This document shows, piece by piece, positions 1 through 64,000 of a stretch of DNA of 64,000 nucleotides. Positions within the stretch are counted from its first letter, which is position 1; every line of letters begins with the position of its first letter. Location: NCBI RefSeq assembly GCF_056746865.1, contig NZ_CM163382.1. One strand, written 5' to 3'. Under the pieces are notes generated by a model, which worked only from the letters and a program-made list of their open reading frames with translations, did no database searches and was not told the DNA's origin. The position numbers were made by a program, and so were the translations under genes.

Positions 1-10858: not shown

Positions 10859-12043
10859 ATGGAACAGACCTGGCGCTGGTACGGCCCAAACGATCCGGTT
10901 TCTTTAGCTGATGTCCGTCAGGCGGGCGCAACTGGCGTGGTTACCGCGCTGCACCATATCCCGAACGGCGAAGTATGGTCCGTTGAAGAGATCCTCAAAC
11001 GCAAGGCGATCATTGAAGACGCAGGCCTGGTGTGGTCTGTCGTAGAAAGCGTGCCAATTCACGAAGATATCAAAACCCACACTGGCAACTATGAGCAGTG
11101 GATCGCTAACTATCAGCAGACTCTGCGCAACCTGGCGCAGTGTGGCATTCGCACCGTGTGCTACAACTTCATGCCGGTGCTCGACTGGACCCGTACTGAC
11201 CTCGAATACGTGCTGCCAGACGGCTCCAAAGCTCTGCGCTTCGACCAGATCGAATTCGCTGCATTCGAAATGCATATCCTGAAACGCCCAGGCGCGGAAG
11301 CGGATTACACCGAAGAAGAAATTGCTCAGGCAGCTGAACGCTTCGCCACTATGAGCGATGAAGACAAAGCGCGTCTGACCCGTAACATCATTGCTGGTCT
11401 TCCGGGCGCGGAAGAAGGCTACACCCTCGACCAGTTCCGTAAACACCTGGAGCTGTACAAAGATATCGACAAAGCGAAGCTGCGCGAAAACTTTGCCGTC
11501 TTCCTGAAAGCGATTATTCCAGTTGCTGAAGAAGTCGGCGTGCGTATGGCTGTTCACCCGGACGATCCGCCGCGCCCGATCCTCGGCCTGCCGCGCATTG
11601 TTTCCACCATTGAAGATATGCAGTGGATGGTTGATACCGTAAACAGCATGGCAAACGGTTTTACCATGTGCACCGGTTCCTACGGCGTGCGTGCTGACAA
11701 CGATCTGGTTGATATGATCAAGCAGTTCGGTCCGCGTATTTACTTCACCCATCTGCGCTCCACCATGCGTGAAGATAACCCGAAAACCTTCCACGAAGCG
11801 GCGCACCTGAACGGTGACGTTGATATGTACGAAGTGGTGAAAGCGATTGTTGAAGAAGAACACCGTCGTAAAGCGGAAGGCAAAGAAGACCTGATCCCGA
11901 TGCGTCCGGACCACGGTCATCAGATGCTGGACGACCTGAAGAAGAAAACCAACCCAGGTTACTCCGCAATTGGTCGTCTGAAAGGCCTGGCCGAAGTTCG
12001 CGGTGTCGAACTGGCGATCCAGCGCGCTTTCTTTAGCCGTTAA
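10859..12043 (+). CDS. uxuA: D-mannonate dehydratase UxuA
   Basis: 394 aa from [35 protein letters not shown]; the track ORF has a 12-codon upstream extension. Confidence 0.92.
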
Positions 12044-12123
12044 TATCCACCGGCATGGCTGCGCGCCGTGCCGGTTCCTTCTTCCTTGCCGTCACTCTTT
12101 GAAGACGGATTCTGGAGTTTACG

Positions 12124-13584
12124 ATGACTACTATTGTTGACAGCAATCTGCCGGTTGCCCGCCCGTCATGGGATCATTCTCGTCTGGAATCACGCATTGT
12201 GCATCTCGGTTGCGGGGCGTTTCACCGCGCGCACCAGGCGCTGTATACCCATCATCTGCTGGAAAGCACCGACAGCGACTGGGGCATCTGCGAAGTTAAC
12301 CTGATGCCAGGCAACGACCGCGTGCTGATCGAAAACCTGAAAAAACAGCAACTGCTGTACACCGTAGCGGAAAAAGGCGCAGAGAGCACCGAGCTGAAAA
12401 TTATCGGTTCGATGAAAGAAGCGCTGCATCCGGAAATCGATGGCTGCGAAGGTATTCTCAACGCGATGGCGCGTCCGCAAACGGCGATTGTCTCTCTAAC
12501 GGTCACGGAAAAAGGCTACTGCGCTGATGCGGCAAGCGGTCAACTGGATCTCAATAACCCGCTGATCAAGCACGATCTGGAAAACCCGACTGCGCCGAAG
12601 TCCGCGATTGGTTACATCGTCGAAGCGTTGCGTCTGCGTCGTGAAAAAGGGTTGAAAGCGTTTACGGTGATGTCCTGCGATAACGTGCGTGAAAACGGTC
12701 ATGTGGCGAAGGTCGCGGTACTGGGGCTGGCTCAGGCGCGTGACCCGCAGCTGGCGGCATGGATTGAAGAAAATGTCACCTTCCCGTGCACCATGGTTGA
12801 CCGCATCGTTCCGGCGGCGACGCCAGAAACCTTACAGGAAATTGCTGACCAGCTGGGTGTTTACGACCCGTGCGCCATTGCCTGCGAACCGTTCCGTCAG
12901 TGGGTGATTGAAGATAACTTCGTTAATGGTCGCCCGGATTGGGATAAAGTGGGCGCACAGTTCGTTGCAGACGTTGTGCCGTTCGAAATGATGAAGCTGC
13001 GTATGCTGAACGGCAGCCACTCTTTTCTGGCGTACCTCGGTTACCTCGGCGGCTATGAAACCATTGCCGACACCGTGACTAACCCGGCTTATCGCAAAGC
13101 GGCCTTTGCCCTGATGATGCAGGAACAAGCGCCAACGCTGTCGATGCCGGAAGGTACAGACCTGAACGCCTATGCGACGCTGCTGATCGAGCGTTTCAGC
13201 AACCCGTCTCTGCGTCACCGTACCTGGCAGATTGCGATGGACGGCAGCCAGAAGTTACCGCAGCGTCTGCTGGACCCGGTGCGTCTGCACCTGCAAAACG
13301 GCGGCAGCTGGCGTCACCTGGCGCTGGGCGTGGCTGGCTGGATGCGTTACACCCAGGGCGTGGATGAGCAGGGTAATGCCATTGACGTGGTCGACCCGAT
13401 GCTGGCGGAGTTCCAGAAGATCAACGCGCAGTATCAGGGCGCAGACCGCGTGAAAGCGCTGCTGGGCCTGAGCGGTATTTTTGCCGATGATCTGCCGCAG
13501 AATGCCGACTTTGTTGGCGCAGTGACGGCGGCATATCAGCAGCTGTGCGAACGCGGTGCGCGCGAGTGTGTGGCTGCGCTGTAA
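12124..13584 (+). CDS. uxuB: D-mannonate oxidoreductase (fructuronate reductase) UxuB
   Basis: 486-aa mannitol-dehydrogenase-family protein immediately downstream of uxuA. Confidence 0.9.
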   Translation: MTTIVDSNLPVARPSWDHSRLESRIVHLGCGAFHRAHQALYTHHLLESTDSDWGICEVNLMPGNDRVLIENLKKQQLLYTVAEKGAESTELKIIGSMKEALHPEIDGCEGILNAMARPQTAIVSLTVTEKGYCADAASGQLDLNNPLIKHDLENPTAPKSAIGYIVEALRLRREKGLKAFTVMSCDNVRENGHVAKVAVLGLAQARDPQLAAWIEENVTFPCTMVDRIVPAATPETLQEIADQLGVYDPCAIACEPFRQWVIEDNFVNGRPDWDKVGAQFVADVVPFEMMKLRMLNGSHSFLAYLGYLGGYETIADTVTNPAYRKAAFALMMQEQAPTLSMPEGTDLNAYATLLIERFSNPSLRHRTWQIAMDGSQKLPQRLLDPVRLHLQNGGSWRHLALGVAGWMRYTQGVDEQGNAIDVVDPMLAEFQKINAQYQGADRVKALLGLSGIFADDLPQNADFVGAVTAAYQQLCERGARECVAAL

Positions 13585-13608
13585 CTAACTGATTACCCTA
13601 CAGACTTA

Positions 13609-13653
13609 CTGGTCAATCAAACTGATATTTGGTTGACCAGTTTTCGTTTTTTT
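13609..13653 (+). terminator. Rho-independent terminator of uxuAB
   Basis: CTGGTCAATCAAA / TTTGGTTGACCAG stem (13 bp, one mismatch) with a 6-nt loop, followed by TTTTCGTTTTTTTG. Confidence 0.6.
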
Positions 13654-13714
13654 GCCCACCTGTACGTGCCAACTTCCAGTGCTAATGGTATAGTTTGAGA
13701 TTAACGGGGGCCGT

Positions 13715-13775
13715 AAAATTGCCCGTTGTAGGCCGGATAAGGCGTTCACGCCGCATCCGGCAAAAATTTGATTAA
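13715..13775. repeat. REP element
   Basis: TGTAGGCCGGATAAGGCGTTCACGCCGCATCCGGCA canonical REP-type palindrome upstream of uxuR. Confidence 0.6.
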
Positions 13776-13798
13776 CCGCACCTAACGGACACAACACC

Positions 13799-14572
13799 AT
13801 GAAATCTGCCACCTCTGCGCAAAGACCTTACCAGGAAGTCGGGGCGATGATCCGCGATCTGATCATAAAGACGCCGTACAATCCTGGCGAACGGCTGCCG
13901 CCGGAGCGTGAAATTGCAGAAATGCTTGATGTCACGCGGACGGTGGTACGTGAAGCGCTGATCATGCTGGAGATCAAAGGGCTGGTGGAAGTACGCCGGG
14001 GTGCCGGTATCTATGTTCTTGATAACTCAGGCAGCCAGAACACAGACAGTCCGGATGCCAACGTCTGCAACGATGCCGGTCCTTTTGAGCTGTTACAGGC
14101 GCGGCAGTTATTGGAGAGCAACATCGCCGAGTTTGCCGCTTTGCAGGCTACCCGCGAAGATATCGTCAAAATGCGTCAGGCATTGCAACTGGAAGAGCGT
14201 GAACTGGCTTCCAGTGCGCCGGGCAGCAGCGAAAGCGGTGACATGCAGTTCCATCTCGCTATTGCCGAAGCAACGCATAACAGCATGCTGGTGGAGCTGT
14301 TCCGTCAGTCCTGGCAGTGGCGGGAAAACAATCCAATGTGGATCCAGTTGCACAGCCATCTGGATGACAGCCTGTATCGCAAAGAGTGGTTGGGCGATCA
14401 CAAACAGATCCTCGCCGCGTTAATCAAAAAAGATGCCCGAGCGGCGAAGCTGGCAATGTGGCAGCATCTGGAAAACGTTAAGCAACGTCTGCTGGAATTC
14501 TCGAACGTTGACGATATTTATTTTGATGGCTATCTGTTTGATTCATGGCCGCTGGATAAAGTCGACGCCTGA
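13799..14572 (+). CDS. uxuR: GntR/FadR-family transcriptional repressor UxuR
   Basis: 257 aa with N-terminal GntR-type winged HTH (...RLPPEREIAEMLDVTRTVVREALIMLEIKGLVEVRRGAGIYV) and FCD-type C-domain; follows uxuAB. Confidence 0.9.
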   Translation: MKSATSAQRPYQEVGAMIRDLIIKTPYNPGERLPPEREIAEMLDVTRTVVREALIMLEIKGLVEVRRGAGIYVLDNSGSQNTDSPDANVCNDAGPFELLQARQLLESNIAEFAALQATREDIVKMRQALQLEERELASSAPGSSESGDMQFHLAIAEATHNSMLVELFRQSWQWRENNPMWIQLHSHLDDSLYRKEWLGDHKQILAALIKKDARAAKLAMWQHLENVKQRLLEFSNVDDIYFDGYLFDSWPLDKVDA

Positions 14573-14585
14573 CTTATTATAATAA

Positions 14586-14616
14586 GCGCAAGGGTAAACG
14601 TTCCTTGCGCTTTCTT
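14586..14616 (+). terminator. Rho-independent terminator after uxuR
   Basis: GCGCAAGG-GTAAACGTT-CCTTGCGC hairpin followed by TTTCTT. Confidence 0.55.
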
Positions 14617-14712
14617 AAATTAAGAAGTCGCAATGAGTATTACTTTGTAAATTGCAGGGTATTGTTTAGCTATCTGTATAACCTGAATGTTAGTACTCAT
14701 TCTTCCTGGTAG

Positions 14713-15543
14713 TTATTTACCAATATAATTCCATTCACCATTTTTTAATTCAAACAGTTCTGGAAGAGATGACGGTTGCAGAGTCATACGTTTGAGTGGT
14801 GCATTTTCATCACCCGGGATAACTTTATATCCCATTTTTGCATGGATCTCCGCGGTACCGGGATAGGCTTCTATACCAATTATTGGGTCATTACCCAACT
14901 CAATATTAGCATTAAGTAATGCGGCAAGGGCGAATCCGGAAGAATTTGCTACCCCTGTTACCGTCATTATCTGATCAATATAGATATCAATCCTTGGCTG
15001 CTCATTGGTCCATCTTTTTGCCTGAGAAGCTGGAAGGGTTGAAATATATCCTATCGTGGTTCCGGCATAACCAGGAACATTGCAACCAGGGCCTAATGTT
15101 ATTTCATGAACTGTATAGTCCTCAACAGGATCGAAAGGGCTCTTCATAAATAAATTTAGCCGTAAACCTTCTGCTAACTCTGTGGTAGCATGCGCCTTTT
15201 TACATATGCCACCATATATTTCGTCTAAAGCTGAGGTGATTTTCAAGTTCCGATAGAGCATACGTCCTGTTGTTGTAATACCATCGGATTCTCTGCATGC
15301 TCCTGTCACATAATTAAATGGCCAAGGCTCTTTACTAATATCAAGTTTTCTAATTTCGACAACGCTTTTTCCATCGTAATTATGGTTATTGCCACGAGTA
15401 AGAGGCGGAAGATAGATGTTTTCCGAATCCATGCGTGCATATTTTAATTTACGTGTAAACTCACTGTCGACTATTGGGTGATGAAGGAAGTGAGCATCTG
15501 TAATAATTTGACTCTGAAGGGCATTGCTTAATGGCATAGACAT
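14713..15543 (-). CDS. yjiC: Uncharacterised protein YjiC
   Basis: 276-aa ORF with no recognisable motif; position and length match the yjiC I recall next to uxuR in E. coli. Confidence 0.7.
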   Translation of the reverse strand: MSMPLSNALQSQIITDAHFLHHPIVDSEFTRKLKYARMDSENIYLPPLTRGNNHNYDGKSVVEIRKLDISKEPWPFNYVTGACRESDGITTTGRMLYRNLKITSALDEIYGGICKKAHATTELAEGLRLNLFMKSPFDPVEDYTVHEITLGPGCNVPGYAGTTIGYISTLPASQAKRWTNEQPRIDIYIDQIMTVTGVANSSGFALAALLNANIELGNDPIIGIEAYPGTAEIHAKMGYKVIPGDENAPLKRMTLQPSSLPELFELKNGEWNYIGK

Positions 15544-16215
15544 AATAGTTACCTTTTATGAGTATTTCACTGATGTTTAGAAAAATAGATAAATTTTTCT
15601 GTAGTAAAAAGAGAAGTAAACAAATGACATGCATGTTTCTGTTGTAGTGATATCAACTCTACACGGTGATATTAAAGGGTAGGAAACACTCTAAAGTATC
15701 AAAAAACGCTCATTTAAAATTATTTGCATGCAATTTAAAAGCATATCTTATTACTAATTGGAATTTGATGTTGCTATATTGAGGTCTATATTAATAATGC
15801 CTGTGAATGGTATTTTTGATGTATTTGATATGTTATCAATTTATATTATTTACAAACTAATTGTTTCAAATAATACATGGCTGATTATGCGGAAATAAAT
15901 AATTTCCCACCGGAATTAAGTAGCAGCGGTGACAAGTATTTTCATCTACGTAACTATTCGGAATATTCAGAATATACTAGCGGTTTTTTTTTGAGTTTGA
16001 TGATTTTTATCAAATCATGACTTTTTTCCTGAAAAGTCAGTAGATATTCATAGGCAAGTAAGGTTTTATACTTTGCTGACAGGATTCAGGCCTGTCTCAG
16101 ACTGACATGGATGTAATGAACAAAAGGGAATGGCTATGGAAAATGAGCATCAATACAGTGGTGCCCGGTGTTCAGGGCAAGCCGCATATGTTGCTAAACG
16201 TCAGGAGTGCGCAAA

Positions 16216-16608
16216 ATGATGCGACAATCACTTCAGGCTGTTTTACCTGAAATTTCAGGCAATAAAACGTCATCGCTGCGTAAATCGGTATGCAGCGATC
16301 TCCTCACTCTTTTTAATTCTCCTCATTCGGCATTACCGTCATTACTTGTTTCAGGCATGCCCGAGTGGCAAGTGCATAACCCGAGCGACAAACATCTCCA
16401 GAGCTGGTATTGCCGTCAGCTGCGTTCTGCACTGTTATTTCATGAGCCACGGATTGCGGCGTTGCAGGTTAATTTGAAAGAAGCGTACTGCCACACTCTG
16501 GCGATCAGCCTTGAGATAATGCTGTACCACGACGATGAACCGCTAACGTTTGATCTGGTCTGGGATAATGGCGGTTGGCGCAGTGCGACGCTGGAGAATG
16601 TCAGCTAA
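16216..16608 (+). CDS. iraD: Anti-adaptor protein IraD (inhibitor of RssB-mediated RpoS degradation)
   Basis: 130 aa from [21 protein letters not shown]...; the track ORF starts 3 codons upstream at 16207. Confidence 0.8.
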
Positions 16609-17512
16609 GCACAATCTCCAGCTCGCGCAGTTCACGCCAGAAGCGTTCGGCAACGGGATTCATGCGGGTATTCATCCGGTATGCATAGGCCTGAATCGGG
16701 ATCACCAGTTCGTCCCGATTCAGTACAACGAGCTTCCCGCTGCGAATTTCTTGTTGGATGGCGTACTCCGGCAGCCAGGCAATCCCACAGCCGTCGAGGG
16801 CAACCTGCTTTAAAAGCTCGCTCATCGAAGAGACAAAAAAGGTGCTGAAACTTAACTCACTGTGGCGCGTCAGGGTGCGATTAATCAATCGCCCCATGTA
16901 GGAGTTGCGGCTGTAATTCAGTAACGGAAAGTGTGGCTGCGCGAGGTTAAAAAGTGCTTCTCCGTGTTCGTCACTGGCGCAGACAGGGAACAATTGAGAT
17001 TCAAATAAGCGAATGTGGTCAAACGGCGCTTCCAGCAAATCTTCGTCGTGAAAGGAAAAAATACAGTCACTTTGCCCTTCACGCAGTTTATCGACCGCTT
17101 CATCGACATCAATAGCTTCAATTGCCCAGGTAAAGAGCGGCGGCATCTGGCTGATAATGGACGGTAACAGCCCGAGGGAAAGAGAGTGTGCAGCGGCTAT
17201 CTTGATTTTTCGTTGCGCGTAATCGCTGCCGCCACGCAGCTCTGCCAGATTGCTCTCTAACTGTTGCAACAGATGGCGGATCTGCGAATGGAAGATTTTC
17301 CCTTGTTCTGAGAGTTGCAGCGGCGTTACCTGGCGGTTAAACAATTCAACACCAATCGCCTGTTCCAGCGCACGGATGCGGCGGCTGAATGCCGGTTGCG
17401 AGACGTTGCGACTGACTGCCGCCTGGGAAAAATTGCGGCATTTTTCCAGGGTCAGAAAATCATAAAGCCATTTGGTTTCAATATTATGCAAAATCGCACC
17501 ACAGTCATCCAT
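16601..17512 (-). CDS. hypT: LysR-family transcriptional regulator HypT (YjiE)
   Basis: 303 aa with N-terminal LysR HTH ([35 protein letters not shown]); 3' end overlaps iraD convergently by 8 nt. Confidence 0.85.
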
Positions 17513-17576
17513 TACGTTTTACTCTGTCAGCCGCCCTTGCGGGCATTCTACGTCCATTCGGGCGGCTGACAACCGT

Positions 17577-18749
17577 TTAAGCCGTTTCAAACGTTCCTTT
17601 CACGCAGGCTTTGCCGTCTTTGACCATCAGTTTGCCGCGAGCGTATACCTGCTCAATGCGCAGTTCTGGCGTCATGACCAGCAAGTCAGCATCATTGCCT
17701 GGCAGAATTTCGCCTTTCCCGGTCAGGTTAAGGAAACCGGCTACGCTACTGGTGAGCGGGCGCAGGGCATCGCTGATACTGAAATCATAGTCTTTGACCA
17801 GCACCTGCACGGTTTCCAGCAACGTTTCAAAACCGGCAACACCGATATGGGTTAAATTCCCTTCGTCATCGAAGAACGGCTGGCTACCGTTGCCGTCGGA
17901 GCTGAGGGTGACGCGTGCCAGCGGAATACCCGCCTGAACGGCGCGGGCAATACCTTCGGCAGGGGCGACCGGTTCGTCAATGCTGCTGGTGATATCGATG
18001 GTGCCGCCTTTGCGCGCGAACTCCAGCGCCTGCTCAAACAACGGTACGTTGCGGTTAACGTGGGTCGGCAGCAGCTTGCTGATCGGCACATCGCAGTTTT
18101 CCAGCAGGTCATAAATAGGCTGTAACGCCTTTTTACTGTCGCCCATGTGGAACACGGTGACGCCAGGTTTACCGCCGAGCAAACCGCCAACGCGGGATTC
18201 TGCCGCCATATTGGCCAGGTGATAAACGTCCGGTGCGGCAGAACGGTGATCAGAGATGGCGCATTTCACGCCAATCACACGATCGATAATCGCCACGTCT
18301 TTTTCCACGGAACCCGTAATGGTGCGGGAAGGGACATGATAAGCGCCGGTCAGCATCCAGGCGCTGATGCCTTCTTCATTGAGCGCACGGGTCTTGGCGA
18401 GCAGGGATTCCGGGTGGCGAGAGATAGAGTCGGTGCCCAGCAGACCAACCACTGACGTGACGCCCGCTTCCGTCAGGCGACTTAGCGCCACTTCCGGCGT
18501 GCGCGTCGTGGGACCTGCTTCGCCGCCACCGCCAATCAAATGGACGTGTTGATCAATAAAACCTGGGCAGAGGATCTGCCCACTGAGATCGACAACCGTG
18601 CAGTTCGGTACAATGTCAGAAGGGATATTGCTGGCAACGGCGATAATTTTGCCGTTAGCGACGAGGACATCGCAAATTCCCCGATCTTCCGGCGCATACA
18701 AATGCGCTCCCTGCAGCAGGGTAAAACCGGCTGCGGTATAATCAATCAT
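17577..18749 (-). CDS. iadA: Isoaspartyl dipeptidase IadA (amidohydrolase superfamily)
   Basis: 390-aa protein with metal-dependent hydrolase HxH signature (FIDQHVHLIGGGGE). Confidence 0.88.
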   Translation of the reverse strand: MIDYTAAGFTLLQGAHLYAPEDRGICDVLVANGKIIAVASNIPSDIVPNCTVVDLSGQILCPGFIDQHVHLIGGGGEAGPTTRTPEVALSRLTEAGVTSVVGLLGTDSISRHPESLLAKTRALNEEGISAWMLTGAYHVPSRTITGSVEKDVAIIDRVIGVKCAISDHRSAAPDVYHLANMAAESRVGGLLGGKPGVTVFHMGDSKKALQPIYDLLENCDVPISKLLPTHVNRNVPLFEQALEFARKGGTIDITSSIDEPVAPAEGIARAVQAGIPLARVTLSSDGNGSQPFFDDEGNLTHIGVAGFETLLETVQVLVKDYDFSISDALRPLTSSVAGFLNLTGKGEILPGNDADLLVMTPELRIEQVYARGKLMVKDGKACVKGTFETA

Positions 18750-18761
18750 GGTAACTCCTTG

Positions 18762-19223
18762 TTAAACAATAAGCTGCATAACCCAGATCGACAGCAATGC
18801 GTTAATCACGCAGACCGTAATGATATGCGGGTAATATTTGGCATTCACTTCGGCTGTCCCCAGGCAGCGACCGACATTTTGCACCGGGTTGCCCATTAAA
18901 TACATCGCGGGCAGTAAAACGGTGACATCGTGACCGGTTAATGCGCCAGCGGTTGCCAGACTGGCGGCAACACCGACTGCGCCACCCATACTCATTAATG
19001 CGGCTAAAAGGACGGTTGCCGCTTCACCGGGTAATCCCCACAGCGCCATTACGGGTTCACAGATATGCCCCACCCAGTCGAGCAGGCCGGTAATTTTCAG
19101 CGCCTGAATGATGACAAACGCCATCACCACGTTTGGCAGCAGGTTGGTCGTGGCGATAGTAAAGCCACGGCGCGCGCCATCGATAAACATATCCATGACG
19201 TTTTTGCGGACCTGAGTTGTCAT
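18762..19223 (-). CDS. yjiG: Inner-membrane protein YjiG (nucleoside-transporter-like half domain)
   Basis: 153-aa hydrophobic protein in an operon-like arrangement with yjiH and iadA. Confidence 0.75.
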   Translation of the reverse strand: MTTQVRKNVMDMFIDGARRGFTIATTNLLPNVVMAFVIIQALKITGLLDWVGHICEPVMALWGLPGEAATVLLAALMSMGGAVGVAASLATAGALTGHDVTVLLPAMYLMGNPVQNVGRCLGTAEVNAKYYPHIITVCVINALLSIWVMQLIV

Positions 19224-19903
19224 GCTTGCGCTCCTTGCGTTGGGTTGCGACGTTCTTCGAAGTTAAGCCAGACGCGCAAAATGTTGGCTCCGACAAATTT
19301 AAACACCAGGATGACGGCTAAAGGTACGATTACGGACGTGCCCAGAAAGGCAAACACCGCGACGCCGGAAGAGAAGTAGTTGGTGATGATGGCGCTACCG
19401 CTGGTTTGATATGCGGCGAAAATCACTTTATCGCGTTCGGTAATTTCACCTTCCTGCGCCAGCTCTTTGGTCATACCGGCGGCGGCATCGGTGTTTTGCA
19501 GGTTAGCGATCAGCGCCAGCGAGCAGATCCCTGGAATGCCCAACAACGGTTTTAGCACAGGTGTCATTAACTGCTGTGCGGCGCGTAATCCACCAAGACC
19601 ATCGGTAATTGAAATAATCCCCAGAGAGAGAATGACTGACGGTGCCAGCTCCAGCGCAAAGAGAAAGCCATCTTTAGCCCCCGCGCCACCCGCGCCGCGA
19701 AATGAGGTGGTGGCTCCGTTCGCACCAGGCAGTTGCCCAAACGATCCGTTCAGAACGGAAAAATCAAAAACGCGCCACCAGCTGTCTGTTCCGGAAAAAA
19801 CACCGGAAAAAAAGATTATGGTGAGAAAAAAGGCCAGATACCCTTTAATGCCCACTTTTTCTGTCGCCAGCTCCCCGGCTACAGCATCCCCTTGTTGTGT
19901 CAT
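19220..19903 (-). CDS. yjiH: Inner-membrane protein YjiH
   Basis: About 227-aa membrane protein; its start region overlaps the yjiG... correction: its stop overlaps the yjiG start by 4 nt (translational coupling). Start chosen at the MTQQGD Met; the track start 19915 is also possible. Confidence 0.7.
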   Translation of the reverse strand: MTQQGDAVAGELATEKVGIKGYLAFFLTIIFFSGVFSGTDSWWRVFDFSVLNGSFGQLPGANGATTSFRGAGGAGAKDGFLFALELAPSVILSLGIISITDGLGGLRAAQQLMTPVLKPLLGIPGICSLALIANLQNTDAAAGMTKELAQEGEITERDKVIFAAYQTSGSAIITNYFSSGVAVFAFLGTSVIVPLAVILVFKFVGANILRVWLNFEERRNPTQGAQA

Positions 19904-20152
19904 AACAATCCCCATTGTTTTTTTGTGTTTGTGTGTTGCTTGAGCCAGGAAAATTCCTGGAACTGAAAAACCTTATCAGCCATGTGGGTATGGGGAAAAT
20001 GCAAGTATGTTTCTGGCTATGCGTTTTTTGCATAGCGGAAAAATTACGCTGTGTGGAAAAGGCTCTGCGCAGGATTGAGTTGCAGAAAATTCATAAACCA
20101 AGTGACAATGACATCAGTAAATAAAAACAGAAAATCCAGGGACGAAAACGAG

Positions 20153-20707
20153 ATGGCAAAGTACAACGAAAAAGAGCTGGCGGATACGAGCAAGTTTTTA
20201 AGTTTTGTCCTCCGACACAAACCGGAGGCGATTGGTATCGTACTGGACCGTGAAGGATGGGCGGATATCGATAAGCTCATACTTTGTGCCCAAAAAGCGG
20301 GCAAGCGGTTAACCCGTGCATTGCTGGATACTGTGGTTGCCACCAGCGATAAAAAGCGTTTTAGTTATTCCAGTGATGGTAGGTGCATCCGCGCGGTTCA
20401 GGGGCATTCGACTTCGCAGGTCGCTATTTCCTTTGCCGAAAAAACACCGCCACAGTTTCTCTACCACGGTACGGCAAGCCGTTTCCTTGACGAGATAAAA
20501 AAACAGGGGCTGATTGCAGGTGAGCGTCACTACGTACATCTCTCTGCTGATGAAGCAACGGCACGCAAAGTGGGAGCAAGACACGGATCGCCGGTTATTT
20601 TAACCGTCAAAGCACAGGAAATGGCGAAACGAGGCCTCCCTTTCTGGCAAGCGGAAAACGGGGTCTGGCTGACATCAACGGTTGCGGTTGAGTTTCTTGA
20701 GTGGTAA
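20153..20707 (+). CDS. kptA: RNA 2'-phosphotransferase KptA (Tpt1 family)
   Basis: 184 aa from [39 protein letters not shown] (Tpt1/KptA signature); the track ORF is extended upstream. Confidence 0.88.
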
Positions 20708-20719
20708 GGGAAACTTCCC

Positions 20720-21898
20720 TCATGAAGTGACCACTTGTAGCTTAAATAATTGCACTGTGCTGATAAGCGCAGCAATAAACAACGCCGCCGCGCCGCAGAG
20801 AGTGGCGCTGGCAAGCGCCGATGTTCCATTGCTGAGCATACTGGTCAGCGCCGGGCCGAGGATTTGCCCAATGCCGTAAATGAGCGTCACAAAGCCTAAA
20901 AGATTGAGATTTCCCGGTACGCTCAGTTGGCGGGCGATAGTCATCACCAGAGATGTCGTGCCCATAAAGGTACCGCCAAAACCAAGACTGCTGATGATAA
21001 GCAAGAGAGGCGAGTCGCTGGCGAGAGTAAGCAGCACACAGATAGCCTGCACCAGCAAATTCGCCGTCAGGCAGGGCAAAGCCCCCCAACGTTTTGCTGC
21101 CCATAGCCAGCCAAAGCAACCAGGCACAATTGATAAGCCGACTAACGTCCAGAGATGGGCGGTTAACAATGGTGAGCCTGCATCTTTCGCCATGAGCGGC
21201 AGGTAAGTCGCGACGATGATATAACCAAATCCCGCCAGGCCGTACAGAATAGCCAGTAACCACCAGCTCATTATCTGTTGCTCCGTTTTTGCCAATGGCA
21301 TTGTTGTGATGGCGTGTTTTTTCGAGGGCATTAAAAGCGTAAGTGCAATCAGCATCATGCCAGAAAGCGCCCCGGCGCCTTGCCATAACGTTTGCGAGGA
21401 GAGGTCAAAATGCAGGCCTGCCAGAACATATTCATTGCCCAGTGCGATGCCAATGCCAACGCCAGAAAACAAAGCTGCCAGCACAAAAGGATGGCGCGTG
21501 TGCTGCATAATCAGCGTCGAACCAAAAATCAGCATACCGGCGCTGGCGACACCCGCCAGGACGCGAATCAATAACACCAGAATAAATGGCGGCAACCATG
21601 CCATTGCGAGGATCAACAACCCGCTCGCCAGGGCAGAAGCCAACAGAAATGGGCGCAGGCGCGATGGCTGGTGAAATGCGCCAAAAGAAAATAGCAGACT
21701 GCCAGCCAGATACCCCGCATAGTTGCCGCTGGCAATCCACGAGAGCTGGCTAAATGAAAACGATCCTTCCGCCATCATGACGGGCAACATAGGCGTATAA
21801 AGGAAGCGGCCTAAACCCATACCTAAGGTCAGAACCAGCATCCCGAAAAGCGCGGTGCTGAAAGAAAAGCGTTCTACGGGATGCGTGGACGAAGGCAT
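20720..21898 (-). CDS. yjiJ: MFS-family transporter YjiJ
   Basis: 392-aa protein with about 12 predicted hydrophobic segments. Confidence 0.78.
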
Positions 21899-21965
21899 GT
21901 TTAACCTTGTTTGTCATTTTTGTTGTTAACAAGTTAATAACAAAAAGGTGAAGCATGCCAGCCTG

Positions 21966-22961
<996 letters not shown>

Positions 22962-23144
22962 TCAGCCCAGGGATCACCCATTGTATTTCCTCGCCGGGGG
23001 GACAGGTCAGCCAAATGCATAACCCGCAGCCGCCGCGTAAATCACGGGGAATATCGCTGACGCGAAAAGTCATGCCCGCTGCCTGCAACGCTTTGCGGGT
23101 TTGTATGACGCCGACCGTGGAGTGAAATAAAAATAAAAACTCTT

Positions 23145-23918
<774 letters not shown>

Positions 23919-23921
23919 TCC

Positions 23922-25073
23922 TTACAGCATCTCAATAAAGGCCGCGACACGGGTACTGAGCTGCCCGACATCCGAGGTGGAGTAGTCTGTTTCAATAGCG
24001 ATATAAGGAATGTTGTGCTGCTGGCGCACATGACGTTTAATCGCCAGCGATTCCACCGCGTAGGTATGGCACGCCTGCAAAATCACATCAACTACGCCAT
24101 CGACCTGATATTCCTCCACCATCTGGCTGAGCATTTTCAGGCGCTGATCGTTCGGCGAAACACAGGAGCAGCCAATCGCCAGATATTTATCCGCCAGCGC
24201 GTCGTAGACATCGCCCGTTTCTGCCACGCATTGCTCGGTCGCTTTCGCCCCGGTGCAGTTTTCATAACCGACAACCCAGCCGCCATTCTCTTCAATCGCG
24301 CGCACCACTTTTTCTGCTGCGCCGCCAATCGGGCAGCCGGTGATTAAAATGCGCGGACGCGGGTCCAGTCGCTGGCCTTCTTCCCACTGCTGACGAACGC
24401 GGGCGGTCATTGCATCCAGTTCATTGATCAACGCCTCTTTATCGAACCGGAAGGTTGCGCCGTAAACCACTTTCAGAATGTCGCTGCCGCTAAGCGCCGG
24501 AGGATTTAACTGCCCAAGATGATAAAAATTAGCCAGTGCGCGACGTTCGCGGTTTTTCAGCGCAATGGCATCGCGCAGAACATCTTCGCTAATCTCGTGC
24601 CCAAAACGTTCTTCTACCGTTTTTTGCAAGCGCAGCATCTCGGCTTTCCATAACGCACGCGAGGCATCGTCCTTAACGCTGTTGGGCAATTGCATCACAT
24701 GAACAGGCTTAAACTCCGCCATGTATTCATACATTTTCTTTTTGCCGTCGCAGGTGGTTTCACCGACCACCAGATCCGAAAAGTAGAAGTAGGGGCATTT
24801 ATCGGTTTTGCCGAAGCCGTAGCTGCTTTTAATCAGCGGGCAGAGGTTGCGCGGCAGATCTTTCTCCGCTTCTTCAATGGTTTCATCAGAGGTGGAACAG
24901 AGCGAAACCACAACCGCACCGGCTGCCATCGGGATCTCTTGCGGCATAAAGGTGCAGTAAGTGCCAACCAGCGGAATGCCGCGCTCCTTGAGATCCATGA
25001 CGGTGAGAAAGCCTGTCTGGCGAGCTTCAGAGAACTGATCGAAAATGGCGGGTAGATCGGTGACAAGTGACAT
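23922..25073 (-). CDS. yjiM: 2-hydroxyglutaryl-CoA dehydratase D-component-like protein YjiM
   Basis: 383 aa from MSLVTDLPAIFDQFSEARQTGF; several conserved Cys clusters; paired with the activator-type ATPase yjiL. Confidence 0.78.
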   Translation of the reverse strand: MSLVTDLPAIFDQFSEARQTGFLTVMDLKERGIPLVGTYCTFMPQEIPMAAGAVVVSLCSTSDETIEEAEKDLPRNLCPLIKSSYGFGKTDKCPYFYFSDLVVGETTCDGKKKMYEYMAEFKPVHVMQLPNSVKDDASRALWKAEMLRLQKTVEERFGHEISEDVLRDAIALKNRERRALANFYHLGQLNPPALSGSDILKVVYGATFRFDKEALINELDAMTARVRQQWEEGQRLDPRPRILITGCPIGGAAEKVVRAIEENGGWVVGYENCTGAKATEQCVAETGDVYDALADKYLAIGCSCVSPNDQRLKMLSQMVEEYQVDGVVDVILQACHTYAVESLAIKRHVRQQHNIPYIAIETDYSTSDVGQLSTRVAAFIEML

Positions 25074-25188
25074 GATTTTCCTTCCCCGTACCACGGGAGA
25101 TAATGAAAAGAGGCCACATTATTACCATTCTTTTAGTATGGTTTATTTGATCTCTCTCGCGGTTAGCCACTTAGTTTTTCATGGATTT

Positions 25189-26469
25189 CTAAAAATTGCC
25201 GAGGGGGAACAAGGCCGGGAGCTGCGACAGCAAATATAAAATTAGCCCAATACAACCGCCAACCAGCGTACCGTTGACACGAATAAACTGCAGATCTTTG
25301 CCGATATTTAACTCTATTTGCCGCGACATATCCCGCGCATCCCAGCTTTTTACCGTATCGCTGATGTGGCGCGTCAGGAATGCGGAAAACTCAGGCGCGA
25401 CGCGGTGCGCGGCTTGTTCAAGATGACCATTTAACGACGCCCGCAAGGCATCATCGGCAATTAACGTTTCGCCAAACCATTGACCCGCTCGTGCGATGCG
25501 TTCTTTCACACGAGAATCTTCACTGTTGATATCCACTTTCAGCCATTCCCGTAAATCCCCCCACAATTCACTGAGATAGCGATTAAAAGCTTCATCTTCT
25601 TTCAGATAGCTTTTTACGGCATCGGCTCGCGCTGCCATTTCCGGATCGTTTTTCAGCTTGTCGATCAGGGCGAAGGTGGCGCGATCAAACGCATGGCGGA
25701 TCTGATGCGCACGATCGCGACTAATATCATCAAGCAAAGAATTCACCGCGTCAGAAACCAACTCCGCGCTATGTTCGCCCAACCATTCGGTGGGGAGAAT
25801 TTTGGCTTTCAGTGGATGCTCGCTCTCCAGCCAGCGAACAATTTGCTGGGCGATAAACTTGCGCGATTTATCGCGCTGGAGAAGGGCGATCAACTGTGCG
25901 ATCAGCGTATCCAGCAGCACCTGATGACGATCGTTTTTGGTCATACTCTCCAGCATCAACGCACTGGTGCCGGAAAGATCGACCTTATCAATCGCCCGAT
26001 GGACCGCGCGCTTAAGCAGGCGCTGAATACGCGCATCATCGGTAAGTTCGAGAAAACCGCTCATGATCTGCAACAGATGCTGACCAACGCGGCGGGCGTT
26101 TTCTGGCTGGCTAAACCAGTTGCCAATCAGCAACGCCGGTTCGTGGCGTCGAATCAATGCCACCAGGGATTGAGTATCAAGAAATTTTTCCTGCACGAAC
26201 TGGCCGAGATTTTCGCCAATCCGGTCTTTATTACGCGGGATAATCGCCGTATGGCGAGAAATGATCGGAATCGGCACGCGGCGAAACAGCGCCACCACCG
26301 CAAACCAGTCCGCCAGCGCGCCGACCATCGCCGCTTCAGCAATCGCCTTCACGCCGCTCACCCAAAAATTGGGCGGCAAAAACAGCGTAACGACAAAGGT
26401 AGCAGCGGCGATAAGCAGTAAAGAGAGCGCCAACCTTTTGGCGCGTCTGAGTTCGATGAGTTTATTCAT
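25189..26469 (-). CDS. yjiN: DUF445-family inner-membrane protein YjiN
   Basis: 426-aa ORF with N-terminal transmembrane segments; no catalytic motif recognised. Confidence 0.7.
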
Positions 26470-26509
26470 AACGTTAAGAATAGAGCCTGACGGCCGGATC
26501 GCGCAAAAA

Positions 26510-27742
26510 TCACTGCTCCTCCACTAGCTCGGCTGCCTGATGCTGGCGCACGCGATTGAGCAATCCCGCCAGGGTGAAAACGACGATAACGCCCGCCACA
26601 ACGGCTAACAGATGAAACGGCAAGCGACCGCCGTTAAACCATAGCCAGCGGCCGATTTCGACCGAGACCGACATCACCATCAGGATCACCATATTTAGCG
26701 ATGCGGAGACGGTCCCTTTCGGTAACTTATTGGAAAACAGCGTAAAGCGGAATAAGGTCGGGAAAATCAAACCAATCCCGAAAGCATACAGACTGGTGCC
26801 CAGCACCGACCACAGCCAGACGTGCGGCGACAGCAGATTGCCGACAATCAACAGCGAGAGGCCGACCAGTTGAATGGGTACGGCACGCCAGATAAACCGC
26901 GGTTCGGTCGGATCTTTAACAAAACGCGCCACGATGGCATTCGCAACAATCACCGCGCCGAACACCGGAACCTGTGTCCAGGCGAACTGCGAAGTTGTTA
27001 AGCTGCCTGCATCGATAAGGATCACCGGCGAGACAGCCACCCAGCTCATCATCGGGATATAGCTTAAAGAGATGGTTGCTGCGCCAAAGAGGAACAGCCG
27101 ATTGCAAAAGACATTACGAAAATCGCGCAAGACGCTTTTGGCGCTAAACGGAACCGCGCCGCGCTTCACCGTCTCTGGCATCGCCAACAGTAAGCCAACA
27201 AATGAGATAAAACCCATAACCGCAATGATGGCAAAAAGGACTTTCCAGTGCATAAAGTGCATCAGAGCTGCGCCGGAAAGCGGGCCGATAATCGGCGCAA
27301 TCAGTACGATGGAGGTGATAATCGCCATCAACTTGATCCCTTTTGTCTGTCCGAACGCCTCCTGCACCGTGACATAACCAACGGTGGCAATAAAACAGAT
27401 ACTGGTGCCCTGAATTGCACGCGCGATAAGAAACTGTGTCATAGACGTTGTGAACATTGTCGCGGCGCAGGCAAGGGTAAAAATTAGCGCCCCGGTAATC
27501 AGCACCGGCCTGCGGCCAATTCTGTCGGAAAGCGGCCCCAGCAGCCACTGTAACGCCATACCGCCAGCAAGATAGAGACTGACGGCAGCAGGGGCCAGAC
27601 TGACATCGGCATTAAAATCACGTACCACATTAATGATCCCAGGCTGGATCAGATCCGTCGACAGATACGCAGCAAAGTCATACAAAATCAACGCCATCGG
27701 GAAAAACAGCGTGGCGGCATGGCGGGTAAAAAAACGTGGCAT
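26510..27742 (-). CDS. mdtM: MFS multidrug efflux transporter MdtM (YjiO)
   Basis: 410 aa from [27 protein letters not shown]; MFS signature [13 protein letters not shown]; the track ORF has a 33-codon upstream extension. Confidence 0.85.
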
Positions 27743-28220
27743 AACAAACAACTCCTTGTCCGGAGAACCCCAACGGGGAAAACGAAATTCAATACCGTCG
27801 GTAATGACGAAAGGCAGGTGAGAAGGGCAACGAGACTGCAAATGTACTGAATTTCATGTAATCAACCACACTGCCTGTGAACACACAGACAGAGAAATAC
27901 TTTCTGACTTCGGGTCAGAATGTATAACGATTACAAATAGTCATCAGCACATTACACCTCTTGAATTGATGGGTTGCATAGAAAATATACACCTTAAGTG
28001 TAATTAAAATTTGCGGTTAATCAAAAGAGCGCGGTGGAAAGGGGAATATCTGCCGGGTACAGGACATGTAAAACGCGAGCTTGTTTCCGGAAAAATGTAT
28101 CGTTTGCAGAAGAATAAAAATAGCCTGGAAAGCGCCTCGGGGAATGGGAAATTGCCGGGTGAGAATGGTTTTGTTAGTCGCTAAAGTCAGGCCATCTTTT
28201 TCAACAGGTGATGGATCGCC

Positions 28221-29141
28221 ATGACAAACTTCACGACCAGCACGCCGCATGATGCATTATTTAAAACCTTTCTCACGCACCCTGACACTGCGCGGGATTT
28301 TATGGAGATTCATTTACCTAAAGATTTACGTGAACTGTGCGATCTCGATAGCTTAAAACTGGAATCCGCCAGCTTTGTCGATGAAAAATTGCGGGCGCTA
28401 CACTCCGATATTTTATGGTCGGTAAAGACCCGCGAAGGCGATGGCTATATCTATGTGGTGATTGAACATCAGAGCCGCGAGGACATTCATATGGCCTTTC
28501 GCCTGATGCGCTATTCCATGGCGGTGATGCAGCGCCATATAGAGCATGATAAACGCCAGCCGCTACCGTTGGTCATCCCGATGCTATTTTATCACGGTAG
28601 CCGTAGTCCTTACCCCTGGTCCCTGTGCTGGCTGGACGAATTTGCCGACCCGACTACCGCACGGAAGCTTTATAACGCCGCGTTCCCGCTGGTGGATGTT
28701 ACTGTCGTGCCAGACGACGAGATTGTGCAGCATCGCAGAGTCGCCCTGTTGGAGTTGATCCAAAAGCATATTCGCCAGCGCGATCTGATGGGGCTTATCG
28801 ATCAACTGGTAGTATTACTGGTTACAGAGTGTGCTAATGACAGCCAGATAACTGCGCTGTTAAATTACATTTTACTGACTGGCGATGAAGCGCGTTTTAA
28901 TGAGTTTATCAGTGAACTTACCCGTCGAATGCCACAACACAGGGAGCGAATAATGACGATTGCAGAGCGAATTCATAATGATGGATATATAAAAGGGGAG
29001 CAGCGCATTCTTCGATTGTTGTTGCAGAATGGGGCGGATCCTGAATGGATACAAAAGATTACCGGACTTTCGGCAGAGCAAATGCAGGCATTAAGGCAGC
29101 CCTTGCCTGAGCGTGAGCGCTATTCATGGCTCAAGAGTTAA
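28221..29141 (+). CDS. rpnD: Rpn-family recombination-promoting nuclease (PD-(D/E)XK, transposase_31-like), full length
   Basis: 306 aa, N-terminus [38 protein letters not shown] typical of the Rpn/YhgA family; uninterrupted reading frame. Confidence 0.8.
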
Positions 29142-29159
29142 TCAGAGACGGATGACAAA

Positions 29160-29330
29160 CGCAAAGCAGCCTGATGCGCTATGCTTATCAGGTCTACATA
29201 ACCCATTAAATATATTGAACTTTAAAGATTTTTGTAGACCTGGTCAGGCGTTCACATGGCATCCGGCATGAACAAAGCGTACTTTGCTTAATTCAGGCTG
29301 GAACGTGGCGATGACCCAGCAAAGATAAAA
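29160..29330. repeat. REP/BIME cluster
   Basis: GATGCGCTATGCTTATCAGGTCTACA and TGTAGACCTGGTCAGGCGTTCACATGGCATCCGGCATG palindromic REP units between rpnD and yjiR. Confidence 0.6.
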
Positions 29331-29384
29331 CGAGTCACAGGTTATGCATGAGAGGAAATCAGGCGCTTCGCCGCTATTTCGAAT

Positions 29385-30797
29385 TTATTCCATTGCCCGA
29401 TACACGGCCTCGCCAATTTGCTTCAGTGCTTCGCGATAGGTTTCGCTGAGCGGCAAAGCGCAGTTGATGCGCAGACAATTACGGTATTTGCCGGAAGCTG
29501 AGAAAATCGAGCCTGCCGCCACCTGGATTTTCATGCGGCACAGCTGCCGCGCGACGCAGACCATATCGACCTGTTCAGGCAATTCTATCCACAGTAAAAA
29601 TCCGCCTTTCGGGCGCGTAATACAGATTTCGCAGGGAAAATATTCCCGTATCCAGCAGGTATAAAGCGCCAAATTGCGCTGATAGATCTGCCGCATCCGC
29701 CGGATATGGCGATGATAGTGACCTTCCAGCACAAACGTTGCCGCCGCCATTTGCGTGGACGGCACATTAAAGCTGCTGATGGCGTATTTCATATGCATCA
29801 GTTTATCGTGATAACGCCCCGGTGCGACCCAACCCACGCGCAGGCCTGGTGCAATACTTTTACTGAACGAGCTGCACAACAGCACTCGCCCGTCGATATC
29901 CCAGGAATGAATGGTCCGCGGGCGCGGATACTCCGTCGCCAGTTCGCCATAGACATCATCTTCAAAAATCACAATATCATGACGCTGAGCGAGAGAGAGA
30001 ACGGCCCGTTTGCGCGCGTCCGGCATAATAAATCCCAGCGGATTATTACAGTTTGGCACCAGAATGATGCCTTTAATCGGCCACTGTTCCAGCGCCAGTT
30101 CCAGCGCTTCAACGCTGATGCCAGTTTCTGGATCGGTTGGGATTTCAATCACTTTCACGCCCATGCCGCGCAGCATCTGCATCGAACCGTAATAACAGGG
30201 GGATTCGACCGCGACAATATCGCCCGGTTTACACACTGCCATTAACGCCAGCGACATCGAGTTATGGCAGCCGCTGGTGATGATGATGTCATCGGCGGTG
30301 ACCACCGAGCCGCTGTCGAGCATCAGGCGGGCAATCTGCTCTCGCAATACTCGCTGACCGGCTAACAAGTCATAACCGAGAACGGTTTGCAGATTATGCT
30401 GCACCACCCGGCTTAGCTCCCGCCACAGCGGTTTCAGGCTGGGCGCTTCGACATCCGGTGTGCTTTTGCTTAACGGAACAATGGAACTGTCGCTATGCGC
30501 CTCCAGCATATCCAGCACCTGATCCCACTGGGTAATTTCCACCGGGCGCTGCACCGGACGCGTCATCGGCGGTACTGGCGGCTGGGCTTTACGTTGTGCG
30601 ACAAAATAACCCGAACGCGGCTGCGGAGTGATGAGCTTCATCGTCTCCAGCGTCTGATACGCCTGCTGCACGGTGCTGATACTGACGCCGTGCTCCTGAC
30701 TTAAGCTGCGCACCGACGGCAATTTCTCCCCGTGACGATACAGCCCTTGCTCAATCCGTTCGGCAAGCAGAGTCGCCAGATGTTGATAACGCGTCAT
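29385..30797 (-). CDS. yjiR: MocR-family transcriptional regulator (GntR HTH fused to aminotransferase-like domain) YjiR
   Basis: 470 aa; N-terminal HTH (LPSVRSLSQEHGVSISTVQQAYQTLE) and a large PLP-fold domain. Confidence 0.82.
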   Translation of the reverse strand: MTRYQHLATLLAERIEQGLYRHGEKLPSVRSLSQEHGVSISTVQQAYQTLETMKLITPQPRSGYFVAQRKAQPPVPPMTRPVQRPVEITQWDQVLDMLEAHSDSSIVPLSKSTPDVEAPSLKPLWRELSRVVQHNLQTVLGYDLLAGQRVLREQIARLMLDSGSVVTADDIIITSGCHNSMSLALMAVCKPGDIVAVESPCYYGSMQMLRGMGVKVIEIPTDPETGISVEALELALEQWPIKGIILVPNCNNPLGFIMPDARKRAVLSLAQRHDIVIFEDDVYGELATEYPRPRTIHSWDIDGRVLLCSSFSKSIAPGLRVGWVAPGRYHDKLMHMKYAISSFNVPSTQMAAATFVLEGHYHRHIRRMRQIYQRNLALYTCWIREYFPCEICITRPKGGFLLWIELPEQVDMVCVARQLCRMKIQVAAGSIFSASGKYRNCLRINCALPLSETYREALKQIGEAVYRAME

Positions 30798-30973
30798 GCT
30801 GTATTCCTTATGTGGACCATACAGAGAGAAAAACCGGTACAGATGAGGCTAAAAAACCGGATGCAGATGCTGTTTTAACCTGTCTGTATGTTAAATAAAA
30901 GTAATATTTGAATCTGTATTGTGAACTGCCAGAAGGTGGATGATGAAGCCTCTGAAAGATGAGGAGGTAGCAG

Positions 30974-31138
30974 ATGGAATTTCACGAAAACAGAGCTAAA
31001 GCGCCGTTTATCGGCTTGGTGCAACTCTGGCAGGCGGTGAGGCGTTGGCGGCGGCAAATGCAGACCCGACGCGTGTTACAGCAGATGAGTGATGAGCGGT
31101 TGAAGGATATCGGGTTACGCAGGGAGGATGTGGAGTGA
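30974..31138 (+). CDS. yjiS: Small DUF1127-family protein YjiS (54 aa)
   Basis: ATG at 30974 preceded by GAGGAGG; translation MEFHENRAKAPFIGLVQLWQAVRRWRRQMQTRRVLQQMSDERLKDIGLRREDVE, an Arg-rich DUF1127-like peptide. It is below the ORF-track length cutoff. Confidence 0.7.
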   Translation: MEFHENRAKAPFIGLVQLWQAVRRWRRQMQTRRVLQQMSDERLKDIGLRREDVE

Positions 31139-31588
31139 GGGGGGATATAGATTTATATATAATAAAACGTTTTTATGTTTTTAAATTAAGTTATAAAAAT
31201 TTTCCCGAGACAATTCATCAATAGGTATGGAGTGTACAGGAATATCTTCTTCACTAACCTCTTTAAACTCATGTCGATAACGGTCAAAAAACGCACAGTG
31301 ATTACTTGTGTTTTTTGACTGACTTTACAACTCTCATTATTCGCTATTGTGCAGTTTCTCTAATTGTTTTATACCCTGGAAAGTTAAATGTCAGCTACTG
31401 AATACTTTTTGATTGTTTGAGATTTATTTTCATTTGAAATTATAAAATCAGGTGATAAATGAGTTGTGATTAATAGATGGTTGATATCATTTTTATCTAA
31501 AATTGATTTATAGTATCGACCTGAAAAAATAGTTGTTGCCGCCTGAGTAACTATACAATATTCTGAAAGGTTTTCTTTCAAATTAGAA

Positions 31589-34500
31589 ATGTTGTGGGGT
31601 TTTGTTTTTGTATCTTTTATCTCTAAGGAGCTTGCTTTGGGTCAATCAGAATACATTTCATGGGTAAAATGTACTTCCTGGCTAAGTAACTTTGTGAATC
31701 TTAGAGGGTTGAGACAACCGGATGGCCGTCCTCTTTATGAATATCATGCAACCAATGATGAATATACCCAATTAACGCAGCTACTCCGTGCAGTCGGTCA
31801 ATCACAATCTAATATATGTAATAGGGACTTTGCTGCCTGTTTTGTTCTTTTTTGCTCTGAGTGGTACCGCAGGGATTATGAACGGCAATGCGGATGGACG
31901 TGGGACCCTATATATAAAAAAATAGGGATTTCATTCACCGCCACAGAGCTTGGTACTATCGTACCGAAAGGGATGGAAGATTACTGGCTGCGCCCAATTC
32001 GATTTTATGAATCTGAACGACGCAATTTTCTCGGAACATTATTCAGTGAAGGTGGTTTACCTTTCCGGCTACTCAAAGAATCAGACAGTCGCTTTCTGGC
32101 TGTTTTCTCCAGGATCCTTGGACAATATGAGCAAGCAAAGCAGTCAGGTTTTTCTGCCCTTTCGCTGGCAAGAGCTGTCATAGAAAAATCAGCGCTGCCA
32201 ACTGTTTTTAGCGAAGATACCTCTGTAGAACTTATCAGTCATATGGCTGATAACCTCAATTCCTTAGTACTTACTCACAACCTAATAAATCACAAAGAAC
32301 CAGTACAACAGCTTGAGAAGGTTCACCCTACCTGGCGAAGCGAGTTTCCAATACCGTTAGATGATGAAACAGGAACGCATTTTTTGAATGGACTGCTATG
32401 CGCAGCCTCTGTAGAGGCTAAGCCTCGACTACAAAAAAATAAGAGTACGCGTTGCCAATTCTATTGGTCAGAAAAGCATCCAGATGAGCTTAGGGTGATA
32501 GTATCTCTTCCGGACGAAGTTTCCTTTCCTGTAACAAGCGAGCCGTCAACTACGCGCTTTGAACTTGCCATTTGTGAAGATGGTGAGGAAGTCTCTGGCC
32601 TTGGGCCAGCCTATGCTTCTCTGGAAAACAGACAGGCAACAGTTCGATTACGTAAAAGCGAAGTGAGATTTGGCAGGCAAAATCCATCGGCAGGTTTGTC
32701 GTTAGTGGCTCGTGCTGGAGGGATGATTGTTGGGAGCATTAAACTTGATGACAGTGAAATTGCCATTGGTGAGGTGCCGTTAACCTTCATCGTTGATGCA
32801 GATCAATGGCTGTTACAGGGACAGGCTTCTTGCAGTGTGCGAAGCAGCGATGTTCTGATTGTGCTCCCTCGGGATAATAGCAATGTTGCTGGTTTTGATG
32901 GCCAATCGAGGGCAGTAAACGTATTAGGACTAAAAGCACTACCTGTGAAGGGATGTCAGGACGTTACAGTTACAGCAAATGAAACTTATCGGATTCGCAC
33001 CGGAAGAGAACAAATCAGCATCGGAAGGTTTGCTCTAAATGGAAAGCGTGCAAGCTGGGTTTGTCATCCAGATGAAACATTTATTGGTGTACCAAAAGTC
33101 ATTTCTACACTACCGGATATTCAAAGCATTGATGTAACGCGTTACCTGAGCGGAATTTCAATTGAGCAATGTCATATACAAGAGATGCTGGGGGCTCAAT
33201 ATCTTTCTATCCGTAATAGTAAGAATGAAACGCTCTTGCGTCGCAAAATCGGTATTTTGCCTGCTGATTTCAGTATTGAGATAAAAGGTGGAATACACGC
33301 AAATGAAGGCACTATCGTAATCACCACACAGCATCCTTGTGTAGCAAAACTTAAAGATAAAACATTGGAGGCTACACGTAAGCGTACTGAGGGGCGAACA
33401 GAGATACAACTCAAAGCGGAAGGGGTACCTCCGGCATTTATTACATTACAAGTTCTGCCTAATTTGGCGGCTGACCCCATCGATATTGAGTTACCTTTTC
33501 CCGCTAAAGGCTGTCTCGCTCTTGATGTAAACGGACGTCCTCTGGATAAAAACATTACGCTGCATGATCTGCTGGGTTCCAGAGCGTTTCTGTTCTCCAG
33601 AAATGGCGAGCCGACAAGATATACATTGCAGTTGCATTTGCGCTCCGTTAGTGGATTACAGGCATGGCACGAATGGTGTTATACGGCGTTGAGCGATCGT
33701 CCTGTTGAATTGAATCTCTATAGTCTGCGCGAACATATTGAGAACCTGATTTCACTTGAGGCAGGTATTGACCAGGTTGTTGAGATGCGTATTACGGGGG
33801 CGGGTGTGGTCATGGCCTGGCAAATTCGTCGCTATAAATACAGTCTGCGCTATGATTATGAAAAAGAACTATTACTCAGCCAGTCAGTGAACCATCGTGC
33901 TGGACAGATTCCTTCCCCCGTTATCATGCTGTTAAGTGAACCCGAGAGGAAATCCATCCCCTTAGCATCAAGAATGAGCGAGGGAGTGCCTGTCGGTGAA
34001 TATGAGTTGAGCTCAATCGTTAACAAAAATGGACCGTGGTTGGTTGTCCCTAAACCGGGTGAAGAGATGGCTTTTCGTCCCTGCTTCATTCGTGGCGAAT
34101 CTTCGTTACCGGTAGAAGAAAGCAACATCCGCTCATTGCAGAAAGCGACCCAGCTTTTTAATCCACAGGCAGAAGTTAATACCATCACACTGGTTCTCGG
34201 ACAGATGGCTAACGATCCTGCCCATTCCGGCTGGCAATTTATGCGTAGCCTGTACGATCAATTTGGTTATTTACCACTGGCAACCTTTGAAGTATGGCGT
34301 GCACTGGTGCAGCATCCGCAGGCATTGGCAATGTCGCTCTTCAAATTTGAAATGTCAGCAGAGTACCTGAGTCGTATTGAGAATGAGTTCCCTATTCTAT
34401 GGGAGTTTTTCCCCATCTTTGAGATCAAAGCGGCATCTGAGCGTTTCAAATTGTTCCTGAGCCAAAAAGGTGCACCGGAGGAAACCCAGAAATTACTGGT

Positions 34501-34927
34501 TACTAATATGTTTCAACGGCTGGGGCTCGTGTTCCCGACATATGCCGATGAAATTGAGAAATGGTTAAGTAACGGACATCTCCCCCCGTCTATTCCTGAG
34601 TCTTTTGTCCACGTGTGGTATCAGGAGCTTTTACGTGAGCATAGTGAAGCTCAATGGCCAGAGTACGGCAGCAAGCGGCTGCATAGCTGGATGGCATCAC
34701 AAAAAAATCCAGTGATTGGTATTAATCCTGACGCAAATCACCGCTATTCCGTGGCCTTGTTACCCGTCTTCGCTGCAGCTGTGGCAAGCGGAAATGCTTC
34801 TTTTGAATCTGTATTTGACCGTAAACCCGGTGCCGTATTTTTCCTGAGGCAAGTCAGGGATTTCGATTCCCGCTGGTTTAAGGCCATCTTCCAGTGCAGC
34901 CTGTTGCGTTATGTTGCTAAAAAATAA
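31589..34927 (+). CDS. Large protein of unknown function (up to 1112 aa), first gene of a two-gene candidate defence operon; DruH-like by architecture
   Basis: Long uninterrupted ORF ending 12 bp before the helicase gene. No P-loop, nuclease or methylase motif recognised by eye. Coding sequence is visibly AT-richer than its neighbours. An alternative TTG start at 31637 has an AAGGAG RBS 6 nt upstream. From memory this corresponds to a full-length version of the yjiT fragment of K-12. Confidence 0.75.
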   Translation: MLWGFVFVSFISKELALGQSEYISWVKCTSWLSNFVNLRGLRQPDGRPLYEYHATNDEYTQLTQLLRAVGQSQSNICNRDFAACFVLFCSEWYRRDYERQCGWTWDPIYKKIGISFTATELGTIVPKGMEDYWLRPIRFYESERRNFLGTLFSEGGLPFRLLKESDSRFLAVFSRILGQYEQAKQSGFSALSLARAVIEKSALPTVFSEDTSVELISHMADNLNSLVLTHNLINHKEPVQQLEKVHPTWRSEFPIPLDDETGTHFLNGLLCAASVEAKPRLQKNKSTRCQFYWSEKHPDELRVIVSLPDEVSFPVTSEPSTTRFELAICEDGEEVSGLGPAYASLENRQATVRLRKSEVRFGRQNPSAGLSLVARAGGMIVGSIKLDDSEIAIGEVPLTFIVDADQWLLQGQASCSVRSSDVLIVLPRDNSNVAGFDGQSRAVNVLGLKALPVKGCQDVTVTANETYRIRTGREQISIGRFALNGKRASWVCHPDETFIGVPKVISTLPDIQSIDVTRYLSGISIEQCHIQEMLGAQYLSIRNSKNETLLRRKIGILPADFSIEIKGGIHANEGTIVITTQHPCVAKLKDKTLEATRKRTEGRTEIQLKAEGVPPAFITLQVLPNLAADPIDIELPFPAKGCLALDVNGRPLDKNITLHDLLGSRAFLFSRNGEPTRYTLQLHLRSVSGLQAWHEWCYTALSDRPVELNLYSLREHIENLISLEAGIDQVVEMRITGAGVVMAWQIRRYKYSLRYDYEKELLLSQSVNHRAGQIPSPVIMLLSEPERKSIPLASRMSEGVPVGEYELSSIVNKNGPWLVVPKPGEEMAFRPCFIRGESSLPVEESNIRSLQKATQLFNPQAEVNTITLVLGQMANDPAHSGWQFMRSLYDQFGYLPLATFEVWRALVQHPQALAMSLFKFEMSAEYLSRIENEFPILWEFFPIFEIKAASERFKLFLSQKGAPEETQKLLVTNMFQRLGLVFPTYADEIEKWLSNGHLPPSIPESFVHVWYQELLREHSEAQWPEYGSKRLHSWMASQKNPVIGINPDANHRYSVALLPVFAAAVASGNASFESVFDRKPGAVFFLRQVRDFDSRWFKAIFQCSLLRYVAKK

Positions 34928-34939
34928 AAAGGAATAAGG

Positions 34940-37900
34940 ATGACTACACGCTATTTTTCGTCACTTATTGAACAATCGTTGTCTCGTTCAACTGAAGCAA
35001 CGCTCAGTATCATGGGCGTTACCAACCCGCAGCTGCGTGAACATCTCGCGCAACAAATGGGGGCTGATTGTGGGAAACCGGGCTCATTCCTTGCTTCTCC
35101 GGTATTCCAGCAAATGTTTGGCTGGAAGGAGTCAAACCACACGATGCGCAGCCTGACGGAAGGCAACGCATTGTTGAGCAAAGCAGTGGTTGATTCACTG
35201 GATGATCAGAATAATGGCCGGTACCGGTTTGGTGCTGACTGGAGGCCTTTTACGCACCAGTTAGCCAGTTGGAAAGCTTTGCTGGAAAAGAAACATTCAG
35301 TGGTGGTAACCAGTGGTACGGGTTCAGGTAAAACGGAATGTTTTATGGTACCGGTGCTGGAAGATCTTTACCGGGAACTGCATGAAAATGGCAACAATCC
35401 GTTGGTCGGTGTCCGAGCCCTTTTTCTCTATCCATTGAACGCCCTGATTAATTCACAGCGCGAGCGTCTGGATGCCTGGACGCGTGGTTTTGGTACAGGG
35501 ATCCGCTACTGCCTTTACAACGGCAACACCGAAAACCTACACGCTTCGGTAAAAAGCGAACAGGCAAAAAGGCCGAATGAGGTGCTCTCGCGCGAAAAAA
35601 TGCGTGAAGAACCTGCGCCGATTCTGGTGACCAACGGCACGATGCTGGAATATATGATGGTTCGCCAGGTCGACGCCCCGATTATCCAGCAATCTAAAGC
35701 ACAAAAATCACTACGCTGGATTGTACTGGATGAAGCGCATACCTATGTAGGGTCGCAGGCCGCTGAACTGGCGCTCCAGCTGCGTCGTGTGATGACCGCG
35801 TTTGGCGTGACACCAGATGACGTGCGCTTTGTCGCGACCTCTGCGACCATTGCCGGCAGCGACGCTGAAAAGCAGCTGAAAAAATTTCTCTCTGAATTAT
35901 CCGGTATCCCGCAGGAGCGCATCGATGTTCTGGACGGAAGTCGGGTGATTCCTGAACTGGAACCATCCAAAAACGTTTCTGTTCCGTTAGACGAGATAGA
36001 GCAAATACCTGATCTGGATCTAAGAGATAAAAATGATAATAAAATTAAAGGGATAAGTCCTGAGCGCTTTTATGCGCTTACGCATTCCCCCGAAGCGCGT
36101 TACATACGTGAGATGTTGGTCAAACAGCCCAATCCGATGAAGCTGGATGAGATAACAGAGCGGTTACACGTGCTGACAAAACAGCATTACAGCCAGCAGG
36201 AAGTACTGCGTTGGATCGATGTCTGTTCAGGGACTCAACCTAATGCAAAGGATCCCGCATTTCTTAAAGTCAGGGCGCATATCTTCCAGCGTAATACCCA
36301 GGGAATATGGGCTTGTGTTGATAAAGATTGCAGATTAAAGCACGGTACACCGCTCGACAAAGGCTGGCCCTTTGGCTATGTGTATGTGAACCAGCGACAA
36401 AATTGTGACTGTGGAAGCCCTGTATACGAAGTTGCATTCTGTAATGATTGTAATGAGCCTCATCTTCTGGCACGGGACAAAAAGGGCAAACTAGTCCAGT
36501 GGGAAAATAAAGGTGGCGATGAATTCTCTTTGCAGGATGAAGTACCTGTTGAACATGACGCTACAGAAGAAAAAGTCGAAAAAGAGAACAGTTTTCAGCC
36601 TCCGTTGATTATTGCCGCAGGAGAGACCAGCGAGGCAGGTTATACCCTACAACGCCTCGACCGTCAGACGCGCCGTATTGGCGTTATTAACAATGACAGC
36701 ATTCCGCTGATTATTAATGATATTGAACAGGTTTGTAGTGCCAGTGGCTGTGGCTACAGAGGCATGAGTGGGAAACAGCCCTTCCGGCGTGCACTATTAG
36801 GTGGGCCATTTTACGTTACTAATATCGTGCCCACCGTTCTAGAGTATTGTCAGGACTTTACCAGTGATGAAGGCAAAGAGGGCGTCGGACCAGATTCGTT
36901 GCCAGGACGAGGTCGTCGACTCATCACCTTTACAGACAGTCGACAAGGGACAGCCCGAATGGCGGTGCGTATGCAGCAAGAAGCAGAACGCAGTCGCTTA
37001 CGCGGAAGCGTAGTCGAAATTCTCAGCTGGCATCAAAGGACGCAAACGTCTACAGCGCCGAATGCCAATGCCGATCTGGAAAAATTAGCGGCCAGGGCGA
37101 AGCAAGCCCGTGAGCAGGCAGAAGAATATCGAAGCTGGGGAATGCCAGACCAGGCGAAATTGTCACAAGCACAGGCTGAACAGCTTGAACAGGCTTATCA
37201 GGCTGCAACCGGTGGGAAAGCTGCGACTATCCTGGTATCCCGAACCTGGACGGAGATGGTTAACGAGCTTAAAGAGAGAGCCGATATCCGCGGGCCGGTT
37301 CTGCAATATAACCATTATCTTAAGCCTGAAGTGTTTAATGAAAACGGCGGCCCCCTTAAGCTTTCTGAAATGTTGTTGTTCCGGGAATTCATGCGTCGCC
37401 CTAAACGGACTAACAGCCTGGAAACACAGGGGCTGGTTCAGGTTGGTTACCAGGGGCTGGAGAAAATACATAAGAGCCCCTTGCACTGGCAGGAAAAAGG
37501 ATTAACGCTGGATGACTGGCGCGATTTTCTCAAGGTTACGTTGGATCATTACGTTCGCGAGAGCAACTTCACACAGCTGGATGATGAGCTGAAAAACTGG
37601 ATTGGTAGCCGTTTTTCATCAAAATTCGTCCGTAACCCGGAATCAAAAGATCCTGAAGATAATCAGAACAGACGCTGGCCTCAAATTCGTAATGGCAACG
37701 TATCCCATCGTTTAGCGAAGTTGCTGATGCTGGGGGCTGGATTCAAAACCGTCAATGCGGCAACTATTGATATTATCAATACATGGCTGAAAGAAGCATG
37801 GGCCCAACTTACCGGACCGCTTGCAGTACTGAAACCCGATGGCAACCGTTTTTATTTACCGAAAGAGCATATGACTTTTTCTTTAATCACGGATGCCTGG

Positions 37901-40900
37901 ATTTGCCCGGTAACCAATAAAATCCTGGATACGGCTTTTAAAGGCTTAACCCCTTATCTGCCTACCCATATTTCGTTCGAGCATCTTACCCTGGCGCAAT
38001 ATGACACTTTTGTCGCGCAGAAAGTCACAATGCCGGAAATCTGGAAGCTGGATCGTTCACAGGAAGACTACGCAGAGGGTCTGGCAAAAGCACGCGACTG
38101 GGTCAGCCATGATCCGCTGATCGCACAATTGCGGTCGGAAAACGTCTGGACAGACATTAACGATCGTGTCGTGGAAGGCGGCTTCTACTATCGTACTGCC
38201 GAGCACTCTGCCCAGCAGTCGTCAGAACGTCTGCAAAGCTATGAAAAGATGTTCAAGAATGGGCAACTAAATGTTCTCAACTGTTCCACCACCATGGAAA
38301 TGGGGGTTGATATCGGGGGTATTACTGCGGTGGTAATGAACAACGTACCGCCACATCCGGCCAACTATTTACAGCGCGCCGGGCGAGCCGGGCGTAGTAA
38401 AGAATCACGCGCGATCTCTTACACCCTATGTAAAGGTAACCCACACGACCAGCAGGTTTTTGCCAACCCGCTCTGGCCATTTGAAACCATGATCCCGGCA
38501 CCCATGGTCGCGATGAACTCCGCCCGACTGGTGCAACGTCACGTCAATGCATTATTACTGTCCGACTTTTTATGTAACGTTATTGGCGAAACCGATAAAG
38601 AAAAAACCAGCCTCGATAGCCTCTGGTTTTTCGGTGAAGATGACGGGCAGTCAAAATGCGAACGCTTTAAAATCTGGCTGGAACGTCCGGTTCTTGATAT
38701 CGACACGGCGCTGGAACGGCTGGTGAAAGGTACGGCGTTGCATGGTGCAAGAGCCGAATATCTGCGGGATAAAACAATCAACGCGATCACCTTCCTGCAA
38801 CAGCGGTGGCTCTCCGTTTATCGCGATCTCGTGACACAGGAGCGTGAGTCGCAGCCGCAAACGCCTTATCGTAAGCGCATAGAGCTGGAGAAGAAACGGC
38901 ACTGTGGCGAGTATCTGCTGCGCGATCTGGCTGCCAGAACCTTCCTGCCGGGATACGGTTTCCCGACAGATGTAGTGACGTTTGATAACTTCACGATGGA
39001 AGATTATATCCGCGAAAAATCGCAGAAAAGTCGTGATAAAAAGGACCGTGAAGATAACGTTTCCCGTTATAAAGGATTACCTTCCCGTAACCTCGGTGTT
39101 GCCATTCGTGAATATGCACCGGGAGCAGAGATCATCCTTGATGGCCGTGTCTTCCGCTCTGCCGGTGTCTCACTGCACTGGCACAACATTAATGCTGATA
39201 CCAATGAAGCCCAGCGTCTGGATTGCGCCTGGCGCTGTCACAAATGCGGGACCATTGGCTATGAAGAGGGGATGAGCAGTTCCGGGATGCTCTTTTGCTC
39301 CAATAGCGCCTGCGGCGAAAAAATAATCATGGATAATCGCCGTCAGGTGCTGCAGCCTGCCGGGTTTGTCACCGATGCACACGCTCCGGTAACGAACAAT
39401 ATTGAAACCATGAAATTCGTCCCGGTTGTCCCCGCGTGGGTCTTTGTTAAAGCAGAGCCCGTACCGTTGCCTAACCCGCTAATGGGTTATATGGCTTCTG
39501 GGGCTGATGGGCATGTTTTCCAGCAAAGTTTGGGGGAAGGTGGACACGGTTATGCATTGTGTCTGAGCTGTGGCCGTGCTGAGTCGATGCTGAATGAAAA
39601 TGATGCGCCGAAAAGTATGGAAGCTCACTATCCACCGCGTCCGGGTAAAGCGGATCGCGACAGCCAGAATCATCGTCTGATTTGCCCCGGTTCGACGGCA
39701 CTCATGAAGAATGTCACCCTGGGCGCACTGGCGCGTACCGATGTCTTTGAAATGGTTCTGCGCAAACCGCAAAACGGCGAGTATCTGCCAGATAACACAG
39801 AGGAGGGGCGGATTGTTGCCATGACTCTGGCGGTTGCTCTGCGTCAGGCGCTGGCGGGCGTTCTGGGTATCTCCGCCGCAGAACTCGGCTATTCTGTACG
39901 TCCGGTCAGACTGGAGGATGGGCAATCGGTATTAGCCGTACAGCTTTATGATGTGATCAGCGGTGGTGCAGGTTTTGCCTCCAGCGCACCGGTACACATT
40001 GAAGCTATATTGCAGGGAATGGTGAAACAGTTAGGCTGCCGCCATTGTGAGACTGCATGTAGTGAATGCCTGCTTGATTCCCAGACTCGCCACGATCACG
40101 ATTTGCTGGATCGCAAAGCGGCGCTGGCCTGGCTTGGCGATGACTTCACGTATTACATCGGTTTACCGGATGAAGAGACATTCTCGCTGCCGGATGCCCG
40201 CTACTGCCCTGGCGCCATTGGCGATACGATTCGCCGGGCGATTAACGAAGGCGCTGAAAAGCTCACCCTGTGGATGACCGGCGCGCCCAATGAGTGGGAT
40301 TTATACGCACGTCAGTTCCGCGCGGCGGTTCAGAACTATCGGCTAAAAGACAACGTCGAGGTCGATCTTGTTATTCCTACGGGAGTGGATGACCCGGACC
40401 TGTTGCATGAACTATCGCAATTTACTGCGCTGGGTGTGCGGCTGTGCCATGTTGAACAGGATCTGCAATTACCGATCGTTGCCCAGGTCACCTTTACCGA
40501 TCGCGTGATGACGCTGGCCTCTCGCAGCCAGCAGGCAACGATTCCGGGGCCGGAGTGGCACCTGAATGACGAACTGGTGGTGCGTAGTCTCGGTTATAAA
40601 ACGGTAGAACTGAACGAGTTTATTCTGCCGGCTAAAGCCACCAACGCTGTCGAGCGGGTCAAAGACATTCAGATCCACAAACAGTTGAATGGACCACTGT
40701 CGCAGTTTGGGCAACGCTTCTGGGACGTGCTGTTTAACGACCATGAAGAAGCGCAGTCACTGATGAATAACACGCGAATTACCGGCGTTCACTATACCGA
40801 TCGCTATCTGCAAAACCCGGTTGCGCTGGCGTTGTTGGGATCAATTCTGAGACCGCTAAAAACAAAGCTGACCGATGGCGCTGAAGTGACGCTGGATACG

Positions 40901-41284
40901 CTATTTAAAGATAAAGATCGCCCCGGTAACCGGCCTTTCCATGACTGGATGAGCATAGCGGATTTTCAGGATTTCGCTGATCAGTGGTTTGCTGCTGCGC
41001 TGGGCAGGCCGGTAGAACTGACGGTGTTCGACTCGCCGCGCGATATCCCTCACCATCGTAAACTGACGGTGACTTTTGAGGATGGTCAGGTATTGAAGAT
41101 CCGCTTCGATCAGGGGATGGGCTACTGGCGCATCAACTTTTCATCGCAATGGCATTACTTTGATTTCCGCGATGACGTTTCTTTCCAGTTAGTCAAAATG
41201 GCTCAGGCCTGCAAGGAAGGGAATGTCGCCAACAGCGAAGAGAGTTGGGCAACGGATGTGCTGGTGGAGGTGATCGCCTCCTGA
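34940..41284 (+). CDS. Giant (2114 aa) superfamily-2 DEAH-box helicase with Zn-ribbon / DUF1998-like Cys clusters; DruE-like by architecture
   Basis: ATG at 34940 with AAGGA RBS. Walker A GTGSGKTE (35315-35338), motif II IVLDEAH (35720-35740), motif [10 protein letters not shown] (38372-38395), Cys clusters CAWRCHKCG (39224-39247) and [11 protein letters not shown] (40037-40069). Operonic with the upstream 1112-aa gene. Confidence 0.85.
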
Positions 41285-41291
41285 TGATGAG

Positions 41292-41326
41292 CCGCTCCCG
41301 ATGTGGTGTCGGGAGCGGTATTTTCT
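41292..41326 (+). terminator. Rho-independent terminator of the two-gene operon
   Basis: CCGCTCCCGA-TGTGGTG-TCGGGAGCGG hairpin directly followed by TATTTTCT, 8 bp after the helicase stop codon; placed between the convergent helicase gene and mcrC. Confidence 0.7.
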
Positions 41327-41340
41327 ATAAAACTTACCGC

Positions 41341-42387
41341 TTATTTGAGATATTCATCGAAAATGTCGAGTAATTCTTGATGTATACACGGCCATTCCTG
41401 ACCTAAATTGACGGTACACAAGCCAATATCGAAGCCATTAATTTTATAACGATGTTTCACTGCGGTATCTACGTGGGGATATATTAATAATCCCCCTATG
41501 TTTTCGCCATTTTCAGGCTTTAACGACCATAAGTAATTCATCAGTTGATAAAGATTTTGCGAATGAAATTTTTCTGTTCCCATTCGTCGTGAAAAAATGC
41601 TCTTATAGTATTTGGCGTCAACGATAAGTATTTTTTCTGATGAGCGAATGGTGATGTCAGTTTCCATTCGAGGTAACAAATTAAGTGACTGATCCGATAT
41701 ACTCGATGCATCCCATTTTAAATAAGAGCGGGTTGTGTTTGCAGACGTTAATTCACGACGGCAAAATTCATAAAGAAACTTTTGATAAAGTAATGACATC
41801 TCTTTTTCGTTTCTTTCAAAATCATAGAAACGGTAGTGTCCTTTGTTTTGACCTGGAATAGAATTATTGACGATGAATTTGCAGACACTGATAACGAATT
41901 TATAATAACGCGTATTTTTTCCGCCATTCAGATAGCTGAAATGCTGCGGAGTTAAATGAAGAGTGCTAATGCCCGGTAATTTTCTATAAAGTGAACGAGC
42001 TTCATCTCTGATAGTTGAATTTAACTTTTCATGCTTAATTAATATGGCTAATGTGCTTTTTATAATTCGGTTAGCCAGCGTGTCTTCATTAAGCATATCA
42101 AAAGTACTGACGGTTTTCCCATGATTAAGATGGAAGCCGCGTATTGTTTTAGCAAACTCTATTCGCCCTTTGATGCCAGGAATGATCTCGGTATTAGGAT
42201 TGTAATCAAGCTCAAGCCCTCGGCGTGAAAGCTGTAAAACCCCTTTATTTAATACATACCCCAGGATATCAAGAAGATTGTTACCGGGTATGGCTTCAAG
42301 GTTTGCCTGCTTAATTTCCTGTAAATAACCCCATGCATAGGTAAGCATGTAATAGATATTACGGACAGGTATCACGGGCTGTTCCAC
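41341..42387 (-). CDS. mcrC: 5-methylcytosine-specific restriction enzyme McrBC, endonuclease subunit McrC
   Basis: 348 aa from a GTG start (VEQPVIPVRNIYYMLTYAWGYLQ...) sharing 1 nt with the mcrB stop codon; the track ORF extends 10 codons upstream to an ATG at 42417. Confidence 0.85.
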   Translation of the reverse strand: MEQPVIPVRNIYYMLTYAWGYLQEIKQANLEAIPGNNLLDILGYVLNKGVLQLSRRGLELDYNPNTEIIPGIKGRIEFAKTIRGFHLNHGKTVSTFDMLNEDTLANRIIKSTLAILIKHEKLNSTIRDEARSLYRKLPGISTLHLTPQHFSYLNGGKNTRYYKFVISVCKFIVNNSIPGQNKGHYRFYDFERNEKEMSLLYQKFLYEFCRRELTSANTTRSYLKWDASSISDQSLNLLPRMETDITIRSSEKILIVDAKYYKSIFSRRMGTEKFHSQNLYQLMNYLWSLKPENGENIGGLLIYPHVDTAVKHRYKINGFDIGLCTVNLGQEWPCIHQELLDIFDEYLK

Positions 42388-43766
42388 TATGAGTCCCCTA
42401 ATAATTTGTTGGTCCATTTCTGTTGTTTATAGGGGTCATCAAAGAAATATTCTTCGAGTAAAGGGGCGATATCCGTCATCACAATTTCATTAAGCCATTG
42501 CGTATCCGGAGAGGTGCCATCTTCCAACCCACAGCAGAAGTAACTATGCCCAATGCGGAATCCTTTCCCAAGGATAGTGGCCTCTTTGCTGATTTCCTGG
42601 TTCAACTCGTTCATTTTTTGGCATAAAGACTCAACAAATGAAGGTTCTGCTTTTTTATTCAGTAAAAAATTCCGGAACTGTGGTGTATCAAAACCTGGCT
42701 CAATATCTATGAAAGAAAATCGTCTGCGTAGGGCATAGTCAACAACGGCCAGAGAGCGATCGGCAGTATTCATTAAACCGATGATATAAACATTCTCCGG
42801 GACATAGAATCGTTCTTCATCGTTTTCGGAGTAGGTTAGGGGAACAGACCAGTTTTCACCTCGTTTATCATGTTCCATTAACATCATCACTTCGCCAAAT
42901 ACTTTACTGAGATTGGCACGATTGATTTCATCTATAATAAAAATATACTTTTTCTCTGGCTGCTCTTTAGCTTGCTGACAAAAATTGTAAAATATGCCGT
43001 CTTTACGTCGGAAGCCGACGCCATTCGGACGATAGCCCTGTATAAAATCCTCATAGCTATAGGATTGATGGAACTGAACCATATTGACGCGTTGCGGAGC
43101 CTTTTCTCCTGTCAGCAAGTAAGCCAGACGGCGTGCAACAAAGGTTTTTCCAACGCCGGGCGGCCCCTGGAGGATAATATTTTTTTTGATGGTTAATCGT
43201 TTGAGTATCGTCTCTATTGTGGTTTCAGGGATAAACAAATCATTTAACGCATCTTCCAGACAGTATGATTCAGTTTTTGACATAGGTGGAATAACACTCT
43301 TGCCAGAATTAAATATTAATTTATAGTCGTTGATTATGTTGTCCAGCATAGAGGCAAATCGGGTGTAATCAATACCCTGTGAGACTTTTTGGGAACAGGC
43401 GTAATAGGACTGTCCGTATTTTTTAGGATATACACCCGAAGTTGCCTGAAAATACTCTGCGATTGTTTTAGGTATGTCTGAAGAGAACTGCCATTGGGCA
43501 TGTGGTTCATTCGTGTCGCTTATACCATAAGCCAAAACCAACTCATCAAAATCTTTATAATAGAGAATAACGGGATATATACCGTTAGAAGCTTCCTGAC
43601 CTTCTCCAAGAAATGCAAACCAGGGAATAGACGTAAAATTACCATAACCGAAACTCAATTTTACTCGCAGGTTACGGTAAGACGTTGGATAATCTTTAGT
43701 GGATTGCGAACGTTGTTGCTGTGCTTGCTTAATAAATTTTTCAATCCAGGGTTGAATAGATTCCAT
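42387..43766 (-). CDS. mcrB: 5-methylcytosine-specific restriction enzyme McrBC, GTPase/DNA-binding subunit McrB (AAA+)
   Basis: 459 aa from MESIQPWIEKFIKQAQQQRSQ; Walker A GPPGVGKT and AAA+ motifs; markedly AT-rich coding sequence. Confidence 0.9.
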   Translation of the reverse strand: MESIQPWIEKFIKQAQQQRSQSTKDYPTSYRNLRVKLSFGYGNFTSIPWFAFLGEGQEASNGIYPVILYYKDFDELVLAYGISDTNEPHAQWQFSSDIPKTIAEYFQATSGVYPKKYGQSYYACSQKVSQGIDYTRFASMLDNIINDYKLIFNSGKSVIPPMSKTESYCLEDALNDLFIPETTIETILKRLTIKKNIILQGPPGVGKTFVARRLAYLLTGEKAPQRVNMVQFHQSYSYEDFIQGYRPNGVGFRRKDGIFYNFCQQAKEQPEKKYIFIIDEINRANLSKVFGEVMMLMEHDKRGENWSVPLTYSENDEERFYVPENVYIIGLMNTADRSLAVVDYALRRRFSFIDIEPGFDTPQFRNFLLNKKAEPSFVESLCQKMNELNQEISKEATILGKGFRIGHSYFCCGLEDGTSPDTQWLNEIVMTDIAPLLEEYFFDDPYKQQKWTNKLLGDS

Positions 43767-43927
43767 AAGATATGCCTTCCTCATTGCTAAGCCTCTATTA
43801 TCGCTTTCGCAACGTACTGAAACAATAGATTTTTACTGCAAAATCAGACTGGTAAATATTTACTGAGGGGGAAAGTTTCTATTGAGTCAGTGGAAGGCTC
43901 CCGGTGGTTAACCGGGAGTAAACGCTG

Positions 43928-44269
43928 TTACGCGACTTTCTGTTTACCGGCAATCACTCCAATAAACGCCTGCACCTGCTTTTGTTTACGCGCCGACAGT
44001 TTGCACACCTGGCGTAGCGACTGCATCAGTTCGCTCTCCTCGGCGGCGGGTGGTTGGGCGGTGAGGACAATACAGCCTTCCATCACTTTGACATCTACCG
44101 CCGTGCCAGTGGCAAAACCGGCGGCTTCCAGCCACTGACCTTTCAGGGTGATGGCGGGAATACGGCTGTAATCCGGGTAGCGACTCGCATAACCGACGGT
44201 GACATGACGGTTATTTGCCGGGGAGACTTCTGCTTCGAACGGTTGTGCAATAGAATGCGTGTCAGTCAT
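43928..44269 (-). CDS. symE: SOS-induced toxin-like protein SymE (type I toxin-antitoxin, AbrB-fold)
   Basis: 113 aa from [34 protein letters not shown]; located between mcrB and hsdS; the track ORF is extended upstream. Confidence 0.8.
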
Positions 44270-44338
44270 AACTGCTATTCTCCAGGAATAGTGATTGTGA
44301 TTAGCGATGCGGGTGTGTTGGCGCACATCCGCACCGCG
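44262..44338 (+). ncRNA. symR: Candidate antisense sRNA SymR (RyjC) overlapping the symE 5' end; coordinates approximate
   Basis: Established knowledge that a roughly 77-nt cis-antisense RNA overlaps the symE ribosome-binding site and start codon. The exact ends cannot be fixed from sequence; a 9-bp stem hairpin at 44309-44332 lies within the region. Confidence 0.25.
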
Positions 44339-44346
44339 CTAAATAC

Positions 44347-44362
44347 CTGTATATATCATCAG
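44347..44362. promoter_or_regulatory. Candidate LexA (SOS) box in the symE promoter
   Basis: CTGTATATATCATCAG matches the CTGT-N8-ACAG consensus with one mismatch, about 80 bp upstream of the symE start. Confidence 0.5.
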
Positions 44363-44496
44363 TAAATATGGGGAAAGTCCAGCTAAAAATAGAATAAAAT
44401 GGGCAATTTCTGGAATGATTTAAATATATTTATGTGGGTTATGATTGGCGTGAAATAATAAAAAGCGCACCGGAAAGGTGCGCCAGAAAATAATGT

Positions 44497-45891
44497 TCAG
44501 GATTTTTTACGTGAGGCTTTTTTACCCCCGCTAGCTGCGCGTTCAGCTTTGATTTTTTCCAGCAACGCGGCGGCGCTGTTTTCTCCGCTGATCAAATCCG
44601 GGTTTTCGGCCCGCCACTGGGCGGTAAGTTCACCACGGAACGCTTTTGCCAGGATGGATTGCGTCAGGTTGTTGACGCGGGCTAAGGCGTTGTTGACCTG
44701 TTTTTCTATGGTGTCGGCGTAGGCGAAGAGTTGCTCGACGCGGCGAACGATTTCGGCTTGTTCTTTTACTGGAGGTAATAAAACAACTTGGGATTTGATA
44801 TCTTTTCCTGAAATACCTTTTTGACCAGAAGTTGTTTTCACGCAGTTCATCATTGCATTTCGTGCTGAGGGGGATGAAAAAAATATTTCGATATATTCTG
44901 GTAAAGCATCTTTGGTTAATCGAGCTCGAATAAGTTTATCAGGATATAGCAAATTTTGATGTTGTAATTTTTTCAATAACCCACAAACACCAACAAATTC
45001 TAAACTTCCGTTATAGCGAGTAAATAAAAGATCTCCATCTTGTAATTTGTGGCGGTTTAGTTCACTTTCTGAACATTCTAGAAACCGAATATCGTTTTGA
45101 TCTACATGGCCAGCACGTACAGAACTAATGCGTAGTATTGGATGACCAACACCACTTTCATTTGGCTTTGATGAAAGACCATTACGTAATTCAGTTAAGA
45201 TAGATTCAAAATTTAACTTCTTAAATACAGAATGTTGCGGCTCAAAATTACGCCATTTTTCTGTCAATTTTCCATTAACTGCGCCCCCCAATACCGCTTG
45301 ACGAAAACGTTTCAGGATTTGTGGGATTTGCTCAAAACGTGCTTTGGTGCTGTCTACCTGCGCCAGCAGCGTATCGAGTTTTTCAGCGATGATTTTTTGT
45401 TCGGCAAGTGGTGGGATTGGTATATTTATCAAATCAAAGCTTGCCGGCTTAATATTATTAATATTTGCACCAGCAGAAAGTGATGAAATTTTGTTTCGAT
45501 AAAGAGAAGATTTTGTGAAATGAGCAATAAAACCAGAAAATATAAGTTTTTCAGGACGTAATACACCGCAAAATGCGCCGAAACTACATTCAAATGGTAG
45601 ATGCTGATGTGCGGATTTACCAACTACGGATTTGCTCCCTGATGACATTGCAATAACAATATCTTCAGGAGATATTTTTTGATTTTCTTTAACAAGATTT
45701 TTAGGAACAAAAACCAAGTCCGTAGTATCAAACTTGCCATTCTGAATATTGTTCGCACGGATAAGAGGCAAATAATCATCTTTTAGATAATTTATTGCCT
45801 GCTCTTTTTTATACGTTACTCCTCGGATTAGAGTTGTGACCGTAGATACTGGGGCGATAACCCACCCCTCCGGCAATTTCCCCGCACTCAT
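44497..45891 (-). CDS. hsdS: Type I restriction-modification specificity subunit HsdS
   Basis: 464 aa with two target-recognition domains separated and followed by conserved helical repeats; start ATG overlaps the hsdM stop (ATGA). The N-terminus MSAGKLPEGWVIAPVSTV is consistent with the EcoKI-family HsdS as I recall it. Confidence 0.88.
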   Translation of the reverse strand: MSAGKLPEGWVIAPVSTVTTLIRGVTYKKEQAINYLKDDYLPLIRANNIQNGKFDTTDLVFVPKNLVKENQKISPEDIVIAMSSGSKSVVGKSAHQHLPFECSFGAFCGVLRPEKLIFSGFIAHFTKSSLYRNKISSLSAGANINNIKPASFDLINIPIPPLAEQKIIAEKLDTLLAQVDSTKARFEQIPQILKRFRQAVLGGAVNGKLTEKWRNFEPQHSVFKKLNFESILTELRNGLSSKPNESGVGHPILRISSVRAGHVDQNDIRFLECSESELNRHKLQDGDLLFTRYNGSLEFVGVCGLLKKLQHQNLLYPDKLIRARLTKDALPEYIEIFFSSPSARNAMMNCVKTTSGQKGISGKDIKSQVVLLPPVKEQAEIVRRVEQLFAYADTIEKQVNNALARVNNLTQSILAKAFRGELTAQWRAENPDLISGENSAAALLEKIKAERAASGGKKASRKKS

Positions 45892-47477
45892 TCCTTCACC
45901 CCACCAAACGCTTCTTCCAGCAACTGACGCTGCAAATCGGCCTCATCGCTCGCCCCCAGTTCACGCATCAGCGCATCCAGTTCAGACAGCGCCTGTACCA
46001 GTTCGCCCATCGCTTCTGCCGCTAATACATCCGGCTCCGGCAGGCTGTCGGCATCAATACTGTCTTTATCTTTCAGCCAGGAGATATCCAGCGAATCGGA
46101 TTTTGCGGTGCGGATCCACTCACGGCTGAACTTGCGCCAGCGGCTGGTAGCAAGATGCTGGTCGGTGTTTTTGTTCTCTTCGCTGTCGGCAACTTCCGTC
46201 TCTTCGGCGTTAAAACTCCATTCACCTTCAGTGCGCGGGCTTAAACCGTGCGGGTCTTCGCCATACACGCGCTCAAACGGCTGCAAATGCTCGTCGGTAA
46301 ACGGTGTGCGCTTGCCGAAACTCGGCATATTGGTACGCAGGTCATACACCCACACGTCGTCGGTGCAGTTCTTATCCTGATGCGGGTTCGCCACTGTGCC
46401 TTTGGTAAAGAACAGCACGTTGGTCTTCACGCCCTGCGCGTAAAAAATACCGGTCGGCAGACGCAGAATGGTGTGCAGATGACACTTATCCATCAGGTCA
46501 CGACGGATGTCGGTGCCTTTGCCGCCTTCAAACAACACGTTATCTGGCACCACCACCGCCGCACGACCGCCGGGATGCAGCGTTTCGATAATATGCTGCA
46601 TAAAGCACAGCTGTTTGTTGCTGGTCGGGTGAACAAAGGTGCGGGTAATGTTGGTGCCTGCGGCGCTGCCAAACGGCGGGTTAGTGGCGACAATATGCGC
46701 CTTCGGCAGGTTTTCACCGTCGCTGCCCAGGGTGTTGCCCAGACGGATTGCGCCGCCGTGGTCGAGGTTGCCTTCAATATCGTGCAGCAGGCAGTTCATC
46801 AGTGCCAGACGACGGGTGCCGGGCACCAGTTCGAGGCCGATAAACGCGCGGTGGATCTGGAAATCCTGCGTGTCGCCATCAAGGTCGTCCAGATCATTGG
46901 TTTGCGACTTAACATAGCGGTCGGCTTCAATCAAAAAGCCCGCCGTACCTGCCGCCGGGTCCTGCACCACTTCACGCGGCTGCGGTTTCAGCAGATGAAT
47001 AATGGTTTTAATCAGCGGACGCGGGGTGAAGTACTGGCCTGCACCAGACTTGGTTTCATTCGCGTTCTTCTGCAACAGCCCTTCGTACATATCGCCGAAG
47101 TCATCGCGCGACTTACCGTGCGCGCCGTTGTACCAGTCCAGCGAATCCATATTGCTGACCAGTGCGGTTATTTGTTTCGGCTCGGTGATGGTGGTACTAA
47201 CATTATGAAAAACTGCCTGTACCAGCTTTTTGTCATCTTCGCCTAAATGCACGAGCATTTTTCGGTAGAACTGCAACTGCTCCTGGCCGATGCGGGATTT
47301 CAGGTCATCCCAGCGGTAACCTTCCGGCAGGTATTCCGCTTCCTGACCGGTCTCTTTACACATTTTCAAAAACAGCAGCGAGGCGAGTTCATTGACGTAG
47401 TTTTGATAGGAAACGCCGCCATCGCGCAGGTTGTCGCACAGCTTCCACAGCTTCGCGACCAGATCGTTATTGTTCAT
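45888..47477 (-). CDS. hsdM: Type I restriction-modification N6-adenine DNA methyltransferase HsdM
   Basis: 529-aa protein with N-terminal HsdM domain and methyltransferase motif (ATNPPFGSAAG, the NPPF catalytic motif). Confidence 0.92.
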   Translation of the reverse strand: MNNNDLVAKLWKLCDNLRDGGVSYQNYVNELASLLFLKMCKETGQEAEYLPEGYRWDDLKSRIGQEQLQFYRKMLVHLGEDDKKLVQAVFHNVSTTITEPKQITALVSNMDSLDWYNGAHGKSRDDFGDMYEGLLQKNANETKSGAGQYFTPRPLIKTIIHLLKPQPREVVQDPAAGTAGFLIEADRYVKSQTNDLDDLDGDTQDFQIHRAFIGLELVPGTRRLALMNCLLHDIEGNLDHGGAIRLGNTLGSDGENLPKAHIVATNPPFGSAAGTNITRTFVHPTSNKQLCFMQHIIETLHPGGRAAVVVPDNVLFEGGKGTDIRRDLMDKCHLHTILRLPTGIFYAQGVKTNVLFFTKGTVANPHQDKNCTDDVWVYDLRTNMPSFGKRTPFTDEHLQPFERVYGEDPHGLSPRTEGEWSFNAEETEVADSEENKNTDQHLATSRWRKFSREWIRTAKSDSLDISWLKDKDSIDADSLPEPDVLAAEAMGELVQALSELDALMRELGASDEADLQRQLLEEAFGGVKE

Positions 47478-47677
47478 TGTGAGTTCCGTAAATTAAGCAG
47501 CGGCCCAAATTCATCGAGCCGCAGAAGAAGAAATTGCCGAGGGTAATATACACAAAATCATTCAGGTTGCATCAAGGCGGCAAGTGAGTGAATCCCCGGG
47601 AGCGTACAGAAGTACGTGACCGGGGTGAACGAGCGCAGCCAACGCAGAGGCAGCCTGAAGGATGAAGTGTATACGTG

Positions 47678-50600
47678 TCAGGCCAGCTCGTCCCAGATAT
47701 AATCGCTGAATTTGCCCAGCAGGGTATCGAGATTATCGTCAAAGGTTCTTTGCAGCATCGCCTTCCCGCCGCGACGGTGGAAGTTGCCGGTTTTGAAGAC
47801 ATCGTCGTCGAGCACCACTTTCTCTTTCAGCGCCTGCGCTAAACGATCGAGCCAGCTTAATTGCTCGCTGCTCCAGTCGTTTTCGCCCTTAATGCGCGTC
47901 AGCGCGTGATCGACACGTTCCTCAAACGGTTTCAGCGCATCGCCCACCGCAGCGCGGCGAATATGACCAATCAGCCGGGCGGCGATATCTTCATTGCGCG
48001 TCTCTTTCCATGCTTTGCGCAGGGAAGATTCCTCAAAGTGCTGGCGGTCAAACCACTCCTGTAGCTCGACCAGCCCTTTACGGGTGAGATCGCGCGGGCG
48101 ATTAATAACTGCCTGCAATGCCGGTTGCGCGTTCGGGGAACGTTGCACCAGCGAGTCAAAGGCTTCGAGGAAATCCTGCGGCGTGTCGTAATCACCGTAC
48201 AGCGATTTTACACTCACCACTTCATCGTCGATATCGAGGAAGATCGGCGCATCATTCAGGTTGTTGATGTCCGTTTTCAGCTTTTCCAGACGGGCGATAA
48301 AGCCAGGCAGTTTGTTAAAGACTTCGGCGCTCCAGTGCGGCCCTTTTTCCCGCAGGCGCGAGGCGAAGCCGTTAAAGCCCACCCCCGCCGCGTCCTGGCA
48401 TAGCTCATCCAGACGACGCACCTGTTTATCTATCGTTTCGCTGCGGTCACGGTTAAACGTGGCCAGGCCGATGATGCGCTGGAGCTTCGCCACCAGTTGT
48501 TCATGGCTGTGCTCGGCAAAACTGCGGCCATCCGCTTCGGTGATTTTATAGGTTTCTGAATCGGTAATTTCGTTGACCAGCGTTTGCAGCTCCACCTTAG
48601 GACGCACCACCACCGGACGCATGGTGTCGACGCTCTCCAGCGTGCTGTATATATCGACGCAGTCGAAAATCTTAAAGCTGGTTTTATTCACGTCCGGGCA
48701 CAAGCGCGTGGCGCGGCCTTTCATCTGCTCGTACAGAATACGGCTGCGTACTTTACGCAGGAACACGATGTTACAGATCGACGGAATATCGACGCCGGTC
48801 GTCAGCAGGTCGACGGTTACCACAATATTGGGCAGCCGCTCTTTATTGAAGCGGGTGATCATGGTCTGCACTTTGCGCGCGTCTTTATCGGCATCACCGG
48901 TGATCTTGATTATCGCGTCGTGCTCCAGTTGCGGATACTTTTTCTTGAACGCGGTACGCAACTCTTCCACCACCATATCGGCATGGGCATTGGTGACGCA
49001 GAAGACCAGCGTTTTTTGCGACCCGGTCGGGTCAAGGTAGTTGGTGAGTTCGTTACAGACGGCGCGGTTAAACGCCGGGATCACCAGGCCACGGTTAAAG
49101 TCGGCGACCTCAAAATCCTGATCGTCTTCCAGGGTGTCGTTGATTACTTCCCCCTGCGGGCTGATGCGCTCTACCTGTTCGCCTTTGGAGAGATAAACAC
49201 CCTCCTGTGCGTTGCGGGTGGTGATCTGAATTGGTGGATCCTGGTCGATCAGAAAACCGTCGATAACCGCGGTACGGTAGGTATAACGGTAAACCGGCTC
49301 GCCGAAAATCTGCACCGTATGCAACGCCGGGGTGGCGGTGAGGGCGATTTTTATCGCATCGAAGTGATCGAGAATGCGACGGTAGGCAGAGACATAATCC
49401 AGCTGGCTGCGGAACTGTAGTTCGCCTTCGGTCTGCTCTTTATCGAGAATATAGCCGCGATGCGCTTCATCGACGACGATACAGTCGTAACGGGCCACCG
49501 GCATCGGTTCATCTGATTGCAGGGTGCGTTTCACCAGCGACTGTACGGTGGCAACGTGAATTTTGGTGCTGTCTTCCGGGAATTTATCCGTCAGCCCTTT
49601 AATGTCGAAAATGCTGTTGAAGGTGTCGCCGTTAATACGCGTATCTTCAAACGCCCCCAGCGCCTGCTCGCCAAGAGAACGGCGATCCACAAGGAAGAGA
49701 ATGCGTTTAAAACGCTGGGACTGGATCAGGCGGAACATCATGGCAATTGCGGTGCGGGTTTTACCGGTACCGGTCGCCATCGCCAGCAGGATCTCTTGTT
49801 GACCCTTGACGATTGCCTTTTCCACCGCGCGGACGGCATCTTCCTGATAATAACGCAGGCCCAGCTCGCTCATGCCGGGATTATCGGCAAACCACTGATT
49901 CTGTTTTTGCGGTTCGCTGCCGAGCATTTCCAGCAGCTCTTCCGGGCGATGCCACTCGGGTAAGGCTTTCGACATATTGCGGGTATCACGCACGTCGCGA
50001 TACCAGATGCCACTTTTAGTCTTCATTGCTGCGCGGTATTCGCGCCCGTTGGTGGAGTAGCAGAAGGGGATTTTAAACCGTTGTTGGCCGCTGGAGTCCT
50101 GCCAGCTAGTTTCATACTCCGGCACCGCTTCATGCACTTCATCCGGTGAGTAGTGCTCAAGCAAGGTTTCCCGCAGGAAGCCATTATCGAAGCATTTACT
50201 GTAGCGATACGACTCATTGAGCTTGCCGGGAACGTCGATATTTTTACGTTTCGCCTCTACCACCGCGATGGGTTTGAGGCCGACAAACAGCACATAATCC
50301 GCAAAGCCCTGTTTACCCGTTTCATCTTTCCCGGTCGGCCATTCGGCAATGGCTTTATTGACGCCGGGTTCCGGGCGCGCGCCTTTGGAGAAGCGCAGGG
50401 TTTTGCTATCGGCCTGCCAGCCTGCTTTACGCAGTTGCGCATCAATCAGGAAGCGGCTCTCTTCTTCGCTAAGGTTGAGTGTGCGCTTGATGGCCTGATC
50501 GGTAATTTCTTTGTGGTAAGCCTTACGTTCCTGTTCAGTCTGTTTGGCCAGTTCCGCGTTCTTCTCGGCGAGCTGTGCTTCCAGCGCCGCAAGGCGAGCC

Positions 50601-51190
50601 TGGGTTTGCGCTTCTGTTTCCTGCTGTTTGCCTTCCAGAATAGCGATATAGCCGTTCAGGGCAACCAGCTTCTGCTGTTGCGCTTCGACTTCTGCCTGAG
50701 TCTGCGCTTTTTCTCGCACCTGCTGTTCAAGCTGTTGTTTTAGCGTCAGCACTTCCTGGTGATAGAGGTTCTCGCCACGTTCTGGTAACACAAACACCGG
50801 CACCGGGAAGTCATAATCTTTAGTGACCAGACGGTAGTACCAGACAGCCAGGCGGAACCCGAGTCGCAGGCACATCTGGGCATCGTCGAGATCGTTGTGA
50901 TATTCGTGCACCGCCTGGTTACCAATGCGGCGTAATTTGTGAAATACAGAGAGAATGTTGTCATCAACGAAGGCGATTTTGCCGAGTTCGCGCAGGAGAT
51001 CGTGTTGATTCTCACAAGGGGGGATGTTGAGTAACAGACCAAGATGTTTCGCTGTGGCTTCGCCAAACATACGCATTTTAATTAGCGTCGTGTTGGGATC
51101 ATCCGGGTAGTTATTTTCCGCCGCACAGGCGATGGCATAAGTGAAGTCGTTGACGCCCTTCAGGAATTCGAAGTTGGATTTATTCATCAT
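47678..51190 (-). CDS. hsdR: Type I restriction enzyme endonuclease/translocase subunit HsdR
   Basis: 1170 aa; SF2 helicase motifs (AMATGTGKT Walker A, DEAH-type VVDEAHRG) and an N-terminal nuclease region. Confidence 0.92.
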   Translation of the reverse strand: MMNKSNFEFLKGVNDFTYAIACAAENNYPDDPNTTLIKMRMFGEATAKHLGLLLNIPPCENQHDLLRELGKIAFVDDNILSVFHKLRRIGNQAVHEYHNDLDDAQMCLRLGFRLAVWYYRLVTKDYDFPVPVFVLPERGENLYHQEVLTLKQQLEQQVREKAQTQAEVEAQQQKLVALNGYIAILEGKQQETEAQTQARLAALEAQLAEKNAELAKQTEQERKAYHKEITDQAIKRTLNLSEEESRFLIDAQLRKAGWQADSKTLRFSKGARPEPGVNKAIAEWPTGKDETGKQGFADYVLFVGLKPIAVVEAKRKNIDVPGKLNESYRYSKCFDNGFLRETLLEHYSPDEVHEAVPEYETSWQDSSGQQRFKIPFCYSTNGREYRAAMKTKSGIWYRDVRDTRNMSKALPEWHRPEELLEMLGSEPQKQNQWFADNPGMSELGLRYYQEDAVRAVEKAIVKGQQEILLAMATGTGKTRTAIAMMFRLIQSQRFKRILFLVDRRSLGEQALGAFEDTRINGDTFNSIFDIKGLTDKFPEDSTKIHVATVQSLVKRTLQSDEPMPVARYDCIVVDEAHRGYILDKEQTEGELQFRSQLDYVSAYRRILDHFDAIKIALTATPALHTVQIFGEPVYRYTYRTAVIDGFLIDQDPPIQITTRNAQEGVYLSKGEQVERISPQGEVINDTLEDDQDFEVADFNRGLVIPAFNRAVCNELTNYLDPTGSQKTLVFCVTNAHADMVVEELRTAFKKKYPQLEHDAIIKITGDADKDARKVQTMITRFNKERLPNIVVTVDLLTTGVDIPSICNIVFLRKVRSRILYEQMKGRATRLCPDVNKTSFKIFDCVDIYSTLESVDTMRPVVVRPKVELQTLVNEITDSETYKITEADGRSFAEHSHEQLVAKLQRIIGLATFNRDRSETIDKQVRRLDELCQDAAGVGFNGFASRLREKGPHWSAEVFNKLPGFIARLEKLKTDINNLNDAPIFLDIDDEVVSVKSLYGDYDTPQDFLEAFDSLVQRSPNAQPALQAVINRPRDLTRKGLVELQEWFDRQHFEESSLRKAWKETRNEDIAARLIGHIRRAAVGDALKPFEERVDHALTRIKGENDWSSEQLSWLDRLAQALKEKVVLDDDVFKTGNFHRRGGKAMLQRTFDDNLDTLLGKFSDYIWDELA

Positions 51191-51377
51191 TGTTATTAAT
51201 CCATTGCTGTGTGGGCCTGTCCAAATATTTAAGGCCCATAACGTCTTATCTTAGCTTTCTGTACCTTTCCGGACAATGACCGGAGTCACAGCAACTGACT
51301 CATTTCTAACGTGTTCGTCTATTTTGGTAGTGTTATAGTAGCCGAAAAACATCTACCTGATTCTGCAAGGATGTACT

Positions 51378-52292
51378 ATGACGGTTCCTACCTATGACAA
51401 ATTTATTGAACCTGTTCTGCGTTATCTGGCGACAAAACCGGAAGGTGCAGCCGCGCGTGATGTTCATGAGGCTGCCGCGGATGCATTAGGACTGGATGAC
51501 AGCCAGCGAGCGAAAGTCATTACCAGCGGACAACTTGTTTATAAAAATCGTGCAGGCTGGGCACATGACCGTTTAAAACGTGCCGGGTTGTCGCAAAGTT
51601 TGTCGCGTGGCAAATGGTGCCTGACTCCTGCGGGTTTTGACTGGGTTGCGTCTCATCCCCAGCCAATGACGGAGCAGGAGACGAACCATCTGGCCTTCGA
51701 TTTTGTGAATGTCAAACTTAAGTCACGGCCGGATGCCGTCGATTTAGATCCGAAAGCCGACTCTCCCGATCATGAAGAACTAGCAAAGAGCAGCCCGGAC
51801 GATCGGTTAGATCAGGCGCTAAAAGAGCTTCGTGATGCGGTGGCTGATGAGGTTCTGGAAAACTTATTGCAGGTTTCTCCTTCGCGCTTTGAAGTCATTG
51901 TTCTGGATGTTTTGCATCGCCTGGGGTATGGCGGCCACCGTGATGATTTGCAGCGTGTTGGCGGTACTGGAGATGGTGGCATCGATGGTGTGATATCGCT
52001 TGATAAACTTGGCCTGGAGAAAGTTTATGTTCAGGCAAAACGTTGGCAGAACACTGTAGGCAGGCCAGAATTACAGGCATTTTACGGCGCACTGGCTGGG
52101 CAAAAGGCGAAACGTGGGGTGTTTATTACCACTTCTGGATTTACGTCTCAGGCGCGTGACTTTGCTCAATCCGTCGAGGGTATGGTGTTGGTTGATGGGG
52201 AACGCCTGGTGCACTTAATGATCGAAAACGAAGTAGGGGTTTCTTCACGTTTGTTGAAGGTGCCGAAACTGGATATGGACTATTTTGAGTGA
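51378..52292 (+). CDS. mrr: Modification-dependent (type IV) restriction endonuclease Mrr
   Basis: 304 aa; N-terminal winged-helix and C-terminal Mrr-cat PD-(D/E)XK region (...VYVQAKRW...); divergent from hsdR. Confidence 0.88.
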   Translation: MTVPTYDKFIEPVLRYLATKPEGAAARDVHEAAADALGLDDSQRAKVITSGQLVYKNRAGWAHDRLKRAGLSQSLSRGKWCLTPAGFDWVASHPQPMTEQETNHLAFDFVNVKLKSRPDAVDLDPKADSPDHEELAKSSPDDRLDQALKELRDAVADEVLENLLQVSPSRFEVIVLDVLHRLGYGGHRDDLQRVGGTGDGGIDGVISLDKLGLEKVYVQAKRWQNTVGRPELQAFYGALAGQKAKRGVFITTSGFTSQARDFAQSVEGMVLVDGERLVHLMIENEVGVSSRLLKVPKLDMDYFE

Positions 52293-52295
52293 AAT

Positions 52296-52340
52296 ATCAG
52301 GCCGGATGCGGCTGCGCCTTATCCGGCCCATAACCCCTTA
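52296..52340. repeat. REP element
   Basis: GGCCGGATGCGGCTGCGCCTTATCCGGCCCATAA REP-type palindrome between mrr and yjiA. Confidence 0.55.
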
Positions 52341-53294
52341 CTTCCTCAACCCCGCAAACGCCGCCCGAATCTCATCCTCCGGCAACTGAATCCCGATAAA
52401 CACCATCGTGCTATGCGGTTTTTCATCGCCCCACGGTCTGTCCCAGTCGGCGCTGTAGAGGCGCTGGACGCCCTGGAACAGCAGGCGGTTAGCTTCGCCG
52501 TCAATCCACAGCATCCCTTTGTAACGCAGCAGTTTATCCGCCGATTCCAGCAGCAGGTTTTCCATCACGCGGGAAACTTCGCTGATATCTACCGGGTAAT
52601 CCAGTTCCACCACAATCGACGAAATATCGTTTTGTTTATCCGCGATAAAGTGGAAACGCGGTTTGGTGCTGACGACGTTCTCTTCCAGCATAAAACCGTT
52701 GGTGTTGAACAGCAGGCCCAGGTCGATGTCGCCGTGGGTAACGGTGTAGACCGGTGCACGGGCGTTGATGCGCGCCAGGCGTTCGCGCAGTTTTTCTGCT
52801 TCGCCTGCGACGTCGGTTTTAGTCAGCAGAATACGGTCGGCGTAGCCAACCTGTGACTGGGCGATGGTGAACTGGTTCATCTGCTCATCGGCATGTACCG
52901 CATCCACCAGCGCAATCACGCCGTCCAGCAGGTAACGCTGGCATAAAATCTCATGGGAGAAAAAGGTCTGAATAATCGGGCCGGGATCGGCCATGCCGGT
53001 GCATTCAATGACCAGACGGTCGAACTGAATATTGCCCTTGTCGAGATTATCCAGCAGGTCGAGTAGCGCGTCCTCCAGCTCGTTGGAGCGCGAACAGCAG
53101 ATGCAGCCGTTGGTCAGCGTTTTGATCTGCGTGGCGCGGTCACCAATCAGTTGATCATCAACGGAGACTTCGCCGAATTCGTTTTCAATCACGGCAATCT
53201 TGTAGCCGTGTTGTTCGTTAAGAATATGGCGCAGCAGGGTGGTTTTGCCCGCGCCTAAAAAACCGGTGAGTAGGGTAACTGCAATCGGGTTCAT
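52338..53294 (-). CDS. yjiA: COG0523-family metal-chaperone GTPase YjiA
   Basis: 318 aa from MNPIAVTLLTGFLGAGKTTLL (P-loop) with a CxCC-type metal-binding motif (GCICCS); the track ORF is extended 28 codons upstream. Confidence 0.88.
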   Translation of the reverse strand: MNPIAVTLLTGFLGAGKTTLLRHILNEQHGYKIAVIENEFGEVSVDDQLIGDRATQIKTLTNGCICCSRSNELEDALLDLLDNLDKGNIQFDRLVIECTGMADPGPIIQTFFSHEILCQRYLLDGVIALVDAVHADEQMNQFTIAQSQVGYADRILLTKTDVAGEAEKLRERLARINARAPVYTVTHGDIDLGLLFNTNGFMLEENVVSTKPRFHFIADKQNDISSIVVELDYPVDISEVSRVMENLLLESADKLLRYKGMLWIDGEANRLLFQGVQRLYSADWDRPWGDEKPHSTMVFIGIQLPEDEIRAAFAGLRK

Positions 53295-53304
53295 GCTCTC
53301 TCCA

Positions 53305-53508
53305 TTAACAACAGCGCATACCGCCTTTACCATCGCCGCCGTAGCGCGCGTTCTGGCGTTCGCGGAAGAATTCTTCATAGCTCATGTACGGCTTGTCGGG
53401 ATGGTTGGTCTTCATATGCTCGACGTAGTTGTCGTAGTCTGGAATGCCAATCAACATCTTCGCCGCCTGGCCGAGATATTTTTTTGCCTGTCCTAAGTTA
53501 CCAAACAT
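53305..53508 (-). CDS. yjiX: Small DUF466-family protein YjiX (CstA/BtsT-associated)
   Basis: 67-aa ORF immediately downstream of btsT, ending in a Cys-rich tail (...[11 protein letters not shown]). Confidence 0.75.
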
Positions 53509-53557
53509 AGTTCACTCTGATAAGAACAAAGCCCCGCCGAAGCGGGGCTAAACACGG

Positions 53558-55708
53558 TTAGTGGTGCGAAGAGATCTTCACGCCGCCTTCCGGGATTGGA
53601 ACGTACGGTGTTTCTTTGTCAGTACGTTTGTCGCTGTTACGCACCTTCAGCCAGGTTTTGAAACCGTAGAAGATGATGCTGTACACCACAATCAGGAACA
53701 GAATACTCAGGCCCGCGTTGGTGTAGTTGTTCACAACAATGTGGTTCATGTTGGCAATCTGCTGCGCCGTCAGGTCAGTACCGTTAGCAATCTTCTCTTT
53801 GTACTGGCTTGCCATGTAGAAGAAGCCTTCCATCTGTGGGTTGGTGCTGAACAGTTTCAGACCCAGTGCCCAGGTGGTGCAGATAAGCAGCCATACAGCC
53901 GGAACAACGGTAACCCAGATGTATTGGGTGCGCTTCATCTTAATCAGCACAACGGTGCCCAGTACCAGCGCCACGGCTGCCAGCATCTGGTTGGAGATAC
54001 CGAACAGCGGCCACAGGCTCTTAACGCCGCCCAGCGGATCGACCACGCCCTGATACAGCAGGTAGCCCCACAGACCCACACAGCCCGCAGTACCGATGAT
54101 ACCGGCAACCAGAGAGTCGGTTTTTTTCAGGAACGGGATGAAGTTACCCAGCAGGTCTTGCAGCATAAAGCGGCCAGAACGGGTACCCGCATCCAGCGCG
54201 GTCAGGATGAACAGGGCTTCGAACAGAATACCGAAGTGATACCAGAAGCCCATGTCAGCCATCGGCAGCACTTTGTGGAACACATGAGCGATACCTACCG
54301 CCAGCGTCGGCGCACCACCTGCACGGTTCAGGACAGAAGGCTCACCAATGTCTTTCGCGGTTTGCAGGATCTGCTCTGGCGAAATCACGAAGCCCCAGGA
54401 GCTGACGGTTGCCGCCGCGTGTGCGGTAACGTCTTTCAGCTGCGCCATGATGATCGGCGCGTTCTCGCCACCCATTTCATGCAGGTTAGGCATGGTGATG
54501 CCAAGGCCAGCAGGCGGGGTATTCATCGCGAAGTAAAGACCCGGTTCGATGATGGACGCAGCAACCAGCGCCATAATCGCCACGAAGGACTCCATCAGCA
54601 TTGCGCCGTAGCCAATGAAACGCGCGTCGGTTTCATTAGCCAGCAGTTTCGGCGTCGTACCGGAAGAGATCAGCGCGTGGAAGCCAGATACCGCACCACA
54701 GGCGATGGTGATGAACAGGAACGGGAACAGAGCGCCTTTCCACAGCGGGCCAGTACCGTCAATGTACTGGGTCATCGCAGGCATTTTCAGTTCCGGGTTC
54801 AGCACCACGATACCCAGCGCCAGGCCGACGATAACGCCGATTTTCAGGAAGGTTGCCAGATAGTCGCGCGGTGCGAGGATCAGCCACACCGGCAGCAGTG
54901 CGGAAACAAACGCATAGCCAATCAGCGCGAAGGTAATGGTGGTGTCTTTAAAGGTCAGTGCCGGACCCCAGTACGGATCGTGAGCAATCACGCCACCGAA
55001 GTAGATAGAGGCAACCAGCAGCACGATACCAATGACAGAGACTTCACCCACACGCCCCGGACGGATAAAGCGCATGTAGATACCCATAAACAGCGCAATC
55101 GGTACGGTTGAGCAAACGGTGAAAACACCCCACGGGCTTTCGGCCAGGGCTTTAACCACAATCAGCGCCAGGACGGCAAGGATGATGATCATGATTAAGA
55201 AACAGCCAAACAGCGCGATAGTCCCCGGTACTGGTCCCATCTCTTCTTTGATCATCTCACCGAGAGATGCGCCGTTACGGCGAGAGGAGATAAACAGCAC
55301 CATAAAGTCCTGTACCGCACCGGCCAGTACTACCCCCGCCAGCAGCCACAGCGTGCCAGGTAGGTAGCCCATCTGCGCGGCGAGAACCGGACCAACCAGC
55401 GGACCAGCACCGGCGATAGCGGCGAAGTGGTGACCAAACAACACGTAACGGTTGGTCGGAACGTAGTTCAGACCGTCGTTGTTAATAACCGCAGGCGTCG
55501 CGCGCGTGGGGTCGAGTTTCATCACCTTCTGGGCGATGTACAAACTGTAGTAGCGATACGCCACCAGATACACCGACACAGAGGCGACCACGATCCACAG
55601 GGCGCTGACGTGCTCCCCCCGACGTAATGCAACTACCGCGAGGCAGAATGCACCGATGATTCCGAGAATCACCCAGGGTATGTGCTTGAATAGTTTTTTC
55701 GTATCCAT
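53558..55708 (-). CDS. btsT: CstA-family pyruvate:H+ symporter BtsT (YjiY)
   Basis: 716 aa from MDTKKLFKHIPWVILGIIGAF; large polytopic CstA-family membrane protein. Confidence 0.88.
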   Translation of the reverse strand: MDTKKLFKHIPWVILGIIGAFCLAVVALRRGEHVSALWIVVASVSVYLVAYRYYSLYIAQKVMKLDPTRATPAVINNDGLNYVPTNRYVLFGHHFAAIAGAGPLVGPVLAAQMGYLPGTLWLLAGVVLAGAVQDFMVLFISSRRNGASLGEMIKEEMGPVPGTIALFGCFLIMIIILAVLALIVVKALAESPWGVFTVCSTVPIALFMGIYMRFIRPGRVGEVSVIGIVLLVASIYFGGVIAHDPYWGPALTFKDTTITFALIGYAFVSALLPVWLILAPRDYLATFLKIGVIVGLALGIVVLNPELKMPAMTQYIDGTGPLWKGALFPFLFITIACGAVSGFHALISSGTTPKLLANETDARFIGYGAMLMESFVAIMALVAASIIEPGLYFAMNTPPAGLGITMPNLHEMGGENAPIIMAQLKDVTAHAAATVSSWGFVISPEQILQTAKDIGEPSVLNRAGGAPTLAVGIAHVFHKVLPMADMGFWYHFGILFEALFILTALDAGTRSGRFMLQDLLGNFIPFLKKTDSLVAGIIGTAGCVGLWGYLLYQGVVDPLGGVKSLWPLFGISNQMLAAVALVLGTVVLIKMKRTQYIWVTVVPAVWLLICTTWALGLKLFSTNPQMEGFFYMASQYKEKIANGTDLTAQQIANMNHIVVNNYTNAGLSILFLIVVYSIIFYGFKTWLKVRNSDKRTDKETPYVPIPEGGVKISSHH

Positions 55709-56100
55709 AGTAAAACCTGGCATTTTACTCGTCGTCTTTTGGCTTACAGGTGCGGCAGCTGCGTTCGTTCACCTCTGACACTTACTGTTGTAAGCTCCCG
55801 GGGATTCACTCACTTGCTGCCTTCCTGCAAACCAAAATCCATAGAGTAATTTGTTAATCATAGGCCGAAGCCGTTCTAGGTTTGCGTTGCGTTTGAGGAG
55901 GTAAATTGACCGCTATCCTGCAGTGATGTTGCCAGAGATACGCGCGCGTAAAGTAAGGTAAATAACTGAGTGGTTATTTTAGGGATGTAAGCGGTCAGGA
56001 ATGGCGGTGAGCGGTTGGGCAAGAATTATTCATCGGGTGGATATGTGATTGAGATCACAATAAAAATGCCCCTTCGACGAATGCGTGAAGGGGCTGGAGC

Positions 56101-56613
56101 TTAAATCGCAGCTTCCATTTCCAGCATCACCGGATGGAAACGGCGTTTAAAGTAGATAAGTCCGTGACCTTCTGCACTGAGGATGATGTTTTTAATCTCC
56201 ACCAGATACACCAGATGTGTGCCAATTGCCTGCACATCGCGGATCTCACCTTCAAGACTGGCCAGCGAACCTTTTAGCACCGGCTGCGCCAGCGGACCTT
56301 TTTGCCAGCATGAGAGGCTAAAACGCTCTTCCATCGCCATGCCTGTCATGCCCGCGAAGTGGCGTGCCATCAGTTCCTGCTCATGGTTGAGGACGTTGAC
56401 GCACAACTTGCCGTTGCCCTGAAAAACCGGGTTCATCGCACTGTTGGCGTTAATGCACACCATCAGCGACGGTGGTGTATCCGTGACCGAGCAGACAGCC
56501 GTTGCCGTAATCCCGCATTGTCCGGTGTCGCCCTCGGTGGTGATAATATTTACCGCTGCCGACAGGCTGGCCATCGCGTCACGAAAGCGCAGGCGTTGTT
56601 CATCTAATTGCAT
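56101..56613 (-). CDS. hpaC: 4-hydroxyphenylacetate 3-monooxygenase, flavin:NADH reductase component HpaC
   Basis: 170-aa flavin-reductase-family protein directly downstream of hpaB. Confidence 0.88.
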   Translation of the reverse strand: MQLDEQRLRFRDAMASLSAAVNIITTEGDTGQCGITATAVCSVTDTPPSLMVCINANSAMNPVFQGNGKLCVNVLNHEQELMARHFAGMTGMAMEERFSLSCWQKGPLAQPVLKGSLASLEGEIRDVQAIGTHLVYLVEIKNIILSAEGHGLIYFKRRFHPVMLEMEAAI

Positions 56614-56630
56614 CTTAACCTCCTGCTGCG

Positions 56631-58193
56631 TTATTTCAGCAGCTTATCCAGCATGTTGATATCGTCGTTGTTGTGCAGGTGCGGCACAGTCCAGCCGTTC
56701 TGGTCGTATTCCGACAGGCAGCGATCAACCATCGCCATCATCTTGTCCATATTGCCGGAGCTTTGTGCCTGGCGCAGACACTGCAGGCGAATCTCATCCT
56801 GGCTACCGGAGTAGTTGATTTCATACAGTTCGTGGCGACCACCAAACTCGCTGCCAATGGCGTCCCACATCAGTTTGAGGATCTTGATGCGCTGGACGTG
56901 ATCCATACCATTCGAACCGCGCACATACTTCGCCAGATACTGGTCGATCTGCGGATTGTTCAGGTCACGGGCACTGGAAGGGAGGTAGATCAGGCCACTG
57001 GTAACGTTGCGTTCGATAATGTTTTTGATCTTCGCGTAGGCCATTGGTGCCAGTACGCGATAGGTTTGCAGTGCGGCATGATCCGGTAAATAAGCCCCGT
57101 TGACCCACGGCGTCGCTTCAGAACACATCGAGTCACTCAATGCCCAGAAGGTGTTGCGCCACGCCACCACTTCACCGAGATCGGCCTGCACACCACGGAA
57201 CTCCAGGGTGCCGGTACATTCGAGTGATTTTTTCAGCAGTGCCGTAATGAAGTCGAGTTTCACTGCCAGGCGCACACAGGCTTGCAGCGGATACATACGG
57301 GCAAAACCGCCTTCCATCGTCCAGCGACGGCAGCGATCAAAATCGCGGTAGATCAGCACGTTTTCCCATGGGATCAGCACGTTATCCATCACCAGAATCG
57401 CATCATTCTCATCGAAGCGGCTGGAGAGCGGGTAGTCATACGGTGAGCCGGTAGCACCCGCGACCATCTCATAAGAGGCGCGGGAGATTAATTTCACGCC
57501 ATCAGCATCCATTGGCGCAACGAACATCAGCGCGAAGTCCGGGTTTTCGCCCATTACTTGTGCCGAGCCGAAGCCAACCATGTTGTAGTGAGTCAGCGCC
57601 GAGTTGGTGGCAACCACTTTCGCACCGCTAACGATAATCCCGGCGTCAGTCTCTTTTTCCAGCTTGATGTAAACGTCTTTCACTTTATCGGTCGGCAAAT
57701 GACGATCGATCGGTGGGTTAACAATCGCGTGGTTAAAGTAGAGGCCAGTTTCCTGAATACGGGTATACCAGTTACGGGCGTTCTGCTCGAACTGACCGTA
57801 AAAGCCCGGATTCGCGCCCAGTGCGCAACCGAAAGCAGCTTTGTAGTCTGGGGTACGGCCCATCCAGCCATAGCTCAGGCGTGACCACTCAGCGATGGCG
57901 TCGCGTTGCTGGCGCAGGTCGTCGGCACTTTTCGCCACGCGGAAGAATTTATGGGTATAGCCGCCGCTGCCGGTGTCGGTGTTCCAACACAGAGAGTCCT
58001 GCATCTCCGGTTTGTGCAGCGCGTCGTACAGTTGGGCAACAGACGCTGCCGCATTACGAAATGCCGGATGAGTAGTGACGTCTTTCACTCGCTCGCCATA
58101 GATATAGATCTCGCGACCATCCTGCAGGCTTTTCAGATACTCTTCCCCGGTGAACGGACGTTGGGTACTGGCGCGGAAATCTTCTGGTTTCAT
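56631..58193 (-). CDS. hpaB: 4-hydroxyphenylacetate 3-monooxygenase, oxygenase component HpaB
   Basis: 520-aa two-component FADH2-dependent monooxygenase-family protein (MKPEDFRASTQRPFTGEEYLKSLQDGREIYIYGERV...). Confidence 0.9.
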   Translation of the reverse strand: MKPEDFRASTQRPFTGEEYLKSLQDGREIYIYGERVKDVTTHPAFRNAAASVAQLYDALHKPEMQDSLCWNTDTGSGGYTHKFFRVAKSADDLRQQRDAIAEWSRLSYGWMGRTPDYKAAFGCALGANPGFYGQFEQNARNWYTRIQETGLYFNHAIVNPPIDRHLPTDKVKDVYIKLEKETDAGIIVSGAKVVATNSALTHYNMVGFGSAQVMGENPDFALMFVAPMDADGVKLISRASYEMVAGATGSPYDYPLSSRFDENDAILVMDNVLIPWENVLIYRDFDRCRRWTMEGGFARMYPLQACVRLAVKLDFITALLKKSLECTGTLEFRGVQADLGEVVAWRNTFWALSDSMCSEATPWVNGAYLPDHAALQTYRVLAPMAYAKIKNIIERNVTSGLIYLPSSARDLNNPQIDQYLAKYVRGSNGMDHVQRIKILKLMWDAIGSEFGGRHELYEINYSGSQDEIRLQCLRQAQSSGNMDKMMAMVDRCLSEYDQNGWTVPHLHNNDDINMLDKLLK

Positions 58194-58443
58194 GTCGACC
58201 TCTACAGTATTAATCGGAATACGATTGTTAATTTTGTGTGTTGTTTTTGTTATTCAATTGAAGCTTGCAGGGGCGATTACGGGAAGAGACTTTTGGGACA
58301 ATGGCTGGTACTTTTCAGGTCGGGTACGGTTTTGTGATCGAGGTCGCTTTTAGCGATTTTTGACGTTACTAAATCCCCTTGCTCCAGGCGGAGAAAGGGG
58401 AATAGCAGGTGGTGCCTGGTTTCCCGTTAAGGCTAAGGGATTT

Positions 58444-59334
58444 TCACGTCACAGGTACTTTTTTGGCACGATAAGCACTGGGCGAGCAACCGACTAAGCG
58501 ATAAAAAAAGCGCGCAAAATAAGCCGGATCCTTAAAACCGAGTTGCCAGGCAATATTGTTCACGGCGTTATCAGAAAACAGCAGCAGCCGCTTGGCTTCT
58601 CGCAGCTGCCTGTCGAAAATCAACCGTTTTGGCGGACGGTTGGCAAAGCGACGGCAGATGTCCGTGAGTCGTGATTCGGTGATATGCAGTTCGTTAGCGT
58701 AATCCGGTACTGTCCAGTGCTGATGAAAATGGCTTTCAATCAGCATATGAAAACGCTGGAACAGTTTTAATTCTCCGCGCATCCCGCTGGCGGCATGGTC
58801 GTCGAGTTTTGCGTTACGCAGCAGTAGGGTGAACACTGCCTGTGCCAGGAGCGTCAGGGTGTGTTCCCGTCCAGGCAGTTGTTCCACCGATTCCCGCTCT
58901 ATCAGTTGCCAATAGTGTTCCAGCGCCGCCAGTTCGTCGGGTTTATCTGCCAGTGACAGGCAAATCCCCGGCAGGCCGAAGGTTTCCCGAGTGCCCGGAT
59001 ACAGAACTTCCAGCAGGGGCCAGATCAGATCTTCCCGTACCGTCAACACATGACCGTCGGCGTCAGACTCCGTAATAAACGCATGAGGTACTGACGGCGG
59101 CGTCAGGACAAACAGGGGCGCTTCCACCGAGTAGCGATGATCGTCAAGCTGTAGCTCAATCTGTCCGCTATTGAGGAAATGCATCTGAAAGTACTGTTCG
59201 TGGCGATGTGGCAGCATATGGCGGCCAAAAAATGCCGCCATGCGGGCGAACGACTGATAATGCACATCGTCCGTACCCAGGCTTTCATCGTACTCTTTGC
59301 TGATATCAATATTGGCAATCTGACGGTCACGCAT
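58444..59334 (-). CDS. hpaA: AraC/XylS-family activator of hpaBC, HpaA
   Basis: 296 aa with C-terminal AraC-type HTH; sits upstream of hpaBC. Confidence 0.85.
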   Translation of the reverse strand: MRDRQIANIDISKEYDESLGTDDVHYQSFARMAAFFGRHMLPHRHEQYFQMHFLNSGQIELQLDDHRYSVEAPLFVLTPPSVPHAFITESDADGHVLTVREDLIWPLLEVLYPGTRETFGLPGICLSLADKPDELAALEHYWQLIERESVEQLPGREHTLTLLAQAVFTLLLRNAKLDDHAASGMRGELKLFQRFHMLIESHFHQHWTVPDYANELHITESRLTDICRRFANRPPKRLIFDRQLREAKRLLLFSDNAVNNIAWQLGFKDPAYFARFFYRLVGCSPSAYRAKKVPVT

Positions 59335-59343
59335 CGTCGTTCC

Positions 59344-60720
59344 TTACGGGGTCGCTCGCGGACGGGAGGACTGCATTGGAATCGCCCAGATAATCCCCGC
59401 ACCAATCACCAGCAGCGCGGCAACAAACCACAATCCACTGTTAAAGCTGCCGGTCAGATCTTTCAACCAGCCGATCATAAACGGACTTAATGCTGAACCA
59501 ATGTTGCCAGTGGCGTTGATCACCGCAATACCGATCGCTCGTGCCCGCAGGCTGATGGACTGATCCGGTGTTGTCCAGAAAATCGCCATTGCGCTGAATG
59601 ATCCGGTCGAAGCCATAATGATCCCCAGCATCTGGATCATGTTGTGATCAGTTGCCGAAGCCAGTAACCAACCAGCGGCAGCGAACAAATAAGGAAGGGC
59701 GGTGTGATGCCTTCGTTCCTGGCGGTGATCTGAGTGACGGCTCCAGTAAATCATCCCGAGAATGGTACAAATCTGCGGTACGGCGGCCAGCAGGCCGATG
59801 GTGATATTACTGCTGCCCTGATTAAAGCTTTGCAGGATCTGCGGTGTCCAGATGCTGATCGCACTAAGTGTGTTGGTCAGGCAGAAATACGCCAGGGTAT
59901 ACATCATCACCACCGGAGTGAAGATCTCCCGCCACATGCTGCGTTGTTGCATGGCGTGGTGGCTGATGGCTCCCTCTGGCTGAACCAGCGTCAGACGATC
60001 GTTATCCATCATCTCTTGCAGGCATTTTTTGTCTTCTTTCGTCAGCCACTTAGCTTTGTCCGGTGAGTCATCAAGCCAGAACCACACCATGATGCCGAGT
60101 AATACCGACGGGAAGCCTTCCAGCAAAAACAGCCACTGCCAGCCTTTTAATGCCATTACGCCATCCAGCGACAAAATGTAGCCGGAAACGATCGATCCCA
60201 ACGCTGTCGTTACCGGCATTGCCACCATAAACAAGGCGTTGGCACGGGCGCGGAAATAGGCCGGAAACCAGAAGGTTAAATACAGCAGAATGCCAGGCAG
60301 AAAGCCGGCTTCGGTAATGCCAACCAGTATACGCAGTACGTACAAGCTGGTGGGGCCAGTGGCAAACATGGTGGCAGTAGAGGCGATGCCCCAAAGCACC
60401 ATGATGGTGGCGATCCAGCGCCGCGCACCGACAATACTCAGCATAATGTTGCTGGGAATGCCGAAGATGACATAAGCGGCGTAGAACAGGGTGGTGGCGA
60501 GGCCAAACATGGTGGCGCTCAGACCGAGGTCGCGTCCCATCGTGAGTCCGGCAAAGCCGATGTTGATGCGATCAAGGAACGAGAAGATAAACAGCACGAA
60601 CAGAAAGACGATCAGGCGGCGAAACAGCTTCTTAATAACCGCCTGTTGTCCGGCAGTCAGCGCTTTATGCTGATTCGCCGGATCGATACTCTCCGGTATG
60701 GCAGGTGAGGTGTCGCTCAT
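59344..60720 (-). CDS. hpaX: 4-hydroxyphenylacetate MFS permease HpaX
   Basis: 458-aa 12-TM MFS protein from MSDTSPAIPESIDPANQHKAL; the track ORF has a 20-codon upstream extension. Confidence 0.82.
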   Translation of the reverse strand: MSDTSPAIPESIDPANQHKALTAGQQAVIKKLFRRLIVFLFVLFIFSFLDRINIGFAGLTMGRDLGLSATMFGLATTLFYAAYVIFGIPSNIMLSIVGARRWIATIMVLWGIASTATMFATGPTSLYVLRILVGITEAGFLPGILLYLTFWFPAYFRARANALFMVAMPVTTALGSIVSGYILSLDGVMALKGWQWLFLLEGFPSVLLGIMVWFWLDDSPDKAKWLTKEDKKCLQEMMDNDRLTLVQPEGAISHHAMQQRSMWREIFTPVVMMYTLAYFCLTNTLSAISIWTPQILQSFNQGSSNITIGLLAAVPQICTILGMIYWSRHSDHRQERRHHTALPYLFAAAGWLLASATDHNMIQMLGIIMASTGSFSAMAIFWTTPDQSISLRARAIGIAVINATGNIGSALSPFMIGWLKDLTGSFNSGLWFVAALLVIGAGIIWAIPMQSSRPRATP

Positions 60721-60764
60721 TTTTCTTCCTCTAATGGGATTTTTGTAGGGTACGACAAGGTTTA

Positions 60765-60894
<130 letters not shown>

Positions 60895-60900
<6 letters not shown>

Positions 60901-61683
60901 CACGTCGGGCTTAATCGCTGTAGCCTGCGCACCAAACCGTGCTGCCAGCGCTTCGGCGGCGCGGGCGAGCAGGGTGGTGTCAACGCCGACGGCGACAAAC
61001 AGCGCGCCCAGTTCCAGATAGCGTTTTGCCAGTTGCTCATTGGCGATCAGGATCCCCGGCGCTTTGCCCGCTTCGCGGATCTGCACGATCGCCTGCTCAA
61101 TCGCGGCCTGTACTTCCGGGTGCTGAGGATTACCGGCATAACCCATATCGGCGCTCAGATCCGCCGGGCCGATAAACACGCCGTCGACCCCTTCCACGTC
61201 CAGAATCTGCGGTAAGTTCTTCATTGCCTCACGCGTTTCGATCTGCACCAGCACGCACATTTGATCGTTGGCTTTTTGCAGGTAATCAGGAATACGATTC
61301 CAGCGCGAGGCTCGGGCCAGCGCACTGCCCACACCGCGAATACCGGCGGGGGGATAACGGGTGGCGCGTACCGCTTCACGGGCTTCGTCAGCGTTTTGAA
61401 CCATCGGCACCAGTAAGGTTTGTGTGCCGACATCCAGCAGTTGTTTGATTTGCACCGGATCGTTCCACGACGGACGTACCACCGGCTGGCTGGGGTAGGG
61501 CGCAATCGCCTGTAGCTGGGTGAGCACGGTTTGCACGTTATTCGGCGCGTGCTCACCGTCGATCAATAACCAGTCGAATCCTGCTCCGGCCAGTAACTCT
61601 GCGCTGTAGCTGCTACTTAGCCCCAGCCATAATCCGATCTGCGGGCGGCCTGCTTTCAGCGCCGCTTTAAAACTGTTTTCCAT
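60895..61683 (-). CDS. hpaI: 4-hydroxy-2-oxoheptanedioate (HpcH/HpaI) aldolase
   Basis: 262 aa from [48 protein letters not shown] (HpcH/HpaI aldolase family); the track ORF is extended upstream into the REP cluster. Confidence 0.88.
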
Positions 61684-61693
61684 CGTTCTCTCC

Positions 61694-62497
61694 TTAAACA
61701 AAGCGGCAGCTAATGGAGCCCATGTTGCCGTAATCGACGTGGAAGGTATCGCCCTTACGCGCCGGAACCGGGCGGGTGAACGAACCGCCGAGAATGATTT
61801 GCCCGGCTTCCAGTTGTACGTCATACGGTGCGAGTTTGTTCGCCAGCCAGGCCACGCCGTTTGCCGGATGATTTAGCACACCAGCGGCGACGCCAGTTTC
61901 TTCAATCACGCCATTGCGATACATCAGGGCGGAGATCCAACGCAGATCCAGTTCGTCTGGTTTGATCGGACGACCGCCGAGGATCACTCCGGCGTTGGCG
62001 GCGTTATCAGAAATGGTGTCGAACACTTTGCGCGGGCGCTGGGTTTCCGGATCGATGTTGTGGCAGCGGGCGTCGATCAGCTCCAGCGCCGGGATCACGT
62101 AGTCCGTGGCGTTGTAGACGTCGAACAGCGTGCAGTTTGGCCCACGCAGCGGTTTTGCCAGCACAAAAGCCAGCTCCACTTCAATGCGCGGCACGATAAA
62201 GCGATCGGTCGGGATATCGCTGCCATCGTGGAAGAACATGTCGTCCAGCAATGCACCGTAATCTGGCTCGCTGATTTGTGAGCTGGCCTGCATCGCTTTC
62301 GAGGTCAGGCCGATTTTGTGGCCTTTCAGCGTGCGGCCTTCGGCGATTTTCAGTCGGACCCATTCGCGCTGTACGGCGTAGGCGTCTTCAATGGTGATCT
62401 CCGGGTAATCCAGCGAGATCGCGCGGATCTGTTCACGCTGTTTTTCTGCCTGATCCAGACGCTGGGCGATCAGGGTGTGGGTGTGTTTATCGAACAT
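61694..62497 (-). CDS. hpaH: 2-oxo-hept-4-ene-1,7-dioate hydratase HpaH
   Basis: 267 aa from [31 protein letters not shown]/hydratase family; position within the hpa meta-cleavage operon. Confidence 0.85.
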
Positions 62498-62514
62498 AGC
62501 GATATCCTGTGGCA

Positions 62515-62550
62515 TTGCCGGATGCGGCTGCGCCTTATCATCCAGCCTGG
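62515..62550. repeat. REP-like element
   Basis: GCCGGATGCGGCTGCGCCTTATC REP-type sequence between hpaH and hpaF. Confidence 0.45.
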
Positions 62551-62564
62551 AAGCTGGTGCAAAT

Positions 62565-62945
62565 TTATTTAAACAACGCGTGTACGTTGTTCTGTTTGAA
62601 ATTCAACGTCGGGTGCAGCTCTGCAATCTCAAATGAAAGCGCCAGGTAACGGCTCTCCATCAGTGAGGCGAAGTGCGTTTTAATCAGATCAAACAGCATT
62701 TCGCCTACTTCCTGACGGCTTTCCAGACTGCGCCCGCTGCCGATTTTTAGCGTCATATGCACAAAGGCGTAATCGTGCTTGCCATCAGCCATTTGCCAGG
62801 TATCGATCCAGTGTGCCCGGCTACGTATTCCCCCAAGCGGAAAAATCCCCGTCGCCGCCAGTGCGGTGTTAACACTGGCAAACAGCTCAGGTAAGCGGGC
62901 TTCTTGACGAATATTTTCAGTACATTCCACGATAAAGTGCGGCAT
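62565..62945 (-). CDS. hpaF: 5-carboxymethyl-2-hydroxymuconate isomerase HpaF
   Basis: 126-aa tautomerase-like protein with N-terminal [12 protein letters not shown]. Confidence 0.85.
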
Positions 62946-62954
62946 GGTTTTTCC

Positions 62955-63806
62955 TTACGCGGGAAGCGGGAAAACAGCGTTAACCTGACCAGTGCCAGAG
63001 CTTGGGAACAGCTCGGTAATAAACTCCACCTTGCCGTCGTATTTATCCCAGCCGAGCATCCCCAGCAGCATCACCGTGTCGTGCATATTGCCTTCGCCGT
63101 AGCAGTAGTCGGCGTACTCCGGCAGCATATTGCAGAACTCTTTGAACTGGCCTTCGCGCCACAACTTCACCACGCGCTCGTCCATCTGGCGGTCGAACTC
63201 GCGGGTGTAGCTGTTCATCCCTTCTTCCGCACGCTGATCGTCAATAAAGCGGTGCGATAACGAACCGCTGGCAAGGACCGCCACGGTGCCGTCGTACTGT
63301 TCGATCGCTTTCAGAATCGCTTCGCCCAGCTTGCGGCTGTCGGCAAAATCATGAACGGTACAGAATGCGGAGATGGAGACCACTTTGAAGTGCTTGTCTT
63401 CATTCATGTAGCGCATCGGCACCAGCGTGCCGTATTCCAGTTTCAGGCTGGGAATATTGTGCGCTTTTGCCCGCACGCCGAGCTTTAAGGCTTCATCGGC
63501 AATAAGCTGCCCCAACTCCGGGTTGCCCTCGTAGTTGTAGGTCATGTCACGAATAAAATGCGGCAGCTCGTTACTGGTGTAGACGCCTTCAAAATGGTCT
63601 GCACAGTTGATGTGATAAGCACTGTTGACCAGCCAGTGGGTATCGAAAACGATAATGGTATCGACGCCCATTTCCCGGCAACGCTTGCTGATCTCTTTAT
63701 GCCCGTCGATCGCGCCCTGGCGGCAACCGTGGTTTTTCCCTGGCAGTTCAGAGAGATACATCGACGGTACGTGCGTGATCTTGGCGGCTAACGCTAACTT
63801 ACCCAT
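62955..63806 (-). CDS. hpaD: 3,4-dihydroxyphenylacetate (homoprotocatechuate) 2,3-dioxygenase HpaD
   Basis: 283-aa extradiol dioxygenase class III (LigB-type) protein. Confidence 0.88.
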   Translation of the reverse strand: MGKLALAAKITHVPSMYLSELPGKNHGCRQGAIDGHKEISKRCREMGVDTIIVFDTHWLVNSAYHINCADHFEGVYTSNELPHFIRDMTYNYEGNPELGQLIADEALKLGVRAKAHNIPSLKLEYGTLVPMRYMNEDKHFKVVSISAFCTVHDFADSRKLGEAILKAIEQYDGTVAVLASGSLSHRFIDDQRAEEGMNSYTREFDRQMDERVVKLWREGQFKEFCNMLPEYADYCYGEGNMHDTVMLLGMLGWDKYDGKVEFITELFPSSGTGQVNAVFPLPA

Positions 63807-63807
63807 A

Positions 63808-64000
63808 TCAGACTCCCCATTTCGGAATTGGATGGTCGCCCATGGAAATGCAGACGTTCTTCATTTCCGCGAACACTTCGAAGCTGTACTCACCGCCTTC
63901 ACGCCCGGTGCCGGAGGCTTTTACGCCGCCAAATGGCTGGCGCAGGTCACGCACGTTCTGGGTGTTGACGAACACCATGCCTGCTTCAATGCCACGCGCC
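63808..64000 (-). CDS. hpaE: 5-carboxymethyl-2-hydroxymuconate semialdehyde dehydrogenase HpaE, 3' end only (gene continues beyond the window)
   Basis: Minus-strand frame ending in a TGA stop at 63808-63810, 1 nt from the hpaD start; the fragment has aldehyde-dehydrogenase C-terminal character. Truncated by the window edge. Confidence 0.7.
   Translation of the reverse strand, partial: ARGIEAGMVFVNTQNVRDLRQPFGGVKASGTGREGGEYSFEVFAEMKNVCISMGDHPIPKWGV

Follow-up and report, generated by a model that had tools for sequence, protein, structure and literature searches.

A two-gene operon in the immigration control region

The window, a stretch of 64,000 nucleotides, carries two very long co-directional open reading frames that had been predicted from their sequence to form an anti-phage operon. 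Both are present as described: the first spans 31589–34927 on the plus strand (1112 aa counted from its first ATG) and the second, of 2114 aa, begins 12 bp downstream on the same strand (Table 1). Open reading frames of ~1100 and 2114 codons cannot have arisen by chance in DNA of ~50% GC. The first gene, druH, most likely starts at the TTG at 31637, giving a probable product of 1096 rather than 1112 aa, because this is the start in RefSeq annotations and in the homologues of other genera, and an AAGGAG Shine-Dalgarno (SD) sequence (31625–31630) lies 7 nt upstream; initiation at the 31589 ATG would lengthen the protein by 16 residues. Full-length DruH homologues of 1094–1100 aa are found in many genera. 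The tight spacing of druH and druE suggests that their translation is coupled.

Table 1. Features of the druH-druE locus and positions of the K-12 deletions (window coordinates)
Feature	Coordinates	Strand	Evidence
Leader, yjiS-druH interval	31139..31636	+	sequence, GC
druH (yjiT), 1096 aa	31637..34927	+	PADLOC, NCBIfam, homologues
druH-druE spacer, 12 bp	34928..34939	+	AGGA 6 nt 5' of druE ATG
druE, 2114 aa, YprA/MrfA-like SF2 helicase with C-terminal PLD-like domains	34940..41284	+	PADLOC
RecA1 / DEAD domain, aa 106-310	35255..35869	+	Pfam DEAD 1e-22
Insertion of ~740 aa between RecA lobes, aa ~341-1080	35960..38179	+	alignment to OI-172 DruE
RecA2 core / Helicase_C, aa ~1085-1153	38192..38398	+	Pfam Helicase_C 9.8e-12
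OB/Zn region	39227..39694	+	invariance in 22 sequences
MZB (MrfA Zn-binding, formerly DUF1998), aa ~1631-1711	39830..40072	+	Pfam MZB 4.2e-9
Tandem PLD-like domains, aa 1725-2114	40112..41281	+	fold and invariant motif
Intrinsic terminator hairpin	41291..41319	+	terminator scan, RNAfold
K-12 deletion 1, 3022 bp	33146..36167	.	blastn, junctions, RefSeq pseudogene flags
K-12 deletion 2, 2184 bp	38313..40496	.	blastn, junctions

The long AT-rich leader that had been noted upstream of druH is 498 bp in length with 29.4% GC, and the druHE promoter presumably lies within it; searches of this interval gave no σ70 consensus match by which to locate the promoter, no Rfam family and no convincing open reading frame or repeat. 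At the other end of the operon, the 56-bp gap between druE and mcrC is occupied by the predicted intrinsic terminator, a hairpin with a 12–13-bp stem containing eight G-C pairs (RNAfold ΔG −24.0 kcal/mol), followed by AUUUUCU, in which the U-run is short. GC content is 0.294 in the leader, 0.455 in druH, 0.512 in druE (0.531 in its 3' half) and 0.37–0.40 in mcrBC, compared with 0.501 for the window, so the proposal of AT-rich coding sequence and horizontal acquisition agrees with the composition of the leader and druH but not with that of druE.

The operon is positioned between rpn-yjiR-yjiS and mcrCB-symE-hsdSMR-mrr, the defence-island setting that had been proposed, with yjiS (DUF1127) immediately upstream and a convergent mcrC downstream. 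Window positions 14940–58900 are 99.998% identical to E. coli FDAARGOS_497, where RefSeq gives the order rpn, yjiR, yjiS, yjiT, DEAD/DEAH helicase, mcrC, mcrB, symE, hsdS, hsdM, hsdR and mrr; the products of the two operon genes are named there YjiT and DEAD/DEAH helicase.

Domain architecture and conserved residues of DruE and DruH

Both proteins match the Druantia type III models of PADLOC over their full length and with near-maximal scores, as the original prediction had anticipated from size and domain pattern. DruH has its top score against DruH3 (PDLC00049; 1826.9 bits, residues 19–1112 of the 1112-aa frame) and also matches the NCBIfam family NF038336 YjiT_fam (1257.8 bits; cutoff 150), while DruE has its top score against DruE3 (PDLC00037; 2700.9 bits, residues 1–2110 of 2114 and model positions 1–2053 of 2055) and contains the Pfam domains DEAD, Helicase_C and MZB. 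The pair exhibits the organization of Druantia type III, a system type defined in 2018: two genes, encoding a YprA-like DruE of ~2000 aa and, immediately upstream on the same strand, a DruH of ~1100 aa. druH is yjiT, and druE is the full-length ancestor of yjiV; a 2026 preprint places DruH in the YjiT family of the immigration control region. DISARM, Dpd and Druantia I, II and IV were considered and rejected. These systems and ARMADA have a helicase plus DUF1998 core in common with DruE (DrmA/DrmB in DISARM, DpdJ in Dpd), and the models match only this core (DruE1, DruE2 and DruE4 at 360–540 bits over aa ~1107–1732, with DruE1 at 540; DpdJ at 98 bits; DrmA at 35 bits). None of the signature partners of other YprA systems (DruA–D, DruF/G, DrmB/C/MI, the Dpd genes, methyltransferases) adjoins the operon.

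Conservation in DruE was assessed across 22 diverse DruE3 sequences, the solved E. coli DruE among them, and both Pfam and invariance in this set bear out the SF2 helicase motifs and the DUF1998/MrfA-type Cys clusters read from the sequence. RecA1 contains invariant Walker A (G126–T132, with K131), DEAH (264–267) and SAT (300–303) motifs, whose residues are the counterparts of G118/G120/K121 and D251/E252, published as essential, and RecA2 contains motif VI (Q1145–R1152), in which R1149 and R1152 correspond to the essential R1135 and R1138. The insertion between the RecA lobes carries conserved Cys pairs (459/464, 489/491, 501/504 and 599/604) as well as conserved Arg residues and aligns in position with that of OI-172 DruE, with low identity across a helical, charged stretch (aa ~690–800). 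From the alignment it appears to correspond to the modules published as WH, double-Zn, duplex-binding and dimerisation (stalk) domains (10.64898/2026.05.13.724758, 10.64898/2026.05.13.724313). In the III-A architecture (Bell et al. 2025 / 2026 structures) the dimerisation or stalk domain is inserted in RecA2 and also docks the DruH C-terminal domain.

Two further clusters in the OB/Zn region (Cys 1433/1436/1453/1458 and Cys 1541/1544, H1563 and Cys 1582) match the pair of Zn motifs described for the OBZ domain, and the invariant C1700, C1703, C1707 and C1710 of MZB align with the essential C1681, C1683, C1687 and C1690. Every helicase and Zn residue that has been published as essential is kept in DruE, which, as in III-A systems, combines motifs I, II, III and VI with five Cys motifs for Zn binding; of these, two lie in the insertion, two in OB-Zn and one in MZB. 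In the tested systems, mutation of the residues aligned to K131, D264/E265, R1149/R1152 and C1700/1703/1707/1710 abolishes defence. The two PLD-like domains that follow MZB are likewise those of III-A, and the distal one has a conserved active-site pocket (Y1952-x-D1954-R1955-Y1956 ... H2038-x-R2040 ... D2057-x-G2059, invariant), a putative nuclease site. This tandem module was absent from the original description of the protein.

No catalytic motif had been recognized in DruH, and Pfam likewise finds nothing in this protein. The AF2 model (pLDDT 77.8) predicts helices at aa 1–260, β-rich Ig-like repeats at aa 270–830 and helices at aa 834–1096, in agreement with the Druantia III fold (N-terminal helical, about six Ig/Fn3-like, C-terminal helical), and in Foldseek the model matches tandem Ig-like proteins. 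An hhalign comparison with the solved E. coli DruH sequence gave a probability of 99.9% over 1003 columns at 21% identity. In this alignment the EcDruH ssDNA/ATP pocket residues Y670, N672, Y733, R1031, H1062, R1064 and K1067 are not conserved and pair with T663, Q665, R718, V1026, D1061, K1063 and A1066, a pairing that is unreliable given a global alignment with ~20% identity in this region and a single-sequence template. Basic C-terminal residues that are invariant within the window's DruH clade are R1036, R1071 and R1074.

Distribution and decay of the locus

Coverage of the locus reaches ≥80% in 224 of the 5426 complete E. coli genomes searched. DNA at least 95% identical to this type of druE, from the immigration control region (ICR), occurs in ~620 of the 5426, of which only ~224–234 hold most of the locus.

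K-12 had been expected to carry only remnants here, and blastn against the locus of a K-12-lineage genome, together with the junction sequences, locates the decay: the window is the undeleted form of K-12 yjiT/yjiV, which is the same allele (3 substitutions in the retained 5.4 kb), flanked in the same way by yjiS and mcrC, with two internal deletions. Deletion 1, with GTTAC microhomology at its junction, shifts the reading frame; DruH is lost from residue ~504 to its end, and druE loses its first ~409 codons (1.2 kb). With deletion 2, which has TA at its junction and stays in frame, RecA2 motif VI, the OB/Zn region and MZB are lost together with the beginning of the PLD module. The pseudogenes yjiT and yjiV are thus explained by loss of the system through two microhomology deletions. 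In E. coli B, yjiR, yjiS, druH and the 5' half of druE are gone, with IS1 at the breakpoint, and in strain WP2-S18-ESBL-08 a 100%-identical allele is interrupted by IS1. This precise map of loss confirms that the usual phage hosts, K-12 and B, have no working copy.

Relationship to characterized systems and proposed mechanism

All E. coli experiments have been done on the OI-172/SPIDER 'cluster 11' system (ATCC 8739, EDL933, ECOR19; PDB 9tu7 for DruE and 9tud for DruH). It shares with the window operon the druH-druE order, the DruE model PDLC00037 and the DruE succession of RecA1, an insertion with Zn, duplex-binding and (in the window protein, putative) dimerisation modules, RecA2, OB-Zn, MZB and two PLD domains. 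The solved E. coli DruE is 33–35% identical to window DruE end to end. For OI-172 DruH the figure is 27% across the N-terminal 246 aa, and a global profile alignment gives ~21%; the overall DruH architecture is alike, whereas the PADLOC models differ (PDLC00049 in the window, PDLC00041 in OI-172). At the DNA level only one 129-nt stretch matches, at 79%. The OI-172 genes overlap at start and stop and lie in an integrated element with Zorya II and ARMADA II, whereas the window genes are separated by the spacer and lie in the ICR without either system. Assignment to cluster 11 was rejected on the basis of these identities (DruE 33%, DruH ≤27%) and the different neighbours, and sequence comparison sets the window copy in a clade apart from all E. 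coli Druantia III experimentally studied so far.

The type III system of P. aeruginosa BL21 (Loeff, Chanez and Jinek 2026) is also a two-gene DruH-DruE pair. Its DruH has the same N-helical, Ig-like and C-helical layout as our model, and its published PLD pocket, D-R-Y ... H-x-R, has a spacing near-identical to that of window DruE. The P. aeruginosa DruE P0159 is 59% identical to window DruE and misfits the published residue numbering; the P. aeruginosa DruE that was studied is therefore of another lineage. More distantly, B. subtilis MrfA/YprA (PDB 6znp) has in common with DruE an SF2 DEAH core, MZB/DUF1998 and an OB-containing 3'-5' helicase architecture. MrfA is ~750 aa, acts with the MrfB exonuclease and has a repair role, whereas DruE has the ~740-aa insertion, extra Zn clusters, PLD domains and a DruH partner.

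The operon is very probably an intact chromosomal Druantia type III system of III-A architecture, with an anti-phage mechanism assigned by homology. The original prediction described Druantia III as having no known mechanism, a statement that has since been overtaken: publications of 2025–2026 describe the working of the Druantia family, with cryo-EM structures of type III systems in 2026, and type III phenotypes and mechanisms have been reported (10.64898/2026.05.13.724758, PMC13192584, 10.64898/2026.05.13.724313, 10.64898/2026.05.12.722862, PMC13316683, 10.1101/2022.06.16.496414). In the 2026 papers DruE is a dimeric 3'-5' helicase(-nuclease), DruH is its DNA-binding or DNA-processing partner, and the phage is attacked directly without killing of the cell; abortive infection is reported for M. 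smegmatis Druantia III. The published mechanisms conflict with one another: defence in EDL933 does not need the PLD domains, those of the P. aeruginosa system are essential, and DruH has been published as an exonuclease, as an ATP-inhibited ssDNA binder in a system with no nuclease module, and as a sensor-nuclease.

By homology to the systems characterized in 2026, DruE would act as a large YprA/MrfA-like SF2 helicase whose action requires its ATPase, the Zn-binding MZB domain and the putative dimerisation/stalk insertion. DruH is predicted to bind or trim ssDNA ends and/or to sense phage proteins, and so to license DruE. Degradation of phage DNA may then fall to the PLD-like site of DruE, to a DruH nuclease or to both, or the DNA may be kept unwound for other nucleases, with the phage cleared directly and the host surviving. 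For this clade we infer by analogy that the operon is expressed and acts against phage, as well as each of the biochemical steps.

Whether such a system would itself cut DNA is where the readings diverge. In the model of Hu et al. (10.64898/2026.05.12.722862) DruE only unwinds phage DNA from 3' tails, and DruH, when freed of its ATP inhibition, coats the ssDNA to immobilise the genome; other nucleases, here plausibly EcoKI-type HsdR, McrBC, Mrr or RecBCD, would destroy it. The three restriction systems that directly adjoin the operon fit this arrangement, as do the persistence of EDL933 defence without PLD domains, the top structural match of the PLD module, a non-catalytic MITD1 domain, and the HxR of the window motif in place of the canonical HxK. 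The DRY...HxR pocket is nevertheless invariant in the 22 DruE3 sequences, which argues for a selected active site; moreover, mutants of the equivalent residues in the P. aeruginosa system lose both defence and DNA degradation, and ECOR19 DruE cuts long DNA in vitro. We regard a purely non-nucleolytic system as possible though doubtful. A housekeeping DNA-repair pair of the MrfA/YprA kind is highly improbable: the DruE core is homologous to B. subtilis MrfA (E 5e-17) and MZB is named after that protein, but an MrfB-like partner is missing, MrfA is only a third as large as DruE, which adds Druantia-specific insertions and the PLD module, the distribution is patchy, the locus lies in a defence island, and anti-phage phenotypes have been published for homologous type III systems.

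Points that count against the Druantia III reading are the low identity to the tested E. coli systems, the DruH pocket positions that differ from EcDruH in the unreliable alignment, the lack of a promoter match in the leader, the conflicts between published mechanisms and the independent inactivations in K-12, B and WP2-S18-ESBL-08. These inactivations, together with the AT-rich leader without a σ70 consensus match and the many genomes in which only part of the locus is left, could indicate a pair that is intact yet silent in the source strain, for instance if H-NS shuts down the leader, and heading for decay of the K-12/B type. Against this, the ~3200 codons run without interruption, every catalytic residue is still in place, and the genes have good SD sequences and a terminator. 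Laboratory derivatives of K-12 and B, of which complete genomes include a disproportionate number, account for many of the decayed copies, and the tested E. coli Druantia III systems run from native AT-rich promoters. Silence of the operon is judged unlikely.

As an identification of Druantia III the finding is correct but ordinary, a known system with little that is new. The window clade offers a useful second E. coli reference for asking which published mechanism generalizes (the need for PLD, the role of DruH), because it is distinct from every Druantia III studied experimentally in this species, and the adjoining classical restriction systems invite the question of synergy. It is conceivable, if rather speculative, that this ICR-resident clade, whose DruH is no more than ~21–27% identical to any characterised DruH and which lacks Zorya II or ARMADA II partners, has a different trigger or phage range and cooperates with EcoKI-type Hsd, McrBC and Mrr, whose cuts, resected by RecBCD, would provide 3'-tailed DNA for DruE loading. 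The immigration control region would then be one integrated restriction-plus-helicase pathway, and its repeated loss of this operon in K-12 and B would have altered the phage sensitivity of standard laboratory hosts.

Identity and setting of the druH–druE operon

The two co-directional open reading frames that the original prediction read as a Druantia type III-like anti-phage operon lie at the positions claimed, 12 bp apart, and the operon is real and was correctly identified. The HMM check that had been proposed was run with PADLOC and Pfam. The top PADLOC match of DruH is DruH3 (PDLC00049), end to end at 1826.9 bits, and that of DruE is DruE3 (PDLC00037), at 2700.9 bits over residues 1–2110. 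NCBIfam, with a cutoff of 150 bits, also places DruH in YjiT_fam ("STY4851/ECs_5259 family"; 1257.8 bits), and no Pfam-A domain was found in it. Pfam places a DEAD domain at residues 106–310 of DruE, Helicase_C at ~1085–1153 and MZB (formerly DUF1998) at ~1631–1711. From these PADLOC, NCBIfam and Pfam matches the operon is therefore almost certainly Druantia type III, as predicted. Other Druantia types, DISARM, DpdJ/DrmA, Cas3 and BREX helicases were rejected as readings, matching the generic helicase core only.

Features of the operon locus and its surroundings
Feature	Position	Strand	Description
rpnD	28221-29141	+	306-aa ORF, intact
Leader	31139-31636		between yjiS and druH
Antisense ORF in leader	31384-31581	-	65 aa, TTG start
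ORF 1 (druH)	31589..34927	+	1112 aa counted from first ATG
K-12 deletion 1	33146-36167		3022 bp, frameshifting; GTTAC microhomology at the junction
Junction repeats, GTTAC	33141-33145 / 36163-36167
ORF 2 (druE)	34940..41284	+	2114 aa
K-12 deletion 2	38313-40496		2184 bp, junction TA, in frame
Junction repeats, TA	38311-38312 / 40495-40496
Terminator hairpin	41291-41319		12-13 bp stem, 8 G-C pairs, -24 kcal/mol, then AUUUUCU
symE	~43928-44269	-	between mcrB and hsdS
SymR	44264-44340	+	antitoxin RNA
hpa genes	~56100-58900	-	reductase subunit, hpaB, hpaA

The claimed restriction-island context is correct because the window is nearly identical to E. coli FDAARGOS_497 from 14940 to 58900 (1 base difference in 43,961), and the RefSeq annotation of that genome gives the same gene order: rpn, yjiR, yjiS, yjiT, DEAD/DEAH box helicase, mcrC, mcrB, symE, hsdS, hsdM, hsdR and mrr. 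The expected terminator was found as a hairpin inside the 56-bp gap ahead of convergent mcrC, and AGGA is positioned 6 nt upstream of the druE ATG. The proposed AT-richness of the operon holds for the leader (GC 0.294) and druH (0.455; GC3 0.40) but not for druE (0.512; 3' half 0.531), compared with 0.501 for the whole window; mcrCB is at 0.37–0.40.

The first protein had been given as 1112 aa, and the ORF from the first ATG does exist; the real start, however, is most likely TTG 31637, giving 1096 aa, since RefSeq annotations of three genomes begin DruH there, homologues from many genera (1094–1100 aa) start at the equivalent position, and AAGGAG lies 7 nt upstream. The long AT-rich leader noted earlier measures 498 bp from yjiS to the first ORF. 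It has no match in Rfam, a search for a sigma-70 consensus found none, and a search for repeats and ORFs returned nothing beyond weak repeats and short ORFs of high AT content, including the antisense ORF, which is without family support and probably spurious. One close-relative genome carries an unnamed "hypothetical protein" somewhere under its match to 30800–41400.

Conserved residues and relation to studied systems

A PDB sequence search returned the E. coli DruE (9tu7, 2108 aa) and DruH (9tud, 1119 aa), which are the proteins of the OI-172 lineage of ATCC 8739/EDL933, encoded between Zorya II and ARMADA II. The window DruE is 33% identical to the OI-172 DruE; the two DruH proteins share 27% identity across their first 246 residues, are barely alignable further on, and belong to separate PADLOC DruH3 models. 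OI-172-lineage druE DNA is about 79% identical to the window over a 129-nt stretch at motif VI. Wu et al. distinguish 15 Druantia III clades and in their own work studied only one, "cluster 11" (the OI-172/SPIDER lineage); the remaining E. coli experiments found in the literature also concern this lineage, and experimental systems outside E. coli come from P. aeruginosa and M. smegmatis. The window clade thus appears to lie outside all experimentally studied Druantia III. A set of 33 genomes in the E. coli collection carries druE-like DNA at 80–90% identity to the window; this may be a third lineage within E. coli, or it may have been imported recently from a different genus of enterobacteria.

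In an alignment of 22 DruE3 proteins that includes the structurally solved E. coli DruE, the invariant positions comprise Walker A (G126–T132), DEAH (264–267), SAT (300–303) and motif VI (Q1145–R1152), together with the cysteine clusters 459/464/489/491/501/504, 599/604, 1433/1436/1453/1458, 1541/1544/H1563/1582 and 1700/1703/1707/1710. These clusters follow the pattern of the five Zn motifs described for published DruE. Residues whose mutation abolishes defence in ATCC 8739/EDL933 all have aligned counterparts in the window protein: G118/G120/K121 correspond to G128/G130/K131, D251/E252 to D264/E265, R1135/R1138 to R1149/R1152, and C1681/1683/1687/1690 to C1700/1703/1707/1710. The "K124" mutated in the E. 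coli DruE of a 2022 preprint matches neither K131 of the window nor K121 of OI-172. Published studies dispute the need for the DruE PLD site; its strict conservation in the window clade favours a functional site. A P. aeruginosa DruE homologue (59% identical) was considered as the published protein and set aside because the residue numbering misfits (DEAH glutamate at 264 versus 266, DRY at 1951 versus 1917), and the comparison with the published P. aeruginosa system is confined to motif pattern and spacing. Likewise, PaDruH R22/K28/E64/E220 found no fitting counterpart on any Pseudomonas sequence of the DruH alignment.

The AF2 model of DruH (pLDDT 77.8) is composed of a helical N-terminal domain (1–260), a beta-rich middle (270–830) and a helical C-terminal domain (834–1096). 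Foldseek searches with this model (PDB to 2026-04-08, predating 9tud) returned only generic tandem Ig-like proteins with low TM-scores; published structural searches on DruH likewise turned up tandem Ig-like proteins. A profile of 25 DruH homologues matches the sequence of the structurally solved E. coli DruH at 99.9% probability over 1003 columns, with only 21% identity. In this alignment the residues of the EcDruH ssDNA/ATP pocket face non-conserved positions, though their placement is unreliable. The invariant charged residues cluster N-terminally (R23, D29, R31, E42, E75, R78, R79, R119, R129 and E138), in the domain for which others have suggested a putative exonuclease site.

Decay in laboratory strains and distribution

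That K-12 carries decayed remnants is borne out by alignment. K-12-lineage genomes match the window in three blocks with three substitutions in all, separated by two deletions, and RefSeq flags what is left as pseudogenes, a partial yjiT and a partial helicase; the window essentially carries the undeleted K-12 allele. The microhomology at the junctions suggests that the K-12 deletions arose by illegitimate recombination or replication slippage and not through IS activity. In E. coli B, by contrast, the breakpoint carries IS1, which in a BL21 derivative abuts a helicase fragment keeping only the 3' 3.4 kb; a 100%-identical allele in one genome is also interrupted by an IS1 insertion. Among database proteins there is a chimeric ORF of 921 aa (229 member sequences) with YjiT domains and an MZB domain, which over 40% of its length is 97% identical to the window DruH. 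This ORF evidently arose by fusion within a druH–druE locus that had suffered a deletion, and it may be annotated as a real protein. The neighbouring rpnD (Rpn family, historically yjiP/yjiQ) is flagged with an internal stop in the K-12 lineage and is truncated in E. coli B with IS1 immediately downstream, so that both genes at the left edge of the immigration control region (ICR) are intact here and broken in laboratory strains.

The window clade is widespread. Its DruH occurs in E. coli at 97% identity, in a cluster of 1866 sequences, at 60–77% in Pantoea, Cronobacter, Serratia, Klebsiella and Kosakonia, at about 63% in Salmonella Typhi, and at 41–48% in Pseudomonas, Azotobacter, Aeromonas and methanotrophs. 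DruE reaches 80–89% in Pantoea, Leclercia and Pluralibacter and 59% in P. aeruginosa. Of the two proteins DruH is the faster-diverging one, in line with an earlier report. At least 80% of the locus is present in 224 of 5426 complete genomes, and about 620 of the 5426 hold ICR-type druE DNA at 95% identity or more. Plasmid carriage was rejected as a sign of mobility, the system being rare on plasmids: DruH relatives occur in only six plasmid records, and the sole close match, of 4.9 Mb, is evidently a chromosome.

Possible mechanism and neighbouring features

Literature and annotation resources already cover the system type, the connection of this gene family with YjiT and the ICR, and the mechanism; the remaining interest lies in an apparently unstudied clade beside classical restriction systems, lost by laboratory strains. 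What is directly established for the operon is that it belongs to the family, is intact and has the conserved residues listed above. By homology, DruE would be a dimeric helicase of 3'-to-5' polarity, loading where ssDNA is exposed on 3'-tailed or forked DNA, its action requiring the ATPase, MZB and dimerisation elements. DruH has been described as a 3'–5' ssDNA exonuclease forming a fork-dependent 1:1 complex with DruE, as an ssDNA binder with ATP as competitive inhibitor (10.64898/2026.05.12.722862), and as a sensor of phage proteins whose nuclease activity is dimer-dependent. In the E. coli and Pseudomonas systems phage is cleared and the host survives; abortive infection is reported for M. 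smegmatis.

We consider it reasonably probable, by homology to these systems, that the window clade acts directly on phage DNA through a DNA-structure-triggered helicase with nuclease support. A non-nucleolytic mode, in which DNA would be immobilised and its fate left to neighbouring nucleases, is a minority possibility. That the operon is intact but silenced is improbable, though the AT-rich leader looks promoterless and the locus has been lost recurrently. A role as an MrfA-type repair helicase is rejected on architecture, distribution and context, and we give it hardly any weight.

SymR, whose RNA lies antisense to the symE 5' end, is the sole Rfam match in the 64-kb window (95.3 bits, E 2e-17). 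The hpa (4-hydroxyphenylacetate) genes to the right of the ICR belong to a cluster reported in E. coli B and missing from K-12 (PMC5379014). Because they adjoin an ICR whose alleles are 99.9–100% K-12-like, the region around the ICR may be a mosaic in which K-12-like segments are mixed with non-K-12 ones.

Follow-up and report, generated by a model that had tools for sequence, protein, structure and literature searches.

Five papers of 2026 report that DruH is essential for defence in systems homologous to the one described here and dispute what the protein does. Deletion of DruH abolishes defence in E. coli cluster 11, in Pseudomonas aeruginosa and in M. smegmatis, and every paper that tested DruH found it indispensable; dispensability of the gene, which the earlier note on this DNA had named as speaking against its proposal, is thus not what has been seen in the relatives. 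Hu et al. found that the E. coli protein EcDruH binds single-stranded DNA and saw neither a nuclease activity nor a complex of DruE and DruH. On the contrary, Loeff et al. describe DruH as an Mg-dependent 3′–5′ exonuclease for single-stranded DNA and 3′ overhangs which forms a 1:1 complex with DruE on forked DNA. Wu et al. report a nicking activity that is weak for the monomer and strong for the dimer and favour the sensing of a protein, and according to Himpich et al. the interaction of DruE and DruH is indirect only and is lost on infection. Whether the protein is a sensor or an effector, as the earlier note had asked, is the very point disputed among the five papers.

EcDruH belongs to the “cluster 11” type III-A Druantia of E. 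coli (ATCC 8739, EDL933 OI-172, NCTC12923; PDB 9tud). This system adjoins Zorya II on a SPIDER element, a mobile island that also carries ARMADA II. Subtype III-A is defined by a long DruE with a C-terminal PLD region and subtype III-B by a compact DruE. The DruH of the type III Druantia of P. aeruginosa (PaDruH; Loeff, Chanez and Jinek 2026) has a helical N-terminal domain, Ig-like domains and a helical C-terminal domain like YjiT, the protein described below. In this system DruE is needed for defence, a catalytic cleft has been proposed in the conserved N-terminal domain of PaDruH and its C-terminal helical domain touches the stalk of DruE. DruE has the SF2 core and the Zn-binding MZB/DUF1998 domain in common with MrfA–MrfB from Bacillus subtilis and with DrmA/DrmB of DISARM. 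MrfA pairs with a 3′–5′ exonuclease partner, and Hu et al. cite that logic for DruH. However, neither a DEDD domain nor any other recognisable exonuclease domain is present in DruH; there is no sequence relation between DruH and MrfB or DrmC, and the system analysed here comprises no methyltransferase.

The yjiT–yjiV locus and its partner genes

The window, that is, the whole stretch of 64,000 bases that was analysed, differs from E. coli FDAARGOS_497 at four of them. The open reading frame 31589–34927 on the plus strand comprises 1112 codons when counted from its first ATG and is preceded by an in-frame stop at 31544. Its product matches the PADLOC profile DruH3 PDLC00049 with 1826.9 bits (residues 19–1112 of the ATG frame on profile positions 3–1099 of 1100), and 11 more DruH3 models match as well. 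The NCBIfam family NF038336 (YjiT_fam, STY4851/ECs_5259 family) is covered from position 1 to 1090 of 1090 with 1257.8 bits, the curated cutoff being 150. The product is 100% identical to the RefSeq protein WP_001513100.1 (“protein YjiT”), and annotated E. coli genomes carry the gene with 100% DNA identity. Given the length of the reading frame and the full-length matches to the family profiles it is not a chance feature. Judged by these matches, the gene is the intact E. coli yjiT and encodes the DruH component of a type III Druantia pair.

The earlier note had regarded it as the upstream gene of an operon with a helicase partner. In fact the gene of the partner follows directly (Table 1), and its product matches the PADLOC profile DruE3 PDLC00037 with 2700.9 bits over positions 1–2053 of 2055 as well as the Pfam families DEAD (1e-22), Helicase_C (9.6e-12) and MZB (4.1e-09). 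The features that define type III Druantia are present: a full-length DruH profile match, DruE immediately downstream on the same strand and the SF2 core with MZB/DUF1998. The 2114 residues of DruE cover the whole 2055-position profile and take up 2195 alignment columns against the 2104-aa DruE of cluster 11, which would point to subtype III-A. None of the other dru genes (druA–D, druM, druF, druG) lies beside the pair, which is flanked by yjiS upstream and by the convergent mcrC downstream. This place, between yjiS and mcrBC, is the Immigration Control Region of E. coli. Thus, the likely defence pair of the earlier note is well founded, DruH3 and DruE3 being the type III Druantia proteins of PADLOC. 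What the note had not recognised is that the gene already bears the name yjiT/DruH. Both the yjiT/DruH identity and the TTG start discussed below are already known and annotated, and the two-gene system is catalogued.

Table 1. Features of the druH–druE operon (positions in the window; residues are numbered from the TTG start)
Feature	Position	Strand	Remarks
Predicted sigma-70 promoter of yjiT/druH	31417–31446	+	TTGAGA-18-TATAAA, in the AT-rich yjiS–yjiT spacer
5′ leader, predicted non-coding (extension from ATG 31589)	31589–31636	+	No Shine–Dalgarno sequence; upstream unalignable between genera
Shine–Dalgarno sequence AAGGAG	31625–31630	+	6 nt before TTG 31637
yjiT (druH) coding sequence	31637–34927	+	TTG start, 1096 aa, 124 kDa, TAA 34925–34927
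DruH N-terminal helical domain	31637–32431	+	AF2 helices 4–265; 51 of 265 positions invariant
DruH central β-rich region, predicted tandem Ig/Fn3-like domains	32450–34090	+	AF2 strands, residues 272–818; most variable part
DruH C-terminal α-helical domain	34136–34924	+	Residues 834–1096; AF2 helices 834–1095; 30 of 263 positions invariant
druH–druE junction, 12 nt	34928–34939	+	Purine-rich, Shine–Dalgarno-like AAAGGAATAAGG; predicted pairing −5.6 kcal/mol
druE (intact form of K-12 yjiV)	34940–41284	+	2114-aa SF2 helicase with MrfA-type Zn-binding domain

The promoter upstream of yjiT is listed, together with an H-NS site, by Shimada et al. 2014 (PMC3946193). Its sequence occurs as a single exact match in the window, and the second E. 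coli allele has kept it. A simple consensus scan of the region 31100–31700 called no promoter, because the hexamers of the published one are weaker than the scan requires. No convincing terminator or promoter was found between druH and druE, and in every related locus that reached druE this gene begins at most 13 nt after druH or overlaps it. Both genes are therefore predicted to be co-transcribed. As the region is AT-rich and an H-NS site is listed there, the operon may be silenced.

The same gene is found in E. coli K-12 (yjiT, b4342) at the same chromosomal place (yjiS–mcrC) and with the same TTG start. However, K-12 keeps only the first ∼505 codons, whereas the window carries the intact form. 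One deletion in K-12 corresponds to positions 33146–36162 of the window and took the remainder of yjiT together with the beginning of druE, and another one corresponds to 38313–40494 inside druE. Thus, yjiT and yjiV of K-12 are deletion remnants of the druH–druE operon, and their loss by two deletions helps to explain why both genes went decades without characterisation. Decay of the locus is frequent in general. Several E. coli genomes carry insertions of IS1, IS1414 and IS3, a split druE is found in S. Typhi and one further locus (L002), and of 635 genomes with a match only 222 reach a query coverage of 80% or more. Together with the K-12 deletions and the AT-rich leader with its listed H-NS site, this could indicate that in our strain, too, the operon is a relic, inactive or silenced, and heading for the same decay. 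Nevertheless, both reading frames are intact and identical in many independent E. coli genomes, and the druH–druE junction is preserved along with the start signals and the invariant residues. Hence, we consider a relic very improbable and regard the operon as an intact one.

Translation start of yjiT

As pointed out in the earlier note, the ATG at 31589 has no good Shine–Dalgarno sequence, while AAGGAG stands 6 nt ahead of the in-frame TTG at 31637. The predicted pairing with the 3′ end of the 16S rRNA amounts to −8.3 kcal/mol for the TTG and to −2.2 kcal/mol for the ATG, which is background (mean of −2.26 inside the reading frame). The arrangement AAGGAG-N6-TTG is unchanged in six other homologous loci, which include four loci attributed to a genus (Salmonella Typhi, Klebsiella, Kosakonia, Cronobacter) and one 77%-identical locus, and in one further E. 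coli allele. The sequence upstream of it is unalignable among the homologous loci, and in five of the six a stop codon lies upstream without any start-like codon in frame before the TTG. In Serratia a GTG is found at the position of the TTG start, and the ATG TTG of the window (31589) is replaced by ATA TTC in the second E. coli allele. The annotation is in agreement with these observations: PGAP starts WP_001513100.1 at TTG 31637, K-12 b4342 is annotated from the same position and the TTG codon is also where the match to the PADLOC DruH profile sets in. The 16-residue peptide which would be added by the ATG (MLWGFVFVSFISKELA) is hydrophobic (mean Kyte–Doolittle value of 2.0 across its first 12 residues), absent from homologues and not conserved.

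These signals place the start of translation at TTG 31637, directed by AAGGAG, with a predicted product of 1096 aa. The suggestion that the true product is about 16 residues shorter than the reading frame is in line with PGAP, the K-12 annotation, the DruH profile, the homologous loci and the second allele. One could argue that ATG is the stronger start codon, that the ATG at 31589 is the first start codon past the in-frame stop, that given the predicted promoter it would be on the mRNA and that two homologues (P0017, P0021) have likewise been extended upstream by gene callers. A product of 1112 aa, possibly made beside the shorter form, would however begin at a codon with background pairing only, which is changed to ATA in the other allele and has no upstream counterpart in five homologous loci, it would carry the hydrophobic and unconserved extension, and PGAP as well as the K-12 annotation use the TTG instead. 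In addition, all tags tried on EcDruH, at either terminus, abolished defence, and for this reason the protein would probably not tolerate additional residues at its N-terminus. We therefore give hardly any credence to a start at the ATG and keep the TTG as start codon. For the annotation this means that the reading frame has to be cut by 16 codons; a clone that begins at the ATG would put additional hydrophobic residues in front of a protein whose homologue does not accept tags.

Architecture and conservation of DruH

A search of Pfam-A with DruH gave no match even at E ≤ 10, in a library that predates the release with YjiT_N and YjiT_2nd; the precomputed labels of the newer Pfam assign YjiT_N (PF27201) to the N-terminal region and also include YjiT_2nd (PF27205). 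Patterns for Walker A, DExH, methyltransferase, PLD and GIY-YIG motifs were not found in a regular expression search. A string resembling PD..(D/E)xK at position 1031 was rejected as a pattern match only, which lies in a helical region. The highest 19-residue Kyte–Doolittle window reaches 1.51, and by this scale no transmembrane helix is predicted, so that the 1096-aa product is expected to be soluble. Together with the fold searches described below these results bear out the view that the protein has no recognisable enzymatic motif, be it a P-loop, a methyltransferase or a nuclease signature, and is not obviously membrane-bound.

The structure prediction with fold search, which had been proposed in the earlier note, suggests an Ig/Fn3-like core between two helical domains. 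In the AF2 model (pLDDT 82.5) DruH begins with a conserved helical domain, continues with a variable series of Ig/Fn3-like domains and ends with another helical domain (Table 1; invariant positions were counted in a 65-sequence alignment). Fold searches with the model returned Ig/Fn3 matches only and no catalytic fold. A Foldseek search against a PDB library up to 2026-04-08, from which 9tud is absent, gave only generic Ig receptors. The structural neighbours of the model are ICAM-1, NCAM2 and IL-27R, which are those reported for the published DruH, and the predicted architecture agrees with the published cryo-EM structures of DruH. The invariant positions of the N-terminal domain include the acidic residues D29, E42, E75, E138 and D242 and those of the C-terminal domain the stretch FFLRQVRDFD (residues 1068–1077), and residues 382–490 are the most variable stretch of the protein.

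Homology to the solved DruH 9tud is evident from phmmer (E = 1.7e-21) and hhalign (probability 99.7–99.9%). A word-indexed protein search with a 240-residue fragment of 9tud yielded two fragments only; the full cluster-11 gene was recovered by a megablast of the DNA of one fragment against E. coli genomes. YjiT and the cluster-11 DruH have the family, the order of domains, the length class (1096 and 1119 aa), the annotated TTG start and a DruE immediately downstream in common. Nevertheless, both proteins share only ∼20% identity in total and 27% within the first 246 residues, and the two DruE proteins are 33% identical along the alignment. In addition, the cluster-11 locus (L008) lies beside zorA2, zorB2 and zorE, whereas there are no Zorya genes near the locus of the window. 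Sequence and genomic context thus place the pair of the window outside Druantia III cluster 11.

The residue numbers given by Hu et al. do not match YjiT in either numbering when applied directly, because these authors worked with another DruH, of 1119 aa. Mutations abolishing defence have been described in EcDruH for F69, E75, R78/R79, W88, Y114/W115, L129, T131/L132 and G136/G137. The counterparts of these residues are all present in YjiT (F69, E75, R78, R79, W89, Y116/W117, L132, T134/L135, G139/G140), as is P188, the counterpart of a further residue of this type; H85 and K87 of EcDruH are not conserved. The defence-critical N-terminal residues are kept not only in YjiT but also in nearly all of the 138 family representatives. 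The residues R22, K28, E64 and E220 of PaDruH probably correspond to the family-conserved R23, R31 and E75.

How DruH may act

The experiments with distant homologues give a hint how the pair could work. DruH would be indispensable for defence and would engage exposed single-stranded DNA or 3′ ends at forked intermediates of phage replication or recombination. Its C-terminal domain may then recruit or license DruE and, transferred by homology from PaDruH, is expected to contact the DruE stalk. DruE would unwind the phage DNA in 3′-to-5′ direction and, according to two groups, degrade it, so that the phage is cleared and the cell is not killed. The surface of the N-terminal domain with E75, R78, R79, W89, W117, G139 and G140 may be the functional core, either catalytic or regulatory, and the variable Ig region probably tunes recognition. 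Taken as a whole, the explanation by a DruH with TTG start, the above architecture, an operon with druE and this mechanism derived from homologues appears quite probable to us.

A different emphasis results when DruH is seen mainly as an infection sensor whose variable Ig-like domains bind a structural protein of the phage, for instance from the baseplate or tail. On binding, DruH would dimerise or take up a nucleotide and so become able to trigger the pathway, which is compatible with an engagement of DNA. Wu et al. describe features resembling baseplate J and Ig domains, a weak co-immunoprecipitation with a homologue of T4 gp7, positive selection in the Ig domains and a divergence of DruH that is faster than that of DruE. 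Our comparison fits to this insofar as the Ig region with its stretch 382–490 is the least conserved part of YjiT and as between the two E. coli systems DruH has retained less identity than DruE. Nevertheless, the reported co-immunoprecipitation is weak, and two other groups need nothing but DNA structure to account for activation. Fold searches gave only generic tandem-Ig proteins with TM scores near 0.1 and without a baseplate wedge protein among the top matches, and a search of the viral structures of BFVD for a likeness to baseplate J found only tandem-Ig tail or adhesin proteins with TM ∼0.1 and was uninformative. Moreover, the family-wide invariant residues lie in the helical N-terminal domain and not in the Ig region. 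A primary role as protein sensor is therefore possible, but we lean towards the engagement of DNA described above.

It has also been proposed that DruH is a non-catalytic, ATP-gated clamp for single-stranded DNA. ATP would normally fill a nucleobase pocket between Ig5 and the C-terminal domain, and upon a drop of ATP on infection DruH would bind the single-stranded DNA released by DruE and immobilise the phage genome. In the cryo-EM structures of EcDruH by Hu et al. single-stranded DNA and ATP are bound in one pocket; the same authors saw no nuclease activity, and their exchanges R1031A, H1062A and R1064A cut defence about 10-fold. Wu et al. found ATP/Mg held by R1064, K1067, N672, Y733 and D735. 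However, a global hhalign alignment and a MAFFT alignment of 138 sequences left the pocket residues of EcDruH (Y670, N672, H689, Y733, D735, R1031, H1062, R1064, K1067) unmatched in YjiT, both alignments being weak in this part. The conserved R1036 of YjiT aligns near H1062 in a region where the alignment is unreliable. The pocket residues vary even among the six closest cluster-11-like representatives, and of 150 family representatives only 5 can be aligned to EcDruH past residue ∼960. In addition, Loeff et al. and Wu et al. did detect nuclease activity. Thus, YjiT does not visibly keep the reported ATP/ssDNA pocket, though a structurally equivalent site might exist where the alignment is weak, and we consider the clamp improbable, again preferring the engagement of forked DNA together with DruE.

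With considerable doubt we put forward a more specific reading of the YjiT clade, namely that its proteins have no ATP-competitive pocket, that the N-terminal surface is the universal core of DruH and that the weak TTG limits DruH relative to DruE. If true, ATP gating would be a lineage-specific add-on of the cluster-11 DruH of E. coli, and E75, R78, R79, W89, W117, G139 and G140 would form the catalytic or regulatory core of all DruH proteins. The weak TTG, kept across Enterobacterales, may then serve to hold DruH low in comparison to DruE. The clade located in the Immigration Control Region, that of YjiT, is namesake to the DruH family and offers a natural comparison for the conflicting models of 2026. 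As it has kept the N-terminal surface and, by sequence, not the pocket, it could separate the activities that are family-wide from those that are bound to a lineage.

Identity of the gene pair

The open reading frame reported in the earlier note is real and comprises 1112 codons when counted from its ATG. The gene is yjiT and is located in the Immigration Control Region, where the gene order is yjiR, yjiS, yjiT, a DEAD/DEAH helicase gene, mcrC, mcrB, symE, hsdS, hsdM, hsdR and mrr; over its whole length the window differs from E. coli FDAARGOS_497 (2229805–2293804) at 4 of 64,000 positions. Full-length PADLOC matches identify the yjiT product as the DruH of a type III Druantia system (PDLC00049, 1827 bits) and the downstream protein as DruE3 (PDLC00037, 2701 bits), the latter having DEAD, Helicase_C and MZB (MrfA Zn-binding) domains. 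In addition, the yjiT product falls into the NCBIfam YjiT / STY4851 / ECs_5259 family, scoring 1258 bits where the cutoff is 150, and newer Pfam releases carry the labels YjiT_N and YjiT_2nd on DruH homologues and YjiV_N on DruE homologues. Thus, the defence pair that had been suspected from the sequence exists and is already catalogued. In fact, public annotation and recent literature already cover the gene and its TTG start as well as the family and the role in defence; the observation is confirmed and its interpretation supported.

Two further statements about DruH, the lack of an enzymatic signature and of membrane association, both hold. No Pfam-A domain is found in DruH even at E ≤ 10, and a pattern search for Walker A, DExH, methyltransferase, PLD and GIY-YIG motifs yielded none. 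As the highest hydrophobicity of any 19-residue window is only 1.51, no transmembrane helix is predicted.

Elsewhere in the window, the gene of an Rpn-family recombination-promoting nuclease is intact, its K-12 counterpart rpnD being annotated as a pseudogene, and an antisense sRNA, the antitoxin SymR (Rfam RF01809, 95 bits), lies opposite the start of symE as it does in K-12.

Coordinates of the features discussed (window positions unless a locus or residues are named)
Feature	Position	Strand	Remark
rpn-family nuclease gene	28221-29141	+	intact
AT-rich yjiS–yjiT spacer, range of GC measurement	31000-31999		38.5% GC
RpoD promoter	31417-31446		predicted; TTGAGA-18-TATAAA
In-frame stop	31544		
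ORF from ATG	31589..34927	+	1112 codons
ATG TTG	31589-31594		ATA TTC in second E. coli allele (L016:1453-1458)
Shine-Dalgarno AAGGAG	31625-31630		6-nt spacer to TTG 31637
TTG-start druH loci	31625-31639; L002, L003, L006, L013, L014 (gene start); L008:12001 (cluster-11 locus)		
Regions aligned to EcDruH pocket	~33615-33840; ~34665-34755		DruH residues ~660-735; ~1010-1040
Helical N-domain	residues 4-265		AlphaFold2 model
Beta-rich region	residues 272-818		AlphaFold2 model
Helical C-domain	residues 834-1095		AlphaFold2 model
druE	34940..41284	+	2114 aa, 12 nt past yjiT stop
Segments missing from K-12 MG1655	33146-36162; 38313-40494		3017 bp; 2182 bp
Split druE, Salmonella Typhi	L004:6313-9300		ORFs of 845 and 1281 aa
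Split druE, second relative	L002:6301-9288		ORFs of 121 and 1984 aa
121-aa ORF; druH–druE overlap, Azotobacter	L015:230-595; 3953-3960		druH starts with ATG
SymR sRNA	44264-44340	+	antisense to symE start

Translation start of druH

According to published genomic SELEX work (PMC3946193), the AT-rich yjiS–yjiT spacer has an H-NS site and a constitutive RpoD promoter. As this promoter maps uniquely to a site upstream of both candidate start codons, ATG 31589 and TTG 31637 would both be transcribed, leaving it to the ribosome to select between them. H-NS and StpA have been reported to contribute to Druantia III defence (Himpich et al.).

The Shine-Dalgarno sequence described for the TTG is indeed seen at the spacing claimed, and the predicted pairing to the 3′ end of the 16S rRNA amounts to −8.3 kcal/mol. 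The corresponding value for the ATG, −2.2 kcal/mol, is the same as the mean at arbitrary positions within the ORF (−2.26), so that the ATG lacks a good Shine-Dalgarno, as had been stated. Five independent lines favour TTG 31637 as the start of yjiT and thereby a product about 16 residues shorter, as the earlier note had proposed. First, WP_001513100.1 is annotated by PGAP from this TTG, and the curated start of K-12 b4342 (yjiT) has the same distance from yjiS. Second, the DruH profile alignment starts two residues past the TTG, at profile position 3. Third, DNA comparison shows AAGGAG-N6-TTG to be invariant in a 77%-identical relative and in the Cronobacter, Salmonella Typhi, Klebsiella and Kosakonia loci, while the sequence further upstream is unalignable between genera; the equivalent codon is GTG in Serratia and ATG in Azotobacter. 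In five of the TTG loci as well as in Serratia and Azotobacter an in-frame stop is found 5–15 codons upstream with no intervening ATG, GTG or TTG, so a longer DruH is impossible there. Fourth, a second common E. coli allele (L016; 97% protein identity), which stands for a cluster of 1866 sequences, lacks the upstream start candidates, with ATA TTC in place of ATG TTG, and its Shine-Dalgarno and TTG are unchanged. Fifth, the hydrophobic 16-residue extension MLWGFVFVSFISKELA is missing from 22 of the 24 homologues inspected, and the two existing gene-caller extensions have only the residues encoded by the Shine-Dalgarno in common. EcDruH, the distantly related DruH of the E. coli cluster-11 system, is likewise annotated from TTG. 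It is a guess that the weak TTG start, conserved across Enterobacterales druH, may limit the level of DruH relative to DruE.

Comparison with the studied DruH proteins

Type III Druantia is treated in five papers from May–June 2026. In the E. coli cluster 11 system deletion of druH abolishes defence (Hu et al.; Himpich et al.), in P. aeruginosa both genes are needed (Loeff et al.), and in M. smegmatis DruH and DruE are both important and have to interact, the system being activated by a phage minor tail protein (Li and He). Thus, the gene was not dispensable in any homologue tested. Concerning its activity, Hu et al. describe an ssDNA pocket of EcDruH between Ig5 and the C-domain for which ATP competes, and saw neither nuclease activity nor a stable complex with DruE. 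Himpich et al. report a monomeric DruH whose in vivo association with DruE is indirect and lost on infection, and that any tag on DruH kills defence. According to Loeff et al., PaDruH is a Mg-dependent 3′–5′ ssDNA exonuclease that trims forked DNA and, via its C-domain, associates 1:1 with DruE on forks. Wu et al., who divide Druantia III into 15 clades of which cluster 11 was studied, find that DruH nicks more strongly as a dimer and that an N-terminal surface (residues 63–137) is essential for activation. Given these findings, whether DruH acts as sensor or effector, the two roles the earlier note had considered, is the question currently debated in the field. For the DruH clade of the Immigration Control Region we found no report of an experiment in the literature.

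The cluster-11 druH was recovered from E. coli Ecol_316, beside zorA2, zorB2 and zorE, and its residues agree with the published numbering and PDB 9tud. The two proteins are distant: BLASTP aligns only the first 246 residues (27% identity), profile comparison gives a probability of 99.7–99.9% at 20–21% identity, and the DruE proteins are 33% identical. Residues were mapped in an alignment of 138 sequences (EcDruH, window DruH, 11 clade members and 125 representatives drawn from the 1342 clusters of an exhaustive search at E ≤ 0.001). Those N-terminal residues that abolish defence when mutated in EcDruH occur in nearly all sequences of this alignment, window DruH included: E75, R78 and R79 carry the same numbers, and W88, W115, L129, G136/G137 and P182 correspond to W89, W117, L132, G139/G140 and P188. 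In contrast, the ATP/ssDNA pocket residues (Y670, N672, H689, Y733, D735, R1031, H1062, R1064 and K1067) are unmatched in window DruH and in most of the family, in a region where the alignment is weak; only five representatives align with EcDruH past residue ~960, and even the six cluster-11-like representatives that are closest differ from one another in the pocket residues. Judged by sequence, window DruH would thus appear not to have this pocket, but it may have a structurally equivalent site.

An AlphaFold2 model built on 65 homologues (mean pLDDT 82.5) consists of a beta-rich region between two helical domains. The N-domain and the C-domain are the most conserved parts within the clade, with 51 of 265 and 30 of 263 invariant positions, and the Ig region is the least conserved (40 of 547); the most variable stretch is residues 382–490.

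The window encodes a soluble, TTG-initiated 124-kDa DruH whose gene forms a compact two-gene operon with druE. This DruH shows the fold of its family and retains the conserved functional surface at the N terminus. By analogy to the homologues, we suggest that DruH would be required for defence and would engage single-stranded DNA or else the 3′ ends of forked phage intermediates, and that its C-domain may serve in the hand-over to, or licensing of, DruE. DruE would then unwind the phage DNA 3′-to-5′ and probably degrade it, and the cell would not be killed. DruH itself may be catalytic or gated by ATP, and its variable Ig domains may recognise a phage protein.

Distribution and decay of the locus

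K-12 MG1655 lacks exactly the two segments listed in the table, so its yjiT (505 aa) and the yjiV pseudogene are deletion remnants of the Druantia III operon that is intact in the window. The yjiT region is matched in 635 of 5426 complete E. coli genomes, of which only 222 reach at least 80% coverage, and it is interrupted by IS1, IS1414 (IS256-like) and IS3-family insertions in several E. coli genomes; the system has thus been lost recurrently. The druE genes of Salmonella Typhi and of a second relative are each split into two ORFs and are probably frameshift pseudogenes. The cluster-11 druH is present in 515 genomes. In the Azotobacter locus druE overlaps druH by 8 nt, and an uncharacterised 121-aa ORF lies just upstream.

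Follow-up and report, generated by a model that had tools for sequence, protein, structure and literature searches.

A Druantia type III-A helicase gene, druE, very probably occupies the immigration control region of an Escherichia coli chromosome

What does a single open frame of 2,114 codons encode in an E. coli chromosome, when its product carries the first motifs of a helicase near the N-terminus and the last one far downstream? The frame (34940..41284, + strand; 2,114 aa and a stop codon) lies in the 64,000-nucleotide stretch of DNA analysed here (the window), and its product is RefSeq WP_000213431.1, labelled 'DEAD/DEAH box helicase'. A preliminary description, made from the sequence alone, had considered the architecture unusual. 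It is in fact an already known one, the defining layout of DruE, the signature protein of the two-gene Druantia type III-A system, and the solved relatives share its split core, zinc clusters and C-terminal extension. With high confidence, we identify the frame as druE, co-transcribed with druH (yjiT) and encoding the large YprA/MrfA-like DNA helicase (superfamily 2) of an anti-phage system, Druantia type III-A.

The protein matches the PADLOC model DruE3 PDLC00037 along its whole length (2,701 bits; residues 1-2110 against positions 1-2053 of the 2055 in the profile), whereas the sub-model PDLC00036 scores well below it (1,088 bits) and the models of type I, II and IV DruE give partial matches only (359-540 bits). 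An alignment to PDB 9tu7, an E. coli DruE of solved structure, covers residues 5-2089 and scores 1,029 bits. Pfam recognises DEAD at 106-310 (E 1e-22), Helicase_C at 1085-1153 (E 1e-11) and MZB PF09369 at 1631-1711 (E 3.7e-9), and the succession of a RecA1-RecA2 core, an OB/connector region and an MZB (DUF1998) four-cysteine domain is that of the YprA/MrfA-like helicases. Both C-terminal PLD-like domains by which type III-A is told from III-B are present. Cas3, DISARM DrmA, DpdJ, BrxH, RecQ, Lhr and the DEAD-box RNA helicases were rejected as candidates, with partial matches to RecA domains only, far under the family cut-offs. For the YprA-family defence helicases among them, DrmA/DrmB of DISARM and DpdJ of Dpd, the matches are weak and confined to RecA regions (E 1e-9 to 1e-29); the DrmA models cover 57-95 residues only (E 1e-9 to 7e-9), and neither drmC, nor a methyltransferase gene, nor dpd genes were found near druE.

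Directly upstream, on the same strand, lies druH (31589..34927, +; longest reading frame 1,112 aa), the partner gene in Druantia type III. Its product matches PADLOC DruH3 PDLC00049 in a profile search (1,827 bits, residues 19-1112) and the NCBIfam family YjiT_fam / STY4851-ECs_5259 (1,258 bits against a cut-off of 150), and an identical E. coli record labels it 'protein YjiT'. The RefSeq start of druH is at 31637, 16 codons downstream of that of the longest frame. The gap between druH and druE is 12 nt and contains AAGGAA. A terminator-like hairpin (41291..41319, +) begins 7 nt past the druE stop, between druE and mcrC; it has a 13-bp stem with 8 GC pairs, followed by ATTTTCT, and was the one site found against 0.3 expected. 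A simple scan found no promoter-like site upstream of druH. The pair stands between yjiS on the upstream side and mcrCB-symE-hsdSMR-mrr on the downstream side, druE being convergent with its downstream neighbour mcrC, and the neighbours include none of druA-D, druF/G or druM. These surroundings are a restriction/defence island, the E. coli immigration control region.

Could such a gene belong to housekeeping DNA repair, its product being a non-immune helicase akin to MrfA/YprA or Lhr? Structurally the core does resemble MrfA best, and NCBIfam models of Lhr-like and ligase-associated DEXH helicases give weak partial matches, but the latter are limited to the RecA domains (47-122 bits against cut-offs of 850-1,496), whereas the match to DruE is full-length. 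The pairing with druH, amid mcrBC, hsdRMS and mrr, also argues against this role, as does the distribution of the gene: of 5,426 complete E. coli genomes, only 231 have druE at a coverage of at least 80%, and in others, including K-12, the locus is deleted or interrupted by insertion sequences, as befits accessory defence and not a core repair gene. We consider a housekeeping function extremely improbable. The same decay elsewhere, with two internal deletions in the K-12 copy and insertion sequences inside the locus in several genomes, might suggest that druE is a functionless remnant in the window too. This is very improbable, as both reading frames are uninterrupted here, all catalytic motifs and zinc ligands are intact, and the 9.7-kb druH-druE pair is 100% identical across many independent isolates.

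String searches of the 2,114-aa protein located GTGSGKTE at 126 (motif I), motif Ia at 163, IVLDEAH at 261 (motif II, with DEAH at 264-267), FVATSAT at 297 (motif III), LITFTDSRQ at 661 (a motif IV-like strand), motif V at 1117 and QRAGRAGR at 1145 (motif VI). Motifs I and II are thus near the N-terminus and motif VI far downstream, 884 residues from motif II, just as had been read from the translation. Chance would not remotely account for the set of motifs and clusters. The superfamily-2 ATPase motifs (Walker A GSGKT, DEAH and motif VI QRxGRxGR) are intact and invariant in a 39-sequence alignment; the conservation set for the core comprised 38 homologues, 38-89% identical to DruE over the aligned segment, residues 95-1200. 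The core had been taken to be split by one very large insertion. Large inserted domains do split it, but in two blocks, one at the RecA1/RecA2 junction (~340-620) and the other within RecA2 (~668-1078), downstream of the motif IV-like strand at 661. In the AlphaFold model of residues 95-1200, two-RecA targets align over 340-410 residues at 3.1-3.9 Å, against 175-190 for single-domain targets; the region of motif VI, with a strand-helix pattern at 1086-1164, packs with strand 661 beside RecA1. Motif VI is thus predicted to be part of a RecA-like fold, the point on which the initial reading might have failed, and in the model the interruption of a two-RecA core by accessory domains is genuine. 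A whole-model Foldseek search against the PDB (to April 2026) returned helicase cores only, MrfA first, with DruE entries not among the matches. The structure prediction and fold search that had been proposed recovered the two-RecA core and, in the C-terminal extension, a PLD fold, but did not report the inserted domains separately.

The order of the domains is that published in four 2026 preprints, which put helical and double-zinc domains in the gap that separates RecA1 from RecA2, insert a dimerisation bundle and a duplex-binding 'Cap' into RecA2, and have the core followed by an OB/zinc region, an MrfA-type MZB and two PLD-like domains. RecA1 (~residues 101-335; 35240..35944, +) carries motifs I, Ia, II (DEAH) and III. 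It is followed by a small helical domain (~345-432; 35972..36235, +), with five helices at 350-430 in the model, which from its order and size probably corresponds to the published WH / five-helix domain. The beta-rich double zinc-binding domain (~440-620; 36257..36799, +) contains cysteines 459, 464, 489, 491, 501, 504, 599 and 604, which would form two sites, and an acidic loop (~531-551, pLDDT<50 in the AlphaFold model) where the published 'lock' loop sits; the published dZBD / ZBM_L domain consists of two zinc motifs and the lock loop (10.64898/2026.05.12.722862; 10.64898/2026.05.13.724758). The first part of RecA2 (~621-667; 36800..36940, +) has a helix at 622-635 and a strand at 661-665 in the model and includes LITFTDSRQ; F664, D666, R668, Q669 and G670 are invariant in the core alignment. 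Next come a long-helix stalk with the dimerisation bundle (668-760; 36941..37219, +) and the duplex-binding / Cap domain (~761-1078; 37220..38173, +), both inserted in RecA2, the second part of which (~1079-1175; 38174..38464, +) holds motifs V and VI.

The Ala/Gln/Glu-rich stretch earlier proposed as a coiled coil, which runs from AERSRLRGS at 682 to 745, falls within the stalk and bundle, a region (668-760) composed of 18% A, 14% Q, 11% R and 10% E. The alternative of a low-complexity linker was rejected because three long helices are predicted there (668-703, 713-732 and 736-756; pLDDT ~62-95, below the neighbouring domains) and because the region aligns to the dimerisation (PD/DD) subdomain of E. 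coli DruE; the stretch thus appears to be a real helical module. Deletion of this subdomain in E. coli DruE abolishes dimerisation and defence (10.64898/2026.05.12.722862; 10.64898/2026.05.13.724758). The idea that the insertion houses a nuclease finds no counterpart in the solved relatives, which have helical, double-zinc ('lock' loop), duplex-binding/Cap and dimerisation domains at these places.

All the cysteine clusters of the preliminary description were located by string search (CDCGSP at 489, CNDCNEP at 501, CAWRCHKCG at 1429, CSNSACGEK at 1453, CLSCGRAES at 1541 and a last one at 1700), and their reading as zinc-binding is upheld by conservation, 20 Cys and 1 His of the clusters being invariant in 38 homologues. 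The exception is C1429 of CAWRCHKCG, which is kept in 5% of homologues only and is therefore not a ligand. The ligands group as 8 + 4 + 4 (CCHC) + 4, corresponding to five conserved predicted zinc sites; the inserted zinc domain and the OB/zinc region have two each and the MZB has one, the same count as in 10.64898/2026.05.13.724758. The extended winged-helix / connector and OB-fold zinc region (~1176-1630; 38465..39829, +) aligns with 9tu7; its boundaries are approximate, being derived from the positions at which E. coli DruE was truncated (1171 and 1502, corresponding to ~1185 and ~1518 here). It has two predicted zinc sites, C1433/C1436/C1453/C1458 and C1541/C1544/H1563/C1582, all eight ligands of which are invariant, and the OBZ is reported to hold two zinc motifs (10.64898/2026.05.13.724758). 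The MZB (DUF1998) domain (39830..40072, +) contains the four-cysteine site C1700/C1703/C1707/C1710, also invariant throughout, and the equivalent cysteine pairs are needed for defence in E. coli DruE (10.64898/2026.05.13.724758). The later clusters had all been likened to a DUF1998/MrfA module; this holds for the last one (1700-1710, Pfam MZB), but the two preceding clusters belong to the OB-fold/zinc region.

Beyond the last cluster cysteine lie 404 residues (1711-2114), an extension of about the expected 400 residues. No motif had been recognised in it, and it had been proposed as a seat of the effector activity; a nuclease-type fold is indeed predicted there. The AlphaFold model of 1711-2114 (pLDDT 92) is an alpha/beta sandwich with the PLD fold, whose best structural match is MITD1, a non-enzymatic PLD-fold protein, in agreement with the published match (10.64898/2026.05.13.724313). 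In PLD-like domain 1 (~1750-1890; 40187..40609, +) conservation is sparse (W1786 is kept in 96% of homologues, D1787 in 76%), and the domain has been predicted to be inactive ('PLDi') (PMC13192584). In PLD-like domain 2 (~1895-2114; 40622..41281, +), Y1952, D1954, Y1956, P1960, H2038, R2040, D2057 and G2059 are invariant, and R1955 is kept in 91%, in a set of 45 homologues with identities down to 22% over the C-terminal region; DRY, HxR and DxG make up its invariant pocket. The canonical signature HxK(x)4D(x)6GSxN is absent: the pattern H.K....D matches nowhere in DruE, and the sole H.K (2039-2041) keeps its lysine in 18% of homologues, the invariant motif being H2038-x-R2040 ... D2057-x-G2059 instead. 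Compared with the PLD-superfamily nucleases (Nuc, BfiI, NgoAVII, SauUSI, Zucchini, PLD4) and with MITD1, DruE thus has HxR in place of HxK, lacks GSxN and the aspartate four residues past the basic residue, and possesses invariant Y-x-D-R-Y and D-x-G motifs that have no canonical PLD counterpart; its two PLD-like domains are fused in one chain, and the second alone is conserved.

The closest studied system within the species is the O-island 172 lineage (DruE of E. coli ATCC 8739 / EDL933 / NCTC12923; PDB 9tu7-9tuc), of 2,104 aa against 2,114 aa here, with a collinear full-length alignment. Domain order, zinc ligands (including the MZB four-cysteine site) and the druH partner are all shared, its clamp histidine H1698 aligns with H1718, and its PLD-like domain 2 also has the DRY and HxR motifs. 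The two proteins are, however, only ~34% identical overall and ~28% in the C-terminal region, and the O-island 172 gene sits in an island with Zorya II and ARMADA II, whereas the present one lies by mcrBC/hsdRMS. A database homologue from Pseudomonas aeruginosa is 59% identical over the full length. Numbering the published P. aeruginosa active-site residues directly on this homologue gave mismatches, because the published DruE differs from it and is shorter; placed by motif and spacing instead of direct alignment, the published D1917-R1918-Y1919 and H1999 / R2001 (10.64898/2026.05.13.724313) correspond to D1954-R1955-Y1956 and H2038 / R2040, while D1740, H1830, R1951 and S2022 found no confident equivalents. 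MrfA / YprA of Bacillus subtilis (PDB 6znp, 6znq, 6zns) has 751 aa, lacks every domain that DruE has inserted between or within the RecA domains, as well as the dimerisation bundle and the PLD-like domains, and acts with the exonuclease MrfB in mitomycin-C repair, not in phage defence.

Protection requiring DruH, DruE and the DEAH motif has been demonstrated for E. coli OI-172, P. aeruginosa and M. smegmatis systems, which are other lineages than this one. We know of no published experiments on the exact immigration-control-region lineage; further Druantia papers used type I or an unspecified E. coli type III system. From relatives that are 34% and roughly 59% identical, studied by cryo-EM and biochemistry (10.64898/2026.05.12.722862, 10.64898/2026.05.13.724758, 10.64898/2026.05.13.724313, PMC13192584), one may propose that DruE dimerises via the helical bundle inserted in RecA2 and loads onto single-stranded DNA that is exposed where phage replication or recombination intermediates have 3' tails or forks. 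The tracking strand would be threaded beneath a roof of winged-helix, OB/zinc and MZB domains while the duplex is held on a platform of the double-zinc and Cap domains, ATP driving 3'-to-5' unwinding. DruH would be required alongside; reports on it differ, describing a binder of single-stranded DNA, a sensor or a 3'-5' exonuclease. Phage DNA would be cleared without killing of the host cell. That PLD-like domain 2 itself degrades the unwound DNA in this lineage is the least certain step, somewhat likelier than its contrary.

On that step the literature is divided. Two groups saw no nuclease activity and found the PLD domains dispensable (10.64898/2026.05.12.722862; 10.64898/2026.05.13.724758), and two others found ATP-dependent nuclease activity (10.64898/2026.05.13.724313; PMC13192584); the groups are also at odds over the preferred overhang (3' or 5'), the state of the dimer (active or autoinhibited) and the role of DruH. 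DruE might thus be a helicase or translocase only, with PLD-like domains that are structural, regulatory or involved only in cross-talk with other defence systems, in which case DruH, or host nucleases like RecBCD, would destroy the phage DNA. E. coli DruE still protects after loss of one or both PLD domains and showed no reproducible nuclease activity, which argues for this, as do the missing canonical HxK(x)4D, the non-enzymatic MITD1 as best structural match, and the absence of the PLD-like domains from some type III DruE proteins (10.64898/2026.05.12.722862). Yet a dispensable scaffold is hard to square with an invariant pocket in homologues so distant. By motif and spacing, the pocket residues match those whose mutation ended both defence and ATP-dependent DNA degradation in P. 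aeruginosa DruE (10.64898/2026.05.13.724313), and another laboratory observed cutting of long DNA by E. coli DruE (PMC13192584). We regard a purely helicase role as a substantial possibility, if rather doubtful. Our own suggestion is also tentative, and we would put it a little short of an even chance: in every III-A member, the E. coli protein included, the Y-x-D-R-Y / H-x-R / D-x-G pocket, which does not vary within the III-A family, would serve as a true nuclease site of a non-canonical PLD type.

The discovery value of the locus is small, since a standard defence-system profile recognises druE and the family has already been dissected by cryo-EM. The value is mainly one of annotation: what RefSeq calls 'protein YjiT' and 'DEAD/DEAH box helicase' is an intact Druantia type III-A system, of which the yjiT and yjiV of K-12, genes that had long been puzzling, are the ruins. 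A second, divergent DruE lineage of E. coli is thereby identified, with ~34% identity to the studied one and without neighbouring Zorya or ARMADA systems, and this stand-alone lineage could help decide if the PLD-like domains have nuclease activity. If the pocket is active in all III-A members, the published disagreement would reflect assay conditions or phage choice and not biology, and the lineage, free of adjacent Zorya II / ARMADA II, would offer a clean setting for resolving the nuclease dispute.

The ORF at 34940..41284 (+), druE, together with the ORF immediately upstream of it, is by profile comparison a two-gene Druantia type III system. This assignment follows from two matches. druE is a single uninterrupted frame of 2,114 codons, whose product is matched end to end by PDLC00037, the PADLOC model of type III DruE (2,701 bits; protein residues 1-2110, profile positions 1-2053 of 2,055); the DruE models of Druantia types I, II and IV give partial matches only. 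The adjoining ORF, druH (31589..34927, +, 1,112 aa), matches DruH type III with 1,827 bits and the NCBIfam family YjiT / STY4851-ECs_5259 with 1,258 bits (cut-off 150). The two genes lie on the same strand, separated by 12 nt that include AAGGAA, and a strong terminator-like hairpin is found 3' of druE (41291-41319). A promoter for this putative operon is not obvious by consensus scanning, with no sigma-70-like match in the ~450 bp upstream of druH (window 30800-31700), for which shuffles expect 3.1. The true start codon of druH is uncertain. The longest ORF begins with the ATG at 31589 and the RefSeq start lies 16 codons later, at 31637 (position 20049 of L001, the annotated identical E. coli record); the PADLOC profile aligns only from residue 19 onward.

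The preliminary description of DruE was accurate overall, as judged by motif searches and the Pfam DEAD, Helicase_C and MZB matches. String searches locate GTGSGKTE, IVLDEAH and FVATSAT at residues 126, 261 and 297, and [11 protein letters not shown] and QRAGRAGR at residues 1117 and 1145, so that motifs I-III do fall within the first 300 residues and motifs V-VI some 880 residues downstream. The Pfam domains are DEAD (106-310), Helicase_C (1085-1153) and MZB, the MrfA zinc-binding domain formerly called DUF1998 (1631-1711). Also present, as described, are the Cys clusters (489-504, 1429-1458, 1541-1544, 1700-1710), the Ala/Gln/Glu-rich stretch (682 to 756) and the C-terminal extension of roughly 400 aa, with 404 residues beyond the last Cys.

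Cryo-EM structures and biochemistry of DruE were reported in May 2026 by Hu et al. (10.64898/2026.05.12.722862), Himpich et al. (10.64898/2026.05.13.724758), Loeff et al. (10.64898/2026.05.13.724313) and Wu et al. (PMC13192584); in a 2025 preprint (PMC12458937), Bell et al. had predicted the domains and divided the type into III-A, with two PLD-like domains, and III-B, without them. According to these five reports, an MrfA-like core (RecA1, RecA2, winged helix, OB fold, connector and MZB) is surrounded by DruE-specific domains. These are a small helical domain, a double zinc-binding domain that bears a 'lock' loop, a 'Cap' (also called duplex-binding) domain into which a helical dimerisation subdomain is inserted, and two C-terminal PLD-like domains. 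Our DruE aligns over residues 5-2089 (1,029 bits) with a 2,108-residue PDB 'DEAD/DEAH box helicase' (9tu7 and five sister entries), the numbering of which, minus a four-residue tag, is that used for E. coli DruE in the 2026 preprints (Walker A 117-122, DEAH 251-254; Hu et al.). The match to 9wae and related entries, a 1,970-aa 'Helicase', is limited to residues 1108-1413 (104 bits); that protein is probably either a DruE from a different Druantia type or some other defence helicase of the YprA family.

For residues 95-1200, an alignment of 38 homologues gave an AlphaFold model with pLDDT 84.5 and pTM 0.80. It has RecA1 up to residue ~335, five helices (350-430), a beta-rich region (440-620) with a disordered acidic loop (531-551) roughly where the published lock loop lies, a helix followed by the strand LITFT (661-665), three long helices (668-703, 713-732, 736-756), a mixed domain up to residue ~1078 and a strand-helix series carrying motifs V and VI (1086-1164). 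Motif VI is thus predicted to belong to a RecA fold, a true RecA2 made of residues ~621-667 and ~1079-1175. The core is interrupted, as had been proposed, but by two insertions rather than one, at the RecA1/RecA2 junction and inside RecA2. The presumed coiled coil is indeed modelled as helical, its three long helices corresponding to the stalk and dimerisation bundle; E. coli DruE without this bundle is a monomer and provides no defence (Hu et al.).

We searched the same 38 homologues (38-89% identity over residues 95-1200) for Cys and His residues that never vary. Eight invariant ligands in the inserted zinc domain (C459, C464, C489, C491, C501, C504, C599, C604) are enough for two sites, and three further invariant sets are C1433, C1436, C1453, C1458; C1541, C1544, H1563, C1582; and C1700, C1703, C1707, C1710. 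The predicted zinc sites number five, in agreement with the published count of two each for the inserted zinc domain and the OB/zinc region plus one for MZB (Himpich et al.). C1429, which the preliminary description counted in a Cys cluster, is kept in only 5% of homologues and is not a ligand.

Residues 1711-2114 have 753 relatives among 1.84 billion representative proteins. Among the best 150 of these, the match is C-terminal in all the long proteins (about 2,000-2,250 residues), and for this reason the module appears to be confined to the DruE family; the shorter proteins look like fragments of the long ones. The AlphaFold model of the extension, from an alignment of 45 relatives (22-83% identity over the region; pLDDT 92), contains two alpha/beta modules, at residues ~1750-1890 and ~1895-2114. 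Striking conservation is confined to the second, in which Y1952, D1954, Y1956, P1960, H2038, R2040 and D2057 are invariant, and R1955, W2003, G2059 and W2063 nearly so. The canonical HxK(x)4D motif occurs nowhere in the whole DruE protein. The DRY and HxR residues of the second module are 84 residues apart, compared with 82-88 in family representatives and 82 in the published P. aeruginosa DruE (D1917-R1918-Y1919; H1999, R2001); both are likewise present in the E. coli DruE of 9tu7. A nuclease or sensor had been suspected in the unrecognised parts of the protein, a guess that proved half correct. The extension does have a nuclease-type fold, but the insertion is made of DNA-handling and dimerisation domains.

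Every catalytic and structural motif of an active DruE is intact here, as is the partner druH, and the predicted folds are in keeping with those of the solved relatives. By analogy with these, DruE would dimerise through the inserted helical bundle and engage single-stranded DNA at 3' tails or forks. The zinc and Cap domains would provide a platform that holds the duplex, while the tracking strand would be threaded across RecA2 and RecA1, beneath a roof of winged-helix, OB/zinc and MZB domains, with ATP-dependent unwinding in the 3'-to-5' direction. Defence would need DruH and the DEAH motif, and would not kill the host cell.

The published work is divided as to the effector. For Hu et al. and for Himpich et al. 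the PLD domains are dispensable, and the latter obtained no reproducible in-vitro nuclease activity; a role of these domains other than as a nuclease is a serious alternative, to which we give rather less than even weight. ATP-dependent degradation of DNA is reported, on the other hand, by both Loeff et al. and Wu et al., the former with a requirement for pocket residues. In P. aeruginosa DruE, D1917A and R1918A abolish phage defence, and D1740A abolishes both defence and in-vitro DNA degradation. The pocket of the second PLD-like domain is invariant across the whole family, which argues for a conserved function, and we therefore lean slightly towards its being a nuclease. The groups are also at odds over which overhang is the activating one and whether the dimer is an active or an autoinhibited form. 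DruH, too, is seen in different ways, as a binder of single-stranded DNA that ATP inhibits, as a sensor or as a 3'-5' exonuclease.

The 9.7-kb druH-druE pair is 100% identical to its counterpart in many complete E. coli chromosomes. In FDAARGOS_497, which is 99.998% identical to window 11589-61284, the pair is labelled 'protein YjiT' and 'DEAD/DEAH box helicase' (WP_000213431.1) and is flanked by yjiS and mcrC-mcrB-symE-hsdS-hsdM-hsdR-mrr, i.e., the immigration control region. The remainder of this region (window 41341-52300) is present and apparently intact here, with mcrC (41341-42417, -), mcrB next to it, symE, hsdS, hsdM and hsdR (47678-51190, -) on the strand opposite to druE, mrr (+) beyond hsdR, and symR, the antisense RNA of symE, at 44264-44340 (Rfam RF01809, 95 bits). 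G+C content is low across window 42-46 kb (0.41-0.44), and also at 1-2000 (0.385) and 14001-16000 (0.406). In window 1-12000, the ORFs would fit, by their sizes and arrangement, the fim operon, gntP and uxuA, the genes that precede this region in K-12. An intact rpnD, coding for an Rpn-family recombination-promoting nuclease of 306 aa, lies at 28221-29141 (+); the gene at this position in K-12 MG1655 carries a pseudogene flag.

At least 80% of the pair is found in one place in 231 of 5,426 complete genomes, and fragments in another 443 (674 genomes with any match). Several otherwise identical copies are broken by IS5, IS1, IS1414 or IS3, and the overall pattern suggests frequent inactivation of the system within E. 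coli. K-12 MG1655 has the same locus, with 99.8-99.95% identity flanking two clean internal deletions, of 3,017 bp (window 33146-36162) and 2,182 bp (38313-40494), which removed DruH from residue 519 onward and DruE residues 1-407 and 1126-1851. Given these deletions, what remains of this Druantia III system in K-12 is yjiT (505 aa) and yjiV, a pseudogene.

The type of this DruE is fully known, and the gene is already caught by standard defence annotation. Its closest relatives are enterobacterial copies (Pantoea, Pluralibacter, Leclercia; 80-89% identity); identity is 59% to a P. aeruginosa homologue and, as estimated by a hand count of HMMER match lines, about 34% to the solved E. coli DruE. 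It differs from the studied E. coli lineage in its PADLOC sub-model and in its chromosomal site, with no adjoining Zorya II or ARMADA II. We found no published direct test of the immigration-control-region DruE lineage in the literature, the only remark of Wu et al. on the YjiT family being that its E. coli representative sits in that region (PMC13192584).

Follow-up and report, generated by a model that had tools for sequence, protein, structure and literature searches.

The mcrB gene of a non-K-12 Escherichia coli strain and the internal start codon of its short product, McrB-S

In Escherichia coli K-12, the mcrB gene (UniProt P15005) yields two products, McrB-L of 51 kDa and McrB-S of 33 kDa. 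An internal in-frame start for the shorter one, which a preliminary description of the locus studied here had taken for established, is indeed documented (PMC2993543, PMC3874153, PMC12707154). McrB-S lacks the N-terminal 161 residues of the protein (PMC2993543), the part to which DNA binding has been assigned (PMC3874153). According to the literature, it retains GTP binding, ring formation and McrC binding, and has lost the ability to bind DNA (PMC3874153, PMC12707154). The GTP-dependent cleavage of DNA that contains RmC sites is established for the K-12 McrB protein, which is identical to the one described below (PMC2993543, PMC12707154).

We examined a stretch of 64,000 nucleotides from a non-K-12 strain (contig NZ_CM163382.1, assembly GCF_056746865.1), hereafter the window, to which all positions refer unless another locus is named. 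As in K-12, mcrB lies between mcrC and the genes symE, hsdSMR and mrr, and the two strains also agree in the internal ATG and the sequence around it. Apart from a single synonymous base change, mcrB itself does not differ between the two strains, and the 459-residue translation is 100% identical to the K-12 protein WP_000443951.1. The difference lies downstream of mcrC, where the yjiT and yjiV-like genes are intact in the window strain but are pseudogenes in K-12. The window is colinear with strain EF5-18-41, with 1 mismatch in 20.65 kb. The coding sequence at 9185-10564 of both the K-12 MG1655 and the EF5-18-41 loci (L001 and L002, respectively) corresponds to window positions 43766-42387, and RefSeq places mcrB at exactly 42387-43766 on the minus strand.

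The mcrBC genes and their products

The McrB protein matched the NCBIfam equivalog NF008457 over residues 1-459 of 459 with 1106 bits (cut-off 637). It consists of an N-terminal DNA-binding domain (Pfam MrcB_N, residues 20-101, 28.8 bits for a cut-off of 25) followed by an AAA+ NTPase domain (AAA_5, 111.7 bits). The Walker A motif GPPGVGKT at residue 201, DEINR at 279 and MNTADRS at 332 are invariant in an alignment of 26 sequences, and residues 1-459 of the full-length protein are covered by PDB entries 6ut6 and 7vsr. McrC was recognised by both Pfam McrBC (96 bits) and NCBIfam NF007277 (452 bits). The coordinates of the genes and of the signals discussed below are collected in Table 1.

Table 1. 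Features of the mcrBC region, in window coordinates
Feature	Position	Strand	Remarks
mcrB coding sequence, full-length McrB-L	42387..43766	minus	459 aa, calculated 53.2 kDa
Shine-Dalgarno (SD) sequence GAGGAAGG of the McrB-L start	43775..43782	minus	ATG at 43766-43764
Codons 1-161, N-terminal methylcytosine-DNA-binding domain	43284..43766	minus	McrB-L only
ATG of Met140	43347..43349	minus	SD +0.3 kcal/mol; product 320 aa, 37.1 kDa
Promoter-like site TGGACA-16-TAAATT	43318..43345	minus	Between Met140 and Met162; consensus scan, 9/12 matches
Pure A/T tract TATAAATTAATATTTAATT	43307..43325	minus	19 nt, upstream of the weak SD
Weak SD-like AAGAG	43297..43301	minus	−18 to −14, 13 nt upstream of the Met162 ATG
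ATG of Met162, McrB-S start codon	43281..43283	minus	In PPMSKTESY
McrB-S frame, AAA+ GTPase domain without DNA-binding domain	42387..43283	minus	298 aa, calculated 34.7 kDa
Walker A GPPGVGKT, residues 201-208	43143..43166	minus	Common to both isoforms
SD GGGG of mcrC	42395-42398	minus	−6.4 kcal/mol
mcrC	41341..42387	minus	348 aa, GTG start; 1-nt overlap with the mcrB TAG stop; RefSeq annotation

The expression scenario that fits these features is dual. Ribosomes loading at the ATG at 43766, which is preceded by the strong SD sequence GAGGAAGG, would produce McrB-L with its 5-methylcytosine DNA-binding domain and its AAA+ GTPase domain. Independent initiation at the in-frame ATG at 43283 (Met162), in the linker between the domains, would produce McrB-S, which consists of the AAA+ part only. 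Because McrB-S binds McrC but not DNA, it titrates McrC and in this way tunes the restriction activity, according to the literature. Through translational coupling, ribosomes translating either isoform probably also promote the synthesis of McrC, a step that we infer; the 1-nt overlap of the two genes is kept in orthologs.

Met162 as the start of McrB-S

The preliminary description had named two candidate internal Met codons without deciding between them, and both of the peptides it quoted are present, FASMLDNI containing Met140 and PPMSKTESY containing Met162. The second candidate is the right one: McrB-S begins at Met162 because the N-terminal 161 residues are missing from it, and no other codon agrees with such a loss. 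Other records point to it too. The UniRef/nr entry Q47375, a "33kD protein (put.)", begins with MSKTESY. The McrBΔN construct comprises residues 162-460 (PMC6344862). In the solved structures the domain split coincides with Met162, PDB 3ssc and related entries covering residues 1-163 and the chain in 6hz4 residues 162-459; McrB-S also matches positions 162-459 of the NF008457 profile. Finally, the calculated mass ratio of McrB-S to McrB-L (34.7/53.2) is 0.65, as is that of the reported masses (33/51 kDa). It should be stressed that Met162 is assigned on the strength of experiments in the literature (Ross 1989, Beary 1997 and Panne 1998, which we know through reviews) and not on computation.

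Indeed, sequence scores do not single out this codon, and the preliminary description was justified in holding that the start could not be pinpointed from sequence alone. Each of the 68 ATG, GTG and TTG codons in the mcrB span received a score for anti-SD pairing and one for 60-nt local folding energy, and RNAplfold-type unpaired probabilities were computed for start accessibility. The strongest anti-SD duplex in the span is formed by GAGGAAGG (−8.5 kcal/mol), and TAAGGAG precedes the aligned ATG in McrB orthologs too. At Met162 the SD pairing was −2.7 kcal/mol, the best among the internal ATGs and the 28th percentile of all 68 start-like codons, while the predicted local accessibility was about median. 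We therefore rejected a call of Met162 from these scores, as neither anti-SD pairing and folding nor unpaired probability distinguished the site. The AU content between −50 and −1 of Met162 reaches 70%, joint highest among the internal ATGs, and the A/T tract TATAAATTAATATTTAATT is a possible AU-rich initiation enhancer. Lack of an RBS-like context at every internal Met had been put forward as an argument against a short product; this criterion is weak, because the accepted Met162 codon itself has only a poor and distantly spaced SD. For the same reason, the weakness of that SD, scoring by SD strength and accessibility would miss the functional internal start of mcrB, which calls for caution in sequence-only prediction. 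The gene is absent from the start-site tables of TRAINSPOTTER and INRI-seq. A mention of "mcrB" in a Ribo-RET preprint was discarded as a record of the gene, since it refers to mrcB (PBP1b): the text cites Broome-Smith 1985 and the figure legend reads mrcB. The names mcrB and mrcB are mixed up in two preprints.

Could the short product arise in another way? One scenario keeps Met162 as the start codon and changes the message, McrB-S being translated from a shorter mRNA of its own, which would start at an internal promoter some 26-28 nt before the Met162 codon, instead of by internal ribosome loading on the mcrBC mRNA. A promoter-like site with 9/12 matches does lie on the sense strand between Met140 and Met162, a short leader would account for the use of a poorly SD-backed ATG, and intragenic promoters are frequent in AT-rich, horizontally acquired genes. 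However, chance alone would give 8.0±3.4 promoter-like sites in the region, which holds 8, and the literature consistently gives an internal translational start; we consider a separate transcript improbable. Still less probable is a start at Met140 or at the TTG of codon 177 (43238). Both codons are in frame, Met140 is kept in the 86%-identical ortholog, where Met162 is not, and TTG177 surpasses Met162 slightly in SD pairing (−3.3 kcal/mol) and would give a product of 33.0 kDa, numerically the nearest to the reported 33 kDa. Yet TTG is a poor initiator, and Met140, the first of the two candidates named earlier, has no SD and would remove 139 residues instead of the reported 161. That reported loss, the MSKTESY beginning of Q47375 and the apparent mass ratio all agree with Met162 and speak against both codons. 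Least likely of all, and only very faintly credible, is a proteolytic origin of the 33-kDa species by cleavage of McrB-L in the flexible interdomain linker: Met162 does have a weak SD and lies in a poorly conserved, length-variable linker between independently folding domains, of a kind typically sensitive to proteases, but the first residue of a fragment would hardly be expected to coincide with a Met codon, the SD is strengthened in one E. coli allele that retains Met162, and the published work, in its title and in summaries of it, is presented as showing two independent translational initiation sites.

Altogether, nothing contradicts the canonical explanation of mcrB with a Met162 start, and we are nearly certain that the gene is the ordinary E. 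coli mcrB of McrBC, a modification-dependent, GTP-driven type IV restriction system, its McrB-S start at Met162 included.

Distribution of the internal start and origin of the cassette

We then considered how widely the internal start is shared. Within E. coli, Met162 was present in all five alleles read besides that of the window (95-100% identical), and so was an SD-like element. Over the 110 nt around the internal start, 577 of 588 genomes showed 99% identity or more. Three diverged alleles carried 0, 1 and 0 differences in nt 420-540, against about 3-5 expected. In allele E7-1N7, the spot of the weak SD reads GAGAGGG (−6.3 kcal/mol), and there are 7 differences around the internal start. 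We make no claim of purifying selection on the start site, because the lineages are not independent and because of these 7 differences in E7-1N7. A cluster of 298-residue proteins starting with MSKTESY (P0013, 214 members) was considered as an independent annotation of McrB-S and rejected; its start call is a contig-end artefact, since every contig in it starts only 66 nt before this ATG.

Outside E. coli the picture is different. The Enterobacteriaceae orthologs P0002 (86% identical), P0005 (72%), P0011 (69%, named from Enterobacter hormaechei) and P0021 (54%, named from Klebsiella pneumoniae) resemble the window McrB in their MrcB_N and AAA_5 domains, in the overlap of the mcrB stop with mcrC and in a GC content of 32-42%. 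In none of these four, however, does a Met align with Met162, nor does the linker of any of them contain an in-frame ATG, GTG or TTG that is backed by an SD. The 86%-identical ortholog lies in the same gene order, hsdS-mcrB-mcrC-yjiV, yet its interdomain linker is free of in-frame starts, as are the linkers of at least four distant enterobacterial orthologs. Orthologs of this kind may make no McrB-S, because they have neither Met162 nor an SD-backed linker start. From this comparison, the McrB-S start may have arisen recently within the E. coli lineage instead of being common to McrB proteins in general, a proposal for which we see the balance as even. If it is true, most McrBC systems would run without a built-in isoform that titrates McrC, and the change of one codon within a variable linker would have given E. 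coli a further level of self-regulation. Since close orthologs lack the start, the regulation of McrBC stoichiometry could be a subject for a modest comparative study.

The base composition of the locus bears on its origin. The GC content is 40.4% for mcrB and 37.2% for mcrC, the lowest of the 46 ORFs, in a window of 50.1% whose other 44 ORFs have 51.6±4.5%; the two genes thus deviate by about −2.5 and −3.2 SD, respectively. The preliminary description had called them much AT-richer than the surrounding genes, which holds against the flanking helicase gene (51.2%) and hsdM (55.2%) but not against hsdS, two genes away beyond symE, whose GC content (40.4%) equals that of mcrB. Its further suggestion of a horizontally acquired signature fits the atypical composition as well as the distribution of the cassette, which only 598 of 5426 complete E. 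coli genomes carry, each time as one chromosomal copy. It also fits the position of mcrBC in the "immigration control region", a variable defence island (PMC12707154), and the surroundings of the McrB orthologs, which have 32-42% GC and lie in unrelated defence-island contexts (BREX brxL, TIR, TraI). That mcrBC is so low in GC is a mark of its nature as a mobile defence cassette of this variable island, the immigration control region.

McrB-S among other nested gene products

Both the dual products of mcrB and the low GC content of mcrBC are already known, from literature dating back to 1989-1990. As a discovery the present result carries little weight, McrB-S being a standard example of internal initiation in bacteria. 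Its use lies in annotation, where McrB-S belongs at 42387-43283 on the minus strand, starting at Met162 and not at Met140. Similar arrangements are found elsewhere in E. coli. In infB (IF2α/β), clpB (93/79 kDa) and mrcB (PBP1b), as in mcrB, one ORF gives two nested products by means of a second ribosome entry site, and the short forms, like McrB-S, lack an N-terminal domain and modulate or complement the long form. Unlike the short forms of infB, clpB and mrcB, McrB-S has lost a whole DNA-recognition domain and acts as a titrator of a partner nuclease, McrC.

The mcrB gene and the start of McrB-S

The mcrB open reading frame (ORF) encodes 459 residues identical to K-12 WP_000443951.1, with a single, synonymous difference at the DNA level. 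RefSeq places the gene at 9185-10564 of both the K-12 MG1655 locus (L001) and the EF5-18-41 locus (L002), which is exactly window 43766-42387. The protein scored 1106 bits against the NCBIfam equivalog NF008457 (cut-off 637) and matched the Pfam domains MrcB_N and AAA_5 and the full-length McrB structures 6ut6 and 7vsr in the PDB. ORF calling lengthens the gene by six codons (MRKAYL-) to an upstream ATG at 43784, and the protein database includes the resulting 465-aa version (P0001, with 1497 members). This ATG has its own Shine-Dalgarno (SD)-like AGAGG (−5.8 kcal/mol), weaker than the strong SD of the annotated McrB-L start (GAGGAAGG, −8.5 kcal/mol). The annotated start is kept in orthologs, where the extension is missing or broken by stop codons.

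Features of the mcrBC region, with base composition (± standard deviation)
Feature	Position	Strand	GC (%)	GC3 (%)	Remarks
mcrB	42387-43766	minus	40.4	39.9	1380-nt ORF; sequence and RefSeq
mcrC	42387-41341	minus	37.2		348 aa, GTG start, 1-base overlap with mcrB TAG stop; lowest GC among 46 ORFs of at least 120 aa
Six-codon extension	43764-43784	minus
Met140 ATG	43349-43347	minus			in-frame; quoted in the preliminary description
TGGACA-16-TAAATT	43345-43318				promoter-like
TTGCCA-16-TATAGT	43300-43327	plus			antisense promoter-like, 10/12 matches
A/T tract	43325-43307	minus			19 nt
Met162 ATG	43283-43281	minus			in-frame; quoted in the preliminary description
symE	43928-44269	minus			toxin gene, between hsdS and mcrB
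SymR	44264-44340	plus			antisense RNA; Rfam RF01809, 95 bits (gathering score 61)
hsdS	44497-45891	minus	40.4	31.6
yjiT and helicase gene	31589-41284	plus
Hairpin	41291-41319				strong, terminator-like
Whole window			50.1
44 other ORFs			51.6 ± 4.5	55.9 ± 10.3

Two products of mcrB are described, McrB-L (51 kDa) and McrB-S (33 kDa), the latter lacking the 161 N-terminal residues of McrB-L and otherwise identical to it (PMC2993543, PMC3874153, PMC12707154, PMC12602166). McrB-S starts at Met162, because this alone among the nine in-frame internal ATGs fits the loss of 161 residues. A protein search returned the UniRef/nr entry Q47375, '33kD protein (put.)', which starts MSKTESYCLEDALNDL and further along carries apparent old frameshift-type sequencing errors. 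Together with the reviews, this entry supports the internal in-frame start put forward in the preliminary description. Of the two candidates named there, Met162, within PPMSKTESY, stands and Met140 does not. In the PDB, entries for the DNA-binding domain span residues 1-163, and those for the AAA+ domain, 6hz4 among them, start at 162; the McrBΔN construct likewise covers residues 162-460 (PMC6344862). The calculated masses, 53.2 and 34.7 kDa, stand in a ratio of 0.65, as do the reported ones. Met140, in turn, has no SD (+0.3 kcal/mol) and would give a calculated product of 37.1 kDa. Met162 is present in the alleles of K-12, the B strain, GPEC1292, R32 and E7-1N7. As a feature of mcrB, McrB-S is already known and ordinary.

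Other origins of the short product were considered. A separate McrB-S transcript from the promoter-like TGGACA-16-TAAATT is an alternative of low probability; such sites occur in this AT-rich stretch at the chance rate (8 observed versus 8.0 ± 3.4 expected). On the opposite strand, a promoter-like TTGCCA-16-TATAGT faces the internal start region, and the number of promoter-like sites around it equals chance expectation. A start at Met140 or TTG177 conflicts with both the reported 161-residue difference and the deposited 33-kD sequence, and cleavage of the linker by a protease is at odds with the literature account of independent initiation.

The names mcrB and mrcB are confused in two preprints (10.1101/520783 and 10.1101/511675): the Ribo-RET text has 'mcrB' but cites a PBP1b (mrcB/ponB) paper and labels its figure mrcB, and the Onc112 text has 'MrcB' where its reference, Ross 1989, concerns mcrB. 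The Ribo-RET text is not citable as confirming an internal start in mcrB.

Signals and conservation at Met162

Published experiments and database records, not a computable signal, are what place the start at Met162. Its SD is limited to AAGAG at −18 to −14 (−2.7 kcal/mol), with a long spacing of 13 nt; it is the best among the internal ATGs, yet lies at the 28th percentile of the 68 start-like codons in the gene. The SD of the mcrC GTG is good (−6.4 kcal/mol). Predicted unpaired probability from −15 to +9 of Met162 is near the gene median. The earlier caution that sequence alone cannot fix the start was therefore justified. The sole distinctive feature is a pure A/T tract just upstream of the weak SD, owing to which the −50 to −1 region is 70% AU. 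Tracts of this kind can promote ribosome loading that needs no SD and goes through protein S1, and the one upstream of Met162 may be a loading aid of this type.

In an alignment of McrB with 25 homologs (45-96% identity), the linker (residues about 150-167) was the least conserved stretch of the protein, and none of the 25 had Met in the Met162 column. In its DNA, the 86% ortholog, which shares the hsdM-hsdS-mcrB-mcrC-yjiV synteny, has no in-frame ATG, GTG or TTG from codon 141 to Walker A, and no SD-backed start candidate occurs in the linker of the 72%, 69% and 54% orthologs. The diverged E7-1N7 allele (L011, 2084-3463; differing at 51 nt and 21 aa) retains Met162, with an SD improved to GAGAGGG (−6.3 versus −2.7 kcal/mol); a similar allele occurs in the Logan contigs L008-L010. 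A 110-nt stretch that runs from Met140 to 40 nt beyond Met162 is at least 99% identical in 577/588 genomes, and the 2.65-kb mcrBC query reaches this identity in 434/598. This high identity is taken only as a hint, given that the sampled alleles are not independent and that E7-1N7 departs from the pattern. McrB-S may be new to the E. coli lineage.

Two nested isoforms

The McrB-L and McrB-S frames are nested, with one stop codon in common, and the boundary of the McrB-L-only part lies in the variable interdomain linker. The McrB-S frame keeps Walker A (201-208), Walker B (DEINR at 279) and the MNTADRS signature (332), and contains no part of the DNA-binding domain. According to the literature (including PMC12707154 and PMC3874153), both isoforms bind GTP, assemble into rings and associate with McrC; the ability to bind DNA is absent from McrB-S, which forms complexes with McrC and in this way interferes with or tunes the activity of McrB-L:McrC. 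Overexpressed McrB-S is described in the literature as suppressing T4gt restriction by five orders of magnitude. Since the mcrC start lies within the stop codon of mcrB, an overlap kept in four orthologs, ribosomes ending either isoform could re-initiate on mcrC, which would tie McrC output to total McrB translation. In Panne 1998 and Beary 1997, McrB-S reportedly inhibits cleavage when McrB-L and McrC are at their optimal ratio and relieves the inhibition caused by excess McrC, and is said to be a possible stabiliser of the complex in vivo.

In E. coli CFSAN061770 (L006, 385-2963), mcrB is interrupted after about codon 110 by an IS5 insertion; what remains is an 'MrcB family domain' pseudogene and, upstream of an mcrC that is intact, a separate ORF of 375 aa for an 'AAA family ATPase'. 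This natural strain could make N-terminally truncated McrB only.

Distribution and base composition of mcrBC

A megablast search with 41300-43950 against 5,426 complete E. coli genomes found mcrBC in 598 (11%) at 95-100% identity, without exception chromosomal and in one copy per genome. The gene order (mrr, hsdR, hsdM, hsdS, symE/SymR, mcrB, mcrC, yjiV-like helicase, yjiT) is that of the E. coli immigration control region, described as a variable defence island (PMC12707154). The AT-richness noticed earlier was borne out, mcrB and mcrC deviating from the 44 other ORFs by about −2.5 and −3.2 standard deviations in GC. In a 500-nt profile, GC drops to 36-44% between about 41.5 and 46 kb, a trough broken by a single 48.8% bin over symE (44.0-44.5 kb). 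mcrBC is not alone in its AT-richness, since hsdS equals mcrB in GC; as the adjoining hsdM and hsdR have 54-55% GC, the anomaly is mosaic within the island. Orthologs of mcrB at 54-86% identity are likewise low in GC (32-42%) and adjoin unrelated defence or mobility genes (BREX brxL, a TIR protein, TraI). Patchy distribution, the variable-island locus and these AT-rich orthologs in unrelated contexts support the proposed horizontal acquisition. Two orthologous mcrBC cassettes, even more AT-rich, lie in other defence or mobile contexts, L013 (GC 38%) beside BREX brxL and a PLD/helicase gene and L014 (GC 32%) beside TraI, HNH and TIR-domain genes.

Over positions 32300-52950, the window and EF5-18-41 are colinear, with 1 mismatch across 20.65 kb. 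The helicase gene and mcrC are convergent, the terminator-like hairpin lying between them. Both yjiT (1112 aa) and the 2114-aa DEAD/DEAH helicase (YjiV_N, Helicase_C and MZB/DUF1998-type domains) are intact here and in EF5-18-41, whereas their K-12 counterparts are broken-up pseudogenes.

Follow-up and report, generated by a model that had tools for sequence, protein, structure and literature searches.

The closest described counterpart of the locus considered here is the symE/SymR pair of Escherichia coli K-12, in which symE is also known as yjiW or b4347 and SymR as RyjC, and which was characterised by Kawano, Aravind and Storz in 2007. SymE is toxic when overproduced, and RNA decay accompanies the overproduction; the toxicity was ascribed to RNA cleavage, with the recycling of damaged RNA as the proposed role of the protein (Kawano 2007, PMC1891008). 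For the LexA site of yjiW/symE, Kawano 2007 cites Fernandez De Henestrosa 2000; the gene is induced by mitomycin C (Kawano 2007, PMC1891008). A 2024 transcriptome study gives symE a heterology index of 7.9 and finds its expression to be LexA-dependent, and despite this dependence AZT caused no significant induction of the gene in the data set of that study (PMC11228462). Without SymR, SymE protein rises seven-fold and its mRNA modestly, about three-fold (PMC4147584), and this large rise in protein with a modest rise in mRNA implies that SymR acts mainly by blocking translation. SymR has been detected on Northern blots, a mutant in its -10 element raises SymE (PMC1891008), its repression is independent of RNase III and Hfq (Kawano 2007, PMC1891008), and it is present in roughly 10-fold excess even after induction (PMC1891008, PMC4147584). 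The protein itself is degraded by Lon (Kawano 2007, PMC1891008). The pairs tisB/IstR-1 and dinQ/AgrB share with symE/SymR a LexA-repressed toxin gene and a constitutive small RNA that prevents translation of the toxin (PMC4147584).

We analysed a stretch of 64,000 nucleotides, hereafter the window, in which symE had been recognised from the sequence in an initial annotation. The locus is very probably the characterised symE/SymR of E. coli, that is, an atypical type I toxin-antitoxin-like pair that belongs to the SOS regulon and is held down by three layers of repression. The layout that had been proposed for it, with a LexA operator upstream of symE and a cis-antisense RNA over the 5' UTR, matches that of the published locus. 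As a discovery it carries little weight, being a textbook locus that was characterised in 2007 and is present in Rfam, Pfam, NCBIfam and lists of SOS genes.

The symE coding sequence lies at 43928-44269 on the minus strand, with its ATG at 44269 and its stop codon TAA at 43930-43928, and encodes a protein of 113 amino acids, as read from the list of open reading frames, Pfam and NCBIfam. Membership of the family is given both by Pfam SymE_toxin PF08845 (6.4e-22, 77.8 bits with a cut-off of 29) and by the NCBIfam equivalog NF010128 (1.8e-68, 227.6 bits with a cut-off of 132, over residues 1-112 of 113), and the gene is also annotated in the records of K-12 and FDAARGOS_497. Over positions 43800-44500 the window shows 100% identity with E. 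coli K-12 and with further chromosomes of the species; among 5426 complete E. coli genomes, 2872 contain a related copy of the region, in most cases at 90-95% identity. These matches bear out the call of symE. At 113 residues and not hydrophobic, the protein is not the small hydrophobic membrane-active peptide that is a mark of type I toxins, and it has been described as atypical for this class (PMC4147584).

The position of symE between mcrBC and hsdS, also pointed out in the initial annotation, is that of K-12, where the record gives the order hsdR-hsdM-hsdS-symE-mcrB-mcrC on one strand; the window has the identical order on the minus strand. Outside the symE locus K-12 differs from the window. 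Both yjiT and an open reading frame for a DEAD/DEAH-box helicase of 2114 amino acids (34940-41284) are intact in the window (31637-41284) and in FDAARGOS_497, which is collinear with it at 100% identity, whereas both are pseudogenes in K-12, the helicase being annotated there as pseudogene fragments. The intact yjiT and helicase therefore mark the window as a K-12-like immigration control region of another E. coli.

SymR and its conserved structure

The antisense RNA SymR could be placed end to end, as 77 nt on the plus strand at 44264-44340, by a full-length covariance-model match to Rfam RF01809 (95.3 bits with a gathering score of 61, E = 8e-19, model positions 1-77 of 77), which is the sole Rfam family matched in the whole 64-kb window. 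The view that the boundaries of SymR could not be set from sequence alone was thus too cautious, and the comparison with the published RNA that had been suggested along with it came out in agreement, the 77 nt obtained from homology being the published length. Although symE CDS features are given in the RefSeq (PGAP) records inspected, a symR gene is given in none of them, and a query over SymR returned no annotated feature. The practical value of the placement is that it allows an exact annotation of SymR, 44264-44340.

SymR overlaps the symE coding sequence by 6 nt (44264-44269), the start codon included, and spans nearly all of the symE 5' UTR together with the Shine-Dalgarno (SD) sequence GGAG (44280-44283, minus strand), which was read from sequence and fold and lies 10 nt before the ATG. 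Because the two genes overlap in position, SymR is perfectly cis-complementary to the symE mRNA, as is expected of the RNA antitoxin in a type I toxin-antitoxin pair. The -10 element of the symR promoter, read from the sequence as TAGAAT (44251-44256, plus strand), falls within the coding region of symE; a gap of 7 nt separates it from the 5' end of SymR, and it shows no variation in any of seven aligned loci. A silent change in symE, CATTCT to CACTCC, abolished SymR (Kawano 2007, PMC1891008), and it maps to 44253-44258 of the window.

The predicted fold of the 77-nt RNA consists of two hairpins (-37.8 kcal/mol, z = -5.3). The symE strand over the same interval folds at -28.4 kcal/mol, and a stronger fold on the SymR strand is what its several G-U pairs would lead one to expect. 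The anti-SD sequence sits in the apical loop of helix 1, and the 3' stem-loop, helix 2, occupies 44304-44337 (plus strand; 14 pairs in the fold). A hairpin at 44309-44332, noted earlier as lying in the part of the 5' UTR that SymR would cover, proved to be real; it is the core of helix 2, in the 3' half of SymR.

Conservation of the fold was examined in an alignment of seven loci from three genera: the window, four divergent E. coli, Citrobacter portucalensis and Kluyvera georgiana. Outside the window the Rfam match was again full-length in all six, at 83-94 bits. In helix 2, both partners have changed in a compensatory manner at 6 of the 14 pairs, and 96.9% of cells are paired; helix 1 is almost invariant and uninformative on covariation, its loop sequence being variable among the seven loci and the symE strand keeping a purine-rich SD in 7 of 7. 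The covariation score was 0.171, compared with 0.098 in shuffled alignments (none of 500 reached 0.171) and at most 0.086 in slid controls, and over the whole SymR structure 93% of cells were paired, compared with 24-49% in the slid controls. By this comparative evidence the predicted two-hairpin structure is conserved, with covariation contributed by helix 2.

A search of genome contigs with a SymR-core pattern, GAATAGNGANNGTGANNAGCG, gave 72 matches where about 140 were expected by chance; with 16 specified bases the pattern is too unspecific, and its matches are mostly chance. Among them, Rfam confirmed only those in Citrobacter (L056) and Kluyvera (L066), and loci in Enterobacter (L068) and Dickeya (L025) were rejected as SymR because they fell below the Rfam threshold. 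One of the E. coli loci, that of strain 884 (L005:3313-3389), has the tip of the SymR 3' hairpin inverted: in place of the apical 12 nt, GTGTTGGCGCAC, equivalent to window positions 44315-44326, this allele has precisely the reverse complement, GTGCGCCAACAC, such that the stem is kept and the loop sequence swapped. At 99% identity or more, a 66-nt query across this inversion has matches in 420 complete genomes of E. coli, so the inverted tip is a common allele.

The LexA operator and the symE promoter region

A candidate LexA operator (SOS box), ACCTGTATATATCATCAGTA, lies at 44345-44364, 76-95 nt upstream of the symE ATG; the symE strand reads TACTGATGATATATACAGGT. Its core of the form CTG-N10-CAG, CTGTATATATCATCAG, is at 44347-44362. 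The initial annotation had proposed a LexA box at this site on the grounds that it is one mismatch away from the consensus. The site stood up and the argument did not, since the window contains 18 instances of CTGT-N8-ACAG with one mismatch where 17.0 are expected, which is the chance rate. For this reason the degenerate pattern was replaced by a scan with a weight matrix, which was symmetric and derived from 16 E. coli LexA boxes known from the literature, with that of symE excluded. The scan gave ACCTGTATATATCATCAGTA a score of 17.97 bits, the top of the 64 kb, with the runner-up at 12.91 bits; the training boxes themselves score 13.0-26.5 bits, a range in which the symE site falls. The lesson for operator prediction is that being one mismatch from a consensus is worthless on its own and convinces only when joined to a full-length weight matrix, position and conservation.

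The runner-up is a LexA-like 20-mer, TTCTGCTTTTTTATTCAGTA, inside mcrB (42645-42664, 12.9 bits). It is most likely a chance match, because the best site of a shuffled window reaches the same score on average.

It could be argued that the LexA-like sequence at symE is likewise a chance AT-rich palindrome, and the nearby hairpin a structural or terminator element without regulatory meaning. Such an argument can draw on the chance rate of the degenerate pattern and on the shuffled windows, 4 of 200 of which reach 17.97 bits somewhere along their length. The symE site, however, is the best of the whole window and scores as known operators do, and its place is kept: each of the seven loci, across the three genera, has a CTG-N10-CAG sequence scoring 12.3-18.0 bits shortly beyond the 3' end of SymR. 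Its offset from that end is +5 in six of the loci, the window included, and +11 in Kluyvera, owing to a 6-nt insertion. The four divergent E. coli carry a CTGG variant where the K-12 operator has CTGT. The hairpin, for its part, covaries and is contained in a full-length Rfam match to SymR, and the LexA dependence of the gene is published (PMC1891008, PMC11228462). We give the chance explanation next to no credence; the published data effectively refute it. In its sequence, its promoter-proximal position and its conservation, the site has the predicted properties of an SOS operator.

The 3' end of SymR, at 44340, borders on this operator. In every aligned locus the region of the end (44337-44345) runs into AAATACC and not into a U-tract. 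With no U-tract, and with the operator beginning 5 nt further on, formation of the SymR 3' end may be unconventional. A roadblock by bound LexA was considered as the source of the end and rejected, since we estimate that a stalled polymerase would leave ends about 15-20 nt upstream of 44345 and not at 44340; the operator spacing in Kluyvera, which differs by 6 nt, also disfavours it.

The upstream part of the symE promoter region extends over 44365-44400 on the minus strand and contains a block, AGTCCAG (44376-44382), that is conserved in the seven-locus alignment. On the symE strand this block includes TGGACT, which we infer to be a possible -35 element. In most E. coli genomes the conserved stretch ends at about 44400 (query position 601). 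When 43800-44520 was scanned for the sigma-70 consensus, no promoter of symE or symR passed the threshold, and the best guess for symE, TGGACT-17-TGATAT, matches at only 7 of 12 positions and was not assigned. The exact promoter hexamers, and with them an exact overlap of the LexA operator with the symE -10, are accordingly put forward as inferred features.

On the upstream side, hsdS ends at 44497 and is followed directly by an intrinsic terminator found in a terminator scan (44464-44484, minus strand), a GC-rich hairpin and then UUUUUAUUAUU. Judged by its sequence, this terminator should insulate symE from hsd transcription. On the downstream side, a strong hairpin, CUCCCGGUUAACCACCGGGAG, is present just past the symE stop codon (43898-43918, minus strand); it is without a U-tract, and the terminator scan found nothing there. 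Because of the missing U-tract, SOS-induced symE transcripts might read into mcrBC, which is on the same strand.

Repression layers, SymE toxicity and the restriction neighbourhood

In the proposed mechanism, a LexA dimer bound at 44345-44364 in the symE promoter region would keep symE off, and DNA damage would turn it on through RecA-stimulated self-cleavage of LexA. As a second layer SymR, transcribed from a promoter in the first symE codons, would pair with the 5' UTR, the SD sequence and the start codon, and would thereby mainly block translation, with a modest reduction of the mRNA. The third layer would be degradation of SymE by Lon, and SymE that nevertheless accumulates would stop growth. 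To this scheme our analysis contributes the gene, the boundaries and conserved structure of SymR, and the quality, position and conservation of the operator sequence; the dependence on LexA, the repression by SymR, the action of Lon and the toxicity are taken from the literature.

How SymE is toxic is a matter of debate, and the description of the gene product as an RNA-cleaving toxin, adopted in the initial annotation, has the 2007 model and the RefSeq name behind it and is contested by newer work. An otherwise identical architecture can be envisaged in which SymE is a true endoribonuclease, similar to MazF or RelE, that cleaves and recycles damaged RNAs after DNA damage. The product name in NF010128 and in RefSeq is 'endoribonuclease SymE', and the activity is repeated in reviews (PMC4147584). 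Cleavage by purified protein, though, is not described in the texts examined, and the decay of RNA observed in 2007 may have been an indirect result of growth arrest. Moreover, as summarised in a 2024 review (PMC11894785), Thompson 2022 found no endoribonuclease activity on overexpression of SymE, and instead non-specific binding to DNA and extreme compaction of the nucleoid. We consider a true endoribonuclease unlikely. On the strength of this literature, as far as the review's summary conveys it, non-specific DNA binding with condensation of the nucleoid is the more likely mechanism, and the model behind the name 'endoribonuclease SymE' is now disputed.

The neighbourhood of symE raises the further idea that symE/SymR is functionally coupled to the restriction systems, whether as a backup or abortive-infection-like defence, as an addiction module of the hsd island, or as a means of protecting the chromosome during SOS. 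In all ten E. coli loci inspected, the gene that immediately precedes symE, in the same orientation, is a type I restriction-modification (R-M) gene (hsdS in seven, hsdR in two and a remnant of hsdS cut by IS1 in one), so the linkage is real. Downstream, the same ten loci have mcrB, a GmrSD-type gene or yjiS next to symE. SymE-family genes are also common in a Pseudomonas defence hotspot, for which the authors speculate on a role in defence or addiction, and an association with R-M systems and mobile elements was noted in the original description (Kawano 2007, PMC1891008).

Several observations nonetheless weigh against coupling. SymE matched no PADLOC defence model (0 families at E <= 0.01), an intrinsic terminator stands between hsdS and symE, and transcription of symE starts from a separate promoter under LexA control. 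One strain has lost its hsd operon and kept symE, and in Kluyvera the genes downstream of symE are metabolic, in a locus that ends on the promoter side. Co-location in a hotspot is sufficient to explain the linkage, and this is the published view, in which mobile or selfish modules gather in one place (Kawano 2007, PMC1891008). The suggestion that SymE backs up restriction during DNA damage accordingly finds no support, given the published view and the lack of a PADLOC match. Overall, we judge it very unlikely that symE/SymR is coupled to the restriction systems in any of these forms, and functional coupling of SymE to restriction has at best a small chance of being right. We know of no phenotype for such coupling.

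The strain that has lost hsd is E. coli GSH8M-2 (L081:3039-4132); it keeps symE, SymR and the promoter block, and all that is left of its hsd operon is an 87-nt remnant of hsdS beside an IS1.

A related reading is that symE/SymR keeps its fixed place immediately after type I hsd operons because of a real functional link rather than co-location in a hotspot, and to this we assign only a slender probability. In one version, SymE might condense the nucleoid and thereby shield the chromosome, or halt the cell, while SOS modulates restriction; in another, the link might consist of SOS-driven read-through from symE into mcrBC.

Comparison with described systems

Beyond its closest counterpart, the locus is usefully set beside a protein fold and two other SOS-controlled pairs. 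Homology of SymE to the swapped-hairpin fold of MazE/AbrB has been reported (PMC1891008, PMC11894785), and this fold fits the reported binding to DNA; MazE/AbrB proteins, however, act as antitoxins or transcription factors, and SymE is the toxin of its pair. Quick tests did not reproduce the likeness: a lenient Pfam scan (E <= 10) of SymE gave nothing beyond SymE_toxin, BLASTP against MazE gave no alignment, the best matches of a SymE profile among PDB sequences were noise (none below E = 0.7), and an AlphaFold2 model built with a 7-sequence alignment as input had a pLDDT of 42.

The pairs tisB/IstR-1 and dinQ/AgrB differ from symE/SymR in the nature of their toxins, which are small hydrophobic membrane peptides, whereas SymE is a soluble protein of 113 amino acids (PMC4147584). 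They also differ in part in the arrangement of the RNA: IstR-1 is encoded beside tisB and not opposite to it (PMC1891008), whereas SymR is a true cis-antisense RNA over the SD sequence and the start codon. With the K-12 pair of Kawano, Aravind and Storz the agreement is complete over 43800-44500, where the sequence is the same: the two have in common the SymE protein, an antisense RNA of 77 nt, the LexA site, the -10 element targeted by the published mutation, and mcrB and hsdS as neighbours, and within the locus they do not differ.

Follow-up and report, generated by a model that had tools for sequence, protein, structure and literature searches.

Positions 56101-64000 of the window, by which we mean the whole 64,000-nucleotide stretch analysed, hold hpaC, hpaB, hpaA, hpaX, hpaI, hpaH, hpaF, hpaD and the end of hpaE, all on the minus strand and as listed in the first-pass annotation. 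These genes serve the catabolism of 3- and 4-hydroxyphenylacetate (3-/4-HPA), compounds which arise in the gut from tyrosine and flavonoid breakdown and the use of which is known to differ between phylogroups. HpaX is an importer of 3- or 4-HPA, and the two-component flavin monooxygenase HpaBC converts both to 3,4-dihydroxyphenylacetate; HpaD then opens the ring by extradiol cleavage, and the product is taken to pyruvate and succinic semialdehyde via HpaE, HpaF, HpaG, HpaH and HpaI. HpaA activates hpaBC, and HpaR represses hpaGEDFHI. Each of the eight complete genes is full length and is matched end to end by an NCBIfam equivalog model above the curated cut-off:

56101-56613, minus strand: hpaC, flavin reductase component of 4-HPA 3-monooxygenase; NF012030, 384 bits (cut-off 315), residues 1-170 of 170
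56631-58193, minus strand: hpaB, oxygenase component of 4-HPA 3-monooxygenase; TIGR02310, 1109 bits (cut-off 885), full length
58444-59334, minus strand: hpaA, AraC/XylS-type activator; TIGR02297, 385 bits (cut-off 275)
59344-60720, minus strand: hpaX, MFS 4-HPA permease, of type X1 as opposed to X2; TIGR02332, 890 bits (cut-off 615)
60895-61683, minus strand: hpaI, 4-hydroxy-2-oxoheptanedioate aldolase; TIGR02311, 434 bits (cut-off 369)
61694-62497, minus strand: hpaH, 2-oxo-hept-4-ene-1,7-dioate hydratase; TIGR02312, 465 bits (cut-off 352)
62565-62945, minus strand: hpaF, 5-carboxymethyl-2-hydroxymuconate isomerase, the allele shared with BL21; NF011605, 264 bits (cut-off 215)
62955-63806, minus strand: hpaD, 3,4-dihydroxyphenylacetate 2,3-dioxygenase; TIGR02298, 550 bits (cut-off 316)
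63808-64000, minus strand, cut by the window edge: 3' end of hpaE (CHMS dehydrogenase), a 63-aa fragment corresponding to TIGR02299 positions 426-487 of 488

Across positions 47101-64000 the sequence is 100% identical to that of E. coli FDAARGOS_497, in which hpaE, hpaG and hpaR come directly next, hpaE being complete and hpaG and hpaR annotated as intact; the prediction that hpaG and hpaR would be met shortly after the window end is thus borne out in genomes identical over the stretch. Taking the window and this identical genome together, the meta-cleavage genes run hpaG, E, D, F, H, I on one strand, and the AraC-type regulator hpaA, the MarR-type regulator hpaR (from the identical genome) and the transporter hpaX are all present. 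Prieto, Diaz and Garcia reportedly described the cluster of E. coli W in 1996 as hpaBC, hpaGEDFHI, hpaR, hpaA and hpaX. The window cluster has the same eleven-gene set, order, orientation and tsr-adjacent position as the E. coli W hpa and E. coli C hpc genes, and outside hpaF it is ~97-99% identical to the clusters of E. coli C and BL21. It differs from the W and C systems in nothing of substance, the window copy having the BL21-type rather than the C-type hpaF, and it is an already-known, ordinary E. coli system.

No inactivating mutation, which the first-pass annotation had said would count against its reading, was found in the hpa genes, and HpaB keeps Arg379 in sequence comparison, a residue required for 3-HPA use (PMC7201708). 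Judged from the intact genes and this residue, the cluster would in all likelihood confer growth on 3-/4-HPA, and the source is a non-K-12 E. coli that in all likelihood uses both compounds. Some decay of the neighbourhood is seen in lgoT, which lies near the cluster, outside the window, and is a pseudogene in the identical genome; this could point to a non-functional, decaying hpa remnant, but with all eight complete genes above their equivalog cut-offs, Arg379 kept, the remaining genes annotated as intact in the identical genome and no sign of decay within the window, we regard such a remnant as highly improbable.

Several predicted structures lie at the ends of these genes, together with the core gene btsT, which flanks the cluster on its left, 392 bp from hpaC:

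53558-55708, minus strand: btsT, pyruvate/H+ symporter, left flanking core gene (from the annotation of the identical genome), 97% identical to K-12 btsT
56044-56059: CRP-like palindrome TGTGA-N6-TCACA upstream of btsT, located by comparing the junctions of the K-12, hpa, O157 and LR-28 alleles
56060-56094, minus strand: terminator-like hairpin immediately downstream of hpaC, GCCCCTTC...GAAGGGGC with a U-run after it, from direct folding
58194-58443, minus strand: hpaA-hpaB intergenic region, with a hairpin after hpaA, from the sequence

The 64-nt segment 56040-56103 folds at -22.8 kcal/mol (z -5.5; none of 200 shuffles reached this stability), a fold in which the CRP-like palindrome makes up a second hairpin. 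The hairpin after hpaC is a predicted intrinsic terminator. It was missed by a scan for consensus promoters and terminators because its loop exceeds the limit of that scan, which returned fewer sites than in shuffled sequence. Just downstream of hpaA, the 87-nt segment 58360-58446 folds at -28.6 kcal/mol (z -2.8), and the region that contains most of it is presumably, going by the E. coli W system, the site of the HpaA-dependent hpaBC promoter.

The cluster is present in 2071 of 5426 complete E. coli genomes (~38%). Its locus, btsT (yjiY)-hpa-tsr, is empty of it in K-12: on alignment, btsT directly adjoins tsr in MG1655, with zero hpa genes. The first-pass annotation had stated this absence, and also the presence of the cluster in strains B, C and W; E. 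coli C and the B strain BL21 indeed carry it at the same place, and published genome comparisons put it here in E. coli W as well (PMC3032704, PMC7201708). The order tsr-hpaR-hpaGEDFHI-hpaX-hpaA-hpaBC-btsT is common to Enterobacter, Lelliottia, Citrobacter and Pseudocitrobacter. Within E. coli the btsT-tsr gap has at least four alleles, namely a K-12-type 133-bp filler (2752 genomes), hpa, an O157-type ORF (366 genomes) and a D-amino-acid cluster (195 genomes), and the contents found between these same limits in the conserved flanks measure, from shortest to longest, 133 bp, 0.8 kb, 5.9 kb and 11.3 kb. The boundaries are fixed, from just past the CRP-like site of btsT to just before the tsr promoter, where a promoter-like TAAAGTTT-N11-GCCGAAAA is found. 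The offset of the CRP-like palindrome is constant in all four gap alleles, and divergence between alleles begins about there; by its match to the consensus it is a candidate CRP site.

The K-12-type allele, which lacks hpa, is both old and widespread, and is found in a B2 strain at 95% identity. When the K-12 filler was compared with the ends of the hpa, O157 and LR-28 inserts, only the CRP-like site was shared, which gives no clear sign that the filler was left behind by a deletion of hpa. Like the multi-allelic replacement sites ('hotspots') known in E. coli, the gap has at least four contents, the same boundaries and no mobility genes; it differs from them in that its boundaries fall at regulatory sequences belonging to its two neighbours, the CRP-like site of btsT and the promoter-like sequence of tsr. 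No description of the btsT(yjiY)-tsr locus as a hotspot was found in the searchable literature, which covers part of the literature.

The cluster had been read in the first-pass annotation as an insertion that sets the strain apart. An island of this kind, gained horizontally not long ago and confined to this lineage, would fit the lack of hpa in K-12 and in ~62% of complete E. coli genomes, its absence from representatives of other Escherichia species, the published surveys, which found hpa in phylogroups A, B1 and C and not in B2 or G, and the presence of segments 92-98% identical to Pseudocitrobacter. However, a cluster shared by more than two thousand genomes does not mark an unusual strain, and the position is occupied likewise in several other genera. 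The annotation of the identical genome has no integrase, transposase or tRNA here, and side-by-side junction sequences lack flanking direct repeats, so that neither mobility genes nor tRNA/direct-repeat junctions are present; nor is the composition atypical, the G+C content of the cluster being 54.5% compared with 56% for the neighbouring core gene btsT. Divergence between clusters within E. coli is ~1-5%, similar to that of the flanking btsT, and the hpa-less filler allele shares the boundaries. Taken with these observations, a recent island seems improbable; the cluster is one among four or more alleles, each an alternative filling of a single gap with fixed boundaries. As a scan of the genus Escherichia found hpa in E. 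coli-named genomes only, a part of the species may long ago have acquired the cluster from a neighbouring genus through recombination in the shared flanks.

Repetitive extragenic palindromic (REP) units had been placed by the first-pass annotation at 60765-60900 and 62515-62550, and these are real and correctly located to within 1-2 nt; the description of the cluster as 'laced with' them is overstated, there being just two sites in 7.9 kb:

60764-60898: cluster of three REP units, from the hpaI stop to the hpaX leader, identified from the sequence, repeats D2, I16 and I17, the 34-mer match and the fold
60764-60798, plus orientation: first unit of this cluster, degenerate
60817-60850, plus orientation: second unit, canonical, the 34-mer
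60865-60894, inverted: third unit, abutting the hpaI stop codon (60895-60897)
62517-62551: second site, a single degenerate unit between hpaF and hpaH, its hpaF-proximal half altered

The canonical unit, GCCGGATGCGGCGTAAACGCCTTATCCGGCCTAC, is palindromic and extragenic, stands at gene 3' ends and is repeated elsewhere in the window, with a second copy of the 34-mer at 13728-13761 (0 matches expected in shuffles). The elements have the marks of REPs, being imperfect palindromes of ~35 nt that fit the GCCGGATG...CATCCGGC(CTAC) consensus, extragenic and present in many copies per genome: the 7.9-kb sequence used as a query matched 125,683 places in 5425 genomes (median 21 per genome having any match), and we attribute the matches in genomes without the cluster to REPs. 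In Rfam, the REP-derived family naRNA4 was hit at these units below threshold only. At the first site, units 2 and 3 are inverted about a 14-nt linker, whereas units 1 and 2, 52 nt apart, form a direct repeat; as two of the three units are thus direct rather than alternating in orientation, the cluster does not look like a textbook BIME.

The number of REP copies between hpaX and hpaI differs among E. coli strains, this gap being 51 bp shorter than in the window in BL21 (about one unit fewer) and 105 bp shorter in RM9975. The second site, in contrast to E. coli REPs generally, consists of one unit only, the decayed remnant of a REP, whose fold is not significant (z -0.8, no better than shuffles); in Pseudocitrobacter the corresponding position, aligned with it, has 1.5 to 4 canonical REPs. 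The occupants of the two gaps vary with the genus and may be classic REPs, GCCGGGTAAGCG-type REPs, CCCTCTCCC/GGGAGAGGG-type repeats or ERIC; in some genera the equivalent gaps are empty, at 9-21 bp. Since the repeat families differ by genus, the repeats look like later, secondary colonists, and the window REPs would be ordinary extragenic repeats that have settled in two permissive gaps. As mRNA, the three-unit cluster (191 nt, 60715-60905) folds at -70.3 kcal/mol (z -4.45), most likely into a stable 3' hairpin after the hpaI stop. Going by the general behaviour of REPs and this predicted fold, it may act as a stabiliser and attenuator, which would protect the meta-operon mRNA and cut read-through into hpaX-hpaA. 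A literature search on the hpaX promoter and REPs gave nothing relevant. At the ERIC-like element, Rfam returned V_AS5 below threshold only.

Set against other genomes, the cluster is a mosaic: its segments differ in their history and have been exchanged between lineages, and most of their limits fall at gene junctions. One such pattern is seen in hpaF, which occurs as two types of 80% nucleotide identity in 987 and 1084 genomes (~48:52), with no intermediates; this dimorphism extends from within the single REP (62540) to the hpaF/hpaD spacer (62951). Low identity in hpaF as a result of weak constraint only was considered and rejected, given that the flanking genes are 95-98% and hpaF 80-82% identical to Pseudocitrobacter vendiensis (nucleotide), and that the hpaF of E. 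coli C is Pseudocitrobacter-like (93%). The hpaX-hpaA segment is likewise of two types, with ~67-69% identity, and the rare divergent type has an extra MBL-fold hydrolase gene and no REPs; this rare segment runs to 60930, which is 36 nt past the REP cluster. Tracts of high identity to Pseudocitrobacter (92-98%) form a third pattern within the cluster, and against P. vendiensis the mismatch density jumps at ~60900-60960 and ~62520.

All three of these independent patterns have boundaries at or next to REP gaps, and to this extent the earlier suggestion that the REPs may mark recombination scars stands. That recombination assembled or reshuffled the cluster at the REP units, leaving them as scars or using them as active sites, with REP gaps delimiting exchangeable cassettes, is nevertheless unlikely. 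The boundaries at 58316 (hpaB-hpaA gap), 62946-62951 (9-bp spacer) and ~66120 (inside hpaG) have no REP, the outer junctions are also free of them, and the boundaries sampled are a handful, all but one of which are plain gene junctions, so that what matters may be the gene boundary and not the REP. In other genera the genes stand in this same order and the gaps carry unrelated repeats or none, which argues that gene order is independent of REPs. We would likewise advance only tentatively the proposal that the cluster is kept as exchangeable cassettes with old, divergent alleles, the repeat-colonised gaps being preferred limits of recombination tracts, including those of exchange with Pseudocitrobacter. 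Considering the locus as a whole, it is very probable that this is the classical, intact E. coli hpa cluster at its usual btsT-tsr site, not a mobile island, with REPs as ordinary colonists and a mosaic history.

As side results of modest interest, the cluster illustrates how a catabolic operon can be pieced together from alleles that differ greatly in age, and it offers a concrete place for testing whether REP arrays limit recombination tracts. The hpaF product of the window is close, not identical, to the solved E. coli C enzyme 1OTG (~85%, counted on a printed alignment), and its N-terminal proline is kept.

The hpa (4-hydroxyphenylacetate catabolic) cluster is represented in window 56101-64000 by nine ORFs, all on the minus strand, which correspond to hpa genes annotated in E. 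coli FDAARGOS_497. This genome is 100% identical to window 47101-64000 and differs by four SNPs in the first 47 kb.

hpa genes in the window, each defined by an ORF and the FDAARGOS_497 annotation
56101-56613, minus strand, hpaC
56631-58193, minus strand, hpaB
58444-59334, minus strand, hpaA
59344-60720, minus strand, hpaX
60895-61683, minus strand, hpaI
61694-62497, minus strand, hpaH
62565-62945, minus strand, hpaF
62955-63806, minus strand, hpaD
63808 to window end, minus strand, hpaE (3' end)

Every complete hpa product matched an NCBIfam equivalog model end to end above the curated cut-off, and the 63-residue fragment at the window end matched as the HpaE C-terminus. The first-pass annotation had gene list, order and strand correct. 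Its prediction of hpaG and hpaR just past the window also holds, FDAARGOS_497 continuing with hpaE, hpaG, a divergent hpaR and then tsr. HpaB has Arg379, which is needed for use of 3-hydroxyphenylacetate and not of 4-hydroxyphenylacetate (Kim et al., PMC7201708). Further on in FDAARGOS_497 (locus L001), the tsr annotation (20297-21928) is 24 nt shorter than that of K-12, and lgoT (21977-23338), interrupted by an internal stop, is a pseudogene.

The hpa pathway and its regulation are textbook knowledge, and the cluster here is an already known, ordinary system. The K-12 MG1655 locus has no hpa cluster, btsT directly adjoining tsr, and E. coli C and BL21 carry it at the same place as here. The eleven-gene cluster has been described as missing from K-12, unlike W, B and Crooks (Archer et al., PMC3032704), and an APEC study detected hpaB in phylogroups C, A and B1 and found none in B2 or G (PMC12444784). 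That the source is not K-12 had been rightly deduced, which says little because 2071 of 5426 complete E. coli genomes (~38%) have the cluster.

On the left, btsT lies 392 bp from the cluster. Alignment to K-12 places the left limit of common sequence at window 56014 and the right limit immediately before a promoter-like TAAAGTTT-N11-GCCGAAAA of tsr, with 11,321 bp between them here versus 133 bp in K-12. Identical limits bound all four alleles of this gap, which leave 42 genomes unaccounted for.

Alleles of the btsT-tsr gap
L002 (K-12) 5464-5596, 133-bp K-12-type filler, 2752 genomes
Window 56015 onward, hpa allele, 2071 genomes
L003 (O157) 6593-7414, 822-bp O157-type allele with one hypothetical ORF, 366 genomes (O157:H7 and relatives)
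L004 (LR-28) 6593-12505, 5.9-kb D-amino-acid utilisation cluster, 195 genomes

The D-amino-acid allele encodes an amino acid deaminase, D-aminoacylase, RidA, a sodium:solute symporter and an RpiR regulator, and the K-12-type filler also occurs, at 95% identity, in the B2 strain NU14. A CRP-like palindrome, TGTGA-N6-TCACA, stands at the same offset in all four (here 56044-56059); most alleles diverge from each other beyond it, whereas the hpa and D-amino-acid alleles share similar sequence that reaches into the hairpin stem on the hpaC side. Bacteria were scanned with HpaI, one genome for each species, and a tblastn map then gave the order tsr-hpaR-hpaGEDFHI-hpaX-hpaA-hpaBC-btsT for several species of Enterobacter, for Lelliottia, for one Citrobacter and for Pseudocitrobacter; btsT is likewise adjacent to hpa in Klebsiella, Raoultella and another Citrobacter. 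Since several genera share this order, the position is, by comparison of sequences, native to the family, and the variation within E. coli appears to reflect replacement of alleles through recombination in conserved flanks. The cluster had been called an insertion, a wording that finds no support: the cluster annotation has neither mobility genes nor a tRNA, its junctions show no direct repeats, its G+C (54.5%) is near that of btsT (56%), and several genera have it in the same position. Among Escherichia, E. coli alone came up in the scan, given which part of E. coli may have re-acquired hpa long ago.

Upstream, window 31637-47000 holds a restriction/defence run (mcrBC, symE, hsdSMR, mrr); ahead of this run lie yjiT, of 3.3 kb, and a DEAD/DEAH helicase gene of 6.3 kb. 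On the hsd/mrr side, O157 and LR-28 have different neighbours, and the whole neighbourhood is therefore variable.

Within its limits the cluster is clearly a mosaic, as judged from three patterns of identity. Some 50 genomes match less than 80% of an hpaX-REP-hpaI query, and in both of the two examined (L005 and L006, 5605-9000) window 58317-60930, comprising hpaA, hpaX and the REP cluster, is swapped for a 3.4-kb segment of 67-69% identity, without REPs and with a 21-bp hpaI-hpaX gap. In this rare form an additional gene, for an MBL-fold metallo-hydrolase, separates hpaA from hpaB, and its product has a 77% relative in Salmonella arizonae; the HpaX is like that of Enterobacter/Lelliottia (~90% aa) and the HpaA like that of Pluralibacter (81%). 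Secondly, hpaF is dimorphic in E. coli, with 987 genomes of C-type, 1084 of the window type and no intermediates; the two alleles share 80% nucleotide identity, and they diverge over a patch that begins at 62540, within the lone REP of the hpaH-hpaF gap, and stops at 62951, in the 9-bp spacer between hpaF and hpaD. C-type hpaF is 93% identical to that of Pseudocitrobacter, and the solved CHMI structure 1OTG is of the E. coli C type, not the window type. Thirdly, against P. vendiensis, hpaI-hpaH (92-96%) and hpaD-hpaE-3'hpaG (96-98%) contrast with hpaX, hpaF, 5'hpaG and btsT (only 80-88%), with jumps at ~60900-60960, 62520, 62940-63000 and 66120. In the two Pseudocitrobacter loci (L008, L010) these segments of 60900-66120 show 92-98% nucleotide identity versus 84-88% for flanking btsT, which indicates recent exchange with E. 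coli.

The region had been described as laced with REPs; both sites are real, although the wording was generous, no others being present in the hpa region.

REP units in the hpa region
60764-60798, unit 1, degenerate, hpaX-hpaI gap (60721-60894)
60817-60850, unit 2, canonical, same gap
60865-60894, unit 3, inverted, same gap, ending at the hpaI stop codon
62517-62551, single decayed unit, hpaH-hpaF gap (62498-62564)

The canonical 34-mer had zero chance matches in shuffles and has a second copy at 13728-13761. As mRNA, the 191-nt stretch 60715-60905 around the three units has a predicted fold of -70.3 kcal/mol (z -4.45), with one long hairpin formed by units 2 and 3; the single hpaH-hpaF unit folds no more stably than shuffled sequence. 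Where the gene order is shared, genera differ in the repeat family found in the two gaps, and some clusters have none there.

Repeats in the two gaps
E. coli, Pseudocitrobacter, Citrobacter: classic REPs, 1-4 units
Lelliottia, Raoultella: GCCGGGTAAGCG-type REP
Enterobacter, Klebsiella: CCCTCTCCC/GGGAGAGGG-type repeats
Serratia: ERIC
Other clusters with the same gene order: no repeat, 9-21 bp gap

The hpaF-hpaH gaps of Enterobacter and Klebsiella (L012, L016, L020) contain one to four copies of a ~100-120 nt repeat, CCCTCTCCC...GGGAGAGGG...GGGTGAGGG, occupying the gap where E. coli has its REP. Within E. coli itself hpaX and hpaI are 174, 123, 117, 69 or 21 bp apart, and hpaH and hpaF 67 or 110 bp. 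On these comparisons, the two gaps are permissive sites repeatedly colonised by repeats.

The suggestion that REPs mark recombination scars finds partial support, in that each of the three mosaic patterns has one boundary at or beside a REP gap. A specific role for REPs seems unlikely, as the outer junctions of the cluster are REP-free, equally sharp boundaries fall at repeat-free junctions and one inside hpaG, and the gaps vary in length within E. coli and in repeat content across genera of unchanged gene order. On the simplest reading, boundaries track the junctions between genes, where sequence that is variable or non-homologous brings recombination tracts to an end; REPs would then be residents of these junctions, not the cause of the boundaries.

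REPs in general are described as shielding mRNA from 3' exonucleases and cutting read-through. A stable hairpin directly 3' of the last meta-cleavage operon gene would protect that mRNA from 3' exonucleases and, standing after hpaI, would reduce read-through into hpaX-hpaA. In clusters with the other type of hpaX (X2), the hpaI-hpaX gap is 9-21 bp and repeat-free, which suggests tight co-transcription across it.

A further repeat, a 127-bp ERIC-like element with core GTAAGCTCCCGGGGATTCAC (window 55724-55850), lies 15 nt before the start codon of btsT. K-12, O157, LR-28 and strain 19KM1831 lack it, and the remaining hpa-positive strains that were examined have it. It has a weak Rfam match to V_AS5, and its predicted fold as an mRNA leader is one long hairpin (-54 kcal/mol, z -5.2). 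The element could influence translation of btsT or the stability of its mRNA.
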